From positions 1,728,001 through 1,792,000 of the forward strand of contig OZ244922.1 of the NCBI GenBank assembly GCA_965221905.1: 64,000 nucleotides of DNA, given 5' to 3'. A model generated the notes under the pieces. The model did not search any database. It worked only from the letters and a program-made list of their open reading frames with translations, and was not told the DNA's origin. This document shows positions 1-64,000 of the stretch, in pieces (positions within the stretch are counted from its first letter, which is position 1; each line of letters starts with the position of its first letter). This stretch comes from Chloroflexota bacterium (GTDB taxonomy: Bacteria > Chloroflexota > UBA11872 > VXOZ01). A program made the position numbers and the translations under genes.

Positions 1-2
1 CG

Positions 3-2720
3 GGTGAAAGAGAAATTGTTGAACTCCAGCAAATACTCGAGAAGAGCATCCTGCCGAAGATTTCCGGCCTGGACGGTATCTCAAGTCTTGACATAAGCGG
101 AGACGTACAACAGCGCATCCTGATCACCGTTGACCCGGATCGTCTGTTAGAACGAGGTATCTCGCTCTTCCAAGTCTCGCAAGCGCTGCGGGAGAACAAC
201 GTCACGTTCCCCGGCGGGGCGATCACGCGTAACGGCCAGGTTATACCGGTAAAAACAACCAACACTTTTGGTTCTGTAGAGGAGCTTGAAGAGTTGGTAG
301 TTGGGTTTCCACGCGCCGCTGGTGGGCCGTCCTCACAGTCTGCCGCGCCGCAGCCAATTAGATTGGCTGACGTCGCGGAGGTTCAACTTGGTTCGGGTGT
401 TGCCCGCAGCATTTCACGTACAAACGGCAAACCCAGTATCAGCTTGTCCGTATTCAAAGATCCGGATGCAAACACTCTAGACGTCACGAACGCTGTAAAA
501 GATGCATTGGATGGCGTGGAGGACTTGCCGCCGGACGTAGAGGCAGTCATCGTCTACGACGACGGCCCCCAAATCCAAGGACAGATAGATACGCTGGAGC
601 AGGAGGCGCTCATGGGTCTCTCTCTGGCTGTCATCGTGGTCTTCGCCTTTTTCTTGACCCTACGCCCCAACGCACTCAAGGGCATGTTTCGGACTCTCCG
701 GCCAACCTTGGTGATTGGGCTCTCTATTCCGCTCAGTATTTTCGCCGGTGTGCTCCTGATGAATTGGCAGGGGTTATCGCTGAATTTCATGACGTTAGGT
801 GGCCTGGCCATATCGGTGGGTAGAGTGGTGGATGACAGCATCGTGGTACTGGAGAACATCTATCGCAACATCGATGGAGGCAAGGAACGCTGGCGGGCGG
901 CTTTGGATGCGACCGTTGAAGTGGGCCCGGCCATCACTGCCTCCACTTTGGCAACGATAGTGGTCTTCGCGCCTCTGGCGTTCATTCAGGGGCTCGTGGG
1001 TGCGTTCTTCCTCCCGTTTGCGCTTGCAGTTAGCTTCGCATTGATTGGCTCGCTTCTGGTGGCATTGACCGCGGTACCCGTGTTGGGCGCATACCTGCTG
1101 CGGCCGGGTGATCTCCCTGAGGGCACCGGCGAGGAAGAGGACATTCCGGAGACGAACACGTGGATGCAGCGCATCTACGTGCCCATGCTGCGCTGGTCGT
1201 TGAATCACAAGACGCTCACCTTGCTGGCTGCCATCCTCATCGCCGTGGGGAGTCTGGGGCTGCTGCGCTTCATTCCCGTCAATCTCTTCTCCTCCGGCGG
1301 CACAGAATTCGTCACGATCAACATGACGCTCCCGCCGGGTACACCTGCCGAGGTCACCTTGGCAGAGGTCGTCGAAATAGAGGATCAGATTGAGGAATTC
1401 TCAGAAATCTACGACACCACCGTAGGGGCGACAAGTCAATCTGGCGGGCAGAGCTTTGCGAGTGGCCTCAACCAGTCCACCACCTTCATTAGACTTAAGG
1501 AGGACGCGCCTGAGGATGTAATGGCGCAACTGCGTAAGAACATTCCAAGCTCCAGCGACCGACGCATTACTATTCAAGACATTGGCGGCGGGCCTCCGGC
1601 GGCCGGATTGGATATTAGTATCACCGGCAACAACTACGGTGACATAGCGCTCATTGCTCAATTGCTTGCGAGCGAACTTGAAACCATCGACGGCGTGGAG
1701 GATGTCACGAGTAACGTGAGCGAGGCAAGGGATGAGTTGATCGTCAACGTCGACCCGGAGCGCGCTGCGGCGATTGGGCTTAGCACACAGTCTGTCGCGT
1801 TCCAAATCAACCAATTCCTCGTAGGCCAGAAAGTTACCCAGATAGATCTGGACGGCGCCCCCGTCGACGTGTTCCTGAGCGGGCCTGCGGGCAGGATCAA
1901 CAGCGTTGAAACCATTGGCTCGCTGATAATTGCCGGCCCCTTTGGAGTAGCTCCTCTCAGCGACTTAGCGTCCGTGCAGATCGAGGCAGGACCCGTGGCG
2001 ATTAGCCGTACAGACCGTCTGCGCTCTGCCAGTGTCAGCGGTGACATAACCGTGGATGACACACAGGCGATTGGGCTCCTGATCCAGGAAAAGATCGATG
2101 CCCTCGATCTGCCTCCAGGCGTGACCGTGACGAATGCAGGGGTCTTTTCGCAAATCACGGAAGGATTCGAGGATATATTCCTTGCCATGGGAGTTGGCAT
2201 CATCTTGGTGTACCTCGTGATGGTCGGTAGCCTCGGATCGCTGAGAAATCCGTTCGTGATTGTGACCAGTCTGCCGCTCGCGCTGATCGGCGCTTTGGCG
2301 GCATTGGCAATTACGGGACGCTCGCTCGGCCTGCCGGGGATGATGGGAATCCTGCTGCTGATCGGTATCGTCGTTACAAATGCAGTTGTGCTCGTGTCCT
2401 TCGTCGAGCAGCTCCGGGAGCGCGGCTTAAGCGTTCACGAAGCGCTCCTGCAGGGCGGGCGCACTCGGCTGCGGCCCATATTGATGACCGCCATCACTAC
2501 CAGCTTTGCGCTACTTCCCCTCGCGGCGTTTTCCGAGGAGTCAGGCGGCATCCTGGGCGCGGAGCTTGCCACCGTGGTGATCGGCGGCTTGATGAGCTCG
2601 ACGTTTCTGACCTTGCTCGTGGTGCCGGTGGTCTATACTTTGGCCAACCGAAGCATTCCCGGTTCGTTCCGGCGGATGTTTGGACGGAGGTCCCCAATTG
2701 AGCGGGTGGAAATTATCTGA
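3..2720 (+). CDS. RND efflux transporter permease, AcrB/AcrD/AcrF family (5' partial)
   Basis: Frame is open from position 3 into the 808-aa ORF. RND motifs GRVVDDSIVVLENI, GIVVTNAVVLV and GRTRLRPILMTAITT; two TM bundles. Confidence 0.93.
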   Translation, partial: GEREIVELQQILEKSILPKISGLDGISSLDISGDVQQRILITVDPDRLLERGISLFQVSQALRENNVTFPGGAITRNGQVIPVKTTNTFGSVEELEELVVGFPRAAGGPSSQSAAPQPIRLADVAEVQLGSGVARSISRTNGKPSISLSVFKDPDANTLDVTNAVKDALDGVEDLPPDVEAVIVYDDGPQIQGQIDTLEQEALMGLSLAVIVVFAFFLTLRPNALKGMFRTLRPTLVIGLSIPLSIFAGVLLMNWQGLSLNFMTLGGLAISVGRVVDDSIVVLENIYRNIDGGKERWRAALDATVEVGPAITASTLATIVVFAPLAFIQGLVGAFFLPFALAVSFALIGSLLVALTAVPVLGAYLLRPGDLPEGTGEEEDIPETNTWMQRIYVPMLRWSLNHKTLTLLAAILIAVGSLGLLRFIPVNLFSSGGTEFVTINMTLPPGTPAEVTLAEVVEIEDQIEEFSEIYDTTVGATSQSGGQSFASGLNQSTTFIRLKEDAPEDVMAQLRKNIPSSSDRRITIQDIGGGPPAAGLDISITGNNYGDIALIAQLLASELETIDGVEDVTSNVSEARDELIVNVDPERAAAIGLSTQSVAFQINQFLVGQKVTQIDLDGAPVDVFLSGPAGRINSVETIGSLIIAGPFGVAPLSDLASVQIEAGPVAISRTDRLRSASVSGDITVDDTQAIGLLIQEKIDALDLPPGVTVTNAGVFSQITEGFEDIFLAMGVGIILVYLVMVGSLGSLRNPFVIVTSLPLALIGALAALAITGRSLGLPGMMGILLLIGIVVTNAVVLVSFVEQLRERGLSVHEALLQGGRTRLRPILMTAITTSFALLPLAAFSEESGGILGAELATVVIGGLMSSTFLTLLVVPVVYTLANRSIPGSFRRMFGRRSPIERVEII

Positions 2721-3037
2721 TCGGTGTGTAATCACACTCCGAAGTAAGACTCTAGTAAGCCCGCTTTAGGTCCTCTCTAAGAGCAGTGAACACACATCAA
2801 GGCGTCATTGTGCCGAGAGATTGTGGCAAGACGCTCATGTTCTCGTGCTTTGGATTTGTGTAGCAGCATGCCTTCGCGGGCGAGCCCGACAGTTTGCATG
2901 TTCTGGATTGGGCGCTGGAGGTGAGCCAGTGAAACAGCATTGGGGGTGTCGCCATATCGGACCGGCATCTACTTGAGCCGCAATGCTAGCGCAGTCGCGG
3001 TACGTTTGAGCTATCTTGCATTGAGCACACAAGAGAA

Positions 3038-3069
3038 GAAGAACCTGAAACAAGCGCTTCAGGTTCTTC
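3038..3069 (-). terminator. Probable intrinsic terminator between convergent RND and mazF genes
   Basis: Perfect 12-bp stem GAAGAACCTGAA/TTCAGGTTCTTC with an 8-nt loop, followed by a pyrimidine-rich tract on the minus strand. Confidence 0.5.
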
Positions 3070-3198
3070 ACTTTGTCGGCGGGGACGCGAAGTCTCAGTG
3101 GTTTCGGATCTAGCCCGGTGCTCTTGGCGCAGCGGACAGGGGACCTGCGGACCCTTGCAGGTCTTTACCACAGATGTGTGGCGAGCTCTCGGATGACG

Positions 3199-3540
3199 CT
3201 ACTCTAACAGAGCTCTAACCTTGCCCAGCACTGCGTCAACCACCCGTGGCGTGGCTTGACACGCGAATCTCGCACGGCGTGCCCGCCAGTCCAAGCTCTT
3301 GATCTGGTCTGACAAGACGACACCGGTAACGGTGCTCTGGGTGGGTAAGTCCACCTCAAATGGATACCCCTTCACCCGCGACGTGATGGGACAGAACAGG
3401 GCTAGGTTTGTTTTTTCATTGTATAGTTTGGGGCTTACGACCAAAGCAGGTCGATGTCCAGCCTGTTCATGCCCTGCTTGAGGAGTAAAGCTGAGCCACA
3501 CGATGTCACCTCTGCTGGGAATATACTCTTTCTCTACCAT
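3199..3540 (-). CDS. mazF: MazF/PemK endoribonuclease toxin (type II TA)
   Basis: YIPSRGDIVWLSFTPQAGHEQAGHRPALVVSP...CPITSRVKGYPFEV...DQIKSLDWRAR matches E. coli-type MazF; overlaps the antitoxin gene. Confidence 0.95.
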   Translation of the reverse strand: MVEKEYIPSRGDIVWLSFTPQAGHEQAGHRPALVVSPKLYNEKTNLALFCPITSRVKGYPFEVDLPTQSTVTGVVLSDQIKSLDWRARRARFACQATPRVVDAVLGKVRALLE

Positions 3541-3773
3541 TCTTCATTGCCCTGCGCCGCGCCGGTGTCTTGCTCGCCATGGAGATTTTCTGCAGTAATC
3601 TGGGCAAGCATTTCGGCAAGGTCATAGGTCTGCTTTTGAAGAATGACGTGATCGCCGTCCGCTGTGATCTCCACTGCTGATCCCTCTCTAACGCCCCATT
3701 GCTGCGCGATTGCGCGAGGGATGCGGATAGCTAGACTTGTGCCCCACTTTGAAATGTGCGAGCGAACTCCCAT
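3534..3773 (-). CDS. mazE: MazE/AbrB-family antitoxin
   Basis: SKWGTSLAIRIP AbrB motif and C-terminal L..I..ENLHGE..G...GNEEW. ATG at 3773 follows GAGGAGG. Confidence 0.93.
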   Translation of the reverse strand: MGVRSHISKWGTSLAIRIPRAIAQQWGVREGSAVEITADGDHVILQKQTYDLAEMLAQITAENLHGEQDTGAAQGNEEW

Positions 3774-3794
3774 GAGAATGCCTCCTCTCAACAT

Positions 3795-3829
3795 ATAGCT
3801 ATTATATATCTTTGGTTTGAATTATTCAA
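3795..3829 (-). promoter_or_regulatory. sigma70 promoter and palindromic operator of mazEF
   Basis: On the minus strand, TTGAAT (3829-3824), a 17-bp spacer, then TATAAT (3806-3801). The -10 overlaps the palindrome ATAGCTAT (3795-3802), as expected for TA autorepression. Confidence 0.65.
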
Positions 3830-3976
3830 TCGTCTTGCTAGAGATTGAAGACAGTCCTGTCCAAGAGGCGCGCCCCTTCCGGATTGAATTCGTCGCGTAT
3901 TCAAAGTTCTTTGACAATCCTCCATTACGCTCGAATCAGAGGCGGACTGAATCGCACGAAGTATTGGAGGTAAAGA

Positions 3977-4489
3977 ATGAGAAAGAGGATTTGGCTCATT
4001 GGACTGGTCGCGGTCATCGCGGCGGCGATTGGGCTTGGCAGCATGACCGCGTTCGCCCAAGAGAAGGAAGAAGGGTCATCCAGAACCGGGCTGATCGCGC
4101 GAGTCGCCACGATCCTGGGACTAGAGGAGCAGCAAGTACAGGATGCCTTCGACGAGGCGCGGCGAGAGATGATGGATGAGATGCTGGATCAGAGGCTTGC
4201 CGCTCTGGTTGAGAGTGGACGCATCACTCAGGATCAGGCTGACGAGCTTCGTGAATGGTATGCTGATCGGCCGGATGGGGTCTGGGCTGGCGGTAGTTTT
4301 GGCCGTGGCAAAGACGCCAGATACGACCGAGGACATGGCTTTGGCGGCCGTGGGCATTTCTCTTTTGGCCGTGGACATTTCTCTAACAAAGGGAATCGTC
4401 TTGATAAAGGCGAAACTGTCCCGGCAACACCCGCGACTGCTCCAGCCGCAACGCCTACGGCACCGGCAGACTCTTCCAATAGCAACTAG
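3977..4489 (+). CDS. Secreted helical protein with Gly/Arg/His-rich and Pro/Ala/Thr tail, upstream of a two-component system
   Basis: GGAGG RBS; signal peptide ending AFA-Q; VATILGLEEQQVQDAF...LVESGRITQDQADE core; tandem GRGHFS repeat (4346-4384). Confidence 0.8.
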   Translation: MRKRIWLIGLVAVIAAAIGLGSMTAFAQEKEEGSSRTGLIARVATILGLEEQQVQDAFDEARREMMDEMLDQRLAALVESGRITQDQADELREWYADRPDGVWAGGSFGRGKDARYDRGHGFGGRGHFSFGRGHFSNKGNRLDKGETVPATPATAPAATPTAPADSSNSN

Positions 4490-4553
4490 ATTGGCGGTCT
4501 AAGGCACCGTTTCCCCGCCTCGGAGGCGCTTTAGGCCCATTTTCCTAAGCCAA

Positions 4554-4592
4554 GCCCCTGGCGAGCACCGTGAATGCGCTCTCGCCAGGGGC
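4554..4592. repeat. 12-bp inverted repeat (possible terminator)
   Basis: GCCCCTGGCGAG ... CTCGCCAGGGGC. Confidence 0.45.
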
Positions 4593-4862
4593 CTTGCTCT
4601 GTGGAACTACATTCATAATTTCTTCAAAGTTATTGCTATTCTTTAAGTTAGGGGTTGCAGTGAGTAATCCAACGTGCTCTAGCGATCTCCACCACCTTAG
4701 AGAGGGGCACCTGGCTTCAAAGCAAGGAATGCCGCCAATGGAGCGCGGTGTGACTCTTGACAGGGACGCGGTTTGTCTGTCCCTCAATCTCACCGGAAGA
4801 CAGTGAGCGCCGACGCTGGGTTGCGGATAGGCAATTAGGCTAGATTCTGGAGAACATAATCT

Positions 4863-5549
4863 ATGGCAAATACAGTACTAATAGTGGAAGACGATCCGGA
4901 CACCGCAAAGCTCGTTAGTCTCTACCTACAACGCGACGGGCACAAGGTACTGTGCGCGCGTGACGGCATGGAAGGCTTGCGTCTTGCGAGAGACGCCCGG
5001 CCCGATCTTGTAGTCTTGGACCTCATGCTCCCAAAGCTAAACGGTATTGGGGTTTGCCGTACGCTGCGGCAGGAATCAACGGTGCCAATTGTCATGGTGA
5101 CGGCGCGAGTCGAGGAAGAAGACCGGCTCAAAGGGCTCGACTTGGGGGCCGACGACTACGTCACCAAGCCGTTTAGTCCCCGCGAGCTTGCGGCACGCAT
5201 AAGAGCCGTGCTTCGCCGCACCGCCAAAGTCGATCTGGAGCCCGGCCCGGTGGAGGTCGCGCACAGCGGTGTCACCGTGGACTTGCATCGCCGGACGGTC
5301 TGCGTGGACGACCGGAAAGCCGTCCTCACGCCGACTGAGTTTGGCATTCTTGTGATGCTCATCAAGGAGCCGGAGCGGACGTTTTCGCGCGAACAAATTA
5401 TAGACCGCGTGCTTGGGTTCGACTTTCAGGGCTTCGACCGGACGGTAGATGCCCACATTGCGAACATCAGACGGAAGATCAGGCCGCTGGACGGCCCGGA
5501 CCACATTCAAACCGTATACGGCGTGGGCTATAGATTTAGCAATGACTAG
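4863..5549 (+). CDS. OmpR/PhoB-family response regulator
   Basis: Receiver motifs VEDD, LDLMLP and GADDYVTKPF; winged helix RTVDAHIANIRRK...TVYGVGYRF. Confidence 0.95.
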   Translation: MANTVLIVEDDPDTAKLVSLYLQRDGHKVLCARDGMEGLRLARDARPDLVVLDLMLPKLNGIGVCRTLRQESTVPIVMVTARVEEEDRLKGLDLGADDYVTKPFSPRELAARIRAVLRRTAKVDLEPGPVEVAHSGVTVDLHRRTVCVDDRKAVLTPTEFGILVMLIKEPERTFSREQIIDRVLGFDFQGFDRTVDAHIANIRRKIRPLDGPDHIQTVYGVGYRFSND

Positions 5550-6966
5550 GTGGTTCTTCAGCCTGCAATTTCGGCTCATCCTCGGTTTCGCCGTAGTGCT
5601 CATGTTGGCGCTGGCGGCGGTCGGCATTTACAGTAATCTCGCGGCACAGCGCGAAGTGCGCAAGCTGCGAGCCGCCGCGGACGAGGTCTTGATTGTCAGA
5701 GTTCAAGAAGCGTTCACAGAATTCTATGCGGATACGGGGAGTTGGAGCGGAGTTGCAAATACTGTCGAAAGGGTAAGTTACCTGATCGGACGCGAAATTG
5801 CGATCTTGGACGGGGAGGGTAGTGTTCTCGTCGCAACGAGGCTGACGAGCGAAAGCAAGCGCCCTCCGCACGAACAAGAATACACGTCATCGAGCATAGT
5901 TGTTGGCGGCGATCACGTTGGCTCAGTCTTGATCGGCCCAGCAGCTTCGCGACGGACGTTTAGGCCGTACCGTGGAAGTGACCGCCCCCCTGGTCCGCCG
6001 GAGGCCCTGCGAGAAATCCAGGAACCGTCGCTGCGACGATTTACCGATACTACCTTTCAGTCTCTCCTACTATCGGGTCTCGGCGCGGGAGTGGGGGGTA
6101 TTCTGCTTGTCTCGCTGCTTTCCCGTAGGCTGCTTACGTCGGTGCGCAGGCTGACGGCCGCGGCACAGAAACTCGGGCAGGGCGACCTCTCACAGCGAGT
6201 GACTGTGTCCGGGCGCGACGAAATTGGCGAGTTGACGAGCACCTTCAATGCCATGGCAGAAGGACTTGAAAACGCCGAACGGCAGCGACGCAACATGGTT
6301 GCGGATGTTGCCCACGAACTCCGGACTCCCTTGTCCAACATACGCGGCTACGTTGAGGCGGTCCGTGACGGTGTGTTGGAAGCCGATGCGGAGACAATCG
6401 AGAGCATTCATCGACAGACGATGTATCTCTCTAAACTGGTGGAAGACCTCCGCCTGCTGGCAGAAACCGAAGCCGCCGACTTCCAACTCGACCTCGAGCC
6501 GGGGCTGCTGGAGGAGGTAGTTTCCCGGTCGGTGGAAGCGTTTCGCCCGCAGGCACAATCTAAGGGGATTGAACTTGCCTTTAGCGCCGGTGCTGATATG
6601 GCAGAGCTTTCCGGCCGCCTTGTAAGCATTGACCGCACGCGCATAGAGCAGGTTATGAACAATCTGCTGCAGAACGCTGTTGAGCACACAACTGAGGGCG
6701 GTCGTATCGACGTTTCCGTCGCTGAGTTCGATGAGACGGTGTCGGTTACGGTTGCCGATACAGGGGAAGGCATTCCAAGCGAGCACCTCCCCCACGTCTT
6801 CGATAGGCTCTATCGCGTTGATCCTTCACGTACCCGCAGCACCGGCGGGGCAGGGCTCGGGCTGACCATCGCCAAGCAGTTGATCGAGGCACACGGCGGT
6901 ACCATCCGTGTGGAGAGCACTGAAGGCGAAGGCAGCCGGTTCATTCTCACTCTGCCGCTGGCCTAA
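5542..6966 (+). CDS. HAMP-domain sensor histidine kinase (BaeS-like)
   Basis: Two TM segments, HAMP, H-box DVAHELRTPL, N-box NLLQNA, G-boxes DTGEGI and GAGLGL. ATG 5542 overlaps the regulator stop. Confidence 0.93.
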   Translation: MTRWFFSLQFRLILGFAVVLMLALAAVGIYSNLAAQREVRKLRAAADEVLIVRVQEAFTEFYADTGSWSGVANTVERVSYLIGREIAILDGEGSVLVATRLTSESKRPPHEQEYTSSSIVVGGDHVGSVLIGPAASRRTFRPYRGSDRPPGPPEALREIQEPSLRRFTDTTFQSLLLSGLGAGVGGILLVSLLSRRLLTSVRRLTAAAQKLGQGDLSQRVTVSGRDEIGELTSTFNAMAEGLENAERQRRNMVADVAHELRTPLSNIRGYVEAVRDGVLEADAETIESIHRQTMYLSKLVEDLRLLAETEAADFQLDLEPGLLEEVVSRSVEAFRPQAQSKGIELAFSAGADMAELSGRLVSIDRTRIEQVMNNLLQNAVEHTTEGGRIDVSVAEFDETVSVTVADTGEGIPSEHLPHVFDRLYRVDPSRTRSTGGAGLGLTIAKQLIEAHGGTIRVESTEGEGSRFILTLPLA

Positions 6967-7016
6967 AGGAACTTCCGCAGACCTCATGGCATCTATTGCT
7001 TCCGCCGGTTGAGCCT

Positions 7017-7105
7017 TTCGCGCTAAGCCCCAATTCCATTTACGCCATGCTCCAATCCCATTCGCGCTGAGCCCCATCTCCGTTCGCGCTGAGCCTGTCG
7101 AAGCG
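7017..7105. repeat. Degenerate REP-like cluster (TTCGCGCTGAGCC x3, last copy extends CTGTCGAAGCG)
   Basis: Copies at 7017-7029, 7061-7073 and 7083-7095. Confidence 0.6.
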
Positions 7106-7368
7106 GAAACGGCCCGTCCTTCCTGTTGCCACCTAAACCTATATCAATGACTCGGTCGAGCGGTCGTAACTGCGCGGCTGCATCGCCGAAATTGCTAAAG
7201 CATAGGGCGTATGAGCCTACAGCCCGCACTTTCAGATGCACTCTCGTAAGCCTGCGCAGGACACAGCAATGCGCGCCGGACACCGCTTTCGGGATTAGTA
7301 GATTTTGACTTGGGCTGTGCAGATATGCGAAAAATCGCGTGCACCTACACCCAAAGCGTTCCTCATTC

Positions 7369-7445
7369 TGTCATTCTGAGGAGCGCAGCGACGAAGAATC
7401 TAGAGTGCGGGGATTTCTAGATTCCTCGCTGCGCTCGGAATGACA
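7369..7445. repeat. REP/REPIN-like palindromic element (GTCATTC...GAATGAC type)
   Basis: TGTCATTCTGAGGAGCGCAGCGACGAAGAATCTAGA ... TCTAGATTCCTCGCTGCGCTCGGAATGACA forms a long imperfect inverted repeat. Confidence 0.8.
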
Positions 7446-7590
7446 TGAAATGCAGTGCTGCAAAGTTATCAAGTCTAGGTCTACTAATTGCGACTGCTTT
7501 TTCTCTTGACTTCATCCCAAAGCCGTTACATACTCGAATATGGGGGTTTCTCCAATCTCGGAGAAATGTGTGCGAATAAGGAGGTCTCGC

Positions 7591-9063
7591 ATGACTGCGA
7601 CGAGACCGCGGACTTTGTCATGTCCGCCGACTACGGCAACGCCGCCGACTACGCCAGGACTGCCGCCGACTTCGGCCAGGAAATTCACTCGGCGAACGTG
7701 GCTCGGCTGCGTTCTGCTTGGCGCGCAGGCGGCCGCACTGGCAGCCTGTGGCGGCGATGACGAGGACGAAGCGGAGCAACCGCGCGCCGCGCCGGAGGCT
7801 CCGCAGGCTTCCGTGCCCAAGCTCGCGCGCGAACCGGTGACGCTGACACTCGGTGCTATGTTGGTCGAATTCGCGCCTGTTGTTGGCAAGGCCATTGAGC
7901 AGTGGAACAGGGGCGAATTACCCGGAGCATCCGAAAGCATCCAGCTAGAGCGTGTTACGATTGGCATTCCCCCGACGCGGGAGCCGTTGGCGTTTACCGA
8001 GCATCTGCAAGCTAAAGTGCAGGCATTCTTGATCGAGCGGGAGGCGGCCGGCATGCCGCTTGACTTGCTCATGGTCAACCGTCTCTTTGATTTCCCCTGG
8101 GCCTTCCGCAGCGGCATCCTCCAGCCGCTCGACCGGTATCTGCAGCAAGACCGCAACGAACCGCTAGCAAGGTTTTTGCCATTAGCATTGGAATTGGTGC
8201 GCTATCAGGGCCAGTCCATGGCGCTGCCCGTTGCCATGAACGTGGGTGTGTCGCGATACAACCCCAAGTTCTTCGACGATGCCGGCCTGTCTGTGCCGGA
8301 CAACGGCTGGAACCGTGAGCAATTCATCGCCGCCGCCCAGCGGCTCACGAAGGACACGGACAATGACGGTAAGGTGGATTCCTGGGGCTTTCGTCCTGAC
8401 GATTTATTCGTAAACTGGTTGCCTTTCGTCATGCAGGAGATGGACGGGGACGTGATCGATTTGAATACGGGGGAGGTGCGCCTCACGGACCCGGCGGCCC
8501 TGCGCGGTCTTCAGTTTTGGGATGAATTGGGGAGAGTACACGGCATTCTGCCCCATGGCCCGGAAGTGTCAGCGGACCCCGTTCGTGTGAGCTTTTGGCT
8601 TCGACACCCTGGTATCTTTTTCTATTACTTTCTCTCCCCTGGTAGCGTGAATTTGGGCAAACAAGCGCCGCTCCCCACCGGACCGCAAGACCTTACACCG
8701 TTGACATTGGGGGCGGCCCTAGCGATTCCTGCCACTGCGGGGGACGCTGCTCAATCGTACGAGGCGCTGGTGCCGCTGGCGCTCTACATTGGCGAGCATC
8801 TCCTGCTGCCGCCGGTGATTTCGGGACAAAAGTATATTGAGAAACCTGTCTCCGACTACATTCAACTCATGCTTCCTGAATACGACCGGCAGCTTGCGCT
8901 GCACCTGCTACAGACTGCCCGCCCATCGCATCTGGGCAGTAGCTCTGTGATGACGATCCAGCTCTTCGAGAAGCTGACGCTGCCGCTGGCGCGAGGGGAA
9001 GTGGGCTTAATGCAGGCCGCGCAGGAGGCGCAGAACTGGCTGCAATTCTACCTGAGTCAATGA
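7591..9063 (+). CDS. Extracellular solute-binding lipoprotein, family-1 (sugar-type) SBP, paralog 1
   Basis: ATG 7591 after AAGGAGG; TRRxxL Tat-like motif and lipobox LAAC; LQPLDRYL, YQGQSMALP, GWNREQF..AAQRLTKDTDNDGKVDSWG. Confidence 0.85.
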   Translation: MTATRPRTLSCPPTTATPPTTPGLPPTSARKFTRRTWLGCVLLGAQAAALAACGGDDEDEAEQPRAAPEAPQASVPKLAREPVTLTLGAMLVEFAPVVGKAIEQWNRGELPGASESIQLERVTIGIPPTREPLAFTEHLQAKVQAFLIEREAAGMPLDLLMVNRLFDFPWAFRSGILQPLDRYLQQDRNEPLARFLPLALELVRYQGQSMALPVAMNVGVSRYNPKFFDDAGLSVPDNGWNREQFIAAAQRLTKDTDNDGKVDSWGFRPDDLFVNWLPFVMQEMDGDVIDLNTGEVRLTDPAALRGLQFWDELGRVHGILPHGPEVSADPVRVSFWLRHPGIFFYYFLSPGSVNLGKQAPLPTGPQDLTPLTLGAALAIPATAGDAAQSYEALVPLALYIGEHLLLPPVISGQKYIEKPVSDYIQLMLPEYDRQLALHLLQTARPSHLGSSSVMTIQLFEKLTLPLARGEVGLMQAAQEAQNWLQFYLSQ

Positions 9064-9170
9064 TTCTTCATGCCACATGAACACGTTGAAAAACAGGCGG
9101 CATCAGGGCGCAAGGAGAGAAGGAATCACCGTAAGACGCAGTAACAGGCTCAACGAGGAGGGTACGTCAA

Positions 9171-10676
9171 ATGCGTGAACTGACACGGCGGGAACTACAA
9201 GCCGAGACCGAGGATGACATCATGGTAATGGTGGCCGATACGCGCGCCACCATCCTGGCCGGATTTGTCGCAGGCACTGCGATCACTGCCGGCTTCATCG
9301 CGGCGGTTGTGCTGGTCACCGGACTTTGGGGCGTTTTGCAGGCGTTTCGCTTCGGCATGCTCGTTGGCCTGACCGGCTTCGTCGTGCTTGCGGCGATCGT
9401 CGGGCTCCTAAGCTTCTTCATTCCCAGGTTCCCCACCACCAGAGCGGTCGCCGGTATTTTGGTATTGACAGTTGCCGTAATCATTTCCGTCTCCGTTTAC
9501 GTATCAGATGTGGCGATTTTGCCAATGGCAGGACGCCTCTTGCTTAAAGCAATGGGCGGCGCCGTATTACTGGTCGTTAGTCTTTGGTACCTGGTGCTGC
9601 TAGGGGGCGGTTGCGGCGCTCTGATGGCTCTCCTGCAGCGGCGCACGGCCCAGCAGGGCGAACACTGGGGTCTCCGATTTGGACAAGTCGTCACGATCCG
9701 CACGGACCCGCATGTCCTGTTGGCCGTTTTCACCGTGCCGCTAATGCTGGCGGCGGTGTTTGGCGCTGCCTACTACCCGGCCCACTCGCTTGCGGCTGTC
9801 GTATTCTTCTCGCCTTTCTGGGTACCATCAGGATTCCTATTCGAGCAGGGATGGGCGCCGCTCCTGCGCCTGGTGCTTGATGCGCGAGTGGGGCAGAAGC
9901 TCTGGTTTCAGCAGAGCGTTGCGCTCGTCCGGCTGCTCCAGTCTGAGGACGTGCTCTTGCTCGGCGCAGTGTTCCAAACAGTGACGGTTGACCCCGCAAC
10001 CGGTGCGGCTCGCATTCGCGGTACCTTTCGAAATGAGGCCCAGATACAGCGGGTTCAGGAAGTCGCCCAGCGAGTACGCGGCGTGAGACAAGCTGAAATT
10101 GAGAGTGTTCTGCCGAGAGCTTCGATAGAGCTGGCAAACTTAACTCTTTCTGAGCGTGAGCGGATGCTTGCGCAGCGCTGCCCGGAGTGTATGCAGCCCA
10201 TCGTAACTGATGAACTGTTCTGCCGTTCCTGCGATTCCTTCTTGCAAAACGAGCTCGTGGGACGGAAGGCCAAACTCTTTCCGCGTTTGCTGGCTGCCGC
10301 GATAGATGCAGGCGTCCCCGCTGCGATCCTACTCATGTTTGTTATCCAGCCGGTTACGCCCTGGGCCATTGCGCATCCGCTCAACTGGTTTTGGCGGTTT
10401 ATTTTCGCGCCGGCCCTGTACGCTTCATTCTACGTATCGGTGCTCCATAGCGGCACGACGCCGGGGAAGGCGCTGCTCGGCCTGGAAATCATTGACTTGA
10501 GGAATCACCGTTACCCGCGTTTGCCACGAATACTGCTGCGCGAACTTGGGGGTAAGCTCGTCAGTACCCTCTGTCTCGGTATTGGATTCTTGTGGGCGGT
10601 CTGGAACAAAGACAACCAGTCCTTGCACGACAAACTTGCCGGCACGGTCGTAGTGCGTAATCCAGACCTGTGGTAG
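9171..10676 (+). CDS. Multi-TM + BON-like + double Zn-ribbon + RDD-family membrane protein, paralog 1
   Basis: GAGGAGG RBS; hydrophobic N-half; CPEC..FCRSC; RDD motifs PRLLAAAID, GTTPGK.LLGL and QSLHDKLAGTVVV. Confidence 0.8.
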   Translation: MRELTRRELQAETEDDIMVMVADTRATILAGFVAGTAITAGFIAAVVLVTGLWGVLQAFRFGMLVGLTGFVVLAAIVGLLSFFIPRFPTTRAVAGILVLTVAVIISVSVYVSDVAILPMAGRLLLKAMGGAVLLVVSLWYLVLLGGGCGALMALLQRRTAQQGEHWGLRFGQVVTIRTDPHVLLAVFTVPLMLAAVFGAAYYPAHSLAAVVFFSPFWVPSGFLFEQGWAPLLRLVLDARVGQKLWFQQSVALVRLLQSEDVLLLGAVFQTVTVDPATGAARIRGTFRNEAQIQRVQEVAQRVRGVRQAEIESVLPRASIELANLTLSERERMLAQRCPECMQPIVTDELFCRSCDSFLQNELVGRKAKLFPRLLAAAIDAGVPAAILLMFVIQPVTPWAIAHPLNWFWRFIFAPALYASFYVSVLHSGTTPGKALLGLEIIDLRNHRYPRLPRILLRELGGKLVSTLCLGIGFLWAVWNKDNQSLHDKLAGTVVVRNPDLW

Positions 10677-10822
10677 TGCGCCCTTTGAAATCGCACCCTT
10701 ACCGGCTGCAGTTCACTTTGTGTTTCAAATTGCTGTAGCGGGACTTTAGGGTTGGAGATAACTTTGAGTTTAGGAGAGTCTTTTATCCGAATCCGCATTG
10801 GCTTACACGGGAAAGGTCTGTC

Positions 10823-12202
10823 ATGACTCGTCGTCAACTGCTTGAATGCCTATTGCTCGGTACTCAGGTCCTGGCCCTGGCTGCCTGCGGCGGCGATGAC
10901 GAGGACGACGCGGAGCAGCCCCGCGCTGCGCCGGAGGTCCCGCAGGCCTCTGTGCCAAAAGTCGCACGAGAGCCGGTGACGCTGAGGCTTGCCGCCGTGC
11001 TGGATCGGCATGGCACTTCCGTCGGCGATGCCATCGAGCGGTGGAATGCAGGCGAGGTCCCGGGCGCTCCTGAAGATGTCCAGCTACAGCGTGTCAAGAT
11101 TGGAATATCGTGGTCGTCCGAGCCGCTGGCACTCATCGAACGTGCGCAAGTCACATTGAGGGCCTTCCTGAGCGAACAAGAGTCTGCCGGCACACCGCCG
11201 GACCTGCTCATGGTCAACACATTCTTTGACTTCCCCTGGATATATGGGAGCGGTCTGGTTCAGCCGCTCGACCGGTATCTGCAGCAAGATCGCACCGAAC
11301 CGCTAGGAAAGTTTCTGCCCGCCGCGCTAGAGTTGGCGCGCTACCAAAGCCAGACAATAGCGCTGCCGGTTGCCCTGGACGCCGGCGTGGCGCGGTATCA
11401 CCCCAAGCACTTCTCCAATGCCGGCCTTTCGCTGCCGGAAAAGGGCTGGAGCCGTGAGGGATTTGTCGCCGCCGCCCAGAAGCTGACAGAGGATACCGAT
11501 AGTGACGGCAAAGTGGATGCATGGGGCTACCATCCGGCCAAACTGTTCGTGAACTGGTTGCCATTCGTGCTGCAGGAGATGGACAAAGACGTGATCGACC
11601 TGCAGACAGGCGCCGTGAGACTAACTGATCCGGCGGCGCTGCGCGGGCTTCAGTTCTGGGAAGAGTTGGGACGGGTGCATGGCATCATGCCGCACGGTGC
11701 GACAGTGACCGAGGACCACTTCGATGCGGACTTCACCACCTTGCTTCCCGGCATTCTCTTCTGGCTATATCTTCCTCCCAGCAATATGCTGCCCGGTCAA
11801 CAAGCCCCGTTGCCGGCCGGACCGCGGGACGTAACACCGTTATCGGTCTCGCAGGCAGTGGCGATCCCTGCCGTCGCGCGCGATGCCGCCCTTTCCTACG
11901 AGGTGTTGATGCCGTTTGCGCTTCACCTTGGCGAGCACCTCCTCATGCCGCCCGTGATCGCGGGACAGCAGTACATTGAGAAACCCACCACCGATTACTT
12001 GGAACTCATGCTGCCTCCTCAGGACCGGGAGCTAGTTTTTCATCTACTCGATACCGCTCGGGCATCGCCACTGGCGAGCAGCCTCGTGATGACGATACGG
12101 CTATTCGAAAGGCTGACTCTGCCGCTGGCGCGCGGGGAAGCGGATGTCGTCCAAGCCGCGCAGCACGGACAAGACTGGCTGGAATCCTATTTGAACCAGT
12201 AG
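10823..12202 (+). CDS. Solute-binding lipoprotein, paralog 2
   Basis: MTRRQLL...LAACGGDDEDD; same conserved blocks as paralog 1. Confidence 0.85.
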   Translation: MTRRQLLECLLLGTQVLALAACGGDDEDDAEQPRAAPEVPQASVPKVAREPVTLRLAAVLDRHGTSVGDAIERWNAGEVPGAPEDVQLQRVKIGISWSSEPLALIERAQVTLRAFLSEQESAGTPPDLLMVNTFFDFPWIYGSGLVQPLDRYLQQDRTEPLGKFLPAALELARYQSQTIALPVALDAGVARYHPKHFSNAGLSLPEKGWSREGFVAAAQKLTEDTDSDGKVDAWGYHPAKLFVNWLPFVLQEMDKDVIDLQTGAVRLTDPAALRGLQFWEELGRVHGIMPHGATVTEDHFDADFTTLLPGILFWLYLPPSNMLPGQQAPLPAGPRDVTPLSVSQAVAIPAVARDAALSYEVLMPFALHLGEHLLMPPVIAGQQYIEKPTTDYLELMLPPQDRELVFHLLDTARASPLASSLVMTIRLFERLTLPLARGEADVVQAAQHGQDWLESYLNQ

Positions 12203-12377
12203 CGTTCACTGCGTACTTAGGAGCCTTTTAGCGTAGGAGAATCGGCACGATTGGGTGAAAACTGCCAACTGGTGTGAAGACCGTTCCTGGAATTAGATAC
12301 ATCCACAAACGAAGTTGGAACCAAAGAGTTGCCGCCGGAGGGCGGGGATTCCTTTCAGAGATACAGAGGTTTTTCTT

Positions 12378-13748
12378 GTGACTAGACGTGAGTTGCTTGG
12401 CCGTACGCTATTGGGCGCGCAGGTCATTCTCTTGGCGGCCTGCGGCGGCGATGATGAGGACGAAGTGGAGCAACCGCGCGCTGCACCCACGGCGCCACAG
12501 GCTTCTGTGCCGAAGCTCTCAAGAGAACCGATTGTACTGACGCTTGCCGCGTCTCGCGGAGGCGGCCCGACGATCGACGCGATCCGTCAGTGGAATGAGG
12601 GCAATATCCCCGGCGTTCCCGACAATGTCGAATTGCAAGACGCTAAGCTGACGTTTTCTACATCGGGAAATCTGGAAACCACTCAGGATGCGTTAGCCGG
12701 CGCCCTTAGCGCTCGTATCTCTGCAGGCACAGTGCCGGACATGATGGCGTTTGATTGGCAGATTGACTTTCCGTGGCTGTTTAAGAGCAATCTCTTACAA
12801 CCCCTGGACCGCTTAATGCAGCAAGATGACAGACAGCCGGCGGAGCAGCTCTTCCCCCAAGCGATGCGGCTAGTGCGCTACCAGGGGCAAACTATGGCGC
12901 TGCCGACGAGAGTGACTGCTGGCGTTGCCCGGTATATTCCAGATATGTTCTCGAGTGCGAATGTCGCAGCACCGCACGCGGGATGGACACGAGATGACTT
13001 TGTGACTGCTGCGAAGCAGCTTACGCAGGACACAAATGGCGATGGCGCGGTGGACCAGTGGGGTTTTGCCGTTAGTCACTTCTATCCGGATTGGCTGCCC
13101 TTCGTGCTCCAAGAGGCAGGCAAAGATGTGATTGATCTCGAGACCGGCGCAGTACACTTGGCCGATCCAGCAGCGCTGCGCGGCCTTCAGGTCTGGGACG
13201 AGCTCGGACGCGTGCACGGCATTATGCCCTACGGGCAGGAGTTTCATGCTAGCCAACCGCGAATTCGCGGCCCTTATCGTCCCAATCGCACAGGCATCCT
13301 ATTTCAGACTGCTTTTGAGACAAGCCGAACTGATGGCCGCAACCTGGCCGCGATCCCTTTGGGACCAATGGAGGGCACACCGCTCATACTTTTTGACATC
13401 GTAGCGATTCCTGCAAGTGCGCGAGATGTCGATCTTTCGTACGAAGCGTTGGTTCCGCTTGCTTTGCACAGTGGTGAACGCAGTAAGTTGCCAACAGTCA
13501 AGGCAAGCTTGCAGCACATCAAGACACCGGGATCGAGAGATCACATCAATCTACTCTTTCTTGAACAAGACCGAGAGATTATCCTTAATATTCTCAATAC
13601 TGCTCAGCCTTCGTACTTGGCCAGTAGCAATGCTATGAATAACTGGCTCTTTGCCAATCTGACGCTGCCGCTGGGGCGTGGTGAGGTAGACGTGGAACAG
13701 GCTGCCCAACAGGCGCAGAATTGGCTGAAATCTTACTTGAACGAATAA
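12378..13748 (+). CDS. Solute-binding lipoprotein, paralog 3 (most divergent body)
   Basis: GTG 12378 after GAGGT; TRRELL...LAACGGDDEDE; DTNGDGAVDQWG. Confidence 0.85.
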   Translation: MTRRELLGRTLLGAQVILLAACGGDDEDEVEQPRAAPTAPQASVPKLSREPIVLTLAASRGGGPTIDAIRQWNEGNIPGVPDNVELQDAKLTFSTSGNLETTQDALAGALSARISAGTVPDMMAFDWQIDFPWLFKSNLLQPLDRLMQQDDRQPAEQLFPQAMRLVRYQGQTMALPTRVTAGVARYIPDMFSSANVAAPHAGWTRDDFVTAAKQLTQDTNGDGAVDQWGFAVSHFYPDWLPFVLQEAGKDVIDLETGAVHLADPAALRGLQVWDELGRVHGIMPYGQEFHASQPRIRGPYRPNRTGILFQTAFETSRTDGRNLAAIPLGPMEGTPLILFDIVAIPASARDVDLSYEALVPLALHSGERSKLPTVKASLQHIKTPGSRDHINLLFLEQDREIILNILNTAQPSYLASSNAMNNWLFANLTLPLGRGEVDVEQAAQQAQNWLKSYLNE

Positions 13749-13914
13749 TATGCCACGCAGAACTAAAACCCATATAGGTAGAAGTGTTGGTAGCATTGGA
13801 CGACAATTGTATTCGCGTGCGTAGACTGTATCTGGACTGAAGTGTGGGTCGATTGCGGGAATGGAGTACAAGCAATGCCGTTGAATGGTAGGGATTTCTT
13901 CAGGAGTTGCGGGG

Positions 13915-15306
13915 ATGTTTCCAGTTTCCAGACGTGAACTGCTCGGCCGCACAGTGCTTGGTGTGCAGATTCTATTGTTAGCTGCCTGCGGCGGCGATGA
14001 TGAGGACGAAGTGGAGCAACCGCGCGCCGCGCCGACGGCACCGCAGGCCTCCGTGCCAAAGCTTGCCAGCGAACCGGTCACGCTGAGGCTTGCCTCGGTT
14101 CAAGATCAGTTTGCCGGCGTAGTCGAAAGGTCTATCAAGCTATGGAATGAGGGCGGGGTTCCTGGGGCGCCGGAAGGCACCTTGCTGGAGCGTGTGGGAG
14201 GTCCAAGAGTTGGGCCGTCTGGGAACACACTGATGTTTGTCGAGAGTGCACAGGCAGCAACGAGAACCTTCCTAACCGAGCAGGAGTCTGCTGGAACGCC
14301 ACCCGATTTGTTCTTGTTCAACAGGTTCTTCGACTTTCCCTGGGTCTTCCGCAGCGGTCTTGTCCAGCCGCTGGACCGGTACCTGCAGCAAGATCAGACG
14401 GAGCCGCTAGGAAGTTTCTTGTCGTCTGCAATGGAGTTAGTGCGCTACCAGGGCCAGACGATGGCGCTGCCAGTCGCCCTTGACGTCGGCGTGGCGCGGT
14501 ACAACCCCAAGCAATTCACAGATGCAGGCATTCCTCTGCCTGACAAGGGCTGGACCCGCGAGGAATTCGTGGAGGCTGCCCAGCGGCTGACACAGGACAC
14601 AGACAATGACGGCAACGTGGATGCGTGGGGTTTTCGGCCGATAGGTTTATTTGCCAACTGGTTGCCCTTTGTCTTGCAAGAGATGGATGAGGACCCGATA
14701 AATTTCGACACCGGCGCCGTTCGTCTCACGGACCCGGCGGCGTTGCGCGGACTTCAGTTCTGGGAAGAGTTGGGTCGATTGCACAAGGTCATGCCTCATG
14801 GCGCGACCGTAACAGCCGACCAATTTGGCGCCAACTTCACGTCCTTGCTTTCCGGCATTCTCTTCTGGGACTTCTTGCCTCCCAGCCACAATTTGCCCGG
14901 CCAGCAAGCGCCGTTGCCGACTGGACCGCAGGACGTTACGACGTTGACTCTATCAGGAGCATTGACAATTCCCTCTGTAGCCTCAGACGCCGACTTGTCA
15001 TACGGTGCGCTACGGCCTTTGGCGCTAAATCTGGGAGAGCGCCTCCTGTTGCCGCCCGTGACTGCGGGGCAAGAGTTCATTGAGAATCCCAGTTCTGACA
15101 ACCTGGAACTTGCGCTGCCGGAGCACGAACGGCAGCTAGTTCTTCACCTGCTCGATACCGCCCGACCCTCCCTACTGGCGACGAGTTTTATCATGACAAA
15201 TCAACTTTTCCAAAGCATGGTATTACCCCTTGCCCGCGGCGAAATGGACGTAGGACAGGCCGCGCAGGAAGCGCAAAATTGGCTGCAATCCTATCTGAAC
15301 GAGTAG
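13915..15306 (+). CDS. Solute-binding lipoprotein, paralog 4
   Basis: ATG 13915 after AGGAG; SRRELL...LAACGGDDEDE; DTDNDGNVDAWG. Confidence 0.85.
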   Translation: MFPVSRRELLGRTVLGVQILLLAACGGDDEDEVEQPRAAPTAPQASVPKLASEPVTLRLASVQDQFAGVVERSIKLWNEGGVPGAPEGTLLERVGGPRVGPSGNTLMFVESAQAATRTFLTEQESAGTPPDLFLFNRFFDFPWVFRSGLVQPLDRYLQQDQTEPLGSFLSSAMELVRYQGQTMALPVALDVGVARYNPKQFTDAGIPLPDKGWTREEFVEAAQRLTQDTDNDGNVDAWGFRPIGLFANWLPFVLQEMDEDPINFDTGAVRLTDPAALRGLQFWEELGRLHKVMPHGATVTADQFGANFTSLLSGILFWDFLPPSHNLPGQQAPLPTGPQDVTTLTLSGALTIPSVASDADLSYGALRPLALNLGERLLLPPVTAGQEFIENPSSDNLELALPEHERQLVLHLLDTARPSLLATSFIMTNQLFQSMVLPLARGEMDVGQAAQEAQNWLQSYLNE

Positions 15307-15407
15307 TTCTGCATTTGTCTTGCCTGGATTTGAGCACGGGCGGATAAGATGGAGTAGGATAGACACCAAAGAGGCACGGTTCAACAATCGTGAGGAGTAC
15401 GTGTCAG

Positions 15408-16919
15408 ATGCGGGACTTTAACCGGCGAGAGCTCGTAGCGGCCACCGAAGATGATGTCCTCATCATGGTGGCGGACATCCGATCGACTCTCATTGCAGGT
15501 TTTGTGGCGGGCATAGGAATTATAGCCGCCTTTATTGGCCTGGCCGTGGTCCTAGCCAGCCTATGGGAGCTCTTGCGCCCCTTCTACTTTGGCATTCTCA
15601 TTGCCGCTGTGGGGCTTGTGATCTTTATTGCATTTCTTGGCATCACGGGGTACTTCATTCCGGAGCTTCTGTCGGCGAGGGTGGTTGGAATATTCCTTGC
15701 CGTGATGCTTGTGCTAGCTTTTGCCGTGGCGTCGCTGACGGCAGATACCACGAGCACTTCCATCTTGGCCAATGCTGGCGGACTCTTGCTTAGTATGGCG
15801 GTCGGGATTCCGGTCCTCATCGGACGTCTTTGGGTTGTCGTGATCGCGGGAGGCATTCTTGGGACTCTGGTCGCTGCGGTCCAACGGGACGCACTGCGAC
15901 ACGAGAAGCGCATGCGCCTCTACTTCACGTCAATTTTCACGCTTGATGTCGAACCTCACACCTTCCTCTCAATCATGGGTGGCAATTTGCTGGCGATTAG
16001 TGCAATTACCGCTGCTTTTTCGCCGCCCCTCAATGCCGGTCTCGCGGCCTCCGTAGTGTTAACGCCCGTGTGGGTTCAGGCCGGCTTTCTCTTCCAAACG
16101 TACTGGCGTCCGCTCATGCTGCGCGTGCTTGACCAGCGTGTAGGTCAAAGTGTCTGGTTTCGGCGGAACATCGGCCTGATGGAGTTGCTGCAGGGCGAAG
16201 ACTCGGATCTCACGGGTGCCACCTTCATGTCGGCCGGTGTGGATTCGGAAAGAATGGTGGCACGGGTGAAAGGTTACTTCCGACACCCGGACCAGATGAG
16301 GCGTGTGCAAGATAGCGCCATGCGCATTCGGGGGCTAACAGCGGTTGAGGTGGAAGACCTCGCCGTCAAAGAAGCCGAGGAGGATTTGGCACGTGAAGAC
16401 ACAGAAACCGGCGGGTTGCGATGCCCTCGTTGCCGGGCTGCGGTACCCGACGGGCGCTTGTTTTGTACAGAGTGCAAGACGTTTGTACAGAATGAAGACC
16501 TCGGCCACCGGGCCCACTTTATCCCGCGTTTTCTCGCTGCGTCGCTGGACTTTGGTGTGCCGGCAGGGCTCATACTTCTGTTCGGACTGACCGGCTTTAA
16601 TCCAGCGGATGGCTACAACTTTCTAACCATCTTCTGGCAGTTCCTCTTCATGCCCATCGTCTACGTCATTTTCTTCTTCTCATTCTTGAGTCGCGGCACC
16701 ACGCCTGGCAAGTCACTGTTTGGCCTGGAAGTGGTCCAGTTGGGACAACAAAGGTACCCTGATTTCAAGACCATGTTACGGCGCGAGATTGTAGGCAAGT
16801 TCGTGAGCGGCCTGCCACTCACCTACGGTTTCATTTCGGCATTTTGGGATAAGAACGGCCAAACCTGGCACGACAAGATGGTGGGCACGGTCGTGGTGCG
16901 CGATCCGGATGTCTGGTAG
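15408..16919 (+). CDS. Multi-TM + BON-like + double Zn-ribbon + RDD-family membrane protein, paralog 2
   Basis: ATG 15408 after GAGGAG; MRDFNRREL aligns to MRELTRREL of paralog 1; CPRC..FCTEC; PRFLAASLD, GTTPGK and QTWHDKMVGTVVV. Confidence 0.8.
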   Translation: MRDFNRRELVAATEDDVLIMVADIRSTLIAGFVAGIGIIAAFIGLAVVLASLWELLRPFYFGILIAAVGLVIFIAFLGITGYFIPELLSARVVGIFLAVMLVLAFAVASLTADTTSTSILANAGGLLLSMAVGIPVLIGRLWVVVIAGGILGTLVAAVQRDALRHEKRMRLYFTSIFTLDVEPHTFLSIMGGNLLAISAITAAFSPPLNAGLAASVVLTPVWVQAGFLFQTYWRPLMLRVLDQRVGQSVWFRRNIGLMELLQGEDSDLTGATFMSAGVDSERMVARVKGYFRHPDQMRRVQDSAMRIRGLTAVEVEDLAVKEAEEDLAREDTETGGLRCPRCRAAVPDGRLFCTECKTFVQNEDLGHRAHFIPRFLAASLDFGVPAGLILLFGLTGFNPADGYNFLTIFWQFLFMPIVYVIFFFSFLSRGTTPGKSLFGLEVVQLGQQRYPDFKTMLRREIVGKFVSGLPLTYGFISAFWDKNGQTWHDKMVGTVVVRDPDVW

Positions 16920-17206
16920 GGACCAGCTTGGTTAGGATTGACTTCGGGCACCTCTGCGGTGGTGGAGTTACTCGCTGAAACTAGAAGCCTGGGAATAACG
17001 CGAGTGGCACTGACATGCAAGCCCTCCTCATCGTGGACGCCTGTGGCGCAGACATCCGGCACTATAGCGCGATTTGCCCCGTTCTGTAGTAGACTGCGGC
17101 CCTTTACCAGACTGAAGGCGCAGGTAATTGCGCTTGCGTCGTGCAGTGAGATGCGTCAAACTTAAGACAGGTCAGGTGTGGTAAATCAAGGTAGATAAGA
17201 CACCCC

Positions 17207-18319
17207 ATGATCCCTCGACGTGTTTCCAAGCAACTCAGAATTGGCGACGTTACGATTGGTGGCGGCGCGCCGATTCGGGTGCAATCAATGACCACCGCTT
17301 TTACGCGGGACGTGGAGGCGACCGTCGCCGAGATTCTGCGTCTGGCTGAGGCCGGATGCGAGATTGTGCGTGTGGCCGTGCCCCACAAGGAAGACGCGGA
17401 CGCACTACCGGAAATTCGCAAGCGCTCGCCGATTCCGGTGATTGCCGACATTCACTTTGACTATCGCCTGGCGCTGCGCGCCTTGGAAGCCGGTGTGGAC
17501 GGGCTGCGCTTGAATCCCGGTAACATCGGCAGCAGAGAGAAGACGCGCATGGTGGTGAAAGAGGCCAAGGACCGCCAGGTGCCGATGCGCATTGGCGTCA
17601 ACGTCGGGTCGTTGGAATCGCGCCTCATCCCTGAATTGATGATGCTCGAGGGAGATGAGAAGGTCGATAAGACGGCGGCGGCAATGGTTGAGTCTGCGCT
17701 CGATCATGTGAAGATCCTGGAAGATATGGACTTTACCGATATCAAGATTTCGCTCAAAGCGTCGGACGTGCCGACGACAGTCCTTGCTTACCAGCTCATC
17801 GCAGACCGTGTCGAATACCCCCTTCACTTGGGAATCACCGAGGCGGGAACGCCCAAAGCCGGTATGGTGAAGAGCGCCGTGGGACTTGGCATCTTGCTAA
17901 ATCAGGGCATTGGCGATACGCTGCGGGTCTCGTTGGCGGCGGAGTCCACGGAGGAAATCTTCGCCGGCTATGAGATACTCAAAGCGCTCGGCCTGCGGGA
18001 ACACGGTCCGACGCTTATTGCCTGTCCAACGTGCGGACGCTGCGAAATTGAGCTCATCGAGTTGGCGGAACGCGTTGAGAGCTTCCTGCAGAGCGTCAAG
18101 GAACCGGTGAAGGTCGCCGTGATGGGATGCGTTGTGAATGGCCCCGGCGAGGCGCGCGATGCCGACGTGGGCATTGCCGGCGGGCGCGGTAAGGGCGCCT
18201 TGTTCCGCAAGGGCAAGCCGGTGCGTAGCTGCCGCGAAGACGAGCTTTTCGATCTGCTCATCGAGGAAGTCGAGGAGATTGTGGCGCAGAAGCAGGCAGA
18301 GCGGGCCGTCGCGACTTAA
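17207..18319 (+). CDS. ispG: (E)-4-hydroxy-3-methylbut-2-enyl-diphosphate synthase
   Basis: PIRVQSMT, ADIHFDY, RLNPGNIG, LHLGITEAG and the Fe-S cysteines ACPTCGRC / VMGCVVNGPGEA. Confidence 0.97.
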   Translation: MIPRRVSKQLRIGDVTIGGGAPIRVQSMTTAFTRDVEATVAEILRLAEAGCEIVRVAVPHKEDADALPEIRKRSPIPVIADIHFDYRLALRALEAGVDGLRLNPGNIGSREKTRMVVKEAKDRQVPMRIGVNVGSLESRLIPELMMLEGDEKVDKTAAAMVESALDHVKILEDMDFTDIKISLKASDVPTTVLAYQLIADRVEYPLHLGITEAGTPKAGMVKSAVGLGILLNQGIGDTLRVSLAAESTEEIFAGYEILKALGLREHGPTLIACPTCGRCEIELIELAERVESFLQSVKEPVKVAVMGCVVNGPGEARDADVGIAGGRGKGALFRKGKPVRSCREDELFDLLIEEVEEIVAQKQAERAVAT

Positions 18320-18339
18320 GGGCCCGCAGGGAGTGACCA

Positions 18340-18561
18340 ATTGCAGTCCTCGATACGCACAGGGCCTTTGAGCGCTTGACTGAGGCTGGTTTCGACAAGG
18401 AAAAGGCCGAGGCCATACTGGACACTTTAGGCGAATCAGGAGAATCCCTGGCTACCAAGGTCGATCTGCGAGACCTGGAACAGCGCCTGACAATTCGCCT
18501 GGGCGGGCTTGTGGCAGCGGGTGTTGCAATCTTGGCTGTTCAGGACCTATTCACGCGATAG
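18340..18561 (+). CDS. Small DUF1640/CCDC90-like coiled-coil membrane-anchored protein (probable ATT start)
   Basis: xAVLDTHRAFERLTEAGF...LATKVDLRDLEQRL plus a C-terminal TM; paralog of 61589-61831. Confidence 0.7.
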   Translation: MAVLDTHRAFERLTEAGFDKEKAEAILDTLGESGESLATKVDLRDLEQRLTIRLGGLVAAGVAILAVQDLFTR

Positions 18562-18637
18562 GAGCGAATGTTACCAGCGTCCTCGCGACTGAGCACAGTT
18601 CTTACTCCTCTTTTTGATGATAGCGGAGGCACTTGAC

Positions 18638-19615
18638 ATGGCAGAGCAGGTTTACATCGGCACGGAAAAGGGCGTCTTTCGGCTCGCCCGTGAGGGAGAC
18701 AGTTGGGCCCTGCAGGCATCCGGCCTTGGCGAGCATGAAATCGAAGCGGTTGCTTCCCATCCGGATGGGAAACATGCGATTGTAGGTACACACGGCGTCG
18801 GCCTGTTCACGACCGCTGATGGCGGAGAAAGCTGGGATCCGGTTTCCGGCTGGCAGGGCAGTCCGTATATCCGCTCAATTGCCTACCATCCGCATGATCC
18901 CCAGGTCGTCCGTGTCGGTACCGAACCGGCCCGCGTGTGGTGCAGTGGGGACGGCGGCGCCACGTGGGCGGAAGAGCGCGGCTTTACCGCGCTTCCCGGC
19001 TGCGCGGAGTGGTTCCTACCCTATTCGCCGCGCGCAGGCGCCGTGCGGAAGATCATTATGCTTGACGGCGCGGATCCAGCGATTTGGGCCGCCATTGAAG
19101 TGGGCGGCCTGGCTGAGAGCTCTAACAACGGCGACACGTGGGGGATTTCGGAAACAATCGGCCAATGGGAGTATCCGACGAACGGCATTCACCCCGACGT
19201 GCACAGCATCGACATCCACCCAGGTAAGCCAAACACCATCATGGCGGCCACGGGCGGCGGCGTGTTTCGTTCGGTTGACCGTGGAGAGTCGTGGCAACAC
19301 CTCATCGATGACTACACCCGCGGCGTGTGCATCAAGGCTGACGATCCCGCTACCGTGGTCGTTGGGCCTTCCCGCCGAGTCGGGCATCTCGGACGCATGA
19401 TGGTGACCCATGACGGCGGCGATACCTGGCAGGACGCGGAGCGGAATCTCACCTTCCCCCTCGACCGCATGTGCGAACATATCATCTGCGACGCGCAAGA
19501 CGTGCTCGCCGTGGTCCTGGATGACGCGGTCTATCAGGCTGCATTCGCCGATCTCGCCTGGAAGCCGATAGGCAACGGCCTTCCGTCTCCCACCTGCGCC
19601 GCGATCATTTCCTGA
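18638..19615 (+). CDS. BNR/Asp-box (WD40/YVTN-like) beta-propeller protein
   Basis: Repeated S/T-x-D-x-G-x-S/T-W boxes (TADGGESW, SGDGGATW, SVDRGESW, THDGGDTW); ATG after GGAGG. Confidence 0.85.
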   Translation: MAEQVYIGTEKGVFRLAREGDSWALQASGLGEHEIEAVASHPDGKHAIVGTHGVGLFTTADGGESWDPVSGWQGSPYIRSIAYHPHDPQVVRVGTEPARVWCSGDGGATWAEERGFTALPGCAEWFLPYSPRAGAVRKIIMLDGADPAIWAAIEVGGLAESSNNGDTWGISETIGQWEYPTNGIHPDVHSIDIHPGKPNTIMAATGGGVFRSVDRGESWQHLIDDYTRGVCIKADDPATVVVGPSRRVGHLGRMMVTHDGGDTWQDAERNLTFPLDRMCEHIICDAQDVLAVVLDDAVYQAAFADLAWKPIGNGLPSPTCAAIIS

Positions 19616-19635
19616 GTTCTCAACCGGGTCGGCAG

Positions 19636-20616
19636 CTAGGGATGCGTCGCAGCGGGACTCTCTGATTGGGAGTTTGCATCGGGACCAACCCCTCGCTGGA
19701 AGAAGCTGTTCACCGTCTCCAGGAATTTTTGGGATTCTTCCTCATGGGGGCAGTGGCCGCACTTAGGAAATACGACCAGTTCGGCATTTGCTATGTCTTG
19801 CTGAAAGCGGTAGCCCCAGTGCAAGGGAATCACGGCATCGTACTGTCCCCAAATGATGAGCGTGGGGGCGGCTATTTCTTTAAGGCGATGGGCGAGACTG
19901 GTCTGCCCAAAATCGCGGGCGAGCAGCGGGACAACTCCGCCGGATCCCGGCGTCAGCAGGGGCATGAAGTAGCCGTCGATAACGTCGGGCGTACACATGC
20001 GGTCCGGATCGTAGTAACAACTGCGTAAGTACAATTTTGCGAGGCTTCGCTGGCGCAGCAAGAATGCTGCAACCGTACTGCCAATGGGCGCGCTTGCGAA
20101 TCGGATGAGCAGCGGCATGATATGGTAGTTTAGGGTATAGCCTGCGGCGCTAATCAGCACCAAGCGCTCAACGCGCGAGGGATGCCTGATGGCAAGCGCA
20201 GCACCAATCGCGCCGCCCATGGACAAGCCGATGATCTTGGTGGAATCGATCGCCATGGCATCCATGAATTGCGCCATCAGGTCGGCCATTCCGAATGGGG
20301 AGTAGTCGCCGGTACTTGGCTTATCCGAGAGCCCGTGTCCCTTGAGATCGAGCGCATAGACCGTGTATTCGCGGGCGAGTTGGTCGAAGACGAGACGCCA
20401 GGCGAAGATATTGGCGCCGATCCCGTGAATGAGAATCAGCGGCGGGCCCGAACCGGCCGCGCGGTAATGTATTTGCAGGCCCTCTACCGTGACGAATTGA
20501 CCGTCAGTGCGCAATGCCTCCACAGGTATCGGGCGCGGCTTTAGGCGCGTATAGGCCACGTAGGCAGCCACAGCGGCGGCTGCCATGATGAAGCCGCGTC
20601 TCAGCCATTTGAGCAT
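19636..20616 (-). CDS. Alpha/beta-fold hydrolase with N-terminal anchor
   Basis: LIHGIG, DLKGHGLS, nucleophile elbow GLSMGG, WGQYD and CGHCPHEE. Confidence 0.9.
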   Translation of the reverse strand: MLKWLRRGFIMAAAAVAAYVAYTRLKPRPIPVEALRTDGQFVTVEGLQIHYRAAGSGPPLILIHGIGANIFAWRLVFDQLAREYTVYALDLKGHGLSDKPSTGDYSPFGMADLMAQFMDAMAIDSTKIIGLSMGGAIGAALAIRHPSRVERLVLISAAGYTLNYHIMPLLIRFASAPIGSTVAAFLLRQRSLAKLYLRSCYYDPDRMCTPDVIDGYFMPLLTPGSGGVVPLLARDFGQTSLAHRLKEIAAPTLIIWGQYDAVIPLHWGYRFQQDIANAELVVFPKCGHCPHEEESQKFLETVNSFFQRGVGPDANSQSESPAATHP

Positions 20617-20799
20617 TGCGCCAATCCTCTCAATGTCTCGTCAGCGAGCAGTCGATCGTCAATTCCCTACAACGGTGGGTAAAACGAATGGGGCATCCGC
20701 CAGCCACTCGTTTCACTTAGCGCGCTTAACCTTATGGTACATTAAAGAACGCGGCTAATCTGTCGCGTTCTTTGTTTTCCTCTGCAGAGGGCACTCTTC

Positions 20800-21720
20800 A
20801 TGGCAAAAGCTGAATCTGAATTCTGTGTGCGCGTACCGGCCACTACTGCCAACTTAGGGCCGGGATTCGACGCCTTTGGCATGGCGCTCACGGTCTACAA
20901 CGAGTTTACCGTGCGACCGGCGGAGAGTGGTCTCAAGATTACGATTGAGGGTGAAGGCGTTACGGAACTGCCGTGTGATGAAGAAAATCTCTTTGTACAG
21001 GCTTTCACAAGTGTTTTTGAGGCGGCCGACACAACGCCACCTCCGATCAATCTGCACATGCAGAACAGCATCCCCCTCTTTCGAGGGTTGGGTAGCAGCG
21101 CCAGCGCCACCGTCGGCGGCCTGGTGGCGGCCAATTACATAATGGGAAATGCGCTTTCATCGGAACGGCTGCTGCAACTAGCCTGTGAACGAGAAGGCCA
21201 CCCAGACAACGTGGCGGCCGCCTTGTTTGGCGGCCTAATAGTATGCGCTGCGGAGGACGGCGGCCTGCCGACCTATGCCCGCGTTCCCGTGCCGCGCAAC
21301 CTTCACGCCGTGGTCTGCGTGCCGGACCAGCACTTGCCCACGGCGCTTGCACGCAAGGTGGTGCCCAAAGAGGTGCACCTGAGCGACGCTGTTTTCAATA
21401 TCGGTCGCGCCGCGTTGCTGCTCACGGGGATCATGCAGGCCGATGAAGACCTGATCCGCATCGGCATGAACGATCGCTTGCATCAGCCCTACCGCGCCGC
21501 TATTTTCCCCGCCATGCGACCCATCATGGACACAGCCCTCGCAGCAGGCGCGTGCGGCAGCGCGCTCTCCGGCGCCGGATCGTCAATTCTCGCGCTGACC
21601 TTCCGGGATCCGGAAGCCATCGGGGATGCAATGGTCGCTGCCGCCCTCGCACACGACGCGCCCGCGCACTCTCTCATACTCTCCTGCGCGGAGCATGGCG
21701 CCGTTGCTGAGCCCCTTTGA
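20800..21720 (+). CDS. thrB: Homoserine kinase
   Basis: PATTANLGPGFD, IPLFRGLGSSA, EGHPDNVAAA, DRLHQPYR and LSGAG. Confidence 0.96.
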   Translation: MAKAESEFCVRVPATTANLGPGFDAFGMALTVYNEFTVRPAESGLKITIEGEGVTELPCDEENLFVQAFTSVFEAADTTPPPINLHMQNSIPLFRGLGSSASATVGGLVAANYIMGNALSSERLLQLACEREGHPDNVAAALFGGLIVCAAEDGGLPTYARVPVPRNLHAVVCVPDQHLPTALARKVVPKEVHLSDAVFNIGRAALLLTGIMQADEDLIRIGMNDRLHQPYRAAIFPAMRPIMDTALAAGACGSALSGAGSSILALTFRDPEAIGDAMVAAALAHDAPAHSLILSCAEHGAVAEPL

Positions 21721-21806
21721 TCCCAGGATTGGGCCGAGCTTCGGACGGTTGGCCGGACGGCGCGTTCGGAGTGCGGTTCGCATCGAGCATGAGCGCGAAG
21801 TGCCGT

Positions 21807-23582
21807 CTAATCGACCCGCAGCGGCACCATTGCAAAGGCATCCACGTCCACGAGGCCGCGATTGGTAATCTTGAGTTGGGGGATGACCGGCAGGGCGAGA
21901 AACGAGAGCAGCAGAAAGATATTCCGGCTCGTCGTACCGGTAAGCTTAGCGGCGGCCAACAGGGCTTGATACTGCCTCACGACCGAATCAATCTTTTCTG
22001 TTGACATAAGTCCGCCAATGGCCAAGGGCAGGGCGGTCACCTGATCTGCAATGGCTATAGCCATGCCGCCGCCGATTGCAATCAAGTGATTAGCGGCTGC
22101 CGCCATTGCCTGTTCGTCTGCGCCGGCCACCATGAGGTTGTGGCTGTCGTGACCCACCGTGGACGCGACCGCGCCCTGCAGCAAGCCAAGCCCACTGACG
22201 AAGCCGACAGCATGCGTGCCCGTGTGGTGGTGGCGCTCGATCACGGCGATCTTTGCCGTATCCTGTGAGGGGTCGGTTCCGATCTCGCCGTCATGCACAG
22301 GGAGAAAAAGGACCTTGTTCTCCGTAGTTAGACTCCCGTCCTTCGCACCGATGACGCGTGTGGCCGCCTCATTCTCCGGCCCGCCATAGGGAACGGCGAA
22401 GTCGGACGCCTTCAGAGGCTGCTTGACCGCTACGGAATCCAAGAGCCCGCCGTAATCGCTTGCCGTTGAGCGCCGCTCTATGTCGCCGTTGGCGACGACC
22501 ACCTCGCCGCGCCGTAGCACGGTTGAACACTTAAGTGTCTCCAATGATTCAAGAATTGCCAAATTGGCGATCTTGCCGGGCGCAATTTCTCCCATCTCAG
22601 CGTAGCCGTGGTGACGGAAGAAGCGTGAGAAGTAGCGGGCTGGGTGAAGGGTCGCCATGGCAATTGCCTGGATCGCAGCCTGCTCCGCGTCGAAATTCCC
22701 GTGCTGCGCGAGGATGTCCCGCGCGCGGCGTACAATACGGTCCACGTGGCCGTGCTCGTGAAGCTCCTCCGCATCCAGATCGTCGCTGCAGAGCATGAAG
22801 CCTTCCAGATGGACCCCCTGCTCCGCCAGGAAGGGCAGAATCTGATCCAGATCTTTCGTGGCACTGCCATAGCGAATGGCGACGTTCATGCCTGCCTGGC
22901 GCTTCTCTAGGGCCTCTTCACCCGTGCGCGACTCATGGTCGGACATAATCCTGACCGTGCCGTCGTCCTTGCCGTTGGTGACGTAAAGGGCAAGGTCATT
23001 TCCCGAAACGCCCGGCGCGTGGCCGTCGACGACCTTACCCAGGTTGTAGGCGCTCTCCACTTTGGCGCGGGCATCTCCCAAGTCATGGATAATACCGGGA
23101 AAGTTCATCATTTCGGCCAACCCATAGACGCGTGGGTGAATTAGAAGCTCCTGGATGTCGGCGAGGGACAATTCTGCCCCCGTGTCCTCGAAAGCGGTAG
23201 CCGGCACGCACGAGGGGACGCCGATGAAAATATCGAGGGGAGTTGTTTCTGCGTGGCGCAAGAAGAGAGCAATACCCTCTTTGCCGGCCACGTTGGCTAT
23301 TTCGTGCGGATCAACGAAGACGGCGGTGGTGCCGCGCCGCACGGCGGCCTGAGCGAATTCCAACGGACTGAGCAGACTGCTCTCAATGTGAAGGTGTGGA
23401 TCGATGAATCCCGGAATTACGTACTGGCCCGTAATGTCAAGCGTTTCCGCCGCCCCCGCGGTTGTGGGCGTGCGCTCTATGCTATGGATCAGCCCGTTCT
23501 TGATGCGCACGTCGCCCGCGTAGCAGCGCTTTGCTGCCACGTCAACGATGGTGCCGTCCCGCAGTACCAGGTCAACGCTCAT
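21807..23582 (-). CDS. ade: Adenine deaminase
   Basis: PGFIDPHLHIESS, DPHEIANV, PSCVPAT, LAEMMNFPG, DGHAP, STVGHDSHNL and FLALPVIPQLKIT. Confidence 0.94.
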   Translation of the reverse strand: MSVDLVLRDGTIVDVAAKRCYAGDVRIKNGLIHSIERTPTTAGAAETLDITGQYVIPGFIDPHLHIESSLLSPLEFAQAAVRRGTTAVFVDPHEIANVAGKEGIALFLRHAETTPLDIFIGVPSCVPATAFEDTGAELSLADIQELLIHPRVYGLAEMMNFPGIIHDLGDARAKVESAYNLGKVVDGHAPGVSGNDLALYVTNGKDDGTVRIMSDHESRTGEEALEKRQAGMNVAIRYGSATKDLDQILPFLAEQGVHLEGFMLCSDDLDAEELHEHGHVDRIVRRARDILAQHGNFDAEQAAIQAIAMATLHPARYFSRFFRHHGYAEMGEIAPGKIANLAILESLETLKCSTVLRRGEVVVANGDIERRSTASDYGGLLDSVAVKQPLKASDFAVPYGGPENEAATRVIGAKDGSLTTENKVLFLPVHDGEIGTDPSQDTAKIAVIERHHHTGTHAVGFVSGLGLLQGAVASTVGHDSHNLMVAGADEQAMAAAANHLIAIGGGMAIAIADQVTALPLAIGGLMSTEKIDSVVRQYQALLAAAKLTGTTSRNIFLLLSFLALPVIPQLKITNRGLVDVDAFAMVPLRVD

Positions 23583-24253
23583 CCCTCTACTTTTCCTGTG
23601 TAGAGCTGCTCTCGTACCGTAACGATGTACGGCAGCATGCGGAAGTCCTCGCTCGCGTCGGTGCCGTAGCCCGCTACCCAGCGGTCCGGCACGTCAAAGC
23701 CGACGAAATCGAGAGACAAGGAGGCGCGATTGCGCGCCACTGCTGGCGAGGGTTGTTTGAGGCGTTTGGATAGCAGGGCGCAAATGCGCACCGAGCGGAC
23801 GCCTGCCTTGAGGACGCGCTGTATTAGGGTAGTCAACGTGTACCCTTGGTCGATCAGGTCTTCGACCAAGAGCACGTCTTTGCCTGCCAAGTCTGCGGGC
23901 AGCCTTGCCACGCTTACCTCGCGGGCATCTTCATTCTGCTGCTTGATGGTATGACCGTAGGCGCTGGTGCGAATGAACTCATAGCGAAATTCCAGTCCGC
24001 CAAGTCGAGAGATCGCACGGCCGAGGTCGGCCGCAAAGACGAATGCGCCTTTCAGGACCACCAGCAGAATGAGCTCGTCGCAATCGGCGCAACCGTCGTG
24101 AATCTGCTGCGCCAGTCCCGCCACCCGGTCTTGCAACACCCATTCGGGAATGAGGATGCAGTCAACTCTATCCGCCATGCTCGCCGGCAGTAGGTCCTCA
24201 TGCTCGGTAGCCAGCCCACCCTCCGGTACCGTGATGATTCGATCAAAGCGCAT
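23579..24253 (-). CDS. hpt: Hypoxanthine/purine phosphoribosyltransferase
   Basis: VLKGAFVFAADL, PRPP loop VLLVEDLIDQGYTL and WVAGYGTD; 4-bp overlap with ade. Confidence 0.85.
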   Translation of the reverse strand: MRFDRIITVPEGGLATEHEDLLPASMADRVDCILIPEWVLQDRVAGLAQQIHDGCADCDELILLVVLKGAFVFAADLGRAISRLGGLEFRYEFIRTSAYGHTIKQQNEDAREVSVARLPADLAGKDVLLVEDLIDQGYTLTTLIQRVLKAGVRSVRICALLSKRLKQPSPAVARNRASLSLDFVGFDVPDRWVAGYGTDASEDFRMLPYIVTVREQLYTGKVEG

Positions 24254-24304
24254 GGCGGTCTGTTTTTCTTCTCACAGGTGATTTGGGCGCCGGGACATAC
24301 GTTG

Positions 24305-25642
24305 CTATGCCCTCCCGGCTGCCGTCTCGCGGGCGAGTTCCACGGCGGTATTCACGAAAAGGATCTCGGCTTCACCGCTGTAGCCTGCCGGAGACTGCGA
24401 CCCGTGGCGGTAAGCGTTCACCTCGTAGCCGCCGCGCGGGATTTCGTTTGCCGTCGGCACGTAGCCGATCATGCCGTTGGCAAGCTCAACGTGCAGGGCT
24501 TCCAGACCCAGTTCGTTCTTCACGCGCTCTTTGACGGCCAAACCGAATTCAAGGAAGACTTCACCGGGAAAGCTGGCGAAGACGAGATTGCCGACGCGGA
24601 TGACTTGGATTTCCGCTTTGGGCTCGTGGTTGGCGGTGCCGGACTCGAGTTCGGCGATGCGATTGCGCAGCCACTTCATAGAGTCTCGGCTGATGCCCCC
24701 TTGCGTGTCCGGCCAGACTTCCGTTTCAAGCGCCTCCTTGAAGAACGAGACATCGGGGACCTCGCGTATCGGCACCGTGACGACGCGCTGCGCCACGGCA
24801 ACGCCTTCCAGCGGCGCGCAATCGATGGACTCCCGCACATTCACGACCTCAGCGCCAAGGCCGCGCCAGACGCTCTCGAGTTCGTCAAAGGTAGCCGAAC
24901 GGAAGCGGCTGCCGTCACTGGTGAATCCGGGTCGAATATTGCCGCAGCAACCCAATAAGAAGGCCGCGGTGTGACCACTGCCGTAGGTTTGCTCGACAAA
25001 CGTCTTCGCTCCGCCCGCGTAGTCGGCGCTAAACGCGTAGTTTGAGCCGCCCATGCTCGTCGAATGGCAGGCGTAGTGGAAAGCCGTGGCGAGCGGCGTG
25101 CCGTCTTCCGCGTCGAAGCGGAGCACGGCAACGGTGTGATCGACGACGCCGTCAGGATTGACGCGCATTTCCGTTTTGCCGTCAGTTGTCAGGCGACGGT
25201 TGACCGCAAGGGGGAATGTGCCGGCGCCTAGCCCGGCCACTACGGTCTGCAGCCGTCCGTTCGCTACCTGCACGCCGCCCGCCAGCTTGCGCTCAAGTTC
25301 GCGCATATAGGCGTTGTTGAAGGGAGCATCGTAGCGCCACTCCCGCGTCGACGGCCCGGAGTGGGTGTGGGAGCACGTGATCATGACGTGACTACCCGGT
25401 ATATCCGTCTGCTCCTCTACCAGGCTGCGCACCGCGGCGGTGCTCTCCTCAGTGATACCGACGAGATCGCACGTGACGATGGCGGCTTTTGTCTCACCAT
25501 CGGAAAAGACCAATACCTTGGCATAGAGGTCGTCATGAATGTCCGTCGCGCCGTGGTCGCGGCCGCCGTAGCCTCCCATCCACGTACCTACCGACGGTGT
25601 GATGTTGATGCTCGCGGATCCTAACTGCACTGGATTCGCCAT
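24305..25642 (-). CDS. Neutral/alkaline ceramidase N-terminal-domain family protein
   Basis: IHDDLYAKVL, CSHTHSGP, YACH, SADY and PGEVF...NGMIGYVPT...GGYE. Confidence 0.8.
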   Translation of the reverse strand: MANPVQLGSASINITPSVGTWMGGYGGRDHGATDIHDDLYAKVLVFSDGETKAAIVTCDLVGITEESTAAVRSLVEEQTDIPGSHVMITCSHTHSGPSTREWRYDAPFNNAYMRELERKLAGGVQVANGRLQTVVAGLGAGTFPLAVNRRLTTDGKTEMRVNPDGVVDHTVAVLRFDAEDGTPLATAFHYACHSTSMGGSNYAFSADYAGGAKTFVEQTYGSGHTAAFLLGCCGNIRPGFTSDGSRFRSATFDELESVWRGLGAEVVNVRESIDCAPLEGVAVAQRVVTVPIREVPDVSFFKEALETEVWPDTQGGISRDSMKWLRNRIAELESGTANHEPKAEIQVIRVGNLVFASFPGEVFLEFGLAVKERVKNELGLEALHVELANGMIGYVPTANEIPRGGYEVNAYRHGSQSPAGYSGEAEILFVNTAVELARETAAGRA

Positions 25643-25705
25643 GATTGCCGCTCCTTATCTGCATGCTCTTGCTCAGCCGAAACTGTAATAATTCCAATCC
25701 TGTTC

Positions 25706-26857
25706 CTAGTTTGCAGGATTTTCCCTCGCGGTGCCAGTGAAGGTGAGCTCGTGGGACGAATCGAAGAATCCCGCCACGTTCGCGGCGCTTCTTTCAATTG
25801 CCTTGCGCTGGCGGTTGGTGAGTCTGCCAAAAGGCTCCATTGTGATGCGTAAACTTCCTGCGCGCTTCTTGTACGACCACACTCCGGCAACGCGGCCATT
25901 GATCAACACCACCGGGGAAATCCAGCCGGCGGCGCGGTAGACGCGTTTGTAGTGAGCATCGTCCACAAGATGCGATTTACTGCGATGGCCGAGCAGATAG
26001 ACGTCGAAGTGAGGCAGCAGGCGCACATCATCCACAACCGGCGACGCGTCGGCAAGTGCTGCAAAGTCGCGTTTGAGGACGGCGGCCGGACTTCCTTCAA
26101 CCGTAACCGTGCGCATTTGATCTTGCTGCCTTCGCCAGATCTGCCTCGCATCCGTAACTGCCATGCCTGCCCAAGCGGCAAAGTCTTGCACCGTGGCGGG
26201 ACCGTAGGCCTGAAGGTAGCGTCGTAAGAGCGAGTTTTCAGCCTCCCGCCCGGGAATGTCATCCCATTCAGGCAGCCATCGGTCGCGCCGCACGAACGTG
26301 GCTTCTTGTCCTTGGTTTGGGCCAAGGCAGAGGTCGCCTTGCAGGCAAACATACTTGCCTAACCCACCCCAGCCGTGCTCGATCAACTCCTGTATCTGCG
26401 GAGCATCTTCGTGCAGTCGTGGTGAAAGCGCCTGTGAGAGCTGGCGGCGCGTGAGCGGGCCATCACTCAAGGCTTCTAGGATAGCATCTGCCATTGCCGC
26501 GATTGCTTGTCCATCGAGGCCATACTGCGCCATCCAGCGTTGTTCTTGTTTCAAGCGGTAAGGCTTCAGCGCGGCTATATAGAGCGGGAGCTCGCGCGCA
26601 GGGAGCAAGTGAAGCGTACCGCGCATACTCCAGACTTTCACCAATTCGCGGTCCTGCCACAAGGCGCGCTCAATCTCGGAGACGGCAACTCCGTTGCTCC
26701 GTGCTCGCAATGCCAATTGCGCGGCGGACATGACCTGGGCTTGTATGCCGCATGTACCGCTAACGACCTCAAGCAAGTCTTCAGGCCGGTCGGGCTGCCC
26801 GAGGAAGTGGCGTTGGAGGCGAAAGGCATGTACTTGCGACCACGTAAAGTCACTCAT
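25706..26857 (-). CDS. AlkZ/YcaQ-like (HTH_42) winged-helix DNA glycosylase
   Basis: GIQAQ, WSMRGTLH, RRYLQAYGPAT..DFAAWAG, RLLPHFDVYLLG and GRVAGVW. Confidence 0.85.
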   Translation of the reverse strand: MSDFTWSQVHAFRLQRHFLGQPDRPEDLLEVVSGTCGIQAQVMSAAQLALRARSNGVAVSEIERALWQDRELVKVWSMRGTLHLLPARELPLYIAALKPYRLKQEQRWMAQYGLDGQAIAAMADAILEALSDGPLTRRQLSQALSPRLHEDAPQIQELIEHGWGGLGKYVCLQGDLCLGPNQGQEATFVRRDRWLPEWDDIPGREAENSLLRRYLQAYGPATVQDFAAWAGMAVTDARQIWRRQQDQMRTVTVEGSPAAVLKRDFAALADASPVVDDVRLLPHFDVYLLGHRSKSHLVDDAHYKRVYRAAGWISPVVLINGRVAGVWSYKKRAGSLRITMEPFGRLTNRQRKAIERSAANVAGFFDSSHELTFTGTARENPAN

Positions 26858-26905
26858 CTCCCGCTGCCTGTGTCAAGAGGGGCGAATGTGTTCAAGGGGT
26901 GTTTT

Positions 26906-26945
26906 AAAAAAAGCTACGTGCCGGCAAAGGCGGCACGTAGCTTTT
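26906..26945 (-). terminator. Intrinsic terminator of the 27012-28997 gene
   Basis: Stem AAAAGCTACGTGCCG / CGGCACGTAGCTTTT; run of seven T on the minus strand. Confidence 0.8.
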
Positions 26946-26951
26946 CATCTA

Positions 26952-26980
26952 TCCCGATGTAGAGCGTCCCGATGTAGAGC
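26952..26980. repeat. Short tandem duplication
   Basis: TCCCGATGTAGAGC at 26952-26965 and 26967-26980. Confidence 0.8.
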
Positions 26981-27011
26981 TCCCTGCAAAGATTCAAGAA
27001 GCCGCAATCAT

Positions 27012-28997
27012 CTACGCATCGACGTACCGCCATATTGTGCCGCCCAGCGAGACGGCATACACCCCGTGGTCTGAGGCGTAGTTTGGCGAGACCAGCAAGG
27101 AGACGATTGCCTTATTGTCCAGCCCTTCGTTGATGTTCTTCCAGGTAAGGCCCTCATCACCGGACTTGTACACCCCCCGGCTGGTACCGGCATAGATGGT
27201 CGTATCTTGCTCGTAGTCGGGGGAAATAGCCAGACAGACCACCGCCGCCGTTGCCTCGCCGATGGCGTCGCCGACCCAGAGATTCTTGCCGCGCCACATG
27301 GGGCGGAAGAAACGCGTTGCCGTGGCAATGAAGAAGTTGCTGTAATCCTCATCGGAGCCGGAGTAGTTCGGTGGCATGGCGAAGCTAATCCACTGCGCTC
27401 CCGTCGCGTGGACGAGAATTCGCTTCCAAATCTCGCCGCCGTCGGCTGAATGCCAGACTGTAATCGTGCTCGCGTAGTCGCCTTGAGAGGCGCGGAACGT
27501 GCCTAGAAGCAACGTACTATCATCGGCGAAATTTGGCGAAAGAGTCACACCGATAACGTCTTCATCACCGAACGACTCTTCGGCGCGTTCCCAGGAACTG
27601 CCCGCATCGCGGCTAAAGTAGAGCGCGCCGCCCGGCCCTCCCGCGACGACGATGCGGTCTGTAGCAAAGCTATTCGATACCGCTAGTACGCGGAGGTCGT
27701 GCGCCTCTTCTTCTATGCCCTCGTTGCTTGCTTGCCAGCTTGTTCCGCAGTCTGCCGAAATTGCAATGCCTTGGTGGGTCGCTGCAAAGACCGTTGAGTC
27801 GTTTGCATAGTCCGGCGAGACCAAGAGCGAGGCAACTTGCATCTCCTCGATCCCCTCGCCGGCAGGTTCCCAAGACACTCCCTCGTCGGTTGACCGCAGA
27901 AGGCCGTCTTCGAGACTGGTAGCAAAGAGTGTCCCATCTTCGTGGCAGTTTGGCGAGAGCGCCGTGCCCAGCAACGACCGCGCTGCGAGGCCATCAACTG
28001 AATTCTCCCAATTTGCAGCATCGCCATGCGCGCGTATAACGCCCTCGCGATGAACGCCCGCCATGACGATGTCATCGTCGCTAGTGCCTGTAGTGAGTAG
28101 GCAGAGCACCGATGAATCTTGGTCGATGACGCTTTCCCACGTCGTTCCGCCGTCAGTTGAACGGCAGACCGATCCCTCTGCCGTGCCGGCATAGGCAAGA
28201 CTGTCTGCGGCAAAGTCCGGTGAGAGGCAGAGCGCATTTATCGATACGCTATCCAGCCCGTTGTTTGCTTCCTGCCAGTTGGTACCGCCATCCGTAGACT
28301 TGAAGACGCCCATGTCTTCAGTGCCGACCAAAACGGTGCGGTCCTCGGCAAAGTTTGGCGAAACGGCAATGGCTTGAATCGCCATGCTGTCGAGGCCCCT
28401 ATCCACCAAACGCCAGGCGCGTCCCTCATCCAGTGTCCGGTAGAGGCCGTCGCCTCCCGCCACGAATGCGGTTTGATCTTCCTCATAGTTCGGCGAGATA
28501 GCAACAGCTTGAATGCTGAGCTCCATGATTCCGAAGTTGGCGGAATTCCAGGTGCGGCCGCGGTTTGTGGACTTAAATATGCCGTCTTCCTGGGTGCCCG
28601 CCAGCATTACGCCGTCATCAGCAAAACTCGGCGAAACAGCGAGGCACGTAACCGAAGCGGCTCCTTGCCAGAAGTCGAGTTGCTGCCACGTTTCTCCACC
28701 GTTATCGGAGCGGTAAACGCCGCCCTCCAAGGCACCGGCAAAGGCGACCTCATGATTTGCAACGTTGGGCGCAAACACAAGAGCCTGGATATAGGGGCTC
28801 GTAATGCCTTCGTTGGAAATCTTCCAAGTTTTGCCCCTGTCTTCTGAGCAGAATACGCCGGCCATGGTGCCGGCCAGTACCAGGTTGTTCTCACTAAAGC
28901 TCGGCGAGACGGCAAGTGATGCAACCGTGCCACCAAGCCGCTGGCCCACAACCTCCCATGCTTGCTTTTCCATCACTGTCAGCCCGGACTTACTCAT
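27012..28997 (-). CDS. Acidic BNR/Ycf48-like double beta-propeller repeat protein
   Basis: About 14 repeats of SPxF/YxxDxxxxAG...S.DxGxxW; no clear signal peptide. Confidence 0.85.
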   Translation of the reverse strand: MSKSGLTVMEKQAWEVVGQRLGGTVASLAVSPSFSENNLVLAGTMAGVFCSEDRGKTWKISNEGITSPYIQALVFAPNVANHEVAFAGALEGGVYRSDNGGETWQQLDFWQGAASVTCLAVSPSFADDGVMLAGTQEDGIFKSTNRGRTWNSANFGIMELSIQAVAISPNYEEDQTAFVAGGDGLYRTLDEGRAWRLVDRGLDSMAIQAIAVSPNFAEDRTVLVGTEDMGVFKSTDGGTNWQEANNGLDSVSINALCLSPDFAADSLAYAGTAEGSVCRSTDGGTTWESVIDQDSSVLCLLTTGTSDDDIVMAGVHREGVIRAHGDAANWENSVDGLAARSLLGTALSPNCHEDGTLFATSLEDGLLRSTDEGVSWEPAGEGIEEMQVASLLVSPDYANDSTVFAATHQGIAISADCGTSWQASNEGIEEEAHDLRVLAVSNSFATDRIVVAGGPGGALYFSRDAGSSWERAEESFGDEDVIGVTLSPNFADDSTLLLGTFRASQGDYASTITVWHSADGGEIWKRILVHATGAQWISFAMPPNYSGSDEDYSNFFIATATRFFRPMWRGKNLWVGDAIGEATAAVVCLAISPDYEQDTTIYAGTSRGVYKSGDEGLTWKNINEGLDNKAIVSLLVSPNYASDHGVYAVSLGGTIWRYVDA

Positions 28998-29408
28998 CGA
29001 TGCTCCTTCCTGAACGAGTCACACTCATACTAAATTGAATAAGGCGTAGCGAAACCAGCTATTATTCTTGAGGAATGCTTATGCTCCTAATCCGCCGCAC
29101 GCGCCGTGCAGTCCTGCAAGGTACCGAATCTACGGCGCAAACAAAAAAGCACACCTAACCGACACCCCCGCACGGGGGCGCGAAAGATAATCTTCCATAT
29201 GCTACTGTAATGCTACCAGACCGACTAGACAATTACGAATTTGGCTGCCAGGCAACCTCACGCATTGCTAAACCGCTAGCAATTGTGGCATGTTTGTGCC
29301 GGTACTCCTTTAGTACCGAATAGCTACGGCTTTGCTTGCATTTGGCGCCGGGTTCCTAGTCCCCGTACAAGCAAGGGCTGCAATCTGTGCTTCGCGGTGG
29401 AGGTGGAG

Positions 29409-29561
29409 ATGCTGGCCAAGATTATGGCTGCCACGCTTGTAGGGCTGGATAGCGCCCAAGTTGAGGTAGAAGTTGATCTTGCTGACGGCCTGCCGATTAC
29501 GGTGGTTGGTGGCGTGCTCGCTGGCTGGGTATGGGACTTGATAATGCGGCCGCAGGCCTAG
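29409..29561 (+). pseudogene. Duplicated 5' fragment of comM (first 29 codons) followed by divergent sequence
   Basis: MLAKIMAATLVGLDSAQVEVEVDLADGLP is identical to the N-terminus of 31673; strong GGAGG RBS. Confidence 0.85.
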
Positions 29562-29824
29562 AGACGCACGCACAGAAATTGAGAAGAAAAAGAGGACCGG
29601 CCCTACTTGCGTCCAATTAGCCGTGCGAACATGTCGAGCACGGCATGCACGGGTCCGAATTACGTGAGTCCCGTTCTTTGCCGGGCTTCAGCAGCCTGCC
29701 TGGCGCACTTCACGCAGGTGCAGTAGGGCGGATGAGCCGCCCGCCGGTATGATCTGTCGTCTATGATGCAAAGTGTAAATCAACCTGGATGAACCGTTTT
29801 CGAGCGGACCACGGGAGCGCCAAC

Positions 29825-31387
29825 GTGAAGATATCCAACGTCAACACCACCGACATCAAGTCGGCGATCAAACTTGGTTGCCGGACGATGTCGAACGTGT
29901 TCAACGCCGACGACAACGACATCCCGTTCTTTGGTTCAGAGGTCCTTCCCAACCCCCGGCTCAGCTTCAGCAACGTCCACTCTGAGTCTCATGTGCCGGG
30001 CAGGCACCTGAACGCCCTGCTGAATGCCGAAGACGCGGCTGGCGTCTCGATCTCGGAAGAGGCGGTCGAAAAACACGCCGCAGCGGCCTTCTTCTCCTAC
30101 TCCGGCCCCGTGCCTCTGCCCATGAACCGCGACCGCGTGAACGGACCAATCGAGAACTTCAACGATCACAACGTGCGTGAGGGAATGCATGCTCTTTACG
30201 CCCTGGTCAAGTATCGAAACTCCGACATGGCGAGGGAAGTGGCCGAATCCAGCATCGAGTTCATTCTCGATGCGTGGGACCCGGTGGACGGCTGGGACCG
30301 CGAAGGGATTTCGGCGGCCCACGGCATTCGCTGGACCCGGCAGAACACATTCATTACGGGAGTCGCCCGCGCCATCGGCCCGCTGGTCAAGTACTTCCGG
30401 GCCACCGGCTCGGGCAAAGCGCTCGAACTGGCATCTCTCCTGGCCGAGAAGGCCACGTCCGAGTTCTACTTGCCGGACGGGTCGTATGACCGCGAGAAGT
30501 TCGGCACGCACACGCACTCGACGACCTGCGTCTTGTCCTCTCTCGCGCAGCTTGCGGACCTGACCGGCGACGCCGCACTCCTGGAGCGAGTACGGGCCTT
30601 TGCCGACAACGGGCTGTGGGCGATCCGCGACGAACTGGGCTGGGTGATCGAGAGCAGCGCCGACGACAGCCCGGCCGACAAGGGCGAGGGCAACAACACC
30701 GGCGACATCGTCGAAACAGACCTGATACTCGGCCGGCACGGATATCCCGGGTACTTCCAGGACGCCGAAAGGATACTACGCGGGCACCTGTTGCCGTCCC
30801 AACTTCGCGACGCGGATTTCATCCCCGAACCTGCCAATCCGGCAGACGAAGATGGTCTGAGAAGTGTGAGAGAACGGCACCTGGGAGCGTTTGGGTTTCC
30901 AGCGCCGTACGGCCACCGCCCGATTGGTCTCGAGCGGGTCAGCTTCAATATGGACATAGTCGGCGGAGTAGTCGGGACCCTCTGCGAAGTGCTCAGGGAG
31001 GGCGTCGTGACAGGGCCCGATGGCGTACGGGTGAACCTGCTGTTGGACCAGGACACGCCGGACGCGCGGGTGCAGGCGGGCGAATCGTCAGGCCGAGTGA
31101 GCGTGACGACCAGACACGCGGCGCCACTTTGGATCAGATTGCCGCGGTGGGCCGACAGGTCTGCGTTGCAAGTCAGTGGTACCGACGACTACCTGGTATT
31201 GGGAGAACACCTGTTCATTGCCCAACCTGATCCGGGTAAACCAATTTCACTGGAATACCCGGCGGCACGGACTGAAATTACGCTCGCTCACCGCACGCGC
31301 AACATCCGGACGGCTCTTGAAGGAGACGCGGTGGCGGCGATGGACAATTTCGGCGCTGAACTGACGTTTTTCGACCCGCTTCACTGA
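29825..31387 (+). CDS. Hypothetical protein, possibly (alpha/alpha)6 six-hairpin glycosidase / GH127-like
   Basis: Long ORF with GC3-rich codons; helical core with GxHTHS and DAERILRGHLLPSQ; beta-rich C-terminus (LWIRLPRWA). Start is either GTG 29825 or ATG 29789. The family call is tentative. Confidence 0.6.
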   Translation: MKISNVNTTDIKSAIKLGCRTMSNVFNADDNDIPFFGSEVLPNPRLSFSNVHSESHVPGRHLNALLNAEDAAGVSISEEAVEKHAAAAFFSYSGPVPLPMNRDRVNGPIENFNDHNVREGMHALYALVKYRNSDMAREVAESSIEFILDAWDPVDGWDREGISAAHGIRWTRQNTFITGVARAIGPLVKYFRATGSGKALELASLLAEKATSEFYLPDGSYDREKFGTHTHSTTCVLSSLAQLADLTGDAALLERVRAFADNGLWAIRDELGWVIESSADDSPADKGEGNNTGDIVETDLILGRHGYPGYFQDAERILRGHLLPSQLRDADFIPEPANPADEDGLRSVRERHLGAFGFPAPYGHRPIGLERVSFNMDIVGGVVGTLCEVLREGVVTGPDGVRVNLLLDQDTPDARVQAGESSGRVSVTTRHAAPLWIRLPRWADRSALQVSGTDDYLVLGEHLFIAQPDPGKPISLEYPAARTEITLAHRTRNIRTALEGDAVAAMDNFGAELTFFDPLH

Positions 31388-31672
31388 CTGTGACACGTTG
31401 GCTTCGGCTGCGGGCCGACAGCGCGCAACATTCCTTCGGCGGATCAAATGTTCGATTAGTGCCGGAGACGGCAGTTTCCGCCGTTTGGGGGCGAAATTGC
31501 TTCTAGTTGGGCAGGCGCTTCCCTCGAAGGGACTATGCACCATTGACATCGGCGATATGCGGCAGAGAGCGCCGACGTAGCCATTTGCTTCATTCCTTGC
31601 TTACGTGTACAAGTCTCCGTACCTTTAGTGATGCATGTGTAAGACTGATTTAGCTGGACACTAGGATTCGGT

Positions 31673-33196
31673 ATGCTCGCCAAGATTATGGCTGCCACGC
31701 TTGTAGGGCTGGATAGCGCCCAAGTCGAGGTAGAAGTAGATCTCGCCGACGGTCTCCCCTCATTTGTCATTGTCGGCTTGCCCGACACGGCTGTGCAGGA
31801 AGCGCGAGAACGGGTGCGCGCTGCTGTGCGCAACTCAGGCTTTGTCTTTCCACAGAAACGGGTAACGGTCAATCTCGCGCCGGCGGACGTAGCAAAGGAA
31901 GGCACCGGGCTCGAAGTCGCCATTGCCATCGGAATTCTCGTTGCCAGCGGTCAATTAGCTGCAGAAGGATTGGAAGAGTCGCTATTCCTTGGCGAATTGG
32001 CGCTTGAAGGGGCGCTGCGCCATACGAGAGGCGTTCTGCCGCTTGTGTCCAATTGCCTCGGCTGGGGCGTACGCACCGTATTCGTGCCGGAGTCCAACGG
32101 CGGGGAGGCCGCGATCATAGCCGGACTGGCAGTTTATCCGGCGACTCACCTGCGGCAACTGGTGTTGCACCTCAACGGCATGGAATCGCTTGCCAAAGCC
32201 CGACCGCCGGACGCGGAGAACAATGACCCGGTGGAATACGATGTCGATCTGGCGGACGTAAAGGGCCAAGAGCACGCCAAGCGCGCCTTGGAAGTGGCGT
32301 GCAGCGGCGGCCATAACGTGCTCTTTTCCGGTCCGCCCGGCACCGGCAAGTCCCTGCTTGCCCAGGCCGTTTCGTCGATCTTGCCGCCGCTCTCGCTGGA
32401 GGAAGCCATTGAGGTGAGCAAAGTCTATAGCGTGTGCGGACTATTGCAGCCGGATGAACCTCTCGTCTTGAAGCGGCCTTTTCGCTCGCCCCACCACACC
32501 GTCTCCCATGCGGGACTTGTCGGCGGCGGGCGCTTTCCGCGACCGGGTGAAATCAGCCAGGCGCATCGCGGCGTCCTGTTCCTCGATGAGATACCCGAGT
32601 TCCCCAGCAACATGCTCGACATGCTGCGCCAGCCGCTCGAATCCGGCAAAGTGACAATCTCGCGAGCTTCGGGTTCAATGACGTTTCCCGCACAGTTCTT
32701 GCTCATCGGCGCGATGAACCCCTGCCCGTGCGGCTGGTACGGCGATCCGGTGCGCACCTGCACGTGCAATCCCGCCATCGTCACGCGCTATCAGAGAAAA
32801 CTCTCCGGCCCGCTCCTCGACCGCGTAGACATTCATGTTGAAGTACCGCGTGTAGAGTATGAAAAGCTGACAGAAGATCGACGCGGCGAACCGTCGGCAG
32901 ACGTGCGCGAGCGCGTTATCCGCGCGCGTCAGGTGCAACGGGAACGGTTTGCCGAGCTCCCCTTCAAGACCAACGGCGAAATAGGGCCCCGTCACGTGCG
33001 TGAATTCTGCGCGCTCCAAGAGGAGGCGCAGAATCTCATGCGGACGGCCATGGATCGCATGCAATTGACTGCGCGCAGCTTTCATCGCGTGCTCAAGCTC
33101 GCTCGCACGATTGCGGACATGGACGAAGCCGAATCCATTGCAGTCCAGCACTTGGCTGAGGCCCTGCAATACCGTCCCAAGCTCATCACCAGCTAG
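31673..33196 (+). CDS. comM: YifB/ComM Mg-chelatase-like AAA ATPase
   Basis: IVGLPDTAVQEARERVRAA, VNLAPAD, Walker A GPPGTGKS, RPFRSPHH, FLDEIPEF, MNPCPCG and SGPLLDR. Confidence 0.93.
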   Translation: MLAKIMAATLVGLDSAQVEVEVDLADGLPSFVIVGLPDTAVQEARERVRAAVRNSGFVFPQKRVTVNLAPADVAKEGTGLEVAIAIGILVASGQLAAEGLEESLFLGELALEGALRHTRGVLPLVSNCLGWGVRTVFVPESNGGEAAIIAGLAVYPATHLRQLVLHLNGMESLAKARPPDAENNDPVEYDVDLADVKGQEHAKRALEVACSGGHNVLFSGPPGTGKSLLAQAVSSILPPLSLEEAIEVSKVYSVCGLLQPDEPLVLKRPFRSPHHTVSHAGLVGGGRFPRPGEISQAHRGVLFLDEIPEFPSNMLDMLRQPLESGKVTISRASGSMTFPAQFLLIGAMNPCPCGWYGDPVRTCTCNPAIVTRYQRKLSGPLLDRVDIHVEVPRVEYEKLTEDRRGEPSADVRERVIRARQVQRERFAELPFKTNGEIGPRHVREFCALQEEAQNLMRTAMDRMQLTARSFHRVLKLARTIADMDEAESIAVQHLAEALQYRPKLITS

Positions 33197-33489
33197 ACAC
33201 TCTATAGCTCCCCTTGTGGACTCTTCTCCTTTGGTCATTAGCGGCGCAGTGCGCCTCTCATAGCCAAGTAAGCGGTCTTTTGATGAGCACGCTTGCTGAA
33301 CGAAGGGCCTCAGGCGCCTTGATTCTTGGAGGATCGTTTGGGCGCCGCTTCTTCTTGGGAAGCCCTCTGTCACAGTCTGAGACTTCGATCAATTGGTGCG
33401 CTATAGTATAAGGACGCCTCGCGGAACCCCGTTGGAAGAGGCTGTTACTCCCGTAAATTGACCGGTTAGCGGATGCTGAGGATTCGGTA

Positions 33490-34887
33490 GTGAACAAAGA
33501 CACCGAAAACGTGAATGCTGCAAACAATCGCGCTTCGCCGCGTGCGCACAGGCCGTTTCGTGTCTTTGGCCTCTTTCAAGAGTTCGCTCATGCGCAGGCC
33601 TCCAGTGGCATCGTCTTGATGGTCTGCGTGATCGTTGCCATCGTGTGGGCAAATTCCCCTTTTGGCTCTTCATACTATGACCTCTGGCATCTCCACATTG
33701 CCGTCAAATTCGGCGACGTTCATTGGCTAAACGATGTGTTCGACCAGCCGCTCGAATACTGGATAAACGACGGCCTGATGGCAATCTTCTTCTTTGTGGT
33801 GGGCCTTGAGATAAAGCGCGAGGTAATTGCCGGAGAACTCGCCTCCCTGCGACGCGCGATGCTGCCAATCATGGCGGCTATCGGTGGCATGCTTGTGCCC
33901 GCTGCCATCTTCCTGTGGTTCAACTGGGGCGGGCCGGCGCAACGCGGCTGGGGCATCCCCATGGCAACCGACATCGCGTTTACGCTCGGCGTGATGGCAG
34001 TCCTGGGTAGCAGAGTGCCCACTCCCATAAAGGTTTTCCTCACCGCTCTCGCCATCGTGGACGACATTGGCGCGGTGCTCGTAATTGCTATTTTCTATAC
34101 GAGCGACATCTCGCTGCTGGCGTTAGGCATCGCAGGGGTGTTCGTGCTATTGATGATAGCGGCCAATCGAATGGGAATTCGCAGCACCCTGGTGTACATC
34201 CTCTTGGGGGCGTGCGGTCTGTGGCCGGCCTTTATATTTTCGGGCGTACACCCGACCGTGGCGGGGGTCATGGCCGCGTTTACGATTCCGGTGCGCCGGC
34301 GTATCGATAGCGCGGAATTCACCAACTTGAGCCGCGTGTACATCGACGAGTTTGCGCAGGCCTCGGGTCACGGGGACAGTGTGCTGGCGAATGAAGAGCA
34401 GGTTTCCCTGATGCGCTCAATCGAGCGAACTGCCCTCGGAGCGCAATCGCCGTTGCAGCGCTTTGAGAACACGCTTCACCCTTGGACGGTTTTCGGCATC
34501 ATGCCTTTGTTTGCGCTCGCCAACGCCGGTGTCTCGATCAAGGCTGACTTTACCAGTATGATCGAAGAGCCGTTGGCTCGGGGTGTGGCGCTAGGTCTCC
34601 TTGTCGGCAAGCCGCTCGGCATCATGCTCTTTTCCGTAGTAGCGGTGCGGTTGGGTCTCGCTACGTTGCCCAGTCGCGTGCGTTGGGTCCACGTGTTTGG
34701 CGCGGGATGCCTGGCGGGAATTGGCTTCACGATGTCGCTCTTCATTGCCAATCTCGCAATGGGCGGCACGGAGTTGTTGGAAGCCGCAAAGATCAGCATT
34801 TTGGTGGGATCGTTGCTAGCAGGTATTCTCGGCTGGTTGGTCTTTCAGTTTGCCCCGCTCTTCGGCCGGAGCCGCAGCGGCGAATAA
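33490..34887 (+). CDS. nhaA: Na+/H+ antiporter NhaA
   Basis: WINDGLMAIFFFVVGLEIKRE, GWGIPMATDIAF, LAIVDD and GIGFTMSLFI. Confidence 0.96.
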   Translation: MNKDTENVNAANNRASPRAHRPFRVFGLFQEFAHAQASSGIVLMVCVIVAIVWANSPFGSSYYDLWHLHIAVKFGDVHWLNDVFDQPLEYWINDGLMAIFFFVVGLEIKREVIAGELASLRRAMLPIMAAIGGMLVPAAIFLWFNWGGPAQRGWGIPMATDIAFTLGVMAVLGSRVPTPIKVFLTALAIVDDIGAVLVIAIFYTSDISLLALGIAGVFVLLMIAANRMGIRSTLVYILLGACGLWPAFIFSGVHPTVAGVMAAFTIPVRRRIDSAEFTNLSRVYIDEFAQASGHGDSVLANEEQVSLMRSIERTALGAQSPLQRFENTLHPWTVFGIMPLFALANAGVSIKADFTSMIEEPLARGVALGLLVGKPLGIMLFSVVAVRLGLATLPSRVRWVHVFGAGCLAGIGFTMSLFIANLAMGGTELLEAAKISILVGSLLAGILGWLVFQFAPLFGRSRSGE

Positions 34888-35139
34888 GGCGTTCCGGTAT
34901 CGTGCGAATACTTGCGCTCCAGAACTGCCTCTCTCGATTAGCTGTCGACTGTGGTCGTACATTGTGCCTGCCCTAGGAATGATGGCGGCTACTGACCGCA
35001 GGGCCGCCAAAACGGTGCAACTCGACCGTAATACGAGACACTTCCTGCAATCGAGAAGAGTGGAGAATCCGGCCCAAGTCTTGGAAAGGCGCTGTGGATG
35101 AGACAAGAACGGCGCCGCAGAACTGTACGAACGACCGGA

Positions 35140-36471
35140 CTATCCGAGAAGGCGCGTGAGATTGCTCGGAATCTTGCCCGTCGCCAGTGATTTCATCACG
35201 GCCTGCATCTGGCGGAAATTGTTGAGGAGTTGGTTGACTTCGGCAGGGGTTGTGCCGCTGCCGGCCGCTATGCGCCGCCGCCGGGAACCATCGATGATTG
35301 CAGGGCTGCGCCGTTCAGCCAGAGTCATCGAGTAGATCATGGCCTCTACGCGGGCGAACTGGCGTTCGTCTAGCGCCGCAGCCATTGCGGGATTGCGCAT
35401 GAACTGACCCATACCGGGGACCATTTCGAGAATTTGTCCCAACGATCCCATTTTCTTGATCTGCTGCAACTGCTCTACAAAGTCCTCCAAGGTAAAGCTG
35501 GCGGTGCGAATCTTCTTCTCTAGAGCAGCAGCCTGTTCGGCATCGATGGTCTCTTCCGCGCGCTCGATGAGACTGAGCACGTCGCCCATGCCCAAGATGC
35601 GCGATGCTAAGCGGTCCGGATAGAAGGGATCGAGCGGCTCGATCTTCTCGCCGCTGCCCAGAAACCTAATCGGTATGCCGGTCACACTCCGTACGGACAG
35701 CGCTGCACCGCCGCGCGCGTCGCCGTCGGTCTTCGTGAGGATTAGTCCCGTGAGCGGCACCTGGTCGTGGAATGCCTGTGCCACGTTGACGGCTTCTTGA
35801 CCCGTCATGGCATCGGCAACGAGCAGCACCTCTTGGGGTGAGACGGCTGCCGCGATTTCCTGAATCTCTTCCATCATATCCGTGTCAATCTGAAGGCGTC
35901 CTGCCGTATCAACGATGACTGTGTTCAGCCGCTCTTTTCGCGCTCGTTCGACGGCTGTTTTGGCAATTATCGTGGGCGGTTGAGTCGTGCCCATGGCATG
36001 CACCGGCACATCTATTTGCTTGCCGATGGTCTGAAGCTGTTCGATTGCCGCGGGACGATAGATGTCCGCCGCAGCCAGCAGGCAGCGCTGTCCTTGCTTG
36101 CGCAGCGCCAGGGCAAGCTTGCCCGCGGCGGTTGTCTTGCCTGAGCCCTGCAGGCCAACCAGCATGATAACGTGCGGCGGCGAGCCGGTCAGCGTGAGCG
36201 GAACGGGATCGCCGAGCAGGCGGATGAGCTCTTCATGAACGATCTTGACGACCTGCTGCCCCGGCGTCAGGCTTTCCATGACCTCGGCGCCTATGGCCCG
36301 TTCGCGCAGCGCCTTGAGAAAACTGCGCACGACCTTGAAACTAACGTCAGCCTCGAACAGCGCCAGGCGTACCTCACGCAAGGCGGCATCCACGTCGGCC
36401 TCGCTCAGTTTGCCGCGCCCGCGCAGCCCCTTGAGCACGCCCTGCAGGCGATCGGAAAGCGATTCAAACAT
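35140..36471 (-). CDS. ffh: Signal recognition particle protein
   Basis: MFESLSDRL, GLQGSGKTT, DTAGRL, DGDARGGAALS, RILGMGD and the M domain. Confidence 0.97.
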   Translation of the reverse strand: MFESLSDRLQGVLKGLRGRGKLSEADVDAALREVRLALFEADVSFKVVRSFLKALRERAIGAEVMESLTPGQQVVKIVHEELIRLLGDPVPLTLTGSPPHVIMLVGLQGSGKTTAAGKLALALRKQGQRCLLAAADIYRPAAIEQLQTIGKQIDVPVHAMGTTQPPTIIAKTAVERARKERLNTVIVDTAGRLQIDTDMMEEIQEIAAAVSPQEVLLVADAMTGQEAVNVAQAFHDQVPLTGLILTKTDGDARGGAALSVRSVTGIPIRFLGSGEKIEPLDPFYPDRLASRILGMGDVLSLIERAEETIDAEQAAALEKKIRTASFTLEDFVEQLQQIKKMGSLGQILEMVPGMGQFMRNPAMAAALDERQFARVEAMIYSMTLAERRSPAIIDGSRRRRIAAGSGTTPAEVNQLLNNFRQMQAVMKSLATGKIPSNLTRLLG

Positions 36472-36486
36472 AATTAACACACACCA

Positions 36487-37224
36487 TTAGGTATCGAGCT
36501 TGTTTGCCCCATGCTGGGCTACGAGGTTTTGGGACTCCAGGTACATCTCGAATGATTCACCGCAGTCTGCCCAAAAGCCCTCAAGAATATCGTACTCCAG
36601 ATTGCCTTCCTGGAGATAGTAGCTATTAACGTCCGTAATCTCCATCTCACCCCGTCCTGAGGGGCGGAGCTTGGAGACGATCTCAAAAACCCGCTCATCG
36701 TAGAAGTAAATCCCGGTCTGTACGAGATTTGACTTCGGTCTTGCCGGCTTCTCTGTGATGTTCTTGATGCGGCCGTCCTCGATCTCTACCACGCCGTAGC
36801 TCGATGGATTCTCAACCCGGGTCAACATGACGCGCGCGCCCCGCTCCTGCGCCTCGAAGTTTCGGCGTGCTGCGAGCAGGTTCCCTTCAATGATGTTATC
36901 GCCGAGCATCAGTAACAGGGAGTCGCCTTCCGCAAAGTCCCGCGCTAGTCCGAGGGCGTGGGCGATGCCGGCAGGACGATCCTGATACGTGTAGTGGAGG
37001 CGCTTCAGACCAAAGTCGCTGCCGTTTCCCAACAAGCGCAAGAAATCACCGGCGTTACTGCCGCCGGTCACTAACATAATGTCGGTTATACCGGCGTTCA
37101 CCAGAGTCTGGATGGGATAGTACACCATTGGCTTGTCATAAATCGGCAATAGATGCTTGTTTGCCACCCGAGTGAGCGGGTCCAAGCGACTACCACTGCC
37201 TCCGACCAGAATGACACCCTTCAC
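36487..37224 (-). CDS. Sugar-phosphate nucleotidyltransferase (short glucose-1-phosphate thymidylyltransferase type)
   Basis: MKGVILVGGSGSRLDPLT..NKHLLPIYDKPM, LGDN, EKP and RGEMEITDVN. Confidence 0.88.
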   Translation of the reverse strand: MKGVILVGGSGSRLDPLTRVANKHLLPIYDKPMVYYPIQTLVNAGITDIMLVTGGSNAGDFLRLLGNGSDFGLKRLHYTYQDRPAGIAHALGLARDFAEGDSLLLMLGDNIIEGNLLAARRNFEAQERGARVMLTRVENPSSYGVVEIEDGRIKNITEKPARPKSNLVQTGIYFYDERVFEIVSKLRPSGRGEMEITDVNSYYLQEGNLEYDILEGFWADCGESFEMYLESQNLVAQHGANKLDT

Positions 37225-37287
37225 GCTGCACGTTCCTTTCCGCTGTTATCTGAAGCGCCACACTATACTTGCTGAAACGTGCCAATT

Positions 37288-38229
37288 CTACGTCGGCACG
37301 GGCTCACCAAGTAAGGCACGGACGAACCGTGTGCTATCAAAAACATCCATATCATTCAATTGCTCGCCCGTGCCCACGAGCTTAATGGGAAGATTCAATT
37401 CACGGGCAATGCCGAAGACACTGCCGCCCCGTGCGGTGCTATCGAGTTTGGTTAGGACAATTCCCGATACGTTAACCGAGTCACAAAAGATCTTCGCTTG
37501 ATTGAGTACGTTCTGCCCCATGATCGCATCGATTACAAGCAAGGTCTCAATCGCCGGAGCACCCACGCGGTTGGCAACGATACGCTGCACCTTGCGGAGC
37601 TCATCCATGAGGTTTGCCTTGGTATGGAGACGACCGGCAGTGTCCACGATGAGGTGCGAGGCATTGCGCGCGAGCGCGGCATCGATGGCATCGAAAACCA
37701 CTGCGCCAGGGTCCGACCCCGGCTGCTGCGCAATGAGGGGCACGTCCAGGCGCTCCGCCCAAATACGTAGCTGATCAATGGCGGCAGCGCGAAACGTGTC
37801 CGCCGCCGCCAGAATGCAGGTGTGGCCTTGCTCCTGCAGCCAGTGCGCCAGTTTCGCCGACATCGTGGTCTTGCCGGAACCGTTGACGCCAACCATAAGG
37901 ACAACGGTGAGGGGTTGCGCGGTAAGGAGCTCACCAGAGTCTGCAGTGAGTTGTGCTACGAGCAGATCTTCAATCAGACCGTGCGCGTCTGCCGCCGAAT
38001 CGAGCTTGGCTTGCGCAACCGTCTCCCGCGCACTCCTAATGAGGTCGTCAGCAAGATAAGGGCCCACGTCGGCCATGATAAGGGTGGCTTCAAGCTCTTC
38101 CCAAAAGTCTTCGTCCAGCCGGACTCCGGGCCGAAAGAGCTCACGGAGCGCCGAAAAGGCGCCCCCGCGACTCTTTTCCACACTCTCTTCGAGCGACTTG
38201 CCACCAAGTATCTGTTTGAACCGCTTCAC
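37288..38229 (-). CDS. ftsY: SRP receptor FtsY
   Basis: GVNGSGKTT, AAADTFRAAAIDQL, DTAGRLH and TKLDSTARGG. GTG 38229 is the likely start because the longer ORF overlaps the upstream gene. Confidence 0.93.
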   Translation of the reverse strand: MKRFKQILGGKSLEESVEKSRGGAFSALRELFRPGVRLDEDFWEELEATLIMADVGPYLADDLIRSARETVAQAKLDSAADAHGLIEDLLVAQLTADSGELLTAQPLTVVLMVGVNGSGKTTMSAKLAHWLQEQGHTCILAAADTFRAAAIDQLRIWAERLDVPLIAQQPGSDPGAVVFDAIDAALARNASHLIVDTAGRLHTKANLMDELRKVQRIVANRVGAPAIETLLVIDAIMGQNVLNQAKIFCDSVNVSGIVLTKLDSTARGGSVFGIARELNLPIKLVGTGEQLNDMDVFDSTRFVRALLGEPVPT

Positions 38230-38348
38230 CGCGGAGTTTTCTGCATGTGTGTAGAGGGTGTCATCTTGTTCATTGCGTTTCGTGGGAGCAGGCGGGCGGC
38301 ATGGCCGCTCATGTCGCGGCCCAGGCTCGTGTCCGATCGGGAAAGAAC

Positions 38349-39182
38349 CTACTCCGTGAGGTAGACGCCTACCTCCATCAGCGATGTGTACTCGGTACTC
38401 CCATAGTTGCTCAGAATGACGATCTTCACATACCACGTTGGATGAGTCTCGAAAGTAAAACGCTGCAAGAGCGGGCTCTCAGCCAGTGTAAACGTGCCCA
38501 CTTCTTCCCACGGCCCATCTGCAGATTCTGTGCTTACAAAGACGCGAAACTCTTGAGGCCACGTTTCTGGCGGGCTTTGTTCGCTGGCCTGAAGCGTAAT
38601 CGCATTCGCATAGGCTTGGCCTCCCGCAAGCACCTCACGCTCGATGCCTAAGACGACTTCCTGCGGAAGAGTGGCATTCTCTGAGCGCCAGTCCGCAACT
38701 ATGGTGCCGGTCCACCCATCCACCAAACGCTTAGCAACGTGGTCGCCATCCTCCCGCTCGCTGGAAGCAGCAAGCACCTGACCGCCCACAATTGCTTCGA
38801 CGAGGTTTAGCCCCTCAGAAGTTTGCAGCGTGCGACTGAATGCGCGCGCCACGCGCGCAGCTTCTTCCGGCTCTAGAGTGATCGAGGCAAGCTGTCTTCC
38901 AAAAATGCCGCCAACTGCCAAGATCAAGGCTAAGAACCCCAGGGTAAAGATTACTGACGAGCGTTTTGGCGCAAAGTCCATAAGCTTTTGACGCAAAGGA
39001 CGTTGGCGGCGCGCCTGAATAGCGTCATATTGCGTAGCGCAATGGAGGCAGAAATGCCGCTCGCCCCGAGCAGTCAAGCATTCATCGCAAAACACGGTAC
39101 CACAGCGATCGCAACGATCGGTGGTCTTGCGATGCGGATGGTTGTAGCACGCGTACTGCTCACGCAGCAAAATCTTTGCCAT
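38349..39182 (-). CDS. B-box-like Zn finger + TM + discoidin (F5/8 type C)-like domain protein
   Basis: CYNH...CDRCGTVFCDEC...FCLHC; a single TM; A..LVDG...W.S...PQEVVL...YVKIVILSNYG...LMEVGVY. Confidence 0.65.
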   Translation of the reverse strand: MAKILLREQYACYNHPHRKTTDRCDRCGTVFCDECLTARGERHFCLHCATQYDAIQARRQRPLRQKLMDFAPKRSSVIFTLGFLALILAVGGIFGRQLASITLEPEEAARVARAFSRTLQTSEGLNLVEAIVGGQVLAASSEREDGDHVAKRLVDGWTGTIVADWRSENATLPQEVVLGIEREVLAGGQAYANAITLQASEQSPPETWPQEFRVFVSTESADGPWEEVGTFTLAESPLLQRFTFETHPTWYVKIVILSNYGSTEYTSLMEVGVYLTE

Positions 39183-39271
39183 AGCGAATGCCCAGGAGCG
39201 TTACTCTGAGATTACCCTCATAGTGCGCTGTTGTGCCGGTTGCACACGACCGGTGGCTTCAGCGGAAGATA

Positions 39272-39487
39272 CTAGCGAACAGGACGAGGCTCCCGTTCAG
39301 CATCGGTGACTCGTTCGTTTACGTAAATATCTCCGTTGCGGATCTTGAGATTGAAGAAGCAGTCAGGATTTGTGCACACCCACGCCTTGAACAGTAACGA
39401 CGAGCCTTGACCGCCAAAATCGGAAAACGGCACGAGCACGCCCGTATGACACTTCAGGCACTGGGGAAAGTTGATCATGGTCTCCAT
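39272..39487 (-). CDS. Small Zn-ribbon protein
   Basis: CLKC...WVCTNPDC pair of Cys knuckles; purine-rich RBS upstream. Confidence 0.75.
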   Translation of the reverse strand: METMINFPQCLKCHTGVLVPFSDFGGQGSSLLFKAWVCTNPDCFFNLKIRNGDIYVNERVTDAEREPRPVR

Positions 39488-39758
39488 TGGTTCCCTTTTC
39501 CTGCGAACCCAGCTACCGCGCCCCCACGTTGTTGCTTAGCAGGAACTGGGTGTAGACAGTAACAATTATACCATTGGGTATCTGGCGCCTACTATAGCGT
39601 GACGGTCGCAAGTCGCCAGAGCAGGCAACGGTTAGGTGGGCGAGCCGCCTGCAAGGCGGAATCCAACTGTACGCAACGTCTTGACCAACTCGGCAACAAG
39701 CAACGGCAGCACCGCCCGCATTCCCGGCGGACGATCAGGCTTCTTGATCGGGCACGGA

Positions 39759-40526
39759 TCAAATGTGGACGGTCCGACCGCCATCCACAACCATGGCTGC
39801 GCCGGTAGTGTACGGGGCCTCGTCCGATGCCAGGAACGTCACGGTGTTGGCAATGTCCCGGCCTGCGCCAACGCGCCGTAATGGCGTCTTCTGAAGGAAT
39901 TGACCGACTCCATCTTCAAAGCTTACTCCGTCCGCCGCCATATTCTCCCGCATCATGTCGGTATCGATAGCGCCGGGGAGCACACAATTGACGCGTATGC
40001 CGCCGTCGCCAAATTCCGTCGCCATAGCTTTCGTGAGCGCTACGACTGCACCCTTGGTGGCCGTATACGCCGTGGTGCGTGCCGTGGTGGCGATGGCGCG
40101 CACGGAGGCGATGTTGACGATACTGCCGCTGCCGTTCTCAATCATGAACGGAACGCAGTACTTGCTGCAGAGGAAGATACCCGTCAGGTTTACGGCAAGC
40201 ACCTGATTCCACTGCGCTAAGGTAGTTTCCACGAGCGGCGTATAGAGCCCGATGCCGGCGTTGTTGACCAGTACGTCGATGCGGCCAAAGCGGTCACGTG
40301 CGGACTGGGCCAGGCGTTCGGCATCCGCTTCACTGGAGACGTCTACCTGCACGCCGATTGCGGCGCCGCCCGCATCGCTAATCGCGCCGGCAACCGCCGA
40401 AGCGGTCTCGGCGTTCACATCGCCCACCACCACTTTGGCGCCGGCTTCCGCCAGCCGCTCAGCCGTAGCGCGGCCAATGCCCCGACCGGCTCCGGTAACT
40501 ATCGCCACTCTGTCGGTAAGTTGCAT
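39759..40526 (-). CDS. SDR-family NAD(P)-dependent oxidoreductase
   Basis: TGAGRGIG, NNAG, catalytic YTATK, PGAIDT and VDGG; ATG 40526 after GGAGA. Confidence 0.93.
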   Translation of the reverse strand: MQLTDRVAIVTGAGRGIGRATAERLAEAGAKVVVGDVNAETASAVAGAISDAGGAAIGVQVDVSSEADAERLAQSARDRFGRIDVLVNNAGIGLYTPLVETTLAQWNQVLAVNLTGIFLCSKYCVPFMIENGSGSIVNIASVRAIATTARTTAYTATKGAVVALTKAMATEFGDGGIRVNCVLPGAIDTDMMRENMAADGVSFEDGVGQFLQKTPLRRVGAGRDIANTVTFLASDEAPYTTGAAMVVDGGRTVHI

Positions 40527-42153
40527 CACGATACTCTCCAATAGTCGGATTCCGAATAGTTGATTGATGCCATTAGTCCTGTAGAACCCTTGCAAGGCCG
40601 GCAGCAATCATCGTGTACTCTACACGCACCGCCCTCTTGGATTCTTCCTCTTCAATTCGCTCATTACGACGCCTCTTGGAGTTTCGAATTTGCGAATGCC
40701 GCATTCTCTTGATGCGCTCCTCAGTGACAACAGTTAGTTGACCCTGGAGGCTTTCAATGAGTGAACTGAAATGCCGATTCAGGCTAGTGATACGTTCATC
40801 GATCAGGGGGTCGTTATATTGCCTTTCAGAAGTTTCTTTGTCTTGACTAACAATCGCTACGTAGTTGCTAGCAGCATCCTGAAGTTGCGAGAATCTGCCT
40901 TCGTCAATTGCAAATTCTGGCTGCTTTCTGTCTTGCTCGCTTGTCAATTGTTTCAAGAACACCTCGGACTGAAAGGGTTGTGGGTCAGGGTCATCTGTGG
41001 GGACAAGAATAGGGATTAGAGTACATTGGGGAGTAGCCGAGAGAATATCAAACCGGTAGATGAAAAAAGCGTAGTCACCATGGGGCGTCTCAGAATTTCG
41101 ATCAATCCAGAGCACGATCTTGGGGACACCGCGACCTCCAAACTTCCTGTAGTAAGCCAGTGCAGCCTGTGCCATTGGATGGTGCAAGGTCACGAACTCA
41201 ATGTTTCTTCTTTTGGCCGTCTCAGCATCGAACGTCAGGGTCAAGAGGCGAGGTTCAGACTGTATTCGACTCAGGAATTGTTCACTCAAGGCCTTGTCTC
41301 TTTGGCCTGCCCGCGCACTGTTTACAAAGTAGTCGGCCAGTTCGTTTCTCGGATAAACGTAGAATGAGCGACCATCTTCCCTTTGAACAAGATGCAAGCC
41401 TGGAAGCGCGTCTGCGAGGAATGTCTCCACCAACGCACGAACTTCCTGGGCTGATACAAAACGACCGGAAGATCGTATCTCCTCCATGTCGCGTTGAAGC
41501 AAGAAGTCCTGCCCTAGAAATAGGCCTTGCTCTCTCTCAAATGCTTTCTGCTCTTGCCGGTGTAGCTCAAGGATGCGTACTGCTTCTTCGACCTTTCGTC
41601 TCTCCTCTTCTGCGGTTAGCCGTGCCACGAAGATGTCGCGCGACAACCTGCTCACTACCTTACCGAGGATCGGCTCTAAGTCGCCAATTGAGGATTCGAA
41701 AAGTCCTATTCGGTTGTACAACCGCTCAAATATCCGTGTCTCAATAGTATTCTCGATAACCAGATTGTAAATCCTTATGCGCTTGTGTTGTTGTCCGAAT
41801 CGATCAAGCCGGCCGATCCGTTGCTCAACTCGCATGGGATTCCACGGTAAGTCATAGTTGAACATTGCGCCGCAGAATTCGAAGTCCAGACCCTCGGCGC
41901 CCACTTCCGTAGACACCATAATCCTTAAGTCGCTGCGATCCCGGAACTCGTCAATTCTGCGTTGTCGTTCATCTAAAGGGACTTGGCCGTGAATAGTCTC
42001 TACGGCGATTCCTTCCCGGGTTAAACGGTCGAATAGATACTGCGCAGTGCCACGGAAGAACGAAAAAACCAGCACTTTACAATTCGGATCATCTTCGAAC
42101 AGAAGGCTGAGTGCCTTACTAAACTCTTTGTATTTTGTGTCCTGGCTTTCTAA

Positions 42154-43339
42154 GAAAGGTCTGAGCAAGTCGGGATATGCATCGGTTTATGGGTATGTGC
42201 GGGATTGTGGGGTGGTTTGAGGTGTGTCTTGGCATGTGGGAGGGGCTGTTTTGGCTTTGATGCGGTCCCGTTGGAAGCGCAATACGCTCCTGGCCGTGTT
42301 TTGGGCGCACTGCTCCCGTGTCATGTTGCCAACTGGCGTGCGGCCGTCATCACATTGGTCAGCCCCAGCAGCAACGCCAGCCGTTGCCTGTTCTTGGACA
42401 GACCCCGGTAGCGCACCGTGGCGTAGCCGAAGTGCCGCTTCACCCACAGGAACGGATGCTCTACTTTGGCCCTAACCGATGCTTTGCGCTGCTCTGCCAG
42501 CGCCGCCGCGCTCTCAGGCGCCAGTTTCCGCCGCAGCCCCGGCTTGAGCGCCACCTGCCACGCTACGGCGCGCCCCTGATGCTCCGGTCGCTTCTGCACC
42601 CCCACGTACCCGGCGTCTCCCCACACCTGCTGCTCTGCGCCGTGCAGCAACGCCGCCGCTTGCGTTACGTCGTGCACGTTGGCCGATGTGGTGGTGAAGC
42701 TATGCACGAGCCCCGTCTGTGCGTCGACGCCGATGTGCAGCTTCATCCCAAAGTAATACTGGTTCCCCTTCTTCACCTGCCGCATCGCCGGGTCTCGCTC
42801 CCCCTCTCGGTTCTTCGTCGATGTCGGCGCCGCGATGATGGTCGCGTCCACTACCGTCCCCGCTCGCAGCCGCAAGCCCCGACCTGCCAAATGCGCGTTG
42901 ATCTCCGCCAACAACCCCTCTCCTAACCGGTGCTTCTCCAGCAAATGCCGAAAGTGCAGAATAGTCGTCTCGTCCGGCAGCGCCTCTGACAGCCGCAGCC
43001 CCACGAACCGCCGCACCGGTTCTACCTCGTACAGCATGTCCTCCATCCCAGGATCGCTCAGGTTGTAGAACAACTGCACGCAGTGTATCCGCAGCATTAC
43101 CGACAAGGGATACGGCCGCCGCCCCCGCCCTGGCTTGGGATAGTACGGCGCAATGCGCGCCTCCATCTCCGCCCACGGGAGCAGCGCGTCCATCCGCTCC
43201 AAGAACTTCTCCCGGCGCGTCTTGCGCTTCTTCTGCGCGTACTCCAAGTCGGCAAACGTCGGTTGCTCCATTACCCAGCTCCTCACCGTATCCTGCTTTC
43301 TTGCTATGATACTATGCCAGGGACTTGTTCAGAGTTTTC
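42154..43339 (-). mobile_element. IS5-family insertion sequence (1186 bp) with CTAA target-site duplication
   Basis: Terminal IRs GAAAGGTCTGAGCAAGTC / GAAAACTCTGAACAAGTC (15/18 match); CTAA at 42150-42153 and 43340-43343 fits the IS5 YTAR target. Confidence 0.95.
42321..43271 (-). CDS. IS5-family DDE transposase
   Basis: KTRREKFL, GRRPYPL, LSDPGME, PDETTI, VDATII, FGMKLHIGVD, WGDAGY and RAKVEHPF; ATG after GAGGAG. Confidence 0.96.
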   Translation of the reverse strand: MEQPTFADLEYAQKKRKTRREKFLERMDALLPWAEMEARIAPYYPKPGRGRRPYPLSVMLRIHCVQLFYNLSDPGMEDMLYEVEPVRRFVGLRLSEALPDETTILHFRHLLEKHRLGEGLLAEINAHLAGRGLRLRAGTVVDATIIAAPTSTKNREGERDPAMRQVKKGNQYYFGMKLHIGVDAQTGLVHSFTTTSANVHDVTQAAALLHGAEQQVWGDAGYVGVQKRPEHQGRAVAWQVALKPGLRRKLAPESAAALAEQRKASVRAKVEHPFLWVKRHFGYATVRYRGLSKNRQRLALLLGLTNVMTAARQLAT

Positions 43340-44999
43340 CTAAGTTCTTGCAGAGTCCAAGTAGCTTGGTAACTTGCCGCCGATCGGCTGCAGAGAGTTG
43401 GTGCGTAGAAACATCCCGTTCTCTGATGTCCGGATCTGTAATTTCTAGGTCCAATTCAATATTAGAAGACGTAAGTGAGCGCTCAAAGTGTCCCTTTAGC
43501 ACTTGAATGCAACTTGCTGCTTGCCGCTCCCGCATGATCACCGCAAAAATTGAGATTTCGCCGGTGCCTTTTCGCTGGGAATGCTGCCAGCGTACAAAGT
43601 CATCAACGGCATCGTAGAACCTCCTTTCGTCGTGGCTTAGCTTTACTTCAACAGTGAAGGGGCTGCGCTTGGCAGTGTCGACATGCACATCTCTTTTCCT
43701 AGTACGATTGAACACTCTGGCCAGTGAGTGGAGTTCAAGCAAGTCCCTTTCAACACTTACTATCTCTTCGATACTTGGATAGCTCTTTTGCCCCAGGCTC
43801 TTGATAACTCTGCGATATCTTGGGTTTCTTGGATATATCTTCCCAAAAGGGGTGGATTCTACTGCTCTCAGTTCACGCAGCGCTCTTTTTAATCTGCCCT
43901 GCGACACCAGTCGAGACGCTTTGTTGATGAACGTGTTCGGACGAAGTCTCTCTTCGAAGTCTTCGAATCGTTCAAAGTCACCGGCGTTTATAAGTCGCAT
44001 CAAAGTGAACAAGTTCTCATTGCCTGTTTGCAGTGGAGTTGCCGAGAGAAGCACGAGAGCGTGCGACTGTTCAGTTATTGTACTTGCAAGTGCAAAGGAC
44101 TTTGTAGTTGGATTTCTCAGATGATGCGCTTCGTCAATGATTATCAGATCAAAATCCACAGCTTGTCCATCTAGTTTTTCCCGAAACTCATCTCTGCGGA
44201 GCATCTCCAGCGAGCAAATTCCGCGCAACCTTACTGCATCTCCCAGTTCGTGGTGGTCATGCAGAAATCGCCTGAAGGATGCAGCATCCAATACATCGAA
44301 CTCCTCATCAAACCGAGAGAGAAGCTCCCGGCGCCACTTCTCTCTAAGGCCGGCAGGGCAAATTATCATGACCCGCTTCATATCGCGGCGAGCAGATAGT
44401 TCCCTGTAGATGAGCGCGGCTTCGATCGTCTTGCCTAGCCCGACCTCATCCGCTATCAAAATGCGTTGGTTTGGCGACTTGAGAAACCGCAACACCGGTT
44501 TGAATTGGTAGTGATAATATTCGATGCGCGATGCACCCAGCGAATACAAGGTGTCTGACAACGGGGAATTAGCCTTGAGCAATATGAACTCACGCAAGAA
44601 GTCCTTGTGTGGCAGGTACTTCAAAACCGGTCGAGTTGGGACGCGCTCTAGTTCCCGCTCGCTTATCGTGGGTTCATCAGTCGCACTGAAGAAAATTCTA
44701 TAGTCAAATCCTCCAGGACTACGAATTGGCTCTCTGACAATAAGTCCTTCACGCGAAGGCTCTCTCTTGACCCGTACCTTATCTCCAGGTTTGAAGAGTG
44801 GAGTCTTTCCCCTTGACTGAGGTTGGGGTTTTGGAGTGGCCAACTTATGTCGTTTCTAACTGCTTTTTGTTCTTGCCATGCTCTGCTTAGCACGTACGGG
44901 CCGGCAAGTGACACACGCTTCTATCCGCAAGCCGTGCTTACAAAGCTCGCCTGAATTCAATTGCCACCAACCCTCCCTTGTGTGAGCGCAAGCCTGATC

Positions 45000-45842
45000 C
45001 TACCGAAAAGAAAGGCTTGCCCACTCCTCTGCGTCCTTTACCGCACTGTCTGGAGTGCTAGTACTCCGCGCAATGTGTCCTTCCTCCTTGCGCAACGTCG
45101 GCTGTCTCGCGTCTTGGTAGCGCCAGTCAAAGCTCCAGCGGATCTCGTTGCTATGGTTTGGTTGCCCGCGGTGGAAGAGAAGGTTTTGGAACAGAACAAC
45201 GTCTCCAGGATCGAGTTCAACGTCGATGGCCGTCTTCACGTGCGAGTCCAGTGTCTCTTGTGCGATTTCCAGATAGTACTCGCGTTTTTCGTGAGGCACA
45301 GTGCCGAGCTTGTGTGTGCCCGGTACAAACTGCATGCAGCCATTCACCGCATTGGCAGGCACCAACGGTGTCCAGACATTCACCATCCGCTGCAATTCCA
45401 CACTTCCCTTAGCGCCGGCGATCTGCTCCGTGTAGCCGCCGTCCTGGTGCCAGAGGACCTCGGTGCCTTTCCATTCCGGGAATTTTGGGCGAGCGGTGTA
45501 ATTGGGGTATAGGCGGACCTCCGGCCCAAGGAGGACTTCAACCACGTCCAGCAAGGCCGGGTTAAAGAAGAGGTCGAAAAGGCCGGACAAGTGCAGCTCT
45601 CTGCGAAACGACTTCGGGGCATCATCCAGATGGTTCTCGAAGAGCCGGAAGAAGCGCGTCTCAAATGGCTCTTCTTGCATGGTACTTGCGATTGTTCCCG
45701 CTGCGACCAGTTGCCGTGCTTGGCGCTCCACGAGCTCTTCCATGGCAGCGCGTGCTCGCGCCACCACACTCGAATCGAGAAAGCCACTGAGCCTCACGTA
45801 GCCTTGATCGTCGAATTGTTGTCGAAGGTCATCTTGATTCAT
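45000..45842 (-). CDS. Phytanoyl-CoA dioxygenase (PhyH) family 2OG-Fe(II) oxygenase
   Basis: FDDQGYV, WHQD, NGCMQFVPGTHK, PGDVVLF..LLFHRG and R.SFD.RY. Confidence 0.9.
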   Translation of the reverse strand: MNQDDLRQQFDDQGYVRLSGFLDSSVVARARAAMEELVERQARQLVAAGTIASTMQEEPFETRFFRLFENHLDDAPKSFRRELHLSGLFDLFFNPALLDVVEVLLGPEVRLYPNYTARPKFPEWKGTEVLWHQDGGYTEQIAGAKGSVELQRMVNVWTPLVPANAVNGCMQFVPGTHKLGTVPHEKREYYLEIAQETLDSHVKTAIDVELDPGDVVLFQNLLFHRGQPNHSNEIRWSFDWRYQDARQPTLRKEEGHIARSTSTPDSAVKDAEEWASLSFR

Positions 45843-46167
45843 AAAGGGCGTCTCCGCTTCTTACAACTTTAGGAGCTTGCCAATTGGACTAACTCAAATT
45901 CGCTCCGCTGGCCTTTCAGGCATGGTAGCACACGCGTGGCAGACGCCTGCACGCGTTGTTGTGCAAGTACCTGCTTATTCCGCAAAGAGAAGGTTGGTCG
46001 ATACGACAATCTGTGCGGTAACTAGATGGTGCGAAACACTTCGGCTATACTTGACACGACGCACAATTCCCCAGGAGCGCCCAAACGGCCGGCTGGGAAG
46101 GACACGTAGGTTGTGCGAATTGTGCAGAATTGCGGTCGCGTAGTCATCTGAGAGGTTAAGGAAAACA

Positions 46168-47070
46168 ATGCGCAAGATCGGCTTGGTGGATTTCGACACG
46201 TCACACGTCGTGCAATTTACGAAACGACTCAACCACCTGGATATCGAAGAAGACCAATGGGTGGACGGTGGAAACATCGTCATAGGGTGCCCGGGAGAGT
46301 CGCGCGTCTCGCCGGAGCGGATACCGGGCTACACTGAAGAGCTCAGAGAAATGGGCGTGCAGATAGTTGACAGTCCGGCTGACATGATCGGTCACGTTGA
46401 CGCTGTCTTCATCGAGTCGAATGAGGGCAATCTTCACCTCGGCCACGCCAAGCCGTTCCTTGAAGCCGGTGTGCCGCTCTTCATCGACAAGCCCTACGCC
46501 GCAACCACTGCCCAGGGGCGCGCTATTGCCGACTTGTCGGCGAAACATGGGGTGCCTGTCTTCTCTGCGTCATCGCTGCGTTATACGGAAACGGTGGTGG
46601 ATCTCCAGGCAACGATTGCCGACGAGGGCGGTGCGCAAGGAGCTATGGTATACAGCCCGGGATCGGAACACTATGCCAATCCGGGACTGCTCAATTACGG
46701 CATTCACGGCGTCGAAGTGCTCTTTTCCCTCATGGGGCCGGGTTGCGAAGAGGTGTGGGCTATGCGCACTGACGGCGCAGATCATGTGACAGGGCGCTGG
46801 GATGGCGGTCGCTTGGGCACCGTCCGGGCTATTCGTTCTGGCGGAGGCGGCTACGGATTGACGGTGTTCTCGGAGAAGCGGGCCATAAACTCCGATATTT
46901 TCACCAGCAATAATTACCGTAACTTGCTGCGGGAAATCATGAAAATGCTCGAGACCGGCACTCCGCCGCTCGCCATCGAAGAGACAATTGAGATAATTTC
47001 GTTTATCGAGGCGGCATATCGGTCGAGCCAGAACGGCGGCGCAGGGACAAGACTGGAATCAGCGTCTTAG
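46168..47070 (+). CDS. Gfo/Idh/MocA-family oxidoreductase
   Basis: KIGLVDFDTSH, PLFIDKP, VFSASSLRY and YGIHGVE. Confidence 0.8.
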   Translation: MRKIGLVDFDTSHVVQFTKRLNHLDIEEDQWVDGGNIVIGCPGESRVSPERIPGYTEELREMGVQIVDSPADMIGHVDAVFIESNEGNLHLGHAKPFLEAGVPLFIDKPYAATTAQGRAIADLSAKHGVPVFSASSLRYTETVVDLQATIADEGGAQGAMVYSPGSEHYANPGLLNYGIHGVEVLFSLMGPGCEEVWAMRTDGADHVTGRWDGGRLGTVRAIRSGGGGYGLTVFSEKRAINSDIFTSNNYRNLLREIMKMLETGTPPLAIEETIEIISFIEAAYRSSQNGGAGTRLESAS

Positions 47071-47154
47071 GCCGCGAGCGGGAACCAGACTCCGATCTCG
47101 TTGGGAGTGCGGGTCAGGTCTCCCACTTCTGTAAGTAAAACGTGTGTAAGGAAA

Positions 47155-47186
47155 ACGTAGGGGCACGGCATGCCGTGCCCCTACGT
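47155..47186. repeat. GTAG-type REP, perfect 32-bp palindrome
   Basis: ACGTAGGGGCACGGCA|TGCCGTGCCCCTACGT. Confidence 0.85.
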
Positions 47187-47526
47187 AATCATGTATGGCC
47201 TACCCGGTCCCCAGGTTTCATCCCCGGTGTGCGGCCCAGCATGGCCCGTGGCGGCTGTTTTTCTCAAGTAGCTTAGTTTCTAGGCGCGTTTGCCATACAC
47301 ACTCCCATTCTCCGGCGCCTAGGTTTTTCGCGATTGACCTTACGGCAAAGAGAGTGAAAAGAAACGCGCCATAGTAGAGTGAAAAAGTCCTTGATTGCGC
47401 ATAGCGAACCGCTATCCTCGCCGATGTAATCCTGGTAAGACGCGCCTGAGATTTTCATATCCCGGATTCAAGGTGCTACCATGGAGAGAGAACCGATAGG
47501 CATTCGAACTCCTAGAGGGAGCCACA

Positions 47527-48714
47527 GTGGCACAACGCGTCTTGCTCTACACCGGCAAGGGAGGAGTGGGAAAGACCACGTGCGCAGCCGCAACTGCGTT
47601 GCGATGCGCGGAGCTTGGCTACCGCACGATAGTCATGAGCACCGATTCTGCGCATAGCCTGGGTGATTCTCTTGACATAGATCTAGGGCCCGAGCCGACT
47701 AAAATTGCGCCAAATCTGTGGGCACAGGAAACCGATGTCTATTATAACCTGCGTAAACACTGGGGCACGGTTCAGGAGTGGCTCAGCGCCCTACTGGCGT
47801 GGCGCGGAATTGACGAAACGCTTGCCGAAGAGATGGCAATTTTGCCCGGCATGGAGGAGCTGTCGAGCCTGCTCTGGGTAAACATGCACCACGAGTCGAA
47901 TGAATTCGACGCCGTGGTGGTTGATTGTGCGCCGACTGCTGAGACGCTGCGGTTGCTTGCTTTTCCGGAGGACGCCCGCTGGTGGCTGGAAAGAATCCTG
48001 CCCCTGAAGCGGCGTGTGGCACGTGTGGTCGGCCCGGTGCTGGAGTCGGTTATTGGAGTACCCACACCGGGCAGCGAGGTTTTCAACCAAGCTGAGGACC
48101 TGGTGCGCCAACTGGGAAGGCTCCGCGATCTTCTGGCCGACCGCCAACGCGCCTCCGTACGCTTGGTGCTTAATCCGGAGCGCATGGTGATCCGTGAGGC
48201 GCAACGCACGCTCACGTACCTAACGTTGTACGGGTACGGCACCGATCTGGTTGTCTGCAACCGCGTCCTCCCCGATACTGTGCAAGATGCCTATTTCACG
48301 GCGTGGCATGTGTCCCAAAAGAAGCATCTAGAATTCATTCACGAAGCCTTCTCGCCGATACCAATTCGGGAAGTCCCGCTCTTTGCCCAGGAAGTCGTGG
48401 GATTCGATAGTCTCAAGCAGACTGCCGCCGTGCTCTTTGCCGACGACGATCCGCTGAAGCTCTACTATGATGGACGCAGCCATTCTGTACACAGGGACGA
48501 TGGGGGCTATATCCTAGATATTGAATTGCCTTTCGGTCAGAAGGGAAACATTGACGTGGTGAAGCGAGGCGATGAACTTACTGTACGGATTGGCGCGTAT
48601 CGCCGGAACATCGTTTTGCCAACGGTCCTCGCTCGGCTCTCACCGGGCACTGCGCGGCTTGAGGATCGTACGTTGCGAATTCCATTCAAAGAACACGTGG
48701 AAAGTGCGGTCTAG
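47527..48714 (+). CDS. ArsA/GET3-family ATPase with C-terminal HSP20-like domain
   Basis: GKGGVGKTT, STDSAHSLGD, PGMEE and DCAPTAETLR; beta-rich C-terminus (GDELTVRIGAYRRNIVLP). Confidence 0.9.
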   Translation: MAQRVLLYTGKGGVGKTTCAAATALRCAELGYRTIVMSTDSAHSLGDSLDIDLGPEPTKIAPNLWAQETDVYYNLRKHWGTVQEWLSALLAWRGIDETLAEEMAILPGMEELSSLLWVNMHHESNEFDAVVVDCAPTAETLRLLAFPEDARWWLERILPLKRRVARVVGPVLESVIGVPTPGSEVFNQAEDLVRQLGRLRDLLADRQRASVRLVLNPERMVIREAQRTLTYLTLYGYGTDLVVCNRVLPDTVQDAYFTAWHVSQKKHLEFIHEAFSPIPIREVPLFAQEVVGFDSLKQTAAVLFADDDPLKLYYDGRSHSVHRDDGGYILDIELPFGQKGNIDVVKRGDELTVRIGAYRRNIVLPTVLARLSPGTARLEDRTLRIPFKEHVESAV

Positions 48715-48917
48715 CACGTACCCGTGTAAGGTGAGACGTGCCAGGACTTAATGAGGCGGGACGGATTACTCGCTTGGACATGGGGCGCGAGGCGCGAGCC
48801 ATATCCCCCGACTAGAGGCAGCGACGCCCTGAAGAGATAGCGGAAGTTCAAGGGAAGTCCTAGTAACGACATGCACCCAGATATTCAAGAGTAGACAGAA
48901 AAGAAGGAGCCAAGCGC

Positions 48918-49709
48918 ATGGATCTCGAGCTTAGCGGCAAGACCGCTATCGTGTCCGCAGGGAGCAAGGGTCTGGGGAAGGCAATTGCCCTCGGCTTGGC
49001 CATGGAGGGCGCCCGCGTAGCAATTTGCTCGCGCAGTCCGGACAACCTCTCGCAAGCCGCACAAGAGATTCAGGCGAAGGCCGGCTCCGAAGTGCTGGCG
49101 GTTCCCGTTGACGTGTTAAAACCTGATGCCATTCCCAATTTCGTTGACACCGTGGTGCAACGGCAGGGCAAGATAGACATTCTCGTGAACAATGCGGGCG
49201 GTCCGCCCATGGGGACGTTTGCGGACTTCGAGGATGAAGATTGGGAGAACGCCTTCAACCTGACATTCATGAGCGTCGTGCGCTTTGTGCGCGCGGTGCT
49301 GCCCCACATGCGGAAGACAGATGGTGGGCGCATTATCAACGTGACATCCACGTCTGTTAAGCAACCGCTGGAGAACCTCCTGCTTTCGAATTCAATCCGT
49401 CCGGCAGTGATTGGCTTGGCCAAGACCCTGGCGAGCGAATTGGCGGCTGAAAATATTCTGGTGAACAACATCTGCCCCGGAAGCATCTTCACCGACCGCA
49501 TCAAAGATAACGTCGCCGCCCAGGTAAAGTCGACCGGCCGGACCCAAGAGAGCATCATGCAAGATTACGAGACCAAGATTCCGTTGGGTCGTCTCGGACG
49601 GCCGGAGGAGCTGGCGGACCTTGCCGTTTTCCTCGCGTCGCCGCGAGCAAGCTACATCACGGGTGCGACGCTTCAGGTAGACGGCGGCCTAATCCGCTCC
49701 ATCATGTAG
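48918..49709 (+). CDS. SDR-family oxidoreductase (atypical active site)
   Basis: SAGSKGLG, NNAGGPP, LLLSNSIR, GRPEELA and YITG..LQVDGG. Confidence 0.9.
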   Translation: MDLELSGKTAIVSAGSKGLGKAIALGLAMEGARVAICSRSPDNLSQAAQEIQAKAGSEVLAVPVDVLKPDAIPNFVDTVVQRQGKIDILVNNAGGPPMGTFADFEDEDWENAFNLTFMSVVRFVRAVLPHMRKTDGGRIINVTSTSVKQPLENLLLSNSIRPAVIGLAKTLASELAAENILVNNICPGSIFTDRIKDNVAAQVKSTGRTQESIMQDYETKIPLGRLGRPEELADLAVFLASPRASYITGATLQVDGGLIRSIM

Positions 49710-49730
49710 CAGTTAGCTGGGTGGCAGAGG

Positions 49731-50678
49731 TTACGTGGACGAGATCGCCGCGTGCTGGGGAAGCGCCGCGCCGATGATGTCCTTAATGCTCTCCAAGCCT
49801 TCTTCCGCGCAATAGGCTTCAAGACCTGCGATGATCTCCAATGGCGCACGGTGGTTGTAGAAATTCGCCGTGCCCACCTGTACTGCCGTAGCCCCTGCCA
49901 TCAAGAACATGAGTGCATCCTCGGTGGCGCCGATGCCGCCGATGCCAATGATGGGAATGTCAACCAACGGCGCTACGGTGTAAACAAGCCGCAGGGCGAT
50001 ACTGCGCACCGCGGGACCGGATAGCCCGCCTGAGGTGGTGGCCAGCACGGGGCGTTTCTGCGCAACGTCAATGGCCAGGCCGGAGAGAGTATTCATGATC
50101 GCCAAGGCATCGGCGCCGGCCTCGGCAACGGCGGTAGCAACCGGCCGGATGTCCGTGACGTTCGGCGTTAGTTTGACGATCAGGGGTAAGGAACTGCGCT
50201 CGCTCACTGCCTGCGTAACTGCGCCGGCCATTGCAGGGTCGGTGCCGAAGTCGAGTCCATGGGCGACGTTGGGGCAGGATATGTTGAGCTCTAAGGCGGC
50301 GATACCGGGCGCGCCGTCCAGCATTTCGGCGATGGTTACGAACTCTTCCAAAGAAGCCCCGGCCACGTTGGCAATTACCGGCACATTCCACCTGGCCCAA
50401 ATTGGTGCTTTGTCTCGGATTAGGGCTTCCGCGCCGACGTTTTGCAAGCCAATGGCATTGAGCATGCCGCCCGGCACCTCCACGATGCGGGGCATAGGGT
50501 TGCCGCTACGCGGTCTCAATGTAACGGCTTTGGCTGCGATCGCACCGAGGCGATTCACGTCATAGATAGAAGCGTACTCTGTGCCATAGCCAAACGTGCC
50601 GGATGCCGTTATGACGGGGTTCTTGAGTACGAGGCCGCTGGGGTGGCGCGGTGCAATGTTGACTTCCAACGACGGCAT
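49731..50678 (-). CDS. pyrD: Dihydroorotate dehydrogenase, family 1B catalytic subunit
   Basis: NPVITASGTFGYG, GMLNAIGLQN, ELNISCPNV, VKLTPNVTD and GGLSGPA. Confidence 0.95.
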   Translation of the reverse strand: MPSLEVNIAPRHPSGLVLKNPVITASGTFGYGTEYASIYDVNRLGAIAAKAVTLRPRSGNPMPRIVEVPGGMLNAIGLQNVGAEALIRDKAPIWARWNVPVIANVAGASLEEFVTIAEMLDGAPGIAALELNISCPNVAHGLDFGTDPAMAGAVTQAVSERSSLPLIVKLTPNVTDIRPVATAVAEAGADALAIMNTLSGLAIDVAQKRPVLATTSGGLSGPAVRSIALRLVYTVAPLVDIPIIGIGGIGATEDALMFLMAGATAVQVGTANFYNHRAPLEIIAGLEAYCAEEGLESIKDIIGAALPQHAAISST

Positions 50679-50834
50679 TGTGCCTTACCTGAAGGTGTGG
50701 TCTCTCTAAGGCGGTAAGGGGTAGCGTGCAGGGCGTTTTGCAGTGACTGCTTCCACGGTTTATGGGTGTAAGCTTCGCCCGCTCTCAAGGCGATTCAACT
50801 GTACCACATGACAAACATGCGGTATACTATTAAC

Positions 50835-51010
50835 GCATGCGTGCACGAAGTGGCGCTGAATTTAGGGTGTCAACCGCTTCCCGTTAGCAAACGAGCGCGT
50901 GGCTTGTGGAGCGCGAGCAGCCGTCAGCCGGTGAGCGAATTGGCGGGTTTGGGGTCGTCTCGGATCTGAAACTCACCAGATAATCGCGGAGCCGCGAATG
51001 TGTAGCATGT
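50835..51010 (+). ncRNA. Candidate 6S RNA
   Basis: 176-nt non-coding stretch just after TATACT (50823-50828). It folds by eye as a long rod with a central bubble: GCATGC/GCATGT, TGCACG/TGTGTA, GTGGC/GCCGC, GGTG/CACC, CCCGTTAG/TTGGCGGG. Confidence 0.45.
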
Positions 51011-51072
51011 CCCAATTGCGGAGGATTGCGCTTTCAAGGTAAGGAAGCACTACTAATGAGAAAGATCAGGAA

Positions 51073-51291
51073 ATGAAGACTGGCATACATCCAACGTATC
51101 ACGAGCAAGCAACAATCGTTTGTAGTTGCGGCAATGAGATGAAGACCGGATCAACCTCAAAGTCACTGCGTGTGGACTTGTGCTCGAAGTGTCACCCCTT
51201 CTATACCGGCCAGCAGAAGTTGGTCGATACTGAGGGTCAGGTAGATCGCTTCATGCAGCGGCTGCGCCGTTCGAAGCGGCTGCAAGATTAG
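51073..51291 (+). CDS. rpmE: 50S ribosomal protein L31 (Zn-binding form)
   Basis: MKTGIHPTY...CSCG...[15 protein letters not shown]. Confidence 0.97.
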
Positions 51292-51469
51292 CTGCCGGTT
51301 TCCGGTTACGCCGTACAAGAAACTCTACGCTCACTGCGGCGAATTGAGGCTAGGGGGATAGGCAGTGTTGCTCTATCCCATGCATGGTGGATGCGGTCTC
51401 AGAGCCCCCTTCTCCAAGGAGTAAATGGTGATTGCGTTGCGAGGATAAGTTTCACGTGGCGCAAGATGC

Positions 51470-52396
51470 ATGACACGGCCTCTCTACGGCGGACAAGCGG
51501 TACTTGAAGGTGTGATGATGCGCGGTCATCGCCACGTGGCGGTGGCCGTACGCCATCCTAAGGGGCACATCGTCACTTGCGCCGACACGCTTCCGCCGCG
51601 ATTTCATGGGGGATTCATACGCAGGATCCCATTACTGCGCGGCATGGTGATGCTATGGGACGCCTTGACGCTTGGTAACCGCGCGCTCTCGTTTTCCGCG
51701 CAGGTGGCAGAGGACGAAGAGATTGGAGAAGGCGAGCCGGAATACTTGCCCCCCGGGTCCTCGGTGCGCCCAAACATGCTCATGTCGTTGACGATTGGGA
51801 TCGGCCTCTTTTTCGTTGCACCCACGCTTTTCGTCGGCCCTCTGTACGGGCAAGGTAGCAACGCCGTAGTTGCCAATCTTGTCGAGGGCCTGGTGCGGCT
51901 CCTCTTGTTGATTGGCTACCTTTGGCTAATTGGAAGAGCGCCGAAGATCGCGCGGGTATTCGCATACCACGGCGCCGAACACAAAGCAGTCCACGCGCAG
52001 GAGCGGGGTATGGACTTGGAGCCTGGAACAGTACAAGCCTGCTCCACTGCGCATCCACGCTGCGGTACAACGCTGCTGCTGGTTGTGGTAGCGTTGAGTG
52101 TGGTCGTCTTTGCGCTGCTGGGGCAACCGCCGCTGTGGATTCGCGTACTTTCTCGCGTGCTGCTGGTCCCGCTGCTCATTGGACTCTCATATGAGTGGCT
52201 GCGGTTCTCGGCAACGCACTTGCGGCAAGTGATGGTGAGCGCACTCGTTCGGCCGGGTTTGCTTCTACAATCTTTGACTACCCGCGAGCCTGACGATGGA
52301 CAAGTAGCCGTTGCCATTGCCGCTTTGCAGGCCGTGATGGCGGCAGATGAGCAGGCACAAGGAAATACCGTTCCCGCGGCAGTAAGAACCGCTTGA
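51470..52396 (+). CDS. DUF1385 membrane protein
   Basis: [29 protein letters not shown] and LTTREP; usual position between rpmE and prfA. Confidence 0.9.
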
Positions 52397-52412
52397 GGCT
52401 ACAGAGCGTACG

Positions 52413-53483
52413 ATGCTTGAGAAACTCGCCGAAATCGAAGCACGCTTTCAGGAACTCAATCTGCTCATGGTTGAGCACAGTAATGACATTCCTCAGCTCA
52501 CTGCATTCGCCAAGGAACAAGCCTCACTGAGAGAGGTAGTACTCCTCTTTAACGAGCTGCTGCGAGTCGATAGGGAAATCAGAGGCGCCGAAGAGTTGCT
52601 GGCAGAAGAGGATGAAGATGAGCTCTTGGAGATGGCTCGGCTCGAAATTCAGCAACTTGAGAGCGAGAAGGAGTCTCTCCTGGAGCGGACACGGGCCGCC
52701 TTAGTGCCGAAAGATCCAAACGACGACCGTAATGTAATCATGGAGATACGCGCCGGCACGGGTGGCGATGAAGCGGGGCTCTTTGCAGCGGACCTTTTCC
52801 GCATGTATAACCTCTTCGCGGAAAAGCAGGGCTGGAAGACGGAATTTTTGTCATCCAGTCCGACCGGCATCGGCGGATTCAAGGAGATCATCTTTCTCGT
52901 CAAAGGGCAGGGCGCCTATAGCCGTCTCAAGTTCGAAGGCGGAGTGCACCGTGTGCAGCGCGTGCCCGTAACTGAGACCAGCGGTCGCATCCATACCTCG
53001 ACCGCCACGGTCGCCGTATTGCCCGAAGCGCAGGAAATCGACGTCAGCATCAACCCGGAAGATCTCTCAATCGACGTCTACCGCGCCAGCGGTCACGGCG
53101 GCCAAAGCGTGAACACTACAGACTCAGCCGTGCGCATTACCCATCTCCCGACCGGCCTGGTAGTGACGTGCCAAGATGAACGATCGCAGCAGCAGAACCG
53201 GATGCGTGCGTTGGCAGTCTTGCGGGCGCGCGTGCTTGAATTGGAGCAGCGCAAGCAGCAAGAGGAAGAGACCGCCATGCGTCGGGGCCTGGTAGGTACG
53301 GGGGAGCGGAGCGAGAAGATCCGCACCTACAACTTCCCGCAAAACCGCGTGACCGATCATCGCATCAGCCTTACCATCTACAACCTAGACCAGTTGATGG
53401 ACGGCAACGTGGAAGGCATTGTGGACGCTCTCACAACCACGTACGAGTCAGAGCGATTGGCTGCCGCCGGCTCGAAGAGCTAA
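52413..53483 (+). CDS. prfA: Peptide chain release factor 1
   Basis: [14 protein letters not shown] anticodon motif, GHGGQSVN and [15 protein letters not shown]. Confidence 0.97.
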
Positions 53484-53500
53484 GCTATTGGAACGCCACC

Positions 53501-54532
53501 GTGGTCGCATCTTCAGCAACCAAAGCGCCCGCAACCGGGAATGAAGAAGCCGCTGCTTCTCCCCAGTCACTTCCCCCAAATGTGAACGCTGTCGCGTTCG
53601 CTAGCGGTAGTCTCCAATCATCTTCCCAGCAAGACGTGCTCCACCGGGCCTCACAACAGCTCAGAAGGAGCGGCATTGACTCCCATGCACGGGATGCGCG
53701 CATACTCCTTAGGCATGTGCTTGGGTGTACCGAAGAAGACTTGGCCGGCGGCAGGGCGGACTTGCTCTCGGCCGGTCATGTTTCCACGTTGCAGAGGCTG
53801 ATTCTACGCCGTCAGCAAGGTGAACCCGTCGCCTATATCACCGGCAAGAAAGAGTTCATGGGGTTGGCGTTCGCGGTAGACCGGCGAGTGCTCATCCCCC
53901 GGCCGGAAACGGAACTGCTTGTTGAAAAGGCACTTGATCTGTTCGGCTGCGAAAGCAGCAATGGCCGCCATTCGCTCAGCCCACCGACTTGCCACGATGT
54001 GCCCCGACCGCTTTTCGCCGACATCGGCACAGGTAGCGGCGCGATTGCCGTGAGTATCGCGCAGGCGCTGCCGCAAGCCACCGTTTACGCCACAGATATG
54101 TCTGCCGATGCGCTGGCATCGGCGCAGCGGAATGGAGTTGCTCACGGGGTTTCGGACAGGCTCGTCTTGCTACAGGGAAGTTACCTGCAGGCATTGCCTG
54201 AATCTGTCCACGTCATCGTCTGCAACCCGCCCTACATCCCACGAGACGAGATAGCGGGCCTTGACCGCGACGTGCGGGACTATGAGCCGCGCCTCGCGCT
54301 TTCCGGCGGCGCTGACGGCCTTGACGCGTATCGGGCGATCTTCGCCGATTTGCCTACCTACCTCCATCCTGGCGGGACCGCACTCTTCGAGTTCGGTTTC
54401 GATATGGCGGCGCGCTTGAAAGCGCTCGCAGCACGACACATTCCCGGGGCTCGAGTTGAGGTCTTTCCAGACCTGGCCGGGTTTGATCGGATGCTGCAAA
54501 TCTCCCAGGTTGCATCGGGCAGCCGGGAGTAA
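53501..54532 (+). CDS. prmC: Release factor glutamine methyltransferase (start uncertain)
   Basis: GEPVAYITG, VLIPRPETE, DIGTGSG, NPPY and YEPRLALSGGADGL. Confidence 0.93.
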   Translation: MVASSATKAPATGNEEAAASPQSLPPNVNAVAFASGSLQSSSQQDVLHRASQQLRRSGIDSHARDARILLRHVLGCTEEDLAGGRADLLSAGHVSTLQRLILRRQQGEPVAYITGKKEFMGLAFAVDRRVLIPRPETELLVEKALDLFGCESSNGRHSLSPPTCHDVPRPLFADIGTGSGAIAVSIAQALPQATVYATDMSADALASAQRNGVAHGVSDRLVLLQGSYLQALPESVHVIVCNPPYIPRDEIAGLDRDVRDYEPRLALSGGADGLDAYRAIFADLPTYLHPGGTALFEFGFDMAARLKALAARHIPGARVEVFPDLAGFDRMLQISQVASGSRE

Positions 54533-54580
54533 GGGATAATCGCCACAATTTGCACCGCGAGTGAAAGACAAATAGCAGCT

Positions 54581-55867
54581 ATGCGCATTACCAACGTACG
54601 CGCGATTTGCACCGCGCCTGAAGGCATCGCTCTCGTTGTTGTAAAGGTGGAAACCAGTTCCCCCGGTCTCTACGGACTCGGCTGCGCCACGTTTACGCAG
54701 CGACCATTGACGGTCGTAACCGCCGTGGAAGAGTACTTGCGCCCCTTCCTCATCGGCAAGGACCCCGCCGCCATCGAGGACGCTTGGCAGACGGCCTACG
54801 TCAGTTCATACTGGCGCAGCGGGCCGGTGCTGAACAATGCGTTGGCGGGTGTGGATGCGGCGTTATGGGACATCAAAGGCAAATGCGCCAACATGCCCCT
54901 CTACCAACTCTTCGGCGGCAAGTGCCGCGACTACGCCGCGCTCTACGCGCATGCTGCGGGCGAAGGCGTGCACGCCCTGGAAGAGTCTGTGCGCGCTTAC
55001 ATGGCCCAAGGGTATAGCTACGTGCGTTGTCAATCGGCGGTGCCGGGCCTGGCAACGTACGGCGCCCGCAGCAACATCACGCGGTGGCAGCGCATGGCAC
55101 AGGGCGAAACGGGTTGGGAGGCTCAGTCCCCTTCAGAGCCCCGGCAGAGCCCACCTGAGATCGACCACAAAGCCCTGGAGGGAATTTGGGAGCCTACACC
55201 TTACGCGCGCCTTGTGCCGCGCCTCTTCGAACACCTGCGCAACCAATTGGGCGATGGCGTGGAATTGCTCCACGACGTGCATGAGCGTCTACCGCCGGTG
55301 CAAGCGCTGGGCCTGGCGAAAGCGCTTGAGCCCTATCATCTCTTCTTCCTCGAAGACCCGCTCGCGCCGGAGGATAGCGGGTACTTTCGCATTATGCGCC
55401 AGCAGACCACCACGCCCATCGCCATGGGCGAGCTTTTCGTAAACCAGGCCGAGTACATGCCCCTGATCGAAGAACGGCTCATTGACTTCATCCGGGTCCA
55501 CATCTCCGACATTGGCGGCATTTCGGTTGCTCGCAAGCTGGCGGCATACTGTGAGTTCTACGGCATTCGCACGGCGTGGCACGGGCCGGGCGACGTATCG
55601 CCAGTCGGCCACGCCGCCAATCTGCACCTCGATCTGGCGTGCCACAACTTCGGCATTCAGGAGCAGCATGTCTTCAATCAGGCTGCACAGGATGTGTTTC
55701 CCGGCACGCCGGAAATTCGCGACGGCGCGCTCTGGTCGAACGATCGGCCCGGCCTGGGTGTGGAGATCGACGAAGACCTGGCAGCCCGCTTTCCACTGCC
55801 TGAAACTCCCTATGGCGGCGGTTGGCCGCCAATCCGCCAGGCCGACGGTACCGTGATCCGGCCTTAG
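54581..55867 (+). CDS. Enolase-superfamily dehydratase, RspA/ManD (mannonate dehydratase-like)
   Basis: GLYGLGCATF, SYWRSGP, LLHDVHER, FFLEDP, IAMGE and RTAWHGPGDVSP. Confidence 0.88.
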   Translation: MRITNVRAICTAPEGIALVVVKVETSSPGLYGLGCATFTQRPLTVVTAVEEYLRPFLIGKDPAAIEDAWQTAYVSSYWRSGPVLNNALAGVDAALWDIKGKCANMPLYQLFGGKCRDYAALYAHAAGEGVHALEESVRAYMAQGYSYVRCQSAVPGLATYGARSNITRWQRMAQGETGWEAQSPSEPRQSPPEIDHKALEGIWEPTPYARLVPRLFEHLRNQLGDGVELLHDVHERLPPVQALGLAKALEPYHLFFLEDPLAPEDSGYFRIMRQQTTTPIAMGELFVNQAEYMPLIEERLIDFIRVHISDIGGISVARKLAAYCEFYGIRTAWHGPGDVSPVGHAANLHLDLACHNFGIQEQHVFNQAAQDVFPGTPEIRDGALWSNDRPGLGVEIDEDLAARFPLPETPYGGGWPPIRQADGTVIRP

Positions 55868-55991
55868 GCTCTTGATCGAGGTCGTTCGCTGGGAAACTCG
55901 CTTGAAATACGAGACATCAGCGACTCGAGTAGGCCCACTTCGTATCGTCTCCCGTAGACTGGATTCGCATGGCAGGATACGCTCTCTCTCC

Positions 55992-56000
55992 TGCTATAAT
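55992..56000 (+). promoter_or_regulatory. Extended -10 promoter of the tRNA
   Basis: TGCTATAAT ending 18 bp upstream of the tRNA 5' end. Confidence 0.65.
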
Positions 56001-56018
56001 TAGACGAGCGCCTTTCTT

Positions 56019-56094
56019 GCGCCTGTAGCTCAGTGGATAGAGCATCGGTCTTCGGAACCGAGGGTCGGGGGTTCGAATCCCTCCAGGCGTACCA
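56019..56094 (+). tRNA. tRNA-Arg (anticodon TCG)
   Basis: Acceptor GCGCCTG/CAGGCGT; D arm GCTC/GAGC; anticodon stem TCGGT/ACCGA with loop CT-TCG-GA; T loop TTCGAAT; encoded CCA. Confidence 0.95.
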
Positions 56095-56206
56095 AGCCTA
56101 ATGTCGGCAGAGTCGGTCTGAGGATACCGGTACCCCAGTGTCATTCGGAATGTCTGCTGCGGCTTAAGACTCCCTTTTTGAATGAAGCCGGAATAGAGGA
56201 GCGTAC

Positions 56207-57136
56207 GTGAACGGCCCAAGCGACGGTATTGTCATACGCGCAACCGGTATTACCAAGCAGTTTGGTGGAACCGTCGCAGTGAATGGGGTTTCGTTCCAGG
56301 TCAGCCATGGCGAGACCTACGGCCTGCTGGGACCTAACGGCGCAGGCAAGACTACTACCATGCGCATGGTGAGCGGGTTATCCCCGTTGACCGCCGGGGA
56401 ACTGATCGTGGCGGGTATTGACGTTTCCCGCGAAGCAAGAGAAGTGCGAAACGTTTTGGGCGTTGTAACGCAGGAGGACGGCCTCGACACCGACCTCAAC
56501 GCCAAAGACAATCTCATTGCGTATGGATACATCGCCGGACTCTCGCGTGCGCAGGCGGGGCGTAGGGCGGACGCCGTGCTGATGTTCTTTGACCTTACCG
56601 ACAAGGCGAAAGAGGACATCGATAGCCTTTCCGGCGGTATGAAAAGACGACTTGCGATAGCCAGGGCCTTCATGACCAACCCTCAAGTAATCGTGCTCGA
56701 CGAGCCCACGACCGGCCTTGACCCGCAAGGACGCAATCGCGTGTGGCAAGAGCTGGAAACAATGAAGCAAGCGGGTGTGACCATCCTCATGTCCACGCAC
56801 TACATGGATGAAGCAGCGGCCCTGTGCGACCGGCTCGCCATCATGCATCACGGCAGGATCCTCGCTGAGGGGGCGCCGGACGAACTGGTGAAACGGCACG
56901 CGGGACCGGAAGTGGCGCAGGTGCGCGTGTCCAACGGCGTACGTAAAGACGTGGTGAACTGGATCGGAAATGCCGGTCTCGACTATCGGGAAGCCGGCGC
57001 AATTATCACCGTCACCTCCCCCAACGGTGACCGTCCGGACCTCTCCGGCCTCGAGGGCGTGCGGGTCTCTTACCGGCCTTCCAATCTCGAAGACGTATTT
57101 CTTTCCATGGCAGGCAGGAAGCTGACGGACGAGTAA
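56207..57136 (+). CDS. ABC-2 exporter ATP-binding protein (NodI/DrrA-like)
   Basis: GPNGAGKTT, LSGGMKRRL, LDEPTTGLDPQ and STHYMDEA. Confidence 0.92.
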   Translation: MNGPSDGIVIRATGITKQFGGTVAVNGVSFQVSHGETYGLLGPNGAGKTTTMRMVSGLSPLTAGELIVAGIDVSREAREVRNVLGVVTQEDGLDTDLNAKDNLIAYGYIAGLSRAQAGRRADAVLMFFDLTDKAKEDIDSLSGGMKRRLAIARAFMTNPQVIVLDEPTTGLDPQGRNRVWQELETMKQAGVTILMSTHYMDEAAALCDRLAIMHHGRILAEGAPDELVKRHAGPEVAQVRVSNGVRKDVVNWIGNAGLDYREAGAIITVTSPNGDRPDLSGLEGVRVSYRPSNLEDVFLSMAGRKLTDE

Positions 57137-57924
57137 TGGCCGCCGCACGCAACACCTACTTCGCAGGCATTAGGCCGCGCAGCATTGCCGGGATATGGTA
57201 CCGTCACGCTCTGGTGTTGAGGCACACCTTACTGCCTTCTCTCACCTGGTATTTCGTTGAACCCTTCGTCATCCTCGTCGCCGTAGGCATAGGTATCGGA
57301 ACTCTGGTAGTCGACATCGACGGCGTGCCGTATGCGCAGTTCGTTACTCCGGGAATCATCGTGGGCTCCGCAATGTTCCATGCCATATTCGAGTGCTGCT
57401 GGGGGGCTTTCTTCCGTATTCAGAAGGGAGTCTATGAGACAACGCTGACCGCCCCGGTGAGCACGCGCGAGATCGCCATGGGTGACATTTCCTGGGCCAT
57501 GAGCAGAGCCGTCATCGTGGCTGTGTCCATAGGGACAGTGGCGGCCATTCTGGGGTGGATTGACACCTTCTCCGGTGTAGGCGTCCTGCTTGCCGCTGCG
57601 CTGGTTGGTGTGCAATTCGGCGCCATGGGTCTCATCTTCGCCGCGCTCGCGCCGAACGTGCACATTTTGTCGCTCACGTTCACCGTGGTAGCGACGCCCC
57701 TTTACTTCTTCAGCGGAGCCTTTTTTCCTATCTCCTCGATGCCGGACTGGATAGAACCCCTCGCCTGGGCCGCGCCGCTAACGCCCTCTGTGCACCTGGC
57801 GCGGGGGTTCGTGACTGGGGACTTGGGGATGTCCCACCTGCTCTCCGGCCTTTACGTAATGGTCTGGATCGTCGTGCTCTTCCCTATCGCCGCTGCCCTC
57901 TTGCACCGCCGTCTGGTCAAGTGA
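57136..57924 (+). CDS. ABC-2 exporter permease (NodJ-like)
   Basis: About 6 TM segments; YAQFVTPG and PLYFFSGAFFP; translationally coupled to the ATPase (TAATG). Confidence 0.88.
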   Translation: MAAARNTYFAGIRPRSIAGIWYRHALVLRHTLLPSLTWYFVEPFVILVAVGIGIGTLVVDIDGVPYAQFVTPGIIVGSAMFHAIFECCWGAFFRIQKGVYETTLTAPVSTREIAMGDISWAMSRAVIVAVSIGTVAAILGWIDTFSGVGVLLAAALVGVQFGAMGLIFAALAPNVHILSLTFTVVATPLYFFSGAFFPISSMPDWIEPLAWAAPLTPSVHLARGFVTGDLGMSHLLSGLYVMVWIVVLFPIAAALLHRRLVK

Positions 57925-58052
57925 TCGCCGCCTCCGAAGCACAACAGAGGTTCCGAGCATTTTACGACCTGTAACGGCATTGAGTTGTGGCTCATCATTC
58001 CCCAGGACCACTGGGTCGTGATGAAGCAGTCGGTAGTGGACCCGCGGCTTGA

Positions 58053-58928
58053 GCGGAGGGGAACTTCACGATCCACCGGCGCGGCCCGGCGTTCGGTACC
58101 ACGTTCCTCACGTTCAACATGAACCCCGGCACAGACGCGGAAACCGGCGAACCTTACGTGGTGGCGGAGAAGCTGGCGTGGTTCCAGAATACGCAGTTTC
58201 GGCAGGCGGTTGCCCATAGCATTGACAAGGATACTCTCGTCGCCGACATCTTGCATGGTCTCGGCTATCCGCAGTGGGCGGCCATTAGCCCGGCAGCCGG
58301 CGACTTCCACAATCATGACGTGCGCCGGTTCACCTATAACATCGGCAGAGCCAACGAAATCCTGGACAACCTCGGTTGGGTGGATACCAACGGCGACGGC
58401 ATCCGCGAGGATAGAGAGGGCAACACGATTGAGTTTGCGCTGACTACCAATGGCGACAATACCGTGCGCGGGGCCGTGACAGAGCACATCGCGGAGGGGC
58501 TGTTGGCAATCGGTATCAATGCCAACTACGAGTCCGTTGAGTTCGGCGAGCTTGTCGGCCAATTGACTGCTTCCTACGACTGGGAGGCCATCGTCAGCGG
58601 CTTGACCGGCGGCACAGACCCCTACAGCGGCATCGCCATCTGGCATAGCAGCGAGTCCCTGCACCTCTGGTATCCGAACCAACCGGAGTCCGCCACCGAC
58701 TGGGAAGCCCTGATCGACCACCTCTACATCCAGGCCAGCCAGGAACTCGACCACGAAATGCGCGTGGAACTCTACCACTACGCCCAGGAAATCATCGCCG
58801 AAAACCTCCCCCTCATCTACACCACCCTCTCCGAACGCCTCACCGCCACCCGCAACACCTTCGGCAATACGACGCCGACGCTGTACGGTCTGTGGGACAT
58901 CCGGTACTTGTACAGAACGGAGAAGTAG
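58053..58928 (+). pseudogene. C-terminal fragment of a family-5 (peptide/nickel) ABC solute-binding protein
   Basis: Homology begins mid-domain (EGNFTIHRRGPAFGTTFLTFNMNP, FRQAVAHSID) just after an in-frame TGA at 58050; no signal peptide or N-terminal half. Confidence 0.8.
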
Positions 58929-59126
58929 AACAATAGGCTAGCAAGGATATTAGGCAGTTAAACTTCGGAGCGACGCTGACATACATAGGTTGGTGTCGCT
59001 CCGCTGTGATTGTTGCGTGATTTACTTCTCGTTCACTCGGGGGAATTGAGCACTCAAGCGCGTGATACACTGATTCTTAGAGCCATATCTTGTGCAGTGC
59101 GCTAGAGGGAAATGACTTAGGAGGTC

Positions 59127-60101
59127 GTGCCAGTGTCAGATGGCATAGATGCTTGTCCGATTTGGGGCCAGAGTTATGTAGCAAGTGGATATTTTTTGCC
59201 AGCCACACGTACTTGGGTAGTCGAAGATTCGCCTCGAGCCGGGGGCGGGTATGAGATCGGCCAATTAGCGTGTAGTTCAGTTTGGGAGCTTGACGACCCA
59301 CAGAGAGCAAGGCTCACCACAATGCTCATAGATCAACGGGCGCTGGGCGTTAGTAGACCCATAGTAAGTCTTGAAATGGTTGAAGACGCAAGGCGCAGAC
59401 GCCCACTCCCAATTTACCAGCGCGCAGAGAGGCTCTTGCGCTATTTTGTAGAGCAATCCAATTACGCTGGACACCACATCGGAATTGGCGATGGAGACCC
59501 AGTTGAATTGGGTGCAATTGCGTGGTCCGAATCGCAAGCAGGGTCTGATATCGACTACTTCAATCGCTATTTGGAGCAAAACGGGTGGGTCCAATTACGC
59601 GGTGGTGACAACATAATCACGGTCTTGATAGACGGCTATAATCGAGTTGCAGACAAAAGAGCCAATGTTGATGCTTCCCAAGCGTTCGTCGCCATGTGGT
59701 TTAGCGATGAGACAAAAGGCCTGTACAAACAGGGAATCCAGCCTGCCATAGAAGACGCTGGCTACGTATCAATGCGAATTGACGAGAAAACTAATCTGAA
59801 CAAGACAGATGACGAGATCATTGCTGAAATTAGGAGATCACGATTCTTGGTGGCCGACTTCACGCATGGAGAGGATGGTGCGCGGGGAAGTGTTTACTTC
59901 GAGGCTGGATTTGCATACGGTTTGAACATTCCCGTAATCCATGCTTGTCGTAGCGATCTAGTGCAAGACCTCCATTTCGATACGCGGCAGTACCATCACA
60001 TCCTTTGGAATGAGAGTGACTTTAGAGAGTTTCGCAAGAACCTACGTTCCAGAATTATTGCTCGCATCGGACCCGGCCCTGAACTTGCGACCAATGACTA
60101 A
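59127..60101 (+). CDS. Degenerate Zn-ribbon + wHTH-like + nucleoside 2-deoxyribosyltransferase-like protein
   Basis: GGAGG RBS; C-terminal AFVAMWF, EIRRSRFLVADFT, GSVYFEAGFAYG and HFDTRQY. Confidence 0.7.
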   Translation: MPVSDGIDACPIWGQSYVASGYFLPATRTWVVEDSPRAGGGYEIGQLACSSVWELDDPQRARLTTMLIDQRALGVSRPIVSLEMVEDARRRRPLPIYQRAERLLRYFVEQSNYAGHHIGIGDGDPVELGAIAWSESQAGSDIDYFNRYLEQNGWVQLRGGDNIITVLIDGYNRVADKRANVDASQAFVAMWFSDETKGLYKQGIQPAIEDAGYVSMRIDEKTNLNKTDDEIIAEIRRSRFLVADFTHGEDGARGSVYFEAGFAYGLNIPVIHACRSDLVQDLHFDTRQYHHILWNESDFREFRKNLRSRIIARIGPGPELATND

Positions 60102-60169
60102 AAACGTTTGAAACAGACACACTACCCTATGCCCGAGGAGTTAGGCGTGTCATACAAGGAGACGAATAC

Positions 60170-61177
60170 ATGACCCAGCAAGGCTTGGGGCGGCTGGAAA
60201 AGGTTAATCTGAGACAGGTCTGGTCGGGTGAAGCAACTGACTTTACGCCTTGGTTAGCAGAAAAGGTAAACCTAGATCTGCTTGGCGGCACGCTAGGTAT
60301 GAAGTTGGAATTGGAAGCGCAGGAGCAGGACGTTGGGTCTTTTAGAGCCGACATTGTTTGTAAAGATACGGCTGATGGCAGTTGGGTCATAATTGAGAAC
60401 CAACTTGAGCGAACAAATCATACTCACTTAGGGCAAATCCTGACGTATGCTGCCGGGCTTAGTGCCGTAACCATCGTCTGGATAGCGCAGCGTTTCACCG
60501 ATGAGCACCGGGCGGCACTGGACTGGCTAAATGATATCTCTGGCGACGGCGCTCAGTTTGTTGGGCTGGAAATCGAGTTGTGGCGAATCGGCAAGTCTCC
60601 GCCCGCTCCGAAGTTCAACATCGTAGCCAAGCCGAATAACTGGACAAGAAGCAAGGAAAGCCGTACACAAGGACTGACTCCCACCAGGCAAATGCAGCTT
60701 GACTTCTGGTTAGGTTTCCGCGAATTCGTGTTGGACAAGCAAACACCCATCAAGCCTGGAAAACCGCAGCCGCTGCACTATATGAATATCAGTTTGGGAC
60801 GATCCGGCTTTAGACTTTCCGCCGTGGCTTCTCTTGAGGATTCAGCGAGTGGCACTTTTAGTAGCCACGAGCTCAGGGCCGGATTGTATATACATGACCA
60901 GGATCATTCAAAGAAGTACTTTGAGCTTCTTCAGCAGCATAAGGACGAGATTGAGAAGGAAATGGGCTGCACACTTGTATGGTACAACCCAGAAAACGCC
61001 CGGCCCTGTACTATTTTTGTCCGCAAGACTACCAATTTAGAGGACTCATCTGCTCGAGACGAGCAGTATGCCTGGCTACTAAAGAATCTCGAACTGCTCT
61101 ACGGAGCATTCGTAGATCGAGTTCAGATCCTTGATATTCCCAATGATGAATTCGCAAATGATTCTGGCTCTCAGTGA
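60170..61177 (+). CDS. NucS-like PD-(D/E)xK nuclease fused to DUF4268
   Basis: LRQVWSGEATDFTPWL, GSFRADIVC, IIENQLERTNHTHLGQILTYAAG; C-terminal LDFW..F...KDEIEKEMG..LVW. Confidence 0.8.
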   Translation: MTQQGLGRLEKVNLRQVWSGEATDFTPWLAEKVNLDLLGGTLGMKLELEAQEQDVGSFRADIVCKDTADGSWVIIENQLERTNHTHLGQILTYAAGLSAVTIVWIAQRFTDEHRAALDWLNDISGDGAQFVGLEIELWRIGKSPPAPKFNIVAKPNNWTRSKESRTQGLTPTRQMQLDFWLGFREFVLDKQTPIKPGKPQPLHYMNISLGRSGFRLSAVASLEDSASGTFSSHELRAGLYIHDQDHSKKYFELLQQHKDEIEKEMGCTLVWYNPENARPCTIFVRKTTNLEDSSARDEQYAWLLKNLELLYGAFVDRVQILDIPNDEFANDSGSQ

Positions 61178-61221
61178 GAGCGCTACATTTGACGGGAACT
61201 CAGAGAGATTGTGGCGGTACC

Positions 61222-61383
61222 CTAGTCCAGGCTGCCGAGGCGGTTGGAGAGGATTTCGTCGATGATGGCGACGGAGAAGAGGAGGGTGAAGGGGATGGCG
61301 AGCATGAGGAAGATCGCGATGAGGGAGATGAAGAAGAGCACGGTGTCTGCCGTGCTGAGGGTTTGCATCCACTGGATCAACAT
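61222..61383 (-). CDS. Small hydrophobic membrane peptide (53 aa)
   Basis: ATG 61383 after GGGGAGA; one long TM stretch VLFFISLIAIFLMLAIPFTLLFSVAII. Confidence 0.5.
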   Translation of the reverse strand: MLIQWMQTLSTADTVLFFISLIAIFLMLAIPFTLLFSVAIIDEILSNRLGSLD

Positions 61384-61588
61384 GGCCGGTCTCCCCTGGC
61401 GACGCGGACTAGAGTAGCGGTAACTCCAGTTCAATCATCGGCTTTGTCCAGAACGACACCGCTAAGTGGAGTGCAAATTAGCATCAAATGACATTGTCGC
61501 GCATTATTGAGTAGAGTGTAGCAGAGCAGCGGACAAGGGACAATCGCTAGCAGGTGACAGGCATCTCGACGAATTTGCTGTCTTAAGT

Positions 61589-61831
61589 CTATCGTGGCAG
61601 CAGTTCCAAAGCGGCTAAGACGCCAATGACTACGATGGCTACCCCATAGAGATGCAGCCGCATGCGCAACTCTAATTCGCGGAGGTTGGCCTTTATGGTG
61701 TCTGTATCTGTCTTGGTTGCCAGCGCCTCGTTCGAATCACCGAGGGTATTCAGTAATGTCTTTGCCTGGGAATCCGTGAACCCTCCCGCCGTAAGCGCCT
61801 CATAGGCCTTGTGCGTATCGAAAACTGCCAC
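61589..61831 (-). CDS. Small DUF1640/CCDC90-like protein
   Basis: MAVFDTHKAYEALTAGGF..QA...LATKTD...LRELELR plus a C-terminal TM. Confidence 0.75.
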   Translation of the reverse strand: MAVFDTHKAYEALTAGGFTDSQAKTLLNTLGDSNEALATKTDTDTIKANLRELELRMRLHLYGVAIVVIGVLAALELLPR

Positions 61832-61984
61832 TGCCTCGCCTCTTTGATCTGGAACTGAGTCCGCTAGCCTGTGGTAAGTCTACCAAGTGGCAAATTGACA
61901 GACAATCCCATGGAACCACCAGCTAACTTTCGCATATAGTCCGCTCAATCGGTCGTGGATAGTGACTTGTACACCGCCTGGGCA

Positions 61985-63424
61985 CTACCCTTCCTCCGGC
62001 CAGTCGAGCATCTGAACCGTGACTTCGCTGCCTGGCTCGACATAATCCTGGTGCTCGGAGATGATGGCGAGGCCGTCGGCCTTGGCGAGGGATGTAAGAA
62101 GTTGCGAGCCCTGTTCGCCGGTCAGACGTGCGGTGTAGCCGTGGTCGTCTCGCTCGATAATGACGCGCACAAACTGGCGGCGGCCGTGGTTTTCCATGCC
62201 GTCGAGGAAGCGGGCTTTGACGGTGGTCTTGTGCAGGCTGCTGTGCCCCTGCATGATGAGGAGCGCCGGGCGCACGAATTCCTCGAAGGTGACGTAGGCG
62301 GAGACGGGATTGCCGGGGAGGCCGACGACGGGCACACGGCGGGTGCGATTGTCGGATGAAGGATGGGCTGCCGCTTCTGTGGTAATGAACCCCTCACCCT
62401 GGCCCTCTCCCCAGGGAGAGGGATGACTTCCCGCTACAGTGCTAGTGATGCCTGAACCCTCTTTCGCATCGGGTTGTGCTGCGGAATTATCAGGGCTCAC
62501 TGATTGCTCAATAAATCCAAATGCCAGCGGCTTGCCGGGACGCATGCGGATGCGCCAGAAGTCAATTTCGCCTTCCGCGCCGAGCACGTTGCGCACCAGA
62601 TCGTAGTCGCCCATCGAAACGCCGCCAATCGTTACGATCAGGTCGCAATCCAGGCAGGAGAGCAGTGCCGCGCGGGTCTCTTCCACTGTGTCACCGACCA
62701 CGGGCAGGCGGCGCGGGACGCCGCCATAGGTGGTCACCAGCGCTTCAAGGGCATGCGCCGCGCTGTTGCGCACTTGGCCCGGTTGCAGGGGCCGGTCGAT
62801 CTCAATCACCTCGTCGCCGGTGGGAATTATCGCCACCACGGGACGCCGGTAGACCGCTACCTGCGCTCTGCCCAGGGACGCCAGCACGCCGATCTCAGCC
62901 GGCCGGATGCGCTTGCCGCGTGCCAGTACCTGCTCGCCCACTTTGATGTCTTCCGCCCGGAAGCGCACGTTGTCCTGGAACTCCGGCGACAGAAGAATGC
63001 CGACGGTGGCGGGATCGCCGCTTGCACCGGGCCGTGTGCCGAATTTCGCCCAGTCGGTACGGTCGGTATCCTCAAACGGCACCACGGCGTCGCTACCCGG
63101 CGGCACCGGCGCGCCGGTCATGATGCGCACCGCCTCGCTCGCCCCTAGCGGCACGGTGGGCACGGCACCGGCGGCAAGGTCGCCGACAACACGCAGGTGC
63201 ACGGGCTGTGCCTCACTTGCCGCCTGCGTATCTGCAAAGCGCACGGCATAGCCGTCCATAGCGGAATTATCGAACGCGGGCACGTCTTCGGTGCTCACCA
63301 CGTCCTCCGACAGCACGCGGCCGAGCGCATCCAGTAAGGAGACCGTTTCGGTTTCGAGCGCGCCGAATTGGGAGACGATGCGCGCAAACGCTTCCTCTAC
63401 GCTAAGCATGCGGTCCTCTGGCAT
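61985..63424 (-). CDS. moeA: Molybdopterin molybdotransferase with a ~55-aa in-frame insertion
   Basis: FDNSAMDGYAV, RIMTGAPVP, TGDE, GGVSMGDYD, RPGKP and GLPGNPVSA. Confidence 0.95.
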   Translation of the reverse strand: MPEDRMLSVEEAFARIVSQFGALETETVSLLDALGRVLSEDVVSTEDVPAFDNSAMDGYAVRFADTQAASEAQPVHLRVVGDLAAGAVPTVPLGASEAVRIMTGAPVPPGSDAVVPFEDTDRTDWAKFGTRPGASGDPATVGILLSPEFQDNVRFRAEDIKVGEQVLARGKRIRPAEIGVLASLGRAQVAVYRRPVVAIIPTGDEVIEIDRPLQPGQVRNSAAHALEALVTTYGGVPRRLPVVGDTVEETRAALLSCLDCDLIVTIGGVSMGDYDLVRNVLGAEGEIDFWRIRMRPGKPLAFGFIEQSVSPDNSAAQPDAKEGSGITSTVAGSHPSPWGEGQGEGFITTEAAAHPSSDNRTRRVPVVGLPGNPVSAYVTFEEFVRPALLIMQGHSSLHKTTVKARFLDGMENHGRRQFVRVIIERDDHGYTARLTGEQGSQLLTSLAKADGLAIISEHQDYVEPGSEVTVQMLDWPEEG

Positions 63425-63562
63425 GGTGTTCCTGATTTCCTACCGTGCTGCGATGCCGTATTGATTGAGACCTAGTGTCTCAGGGCATAGCTCTCAATAA
63501 GTGTCACAGTTGATCGTTGCGCAGTTTCGCGGGTAGCTCTTGGCTGCACTGCGTCAAAGTCG

Positions 63563-63669
63563 GCGGGGGACAAGCCCCCGCGCTACAAGTTTTCAAAATA
63601 CACTGCGGGGGACAAGCCCCCGCGCTTCAGTTGTCAATAAAGACTGCGGCGGAAAAGCCCTCTCGCTAC
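63563..63669 (-). repeat. Three tandem GTAG-type REP units
   Basis: GCGGGGGACAAGCCCCCGCGCTAC at 63563-63586, a near-identical copy at 63605-63628 and a degenerate copy at 63646-63669. Confidence 0.85.
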
Positions 63670-63761
63670 AACCTCACATTGAATTGGGTATTCACCGGCC
63701 AACTATGGTGAAGCCAAGCTATGCCAATCGCCGGTGGTGCAAAAGTGGGCTTTCGACCCGG

Positions 63762-63998
63762 TTACCCTTGCAGGTTGAAGACCACCAGCTTCAGGTCGGT
63801 CATCTCCTCGATGACGAACTTGGGGCCTTCGCGACCCATGCCGCTTTCTTTCACACCGCCGAACGGCATCTGATCGGCGCGGTAGCGTGAGGTATCGTTG
63901 ATCATAAGCGCGCCGATGCGCACCTCCTTGGCGGCTTTCCAAGCCGTTTCCAGGTCGTTTGTGAAGATACCGCCCTGCAAGCCGTAGCGCGAGTTGTT
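63762..63998 (-). CDS. Aldehyde dehydrogenase family protein (3' end only)
   Basis: NNSRYGLQGGIFT...MPFGGVKESGMGREG; the frame is open to the window edge. Confidence 0.92.
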   Translation of the reverse strand, partial: NNSRYGLQGGIFTNDLETAWKAAKEVRIGALMINDTSRYRADQMPFGGVKESGMGREGPKFVIEEMTDLKLVVFNLQG

Positions 63999-64000
63999 TG

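Follow-up and report, generated by a model that had tools for sequence, protein, structure and literature searches.

Lipoproteins with a predicted sugar-binder fold adjoin an undescribed membrane-protein family and a two-component system in uncultured Chloroflexota

Six co-oriented genes of a Chloroflexota bacterium, located in a 64-kb stretch of DNA that was analysed as a whole and is called the window here, encode four lipoproteins resembling solute-binding proteins (SBPs) and two membrane proteins that end in an RDD domain. These lipoproteins are encoded beside an undescribed membrane-protein family and a two-component sensor, not beside an ABC transporter, and this setting points to a sensing module over ordinary nutrient uptake. 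Our reading, to which we give slightly less than an even chance, is that the array forms an envelope-sensing module which is specific to this lineage, depends on binding proteins and is analogous to GlnH-GlnX, and that it is not a nutrient importer. For comparison, 15 genomes supplied 45 related loci from Chloroflexota, which were studied with 10 kb on either side, together with 14 loci from Bacillota.

Organization of the array

All six ORFs were confirmed on the + strand of the window in the order SBP1-RDD1-SBP2-SBP3-SBP4-RDD2, as an earlier note on this DNA had described. SBP1 (7591..9063, ORF open from 7540), the member of orthogroup alpha, shows a Tat-like RR motif, a lipobox cysteine, an acidic/proline tether and a predicted MalE-like fold, and its likely start is ATG 7591 with AGGAGG 7 nt before it. 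It is followed by RDD1 (9171..10676) and by SBP2 (10823..12202) of orthogroup beta, the latter assigned by Pfam, structure model, Foldseek and tree. SBP3 (12378..13748, orthogroup gamma) and SBP4 (13915..15306, orthogroup delta) were assigned by Pfam, paralogy and tree; for SBP3 the ORF is open from TTG 12315 and GTG 12378, which has AGAGG before it, is more likely to be the start, and for SBP4 the ORF is open from ATG 13885 and ATG 13915, after CAGGAG, is the likely one. RDD2 (15408..16919, ORF open from 15390), supported by Pfam, orthologs and a structure model, probably starts at ATG 15408. The spacers between SBP and RDD genes amount to 107 nt (SBP1-RDD1) and 83 nt (SBP4-RDD2), or 101 nt in the second case when counted to ATG 15408, in agreement with the value of about 100 bp given earlier. 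A sigma-70-like promoter (TTGACT-17-CATACT, 9/12 in a consensus scan) is predicted on the + strand at 7506..7534, 570 bp downstream of the kinase gene, and its sequence is kept in L005, L009 and L011, which are the closest loci. NCBIfam named none of the six array proteins, and none of eight proteins matched the PADLOC anti-phage defence models at E≤0.01.

The lipoproteins resemble ABC-type sugar-binding proteins and lack a nearby importer

Pfam SBP_bac_1 was detected in all four lipoproteins with 26.7, 32.1 (SBP2), 31.6 and 29.9 bits, barely above the cut-off of 26, and the matches are partial, spanning profile positions of about 28-209 of 307. With SBP1, the other three SBPs share 66, 50 and 62% identity. 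When the structure model of SBP2 (pLDDT 80.1) was compared to the PDB with Foldseek, the best match was AbnE (6rjy; E 9.4e-20), and Lmo0181, TMBP, MalE3 and others were matched with E-values of 1e-20 to 1e-14 and a TM of about 0.6. At least 500 PDB matches were obtained at E≤0.001, and among those listed on top almost all were ABC-system sugar-binding proteins, to which sequence identity was only 12-18%. Similarly, a profile of the lipoprotein family matched 19 sugar-binding proteins in the PDB, with AbnE as the best (3.9e-17). The four lipoproteins are therefore predicted to adopt the bilobed type II periplasmic-binding-protein fold of MalE-like oligosaccharide binders.

Among 59 family members, the RR motif and the lipobox cysteine are invariant or nearly so. 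The tether of about 30 residues behind the lipidated cysteine, disordered according to the SBP2 model, is 80-93% identical among the four paralogs, as opposed to 50-66% for the whole proteins, while third codon positions of the tether are only 57-77% identical. In fold, profile-level similarity and lipoprotein export signal, the array SBPs are like CUT1-type ABC binding proteins such as AbnE (6rjy), TMBP (1eu8), Thermotoga maritima MalE3 and Lmo0181. Unlike these, the family has a conserved tether and is encoded next to TM/BON-like genes and a two-component system, with no permease or ATPase genes nearby in the 45 loci.

The search for an importer covered the window and its relatives. BPD_transp_1 was found by Pfam neither among the 11 and 27 window ORFs scanned nor in 49 and 43 neighbour proteins from related loci, and the 64-kb window contains no importer ATPase; its sole ABC genes are an ABC-2 exporter pair (56207-57924). 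With four Bacillota permeases as phmmer queries, no ORF was obtained from the window and the 45 Chloroflexota loci (±10 kb), whereas the same queries found 32 ORFs in 12 of the 14 Bacillota control loci, where L049 and L057 have the order LacI-SBP-2 permeases-ThuA. What the earlier note had seen for the array, that an ABC permease or ATPase is missing beside it, holds for the window, and it extends, as to importer permeases, to 10 kb around the related loci. The note had also named a finding that would speak against its own reading, namely that the closest SBP homologs sit in complete ABC operons while no SBP-RDD interface is predicted. The first half of this is true for the nearest outsiders, which are Bacillota SBPs with 24-31% identity in classical ABC operons, but for no member of the family.

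Could the orphan SBPs supply various oligosaccharides to one CUT1-type permease/ATPase that they share and that is encoded elsewhere, with the RDD and TM/BON-like proteins merely co-located or co-regulated? It is established that several binding proteins can share one translocator, both the fold and the closest relatives by sequence are those of ABC-importer sugar-binding proteins, Pfam SBP_bac_1 lies above threshold, and some family members lack TM/BON-like neighbours altogether (see below). We nevertheless regard this explanation as unlikely, given the lack of permeases within 10 kb of the 45 loci in 15 genomes next to a control that worked, the marginal SBP_bac_1 scores when compared to the 166-180 bits of the Bacillota SBPs, the gap that sets the family apart from other SBPs in the search (from E 6.5e-64 to 3.5e-5), and the adjacency to TM/BON-like genes that is retained in two diverged types of locus.

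Conserved neighbourhoods in related loci

In type A loci, to which the window belongs, the TM/BON-like-Zn-RDD fusion is the last gene in all 15 full arrays and is also present on the short contig L040; RDD2 orthologs in L001-L014 and L040 are 72-99% identical. RDD1-like copies occur in only three of the 15 arrays (window, L005 and L007), and in L007 the copy adjoins RDD2, not the first SBP. Of the 15 arrays, 14 begin with a gene of orthogroup alpha, and the SBP adjoining RDD2 belongs to orthogroup delta in six arrays, to gamma in five and to beta in three. This distribution speaks against an SBP-RDD pair as the duplicated unit, which had been proposed from the window alone. By the tree, the four SBPs are old orthogroups common to many genomes and subject to differential loss, and this does not support the notion of a recently diversified array.

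The same genomes carry another kind of locus, type B, with the order RR-HK-HtrA-TMBON-TMBON-SBP-PspA-SBP. In 11 loci of this type, one or two unfused TM/BON-like genes devoid of an RDD domain directly precede a lipoprotein gene, with distances of -4 to +6 nt between the two (L018, L019, L035, L042 and L044). Compared with SBP2, the lipoproteins of type B reach no more than 37-40% identity. PspA is encoded in all 11 loci, and an LPG-synthase-like gene is also among the neighbours. In L016, a third, decayed TM/BON-like copy follows an SBP. Type C (13 loci) as well as L026 contain lipoproteins of the family without any TM/BON-like gene, which indicates that the lipoproteins do not strictly depend on a nearby partner; in type C their genes stand among those for GT2, Wzy_C, epimerase and DegT proteins. 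Because the 15 genomes are fairly close relatives, only two to three independent adjacencies can be counted (type A, type B and the L016 remnant).

Judged by gene neighbourhood, the conserved partner of the lipoproteins is the N-terminal TM/BON-like module and not RDD. In the earlier note, the RDD-fusion protein had been suggested as the partner on which the SBPs dock, and a conserved association of its N-terminal domain with this SBP subfamily had been put forward as a check. The association was indeed conserved in the two paralogous locus types, and a docking role of RDD finds no support, as type B loci retain the TM/BON-like module without it.

Domains of the membrane proteins

RDD1 and RDD2 are paralogs with 43% identity, each built from a multi-TM module, a BON-like domain, a zinc ribbon (CxxC...CxxC in RDD1) and a C-terminal RDD domain. 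Pfam RDD matched both C-termini with 67.3 and 69.8 (RDD2) bits at a cut-off of 24.1 over profile positions 2-137, corresponding to the last 125-130 residues of the 500-aa fusion. A conserved arginine and two aspartates are traits of the RDD family (PF06271), and R372, D379 and D487 (RDD1 numbering) are invariant in the comparison of this paralog pair. In having such a C-terminal match well over threshold, the proteins are like the H. andaensis antiporter and Bacillus subtilis SppI; unlike in those, RDD is here the last domain of a fusion with an N-terminal module of about 330 aa. An association with SBPs is not described for RDD proteins in the available portions of PMC5996927, PMC7568657 and PMC12419801.

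Of the TM-BON-Zn-RDD architecture proposed earlier, the RDD part stands, while the zinc ribbons of both proteins are sub-threshold in Pfam and the BON label is weakly supported. Pfam BON (PF04972) gave 17.1 bits (E 0.0068) for RDD1, under the cut-off of 27, and no match at E≤1 for RDD2; in the relatives P0111 and P0114 E-values were 0.0018 and 0.037. In the model of RDD2, which is of moderate confidence only (pLDDT 68.5, pTM 0.47), residues of about 249-317 follow the order alpha-beta-beta-alpha-beta, which fits the BON topology described for DolP in parts of PMC7806268. OsmY was the top match of a profile search against the PDB (E 0.035) and reached E 0.58 in the other profile search. Foldseek returned OsmY (probability 0.99, E 0.48) and DolP (0.95, E 0.84) and nothing at E≤0.001. 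OsmY and DolP are periplasmic, whereas the BON-like domain, with its sub-threshold scores, is probably cytoplasmic and juxtamembrane. A search of 1.84 billion representative proteins gave 11 matches to the N-terminal module at E≤1e-3; six of them correspond, with 68-99% identity, to genes linked to SBPs in the loci studied. Four outlying TM/BON-like relatives (P0107 and P0110-P0112) fall outside the clade.

An RDD fusion that acts as an ion-coupled translocator fed by the SBPs, in the manner of TRAP or TTT systems, would account for the intact and conserved RDD domain and for the SBP gene that precedes each RDD gene, and Na+(Li+,K+)/H+ antiport has been reported for the H. andaensis RDD protein (PMC5996927, in part). 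We hold such a secondary transporter to be very unlikely. In type B the partnership with SBPs persists without an RDD domain, RDD1 and RDD2 gave no transporter-family match in Pfam, and a survey, in the part available, calls the role of RDD unknown and places its binding site towards the cytoplasm (PMC12419801). Also, DctQM- or TctAB-type (TRAP/TTT) components were found by Pfam neither in the six array proteins nor in the scanned neighbour proteins.

The two-component system and other upstream genes

An OmpR-family response regulator (4863..5549, +; Response_reg 105.9 bits, Trans_reg_C 83 bits in Pfam) and a membrane histidine kinase (about 5542..6966, +; ORF open from 5449; HAMP, HisKA and HATPase_c in Pfam) precede the array, and the likely start of the kinase overlaps the stop codon of the regulator. 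This pair, which recurs in both locus types, was missing from the earlier note. The kinase consists of two TM segments around an outer loop of about 150 aa, followed by HAMP-HisKA-HATPase. Orthologs of the regulator (≥55% identity) and of the kinase are encoded upstream of all 15 type A arrays, and in type B, RR, HK and HtrA lie upstream at 10 of the 11 loci, the remaining one being cut by a contig end. Kinases of types A and B resemble each other in the cytoplasmic part only (33% identity), with no similarity detected between their sensor domains. Given this lack of detected similarity and the separate promoter of the array, the connection with the two-component system is one of position only.

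The lipoproteins might instead serve as co-sensors for the adjacent kinase, much like LuxP for LuxQ or LpqB for MtrB, with TM/BON-like and RDD proteins as outputs of the regulon (membrane-stress effectors) and not receptors. The recurrence of the RR-HK pair in both locus types, HtrA and PspA in type B and the precedent of accessory lipoproteins of kinases (parts of PMC5845573) are in line with this, and the outer loop of the kinase by far exceeds the outward-facing loops of the RDD proteins, which are predicted to be very short and thus would offer little surface for docking of a lipoprotein, a point that also counts against the reading we favour. However, the lipoproteins of the two locus types are homologous although the sensor loops of their kinases are not, the tight gene coupling is that of TM/BON-like genes with SBP genes and not of kinase genes with SBP genes, and the array promoter is separate. 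We judge a co-sensor role improbable, much as we do a shared importer.

A purely structural or biogenetic role, in which the lipoproteins handle surface glycans and TM/BON-like proteins are membrane-integrity factors within a shared envelope regulon, without signalling, would agree with the type C paralogs among GT2, Wzy_C, epimerase and DegT genes, with HtrA, PspA and the LPG-synthase-like gene in type B, and with the link of BON domains to membrane and envelope integrity (PMC7806268, in part). It leaves unexplained why TM/BON-like and SBP genes overlap or abut and why conservation within the lipoproteins is highest in the tether, and to us it seems the least probable of these explanations, marginally behind the RDD translocator.

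Further upstream, a small secreted protein of no named family (3977..4489, +) is a conserved neighbour, with the RND pump gene on one side and the regulator on the other; it had no Pfam match at E≤0.1 and no relative in the PDB, and its ORF cluster has 14 members from 14 sources including the window, all of type A except L037, a truncated locus that overlaps L008. The 3' part of the RND (AcrB-type) pump gene (3..2720, +), grouped with the ACR_tran cluster (16 members, 16 sources), is conserved as a neighbour on the upstream side in type A loci.

A possible sensing module

In both type A and type B, an SBP-fold gene stands beside genes for a non-ABC membrane protein and a kinase, a trait of binding-protein-dependent signalling. 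The order of RR, HK and HtrA in type B is like that of envelope-stress operons, which occur in other phyla. In Actinobacteria, the GlnH lipoprotein signals via the 4-TM protein GlnX to PknG, and GlnX, a protein with two helical domains in the periplasm, presumably passes the ligand state of the amino-acid binder GlnH on to the cytoplasm (PMC9769921, in part). Compared by description and not by sequence, the array likewise places a binding-protein lipoprotein gene beside one for a polytopic non-ABC membrane protein; it differs by the sugar-binder fold, short outward loops, cytoplasmic BON-like, Zn and RDD domains and a histidine kinase. As in MtrAB-LpqB, where the lipoprotein LpqB acts as an accessory on the kinase MtrB (PMC5845573, in part), an OmpR-type regulator, a membrane kinase and one or more lipoproteins form one co-oriented cluster; unlike LpqB, the array lipoproteins have the SBP fold, are multi-copy and always come with an additional membrane-protein family.

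In the envelope-sensing module that we favour, the lipoproteins would be located at the outer side of the cytoplasmic membrane, where they would bind a ligand present outside the cytoplasm. Judged by the fold, a glycan or an oligosaccharide is the likeliest candidate, and it may derive from the envelope. Ligand occupancy would be conveyed to the TM module, possibly via the conserved 30-residue tether, and the juxtamembrane BON-like domain, joined in type A by the Zn ribbon and the RDD domain, would serve as its cytoplasmic readout. The output may modulate the neighbouring histidine kinase or may itself be an effector of the regulon of that kinase; the presence of PspA and of the protease HtrA in type B suggests envelope or membrane stress as its subject. 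A bolder version, which we rate as doubtful though less so than any of the alternatives above, is that the TM/BON-like module founds a new membrane-transducer family taking its input from lipid-anchored binding proteins via the tether, a signalling device unrelated to ABC, TRAP or TTT systems, chemoreceptors or GlnX, that would couple the sensing of glycans outside the cytoplasm to a BON-like/RDD readout of membrane state inside it.

The scope of these results is narrow, as they concern a single clade of uncultured Chloroflexota read from sequence alone. If the partnership is real, it would add a new class of membrane partner to a binding-protein fold hitherto linked with ABC, TRAP and TTT transporters and with a few receptors, and it would provide a first functional context for the poorly understood RDD domain and for a membrane module of about 330 residues without family assignment. 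For metagenomic Chloroflexota genomes, it cautions against tallying "extracellular solute-binding proteins" as uptake capacity.

Array Genes and Their Products

The six co-oriented ORFs that had been read from the sequence were all found in the window, in the order SBP1-RDD1-SBP2-SBP3-SBP4-RDD2. Pfam placed SBP_bac_1 on all four lipoproteins, barely over the cut-off and with part of the model (26.7-32.1 bits versus 26), and RDD at the C-termini of both membrane proteins (67.3 and 69.8 bits versus a cut-off of 24.1); zinc-ribbon models scored under threshold on RDD1 and RDD2, and NCBIfam named none of the six proteins. Identity to SBP1 amounts to 66, 50 and 62% for the other three lipoproteins, and RDD1 is 43% identical to RDD2. 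The spacers of about 100 bp described between an SBP gene and the RDD gene behind it were measured as 107 nt and as 83 or 101 nt, the second value depending on the RDD2 start. Translation likely starts at 7591 for SBP1, 12378 for SBP3, 13915 for SBP4 and 15408 for RDD2. Within the SBP1 coding region, a tandem repeat (7624-7681; unit of 18-21 nt, 2.9 copies) encodes a Pro/Thr-rich extension before the RR motif; this extension is absent from the other three paralogs.

A sigma-70-like promoter (7506-7534) and an AGGAGG ahead of the ATG at 7591 are both kept in the three closest relatives. Terminator-like sites within the array did not exceed chance expectation (6 versus a shuffled mean of 9.8). 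The sole Rfam match in the window is a tRNA at 56019, with neither riboswitches nor other RNA families detected in the vicinity of the array. The three closest loci lack a 211-bp insertion (7282-7492) that is situated just upstream of the promoter's -35 box and bordered by similar 8-9-nt sequences. A palindromic core within it (about 7368-7447) was seen again in the related loci L039, L025 and L042 and, as two copies within the same intergenic region, in L014; given this recurrence, the insertion resembles a small, dispersed element of the REP/MITE type. Straight after the kinase gene, at 6990-7090 and in the same region of the closest loci L005, L009 and L011, there are imperfect tandem repeats with a unit of roughly 24 nt, whose copy number varies by genome from few in the window to many in L011; Tandem Repeats Finder at score 30 did not report the run.

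Genomic Surroundings of the Array

Directly upstream of the array and on the same strand, Pfam identified an OmpR-family regulator (4863-5549) and a HAMP-HisKA-HATPase kinase (about 5542-6966), preceded by the 3' part of an RND pump gene and by a gene (3977-4489) whose small, secreted product belongs to no known family. A CpxP/Spy-like identity of the latter was considered and rejected, as it found no Pfam or PDB support. Downstream of the array lies ispG (Pfam). An ABC-2 exporter pair (56207-57924) comprises the only ABC genes among the 38 Pfam-scanned ORFs of the window; it is adjoined by a 269-aa ORF (58119-58928) matching the SBP_bac_5 model at positions 211-360 only, probably what is left of a gene for a peptide-type binding protein after truncation or decay. 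A PADLOC run on eight proteins (E <= 0.01) gave no match. On the minus strand (40573-44843), a DDE_Tnp_1/DUF772 transposase gene (42321-43286) is situated between a SNF2/ResIII ORF (43329-44843) and a Helicase_C ORF (40573-42168), and looks like an IS insertion splitting one SNF2-type helicase gene. Transposases in or beside the lipoprotein arrays of L009, L011, L023 and L026 form one shared cluster, outside of which the window's copy falls.

Fold and Tether of the Lipoproteins

The predicted model of SBP2 (pLDDT 80.1, confident beyond the first 48 residues) matched solved oligosaccharide-binding proteins of ABC importers, AbnE, Lmo0181, TMBP and MalE3 among them, with E-values of 1e-20 to 1e-14, a TM-score of about 0.6 and identities of 12-18%. 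A profile built from 59 family members retrieved the same sugar-binding proteins by sequence (AbnE, 3.9e-17). In a collection of 5.8 billion proteins the family gave 97 matches at E <= 0.001, all but one of them at 6.5e-64 or below and the remaining one at 3.5e-5, a gap that sets the family clearly apart from other SBPs; in the few cases where a source was named for these matches, it was Chloroflexota. A Rosetta-stone search for longer fused SBP forms returned a single distant SBP of 843 aa (E 1.6e-10). A DTDxDGxVDxWG stretch near residues 222-235 of SBP2, with T222, D224, D228, D232, W234 and G235 invariant in all 59 family members, may resemble a calcium-binding loop of the DxDxDG type.

In all four lipoproteins an RR motif is followed by the lipobox cysteine and by a stretch of about 30 residues with almost the same sequence in each protein. 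This tether, predicted to be disordered in the SBP2 model, is the best-conserved part, with 80-93% identity among the paralogs versus 50-66% for the whole proteins. Its third codon positions are only 57-77% identical and DNA identity is 60-76% throughout the genes, and on these grounds gene conversion was rejected as the source of the tether similarity; conservation of the peptide with diverged third codon positions points to purifying selection on the tether peptide itself.

Related Loci and Their Gene Order

When species-representative genomes were scanned once with the family alignment, 104 matches were confirmed; the figures for loci derive from 80 of these, which represent 59 loci, 45 from 15 Chloroflexota MAGs and 14 from Bacillota. 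The Chloroflexota loci were typed by local profile searches and by Pfam on the neighbours. Type A (the window and L001-L014, with fragments in L015, L037 and L040) has, in this order, an RND pump, the small secreted protein, regulator and kinase, one to four lipoprotein genes and the TM/BON-like-Zn-RDD fusion. Orthologs of regulator and kinase are present in 15/15, as is the fusion, which also occurs on the short contig L040. In type B (11 loci), the order is regulator, kinase, a protease of the HtrA type, one or two unfused copies of the TM/BON-like gene, a lipoprotein gene, pspA on the opposite strand and a further lipoprotein gene. Regulator, kinase and HtrA were found in 10 of the 11 (L033 is cut by a contig end) and PspA in all. 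In five type B loci, the second TM/BON-like gene overlaps the lipoprotein gene or lies within 6 nt of it. Type C (13 loci) has a pair of family members beside GT2 and surface-polysaccharide genes, without a TM/BON-like gene. The acidic start of the tether is common to types A and B, and type C tethers differ; two further lipoprotein-like ORFs, the only others found there, have no such tether, a sample too small to generalise.

The N-terminal module of the RDD fusion is thus a conserved neighbour of the lipoprotein family in types A and B, the association that the earlier note had proposed to check. As the 15 genomes are related, the independent evidence amounts to two or three adjacencies. The constant presence of a kinase in type A would also suit lipoproteins acting as its co-sensors, an explanation that we consider unlikely. 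The type A and type B kinases are not sister sensors, since they show no similarity beyond their cytoplasmic domains.

Some loci depart from these types. L026 has a lone family member followed by two ABC exporter genes, and L016 a family member followed by a decayed, RDD1-like fusion gene with multiple frameshifts (about 11780-12700); both lie with L001 on one chromosome, within about 70 kb. The family member of L016 stands among Transglut_core3, Asn_synthase and NTP_transf_5 genes and two ABC exporter genes (5860-18317), which looks like a lasso-peptide-type cluster. In L003 and L008, ABC_tran and ABC2_membrane_6 genes follow the fusion gene, where most other loci have ispG.

Search for an ABC Importer

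None of the 38 Pfam-scanned ORFs of the window carries an ABC-importer permease domain, in line with the description of the array as lacking an ABC permease. Bacillota loci L049 and L057 served as a control: there, LacI, two BPD_transp_1 permeases and ThuA surround the SBP. With those four permeases as queries, phmmer found 32 ORFs in 12 of the 14 Bacillota loci and none in the 45 Chloroflexota loci and the window. Likewise, BPD_transp_1 was absent from 92 neighbour proteins searched with Pfam, which comprised four whole loci and representatives of 43 recurring clusters, singleton clusters being covered by the phmmer screen only. The nearest SBPs outside the family, from Bacillota and with only 24-31% identity, sit in complete ABC operons, and no member of the family itself does. 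Orphan SBPs might still serve a distant, shared ABC importer, as the importer-type structures matched by SBP2 could suggest, but with no permease at any of these loci we consider this unlikely.

History of the Array

A quick maximum-likelihood tree (IQ-TREE) was calculated from 54 of 98 rows, covering all type A members and those of L015, L016, L018, L026, L027, L030 and L035, the other 44 rows being left out. It resolved four well-supported orthogroups, one per window paralog. The alpha gene (SBP1) takes first place in 14 of 15 arrays. RDD2 is immediately preceded by delta (SBP4) in six arrays, by gamma (SBP3) in five and by beta (SBP2) in three, whereas L007 has a gamma gene, an RDD1-like gene and RDD2 in succession. 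Of the 15 arrays, only three contain RDD1-like genes. The earlier note had taken SBP-RDD as the duplicated unit of a diversified array. The orthogroups, the varied gene before RDD2 and the scarcity of RDD1 speak against a repeating SBP-RDD unit and against a recent burst, and indicate an old set with differential loss. In L008, a beta-type gene (9995-11404) is broken into two ORFs, 307 and 139 aa long, and is probably a pseudogene.

The TM/BON-Like Membrane Module

Only seven clusters matched the whole RDD1 protein, and the N-terminal 340 residues gave 11 matches among 1.84 billion representatives, several of them proteins of 249-340 aa without RDD. Foldseek found nothing in the PDB for the RDD2 model at E <= 0.001, and thus the TM module has no solved look-alike; an ESM Atlas look-up with the N-terminal 330 residues of RDD2 returned no usable match. 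The BON label is consistent with the searches, though the matches are weak: Pfam BON scored E 0.0068 on RDD1, 0.0018 and 0.037 on two relatives and did not match RDD2. OsmY was the top PDB profile match of the BON-like unit (E 0.035), Foldseek gave OsmY (probability 0.99, E 0.48) and DolP (probability 0.95, E 0.84), and the topology agrees with that given for DolP (PMC7806268). Charge distribution and the zinc ribbon suggest a cytoplasmic position for the BON-like, ribbon and RDD-proximal parts, with only short loops on the outer side. A complex prediction for full-length RDD2 with SBP2 residues 22-459 scored 0.00 in two runs made without controls, a result that counts neither for nor against binding.

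RDD itself is still an enigma in the literature: published accounts describe an antiporter in one halophile (PMC5996927) and a protease regulator in B. subtilis (PMC7568657), and a recent survey calls the role unknown and places a binding site toward the cytoplasm (PMC12419801). An RDD-based transporter could draw on the halophile case, and as type B loci keep the module unfused to RDD, we judge it very unlikely.

Possible Function of the Lipoprotein Family

In full-text literature on RDD or BON domains with solute-binding proteins, and on orphan SBPs in Chloroflexota, the arrangement was not found described. A purely structural role in the envelope seems very unlikely. The closest working analogy is the lipoprotein GlnH, which signals through the membrane protein GlnX (PMC9769921); a second is provided by LpqB and other lipoproteins that act as accessories of kinases (PMC5845573). 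The gene order says that the lipoprotein family works with a TM/BON-like membrane module, with or without RDD, that it has no importer of its own and that a two-component system and envelope-stress genes lie close by, and we tentatively read the array as what may be a binding-protein-dependent envelope-sensing module.
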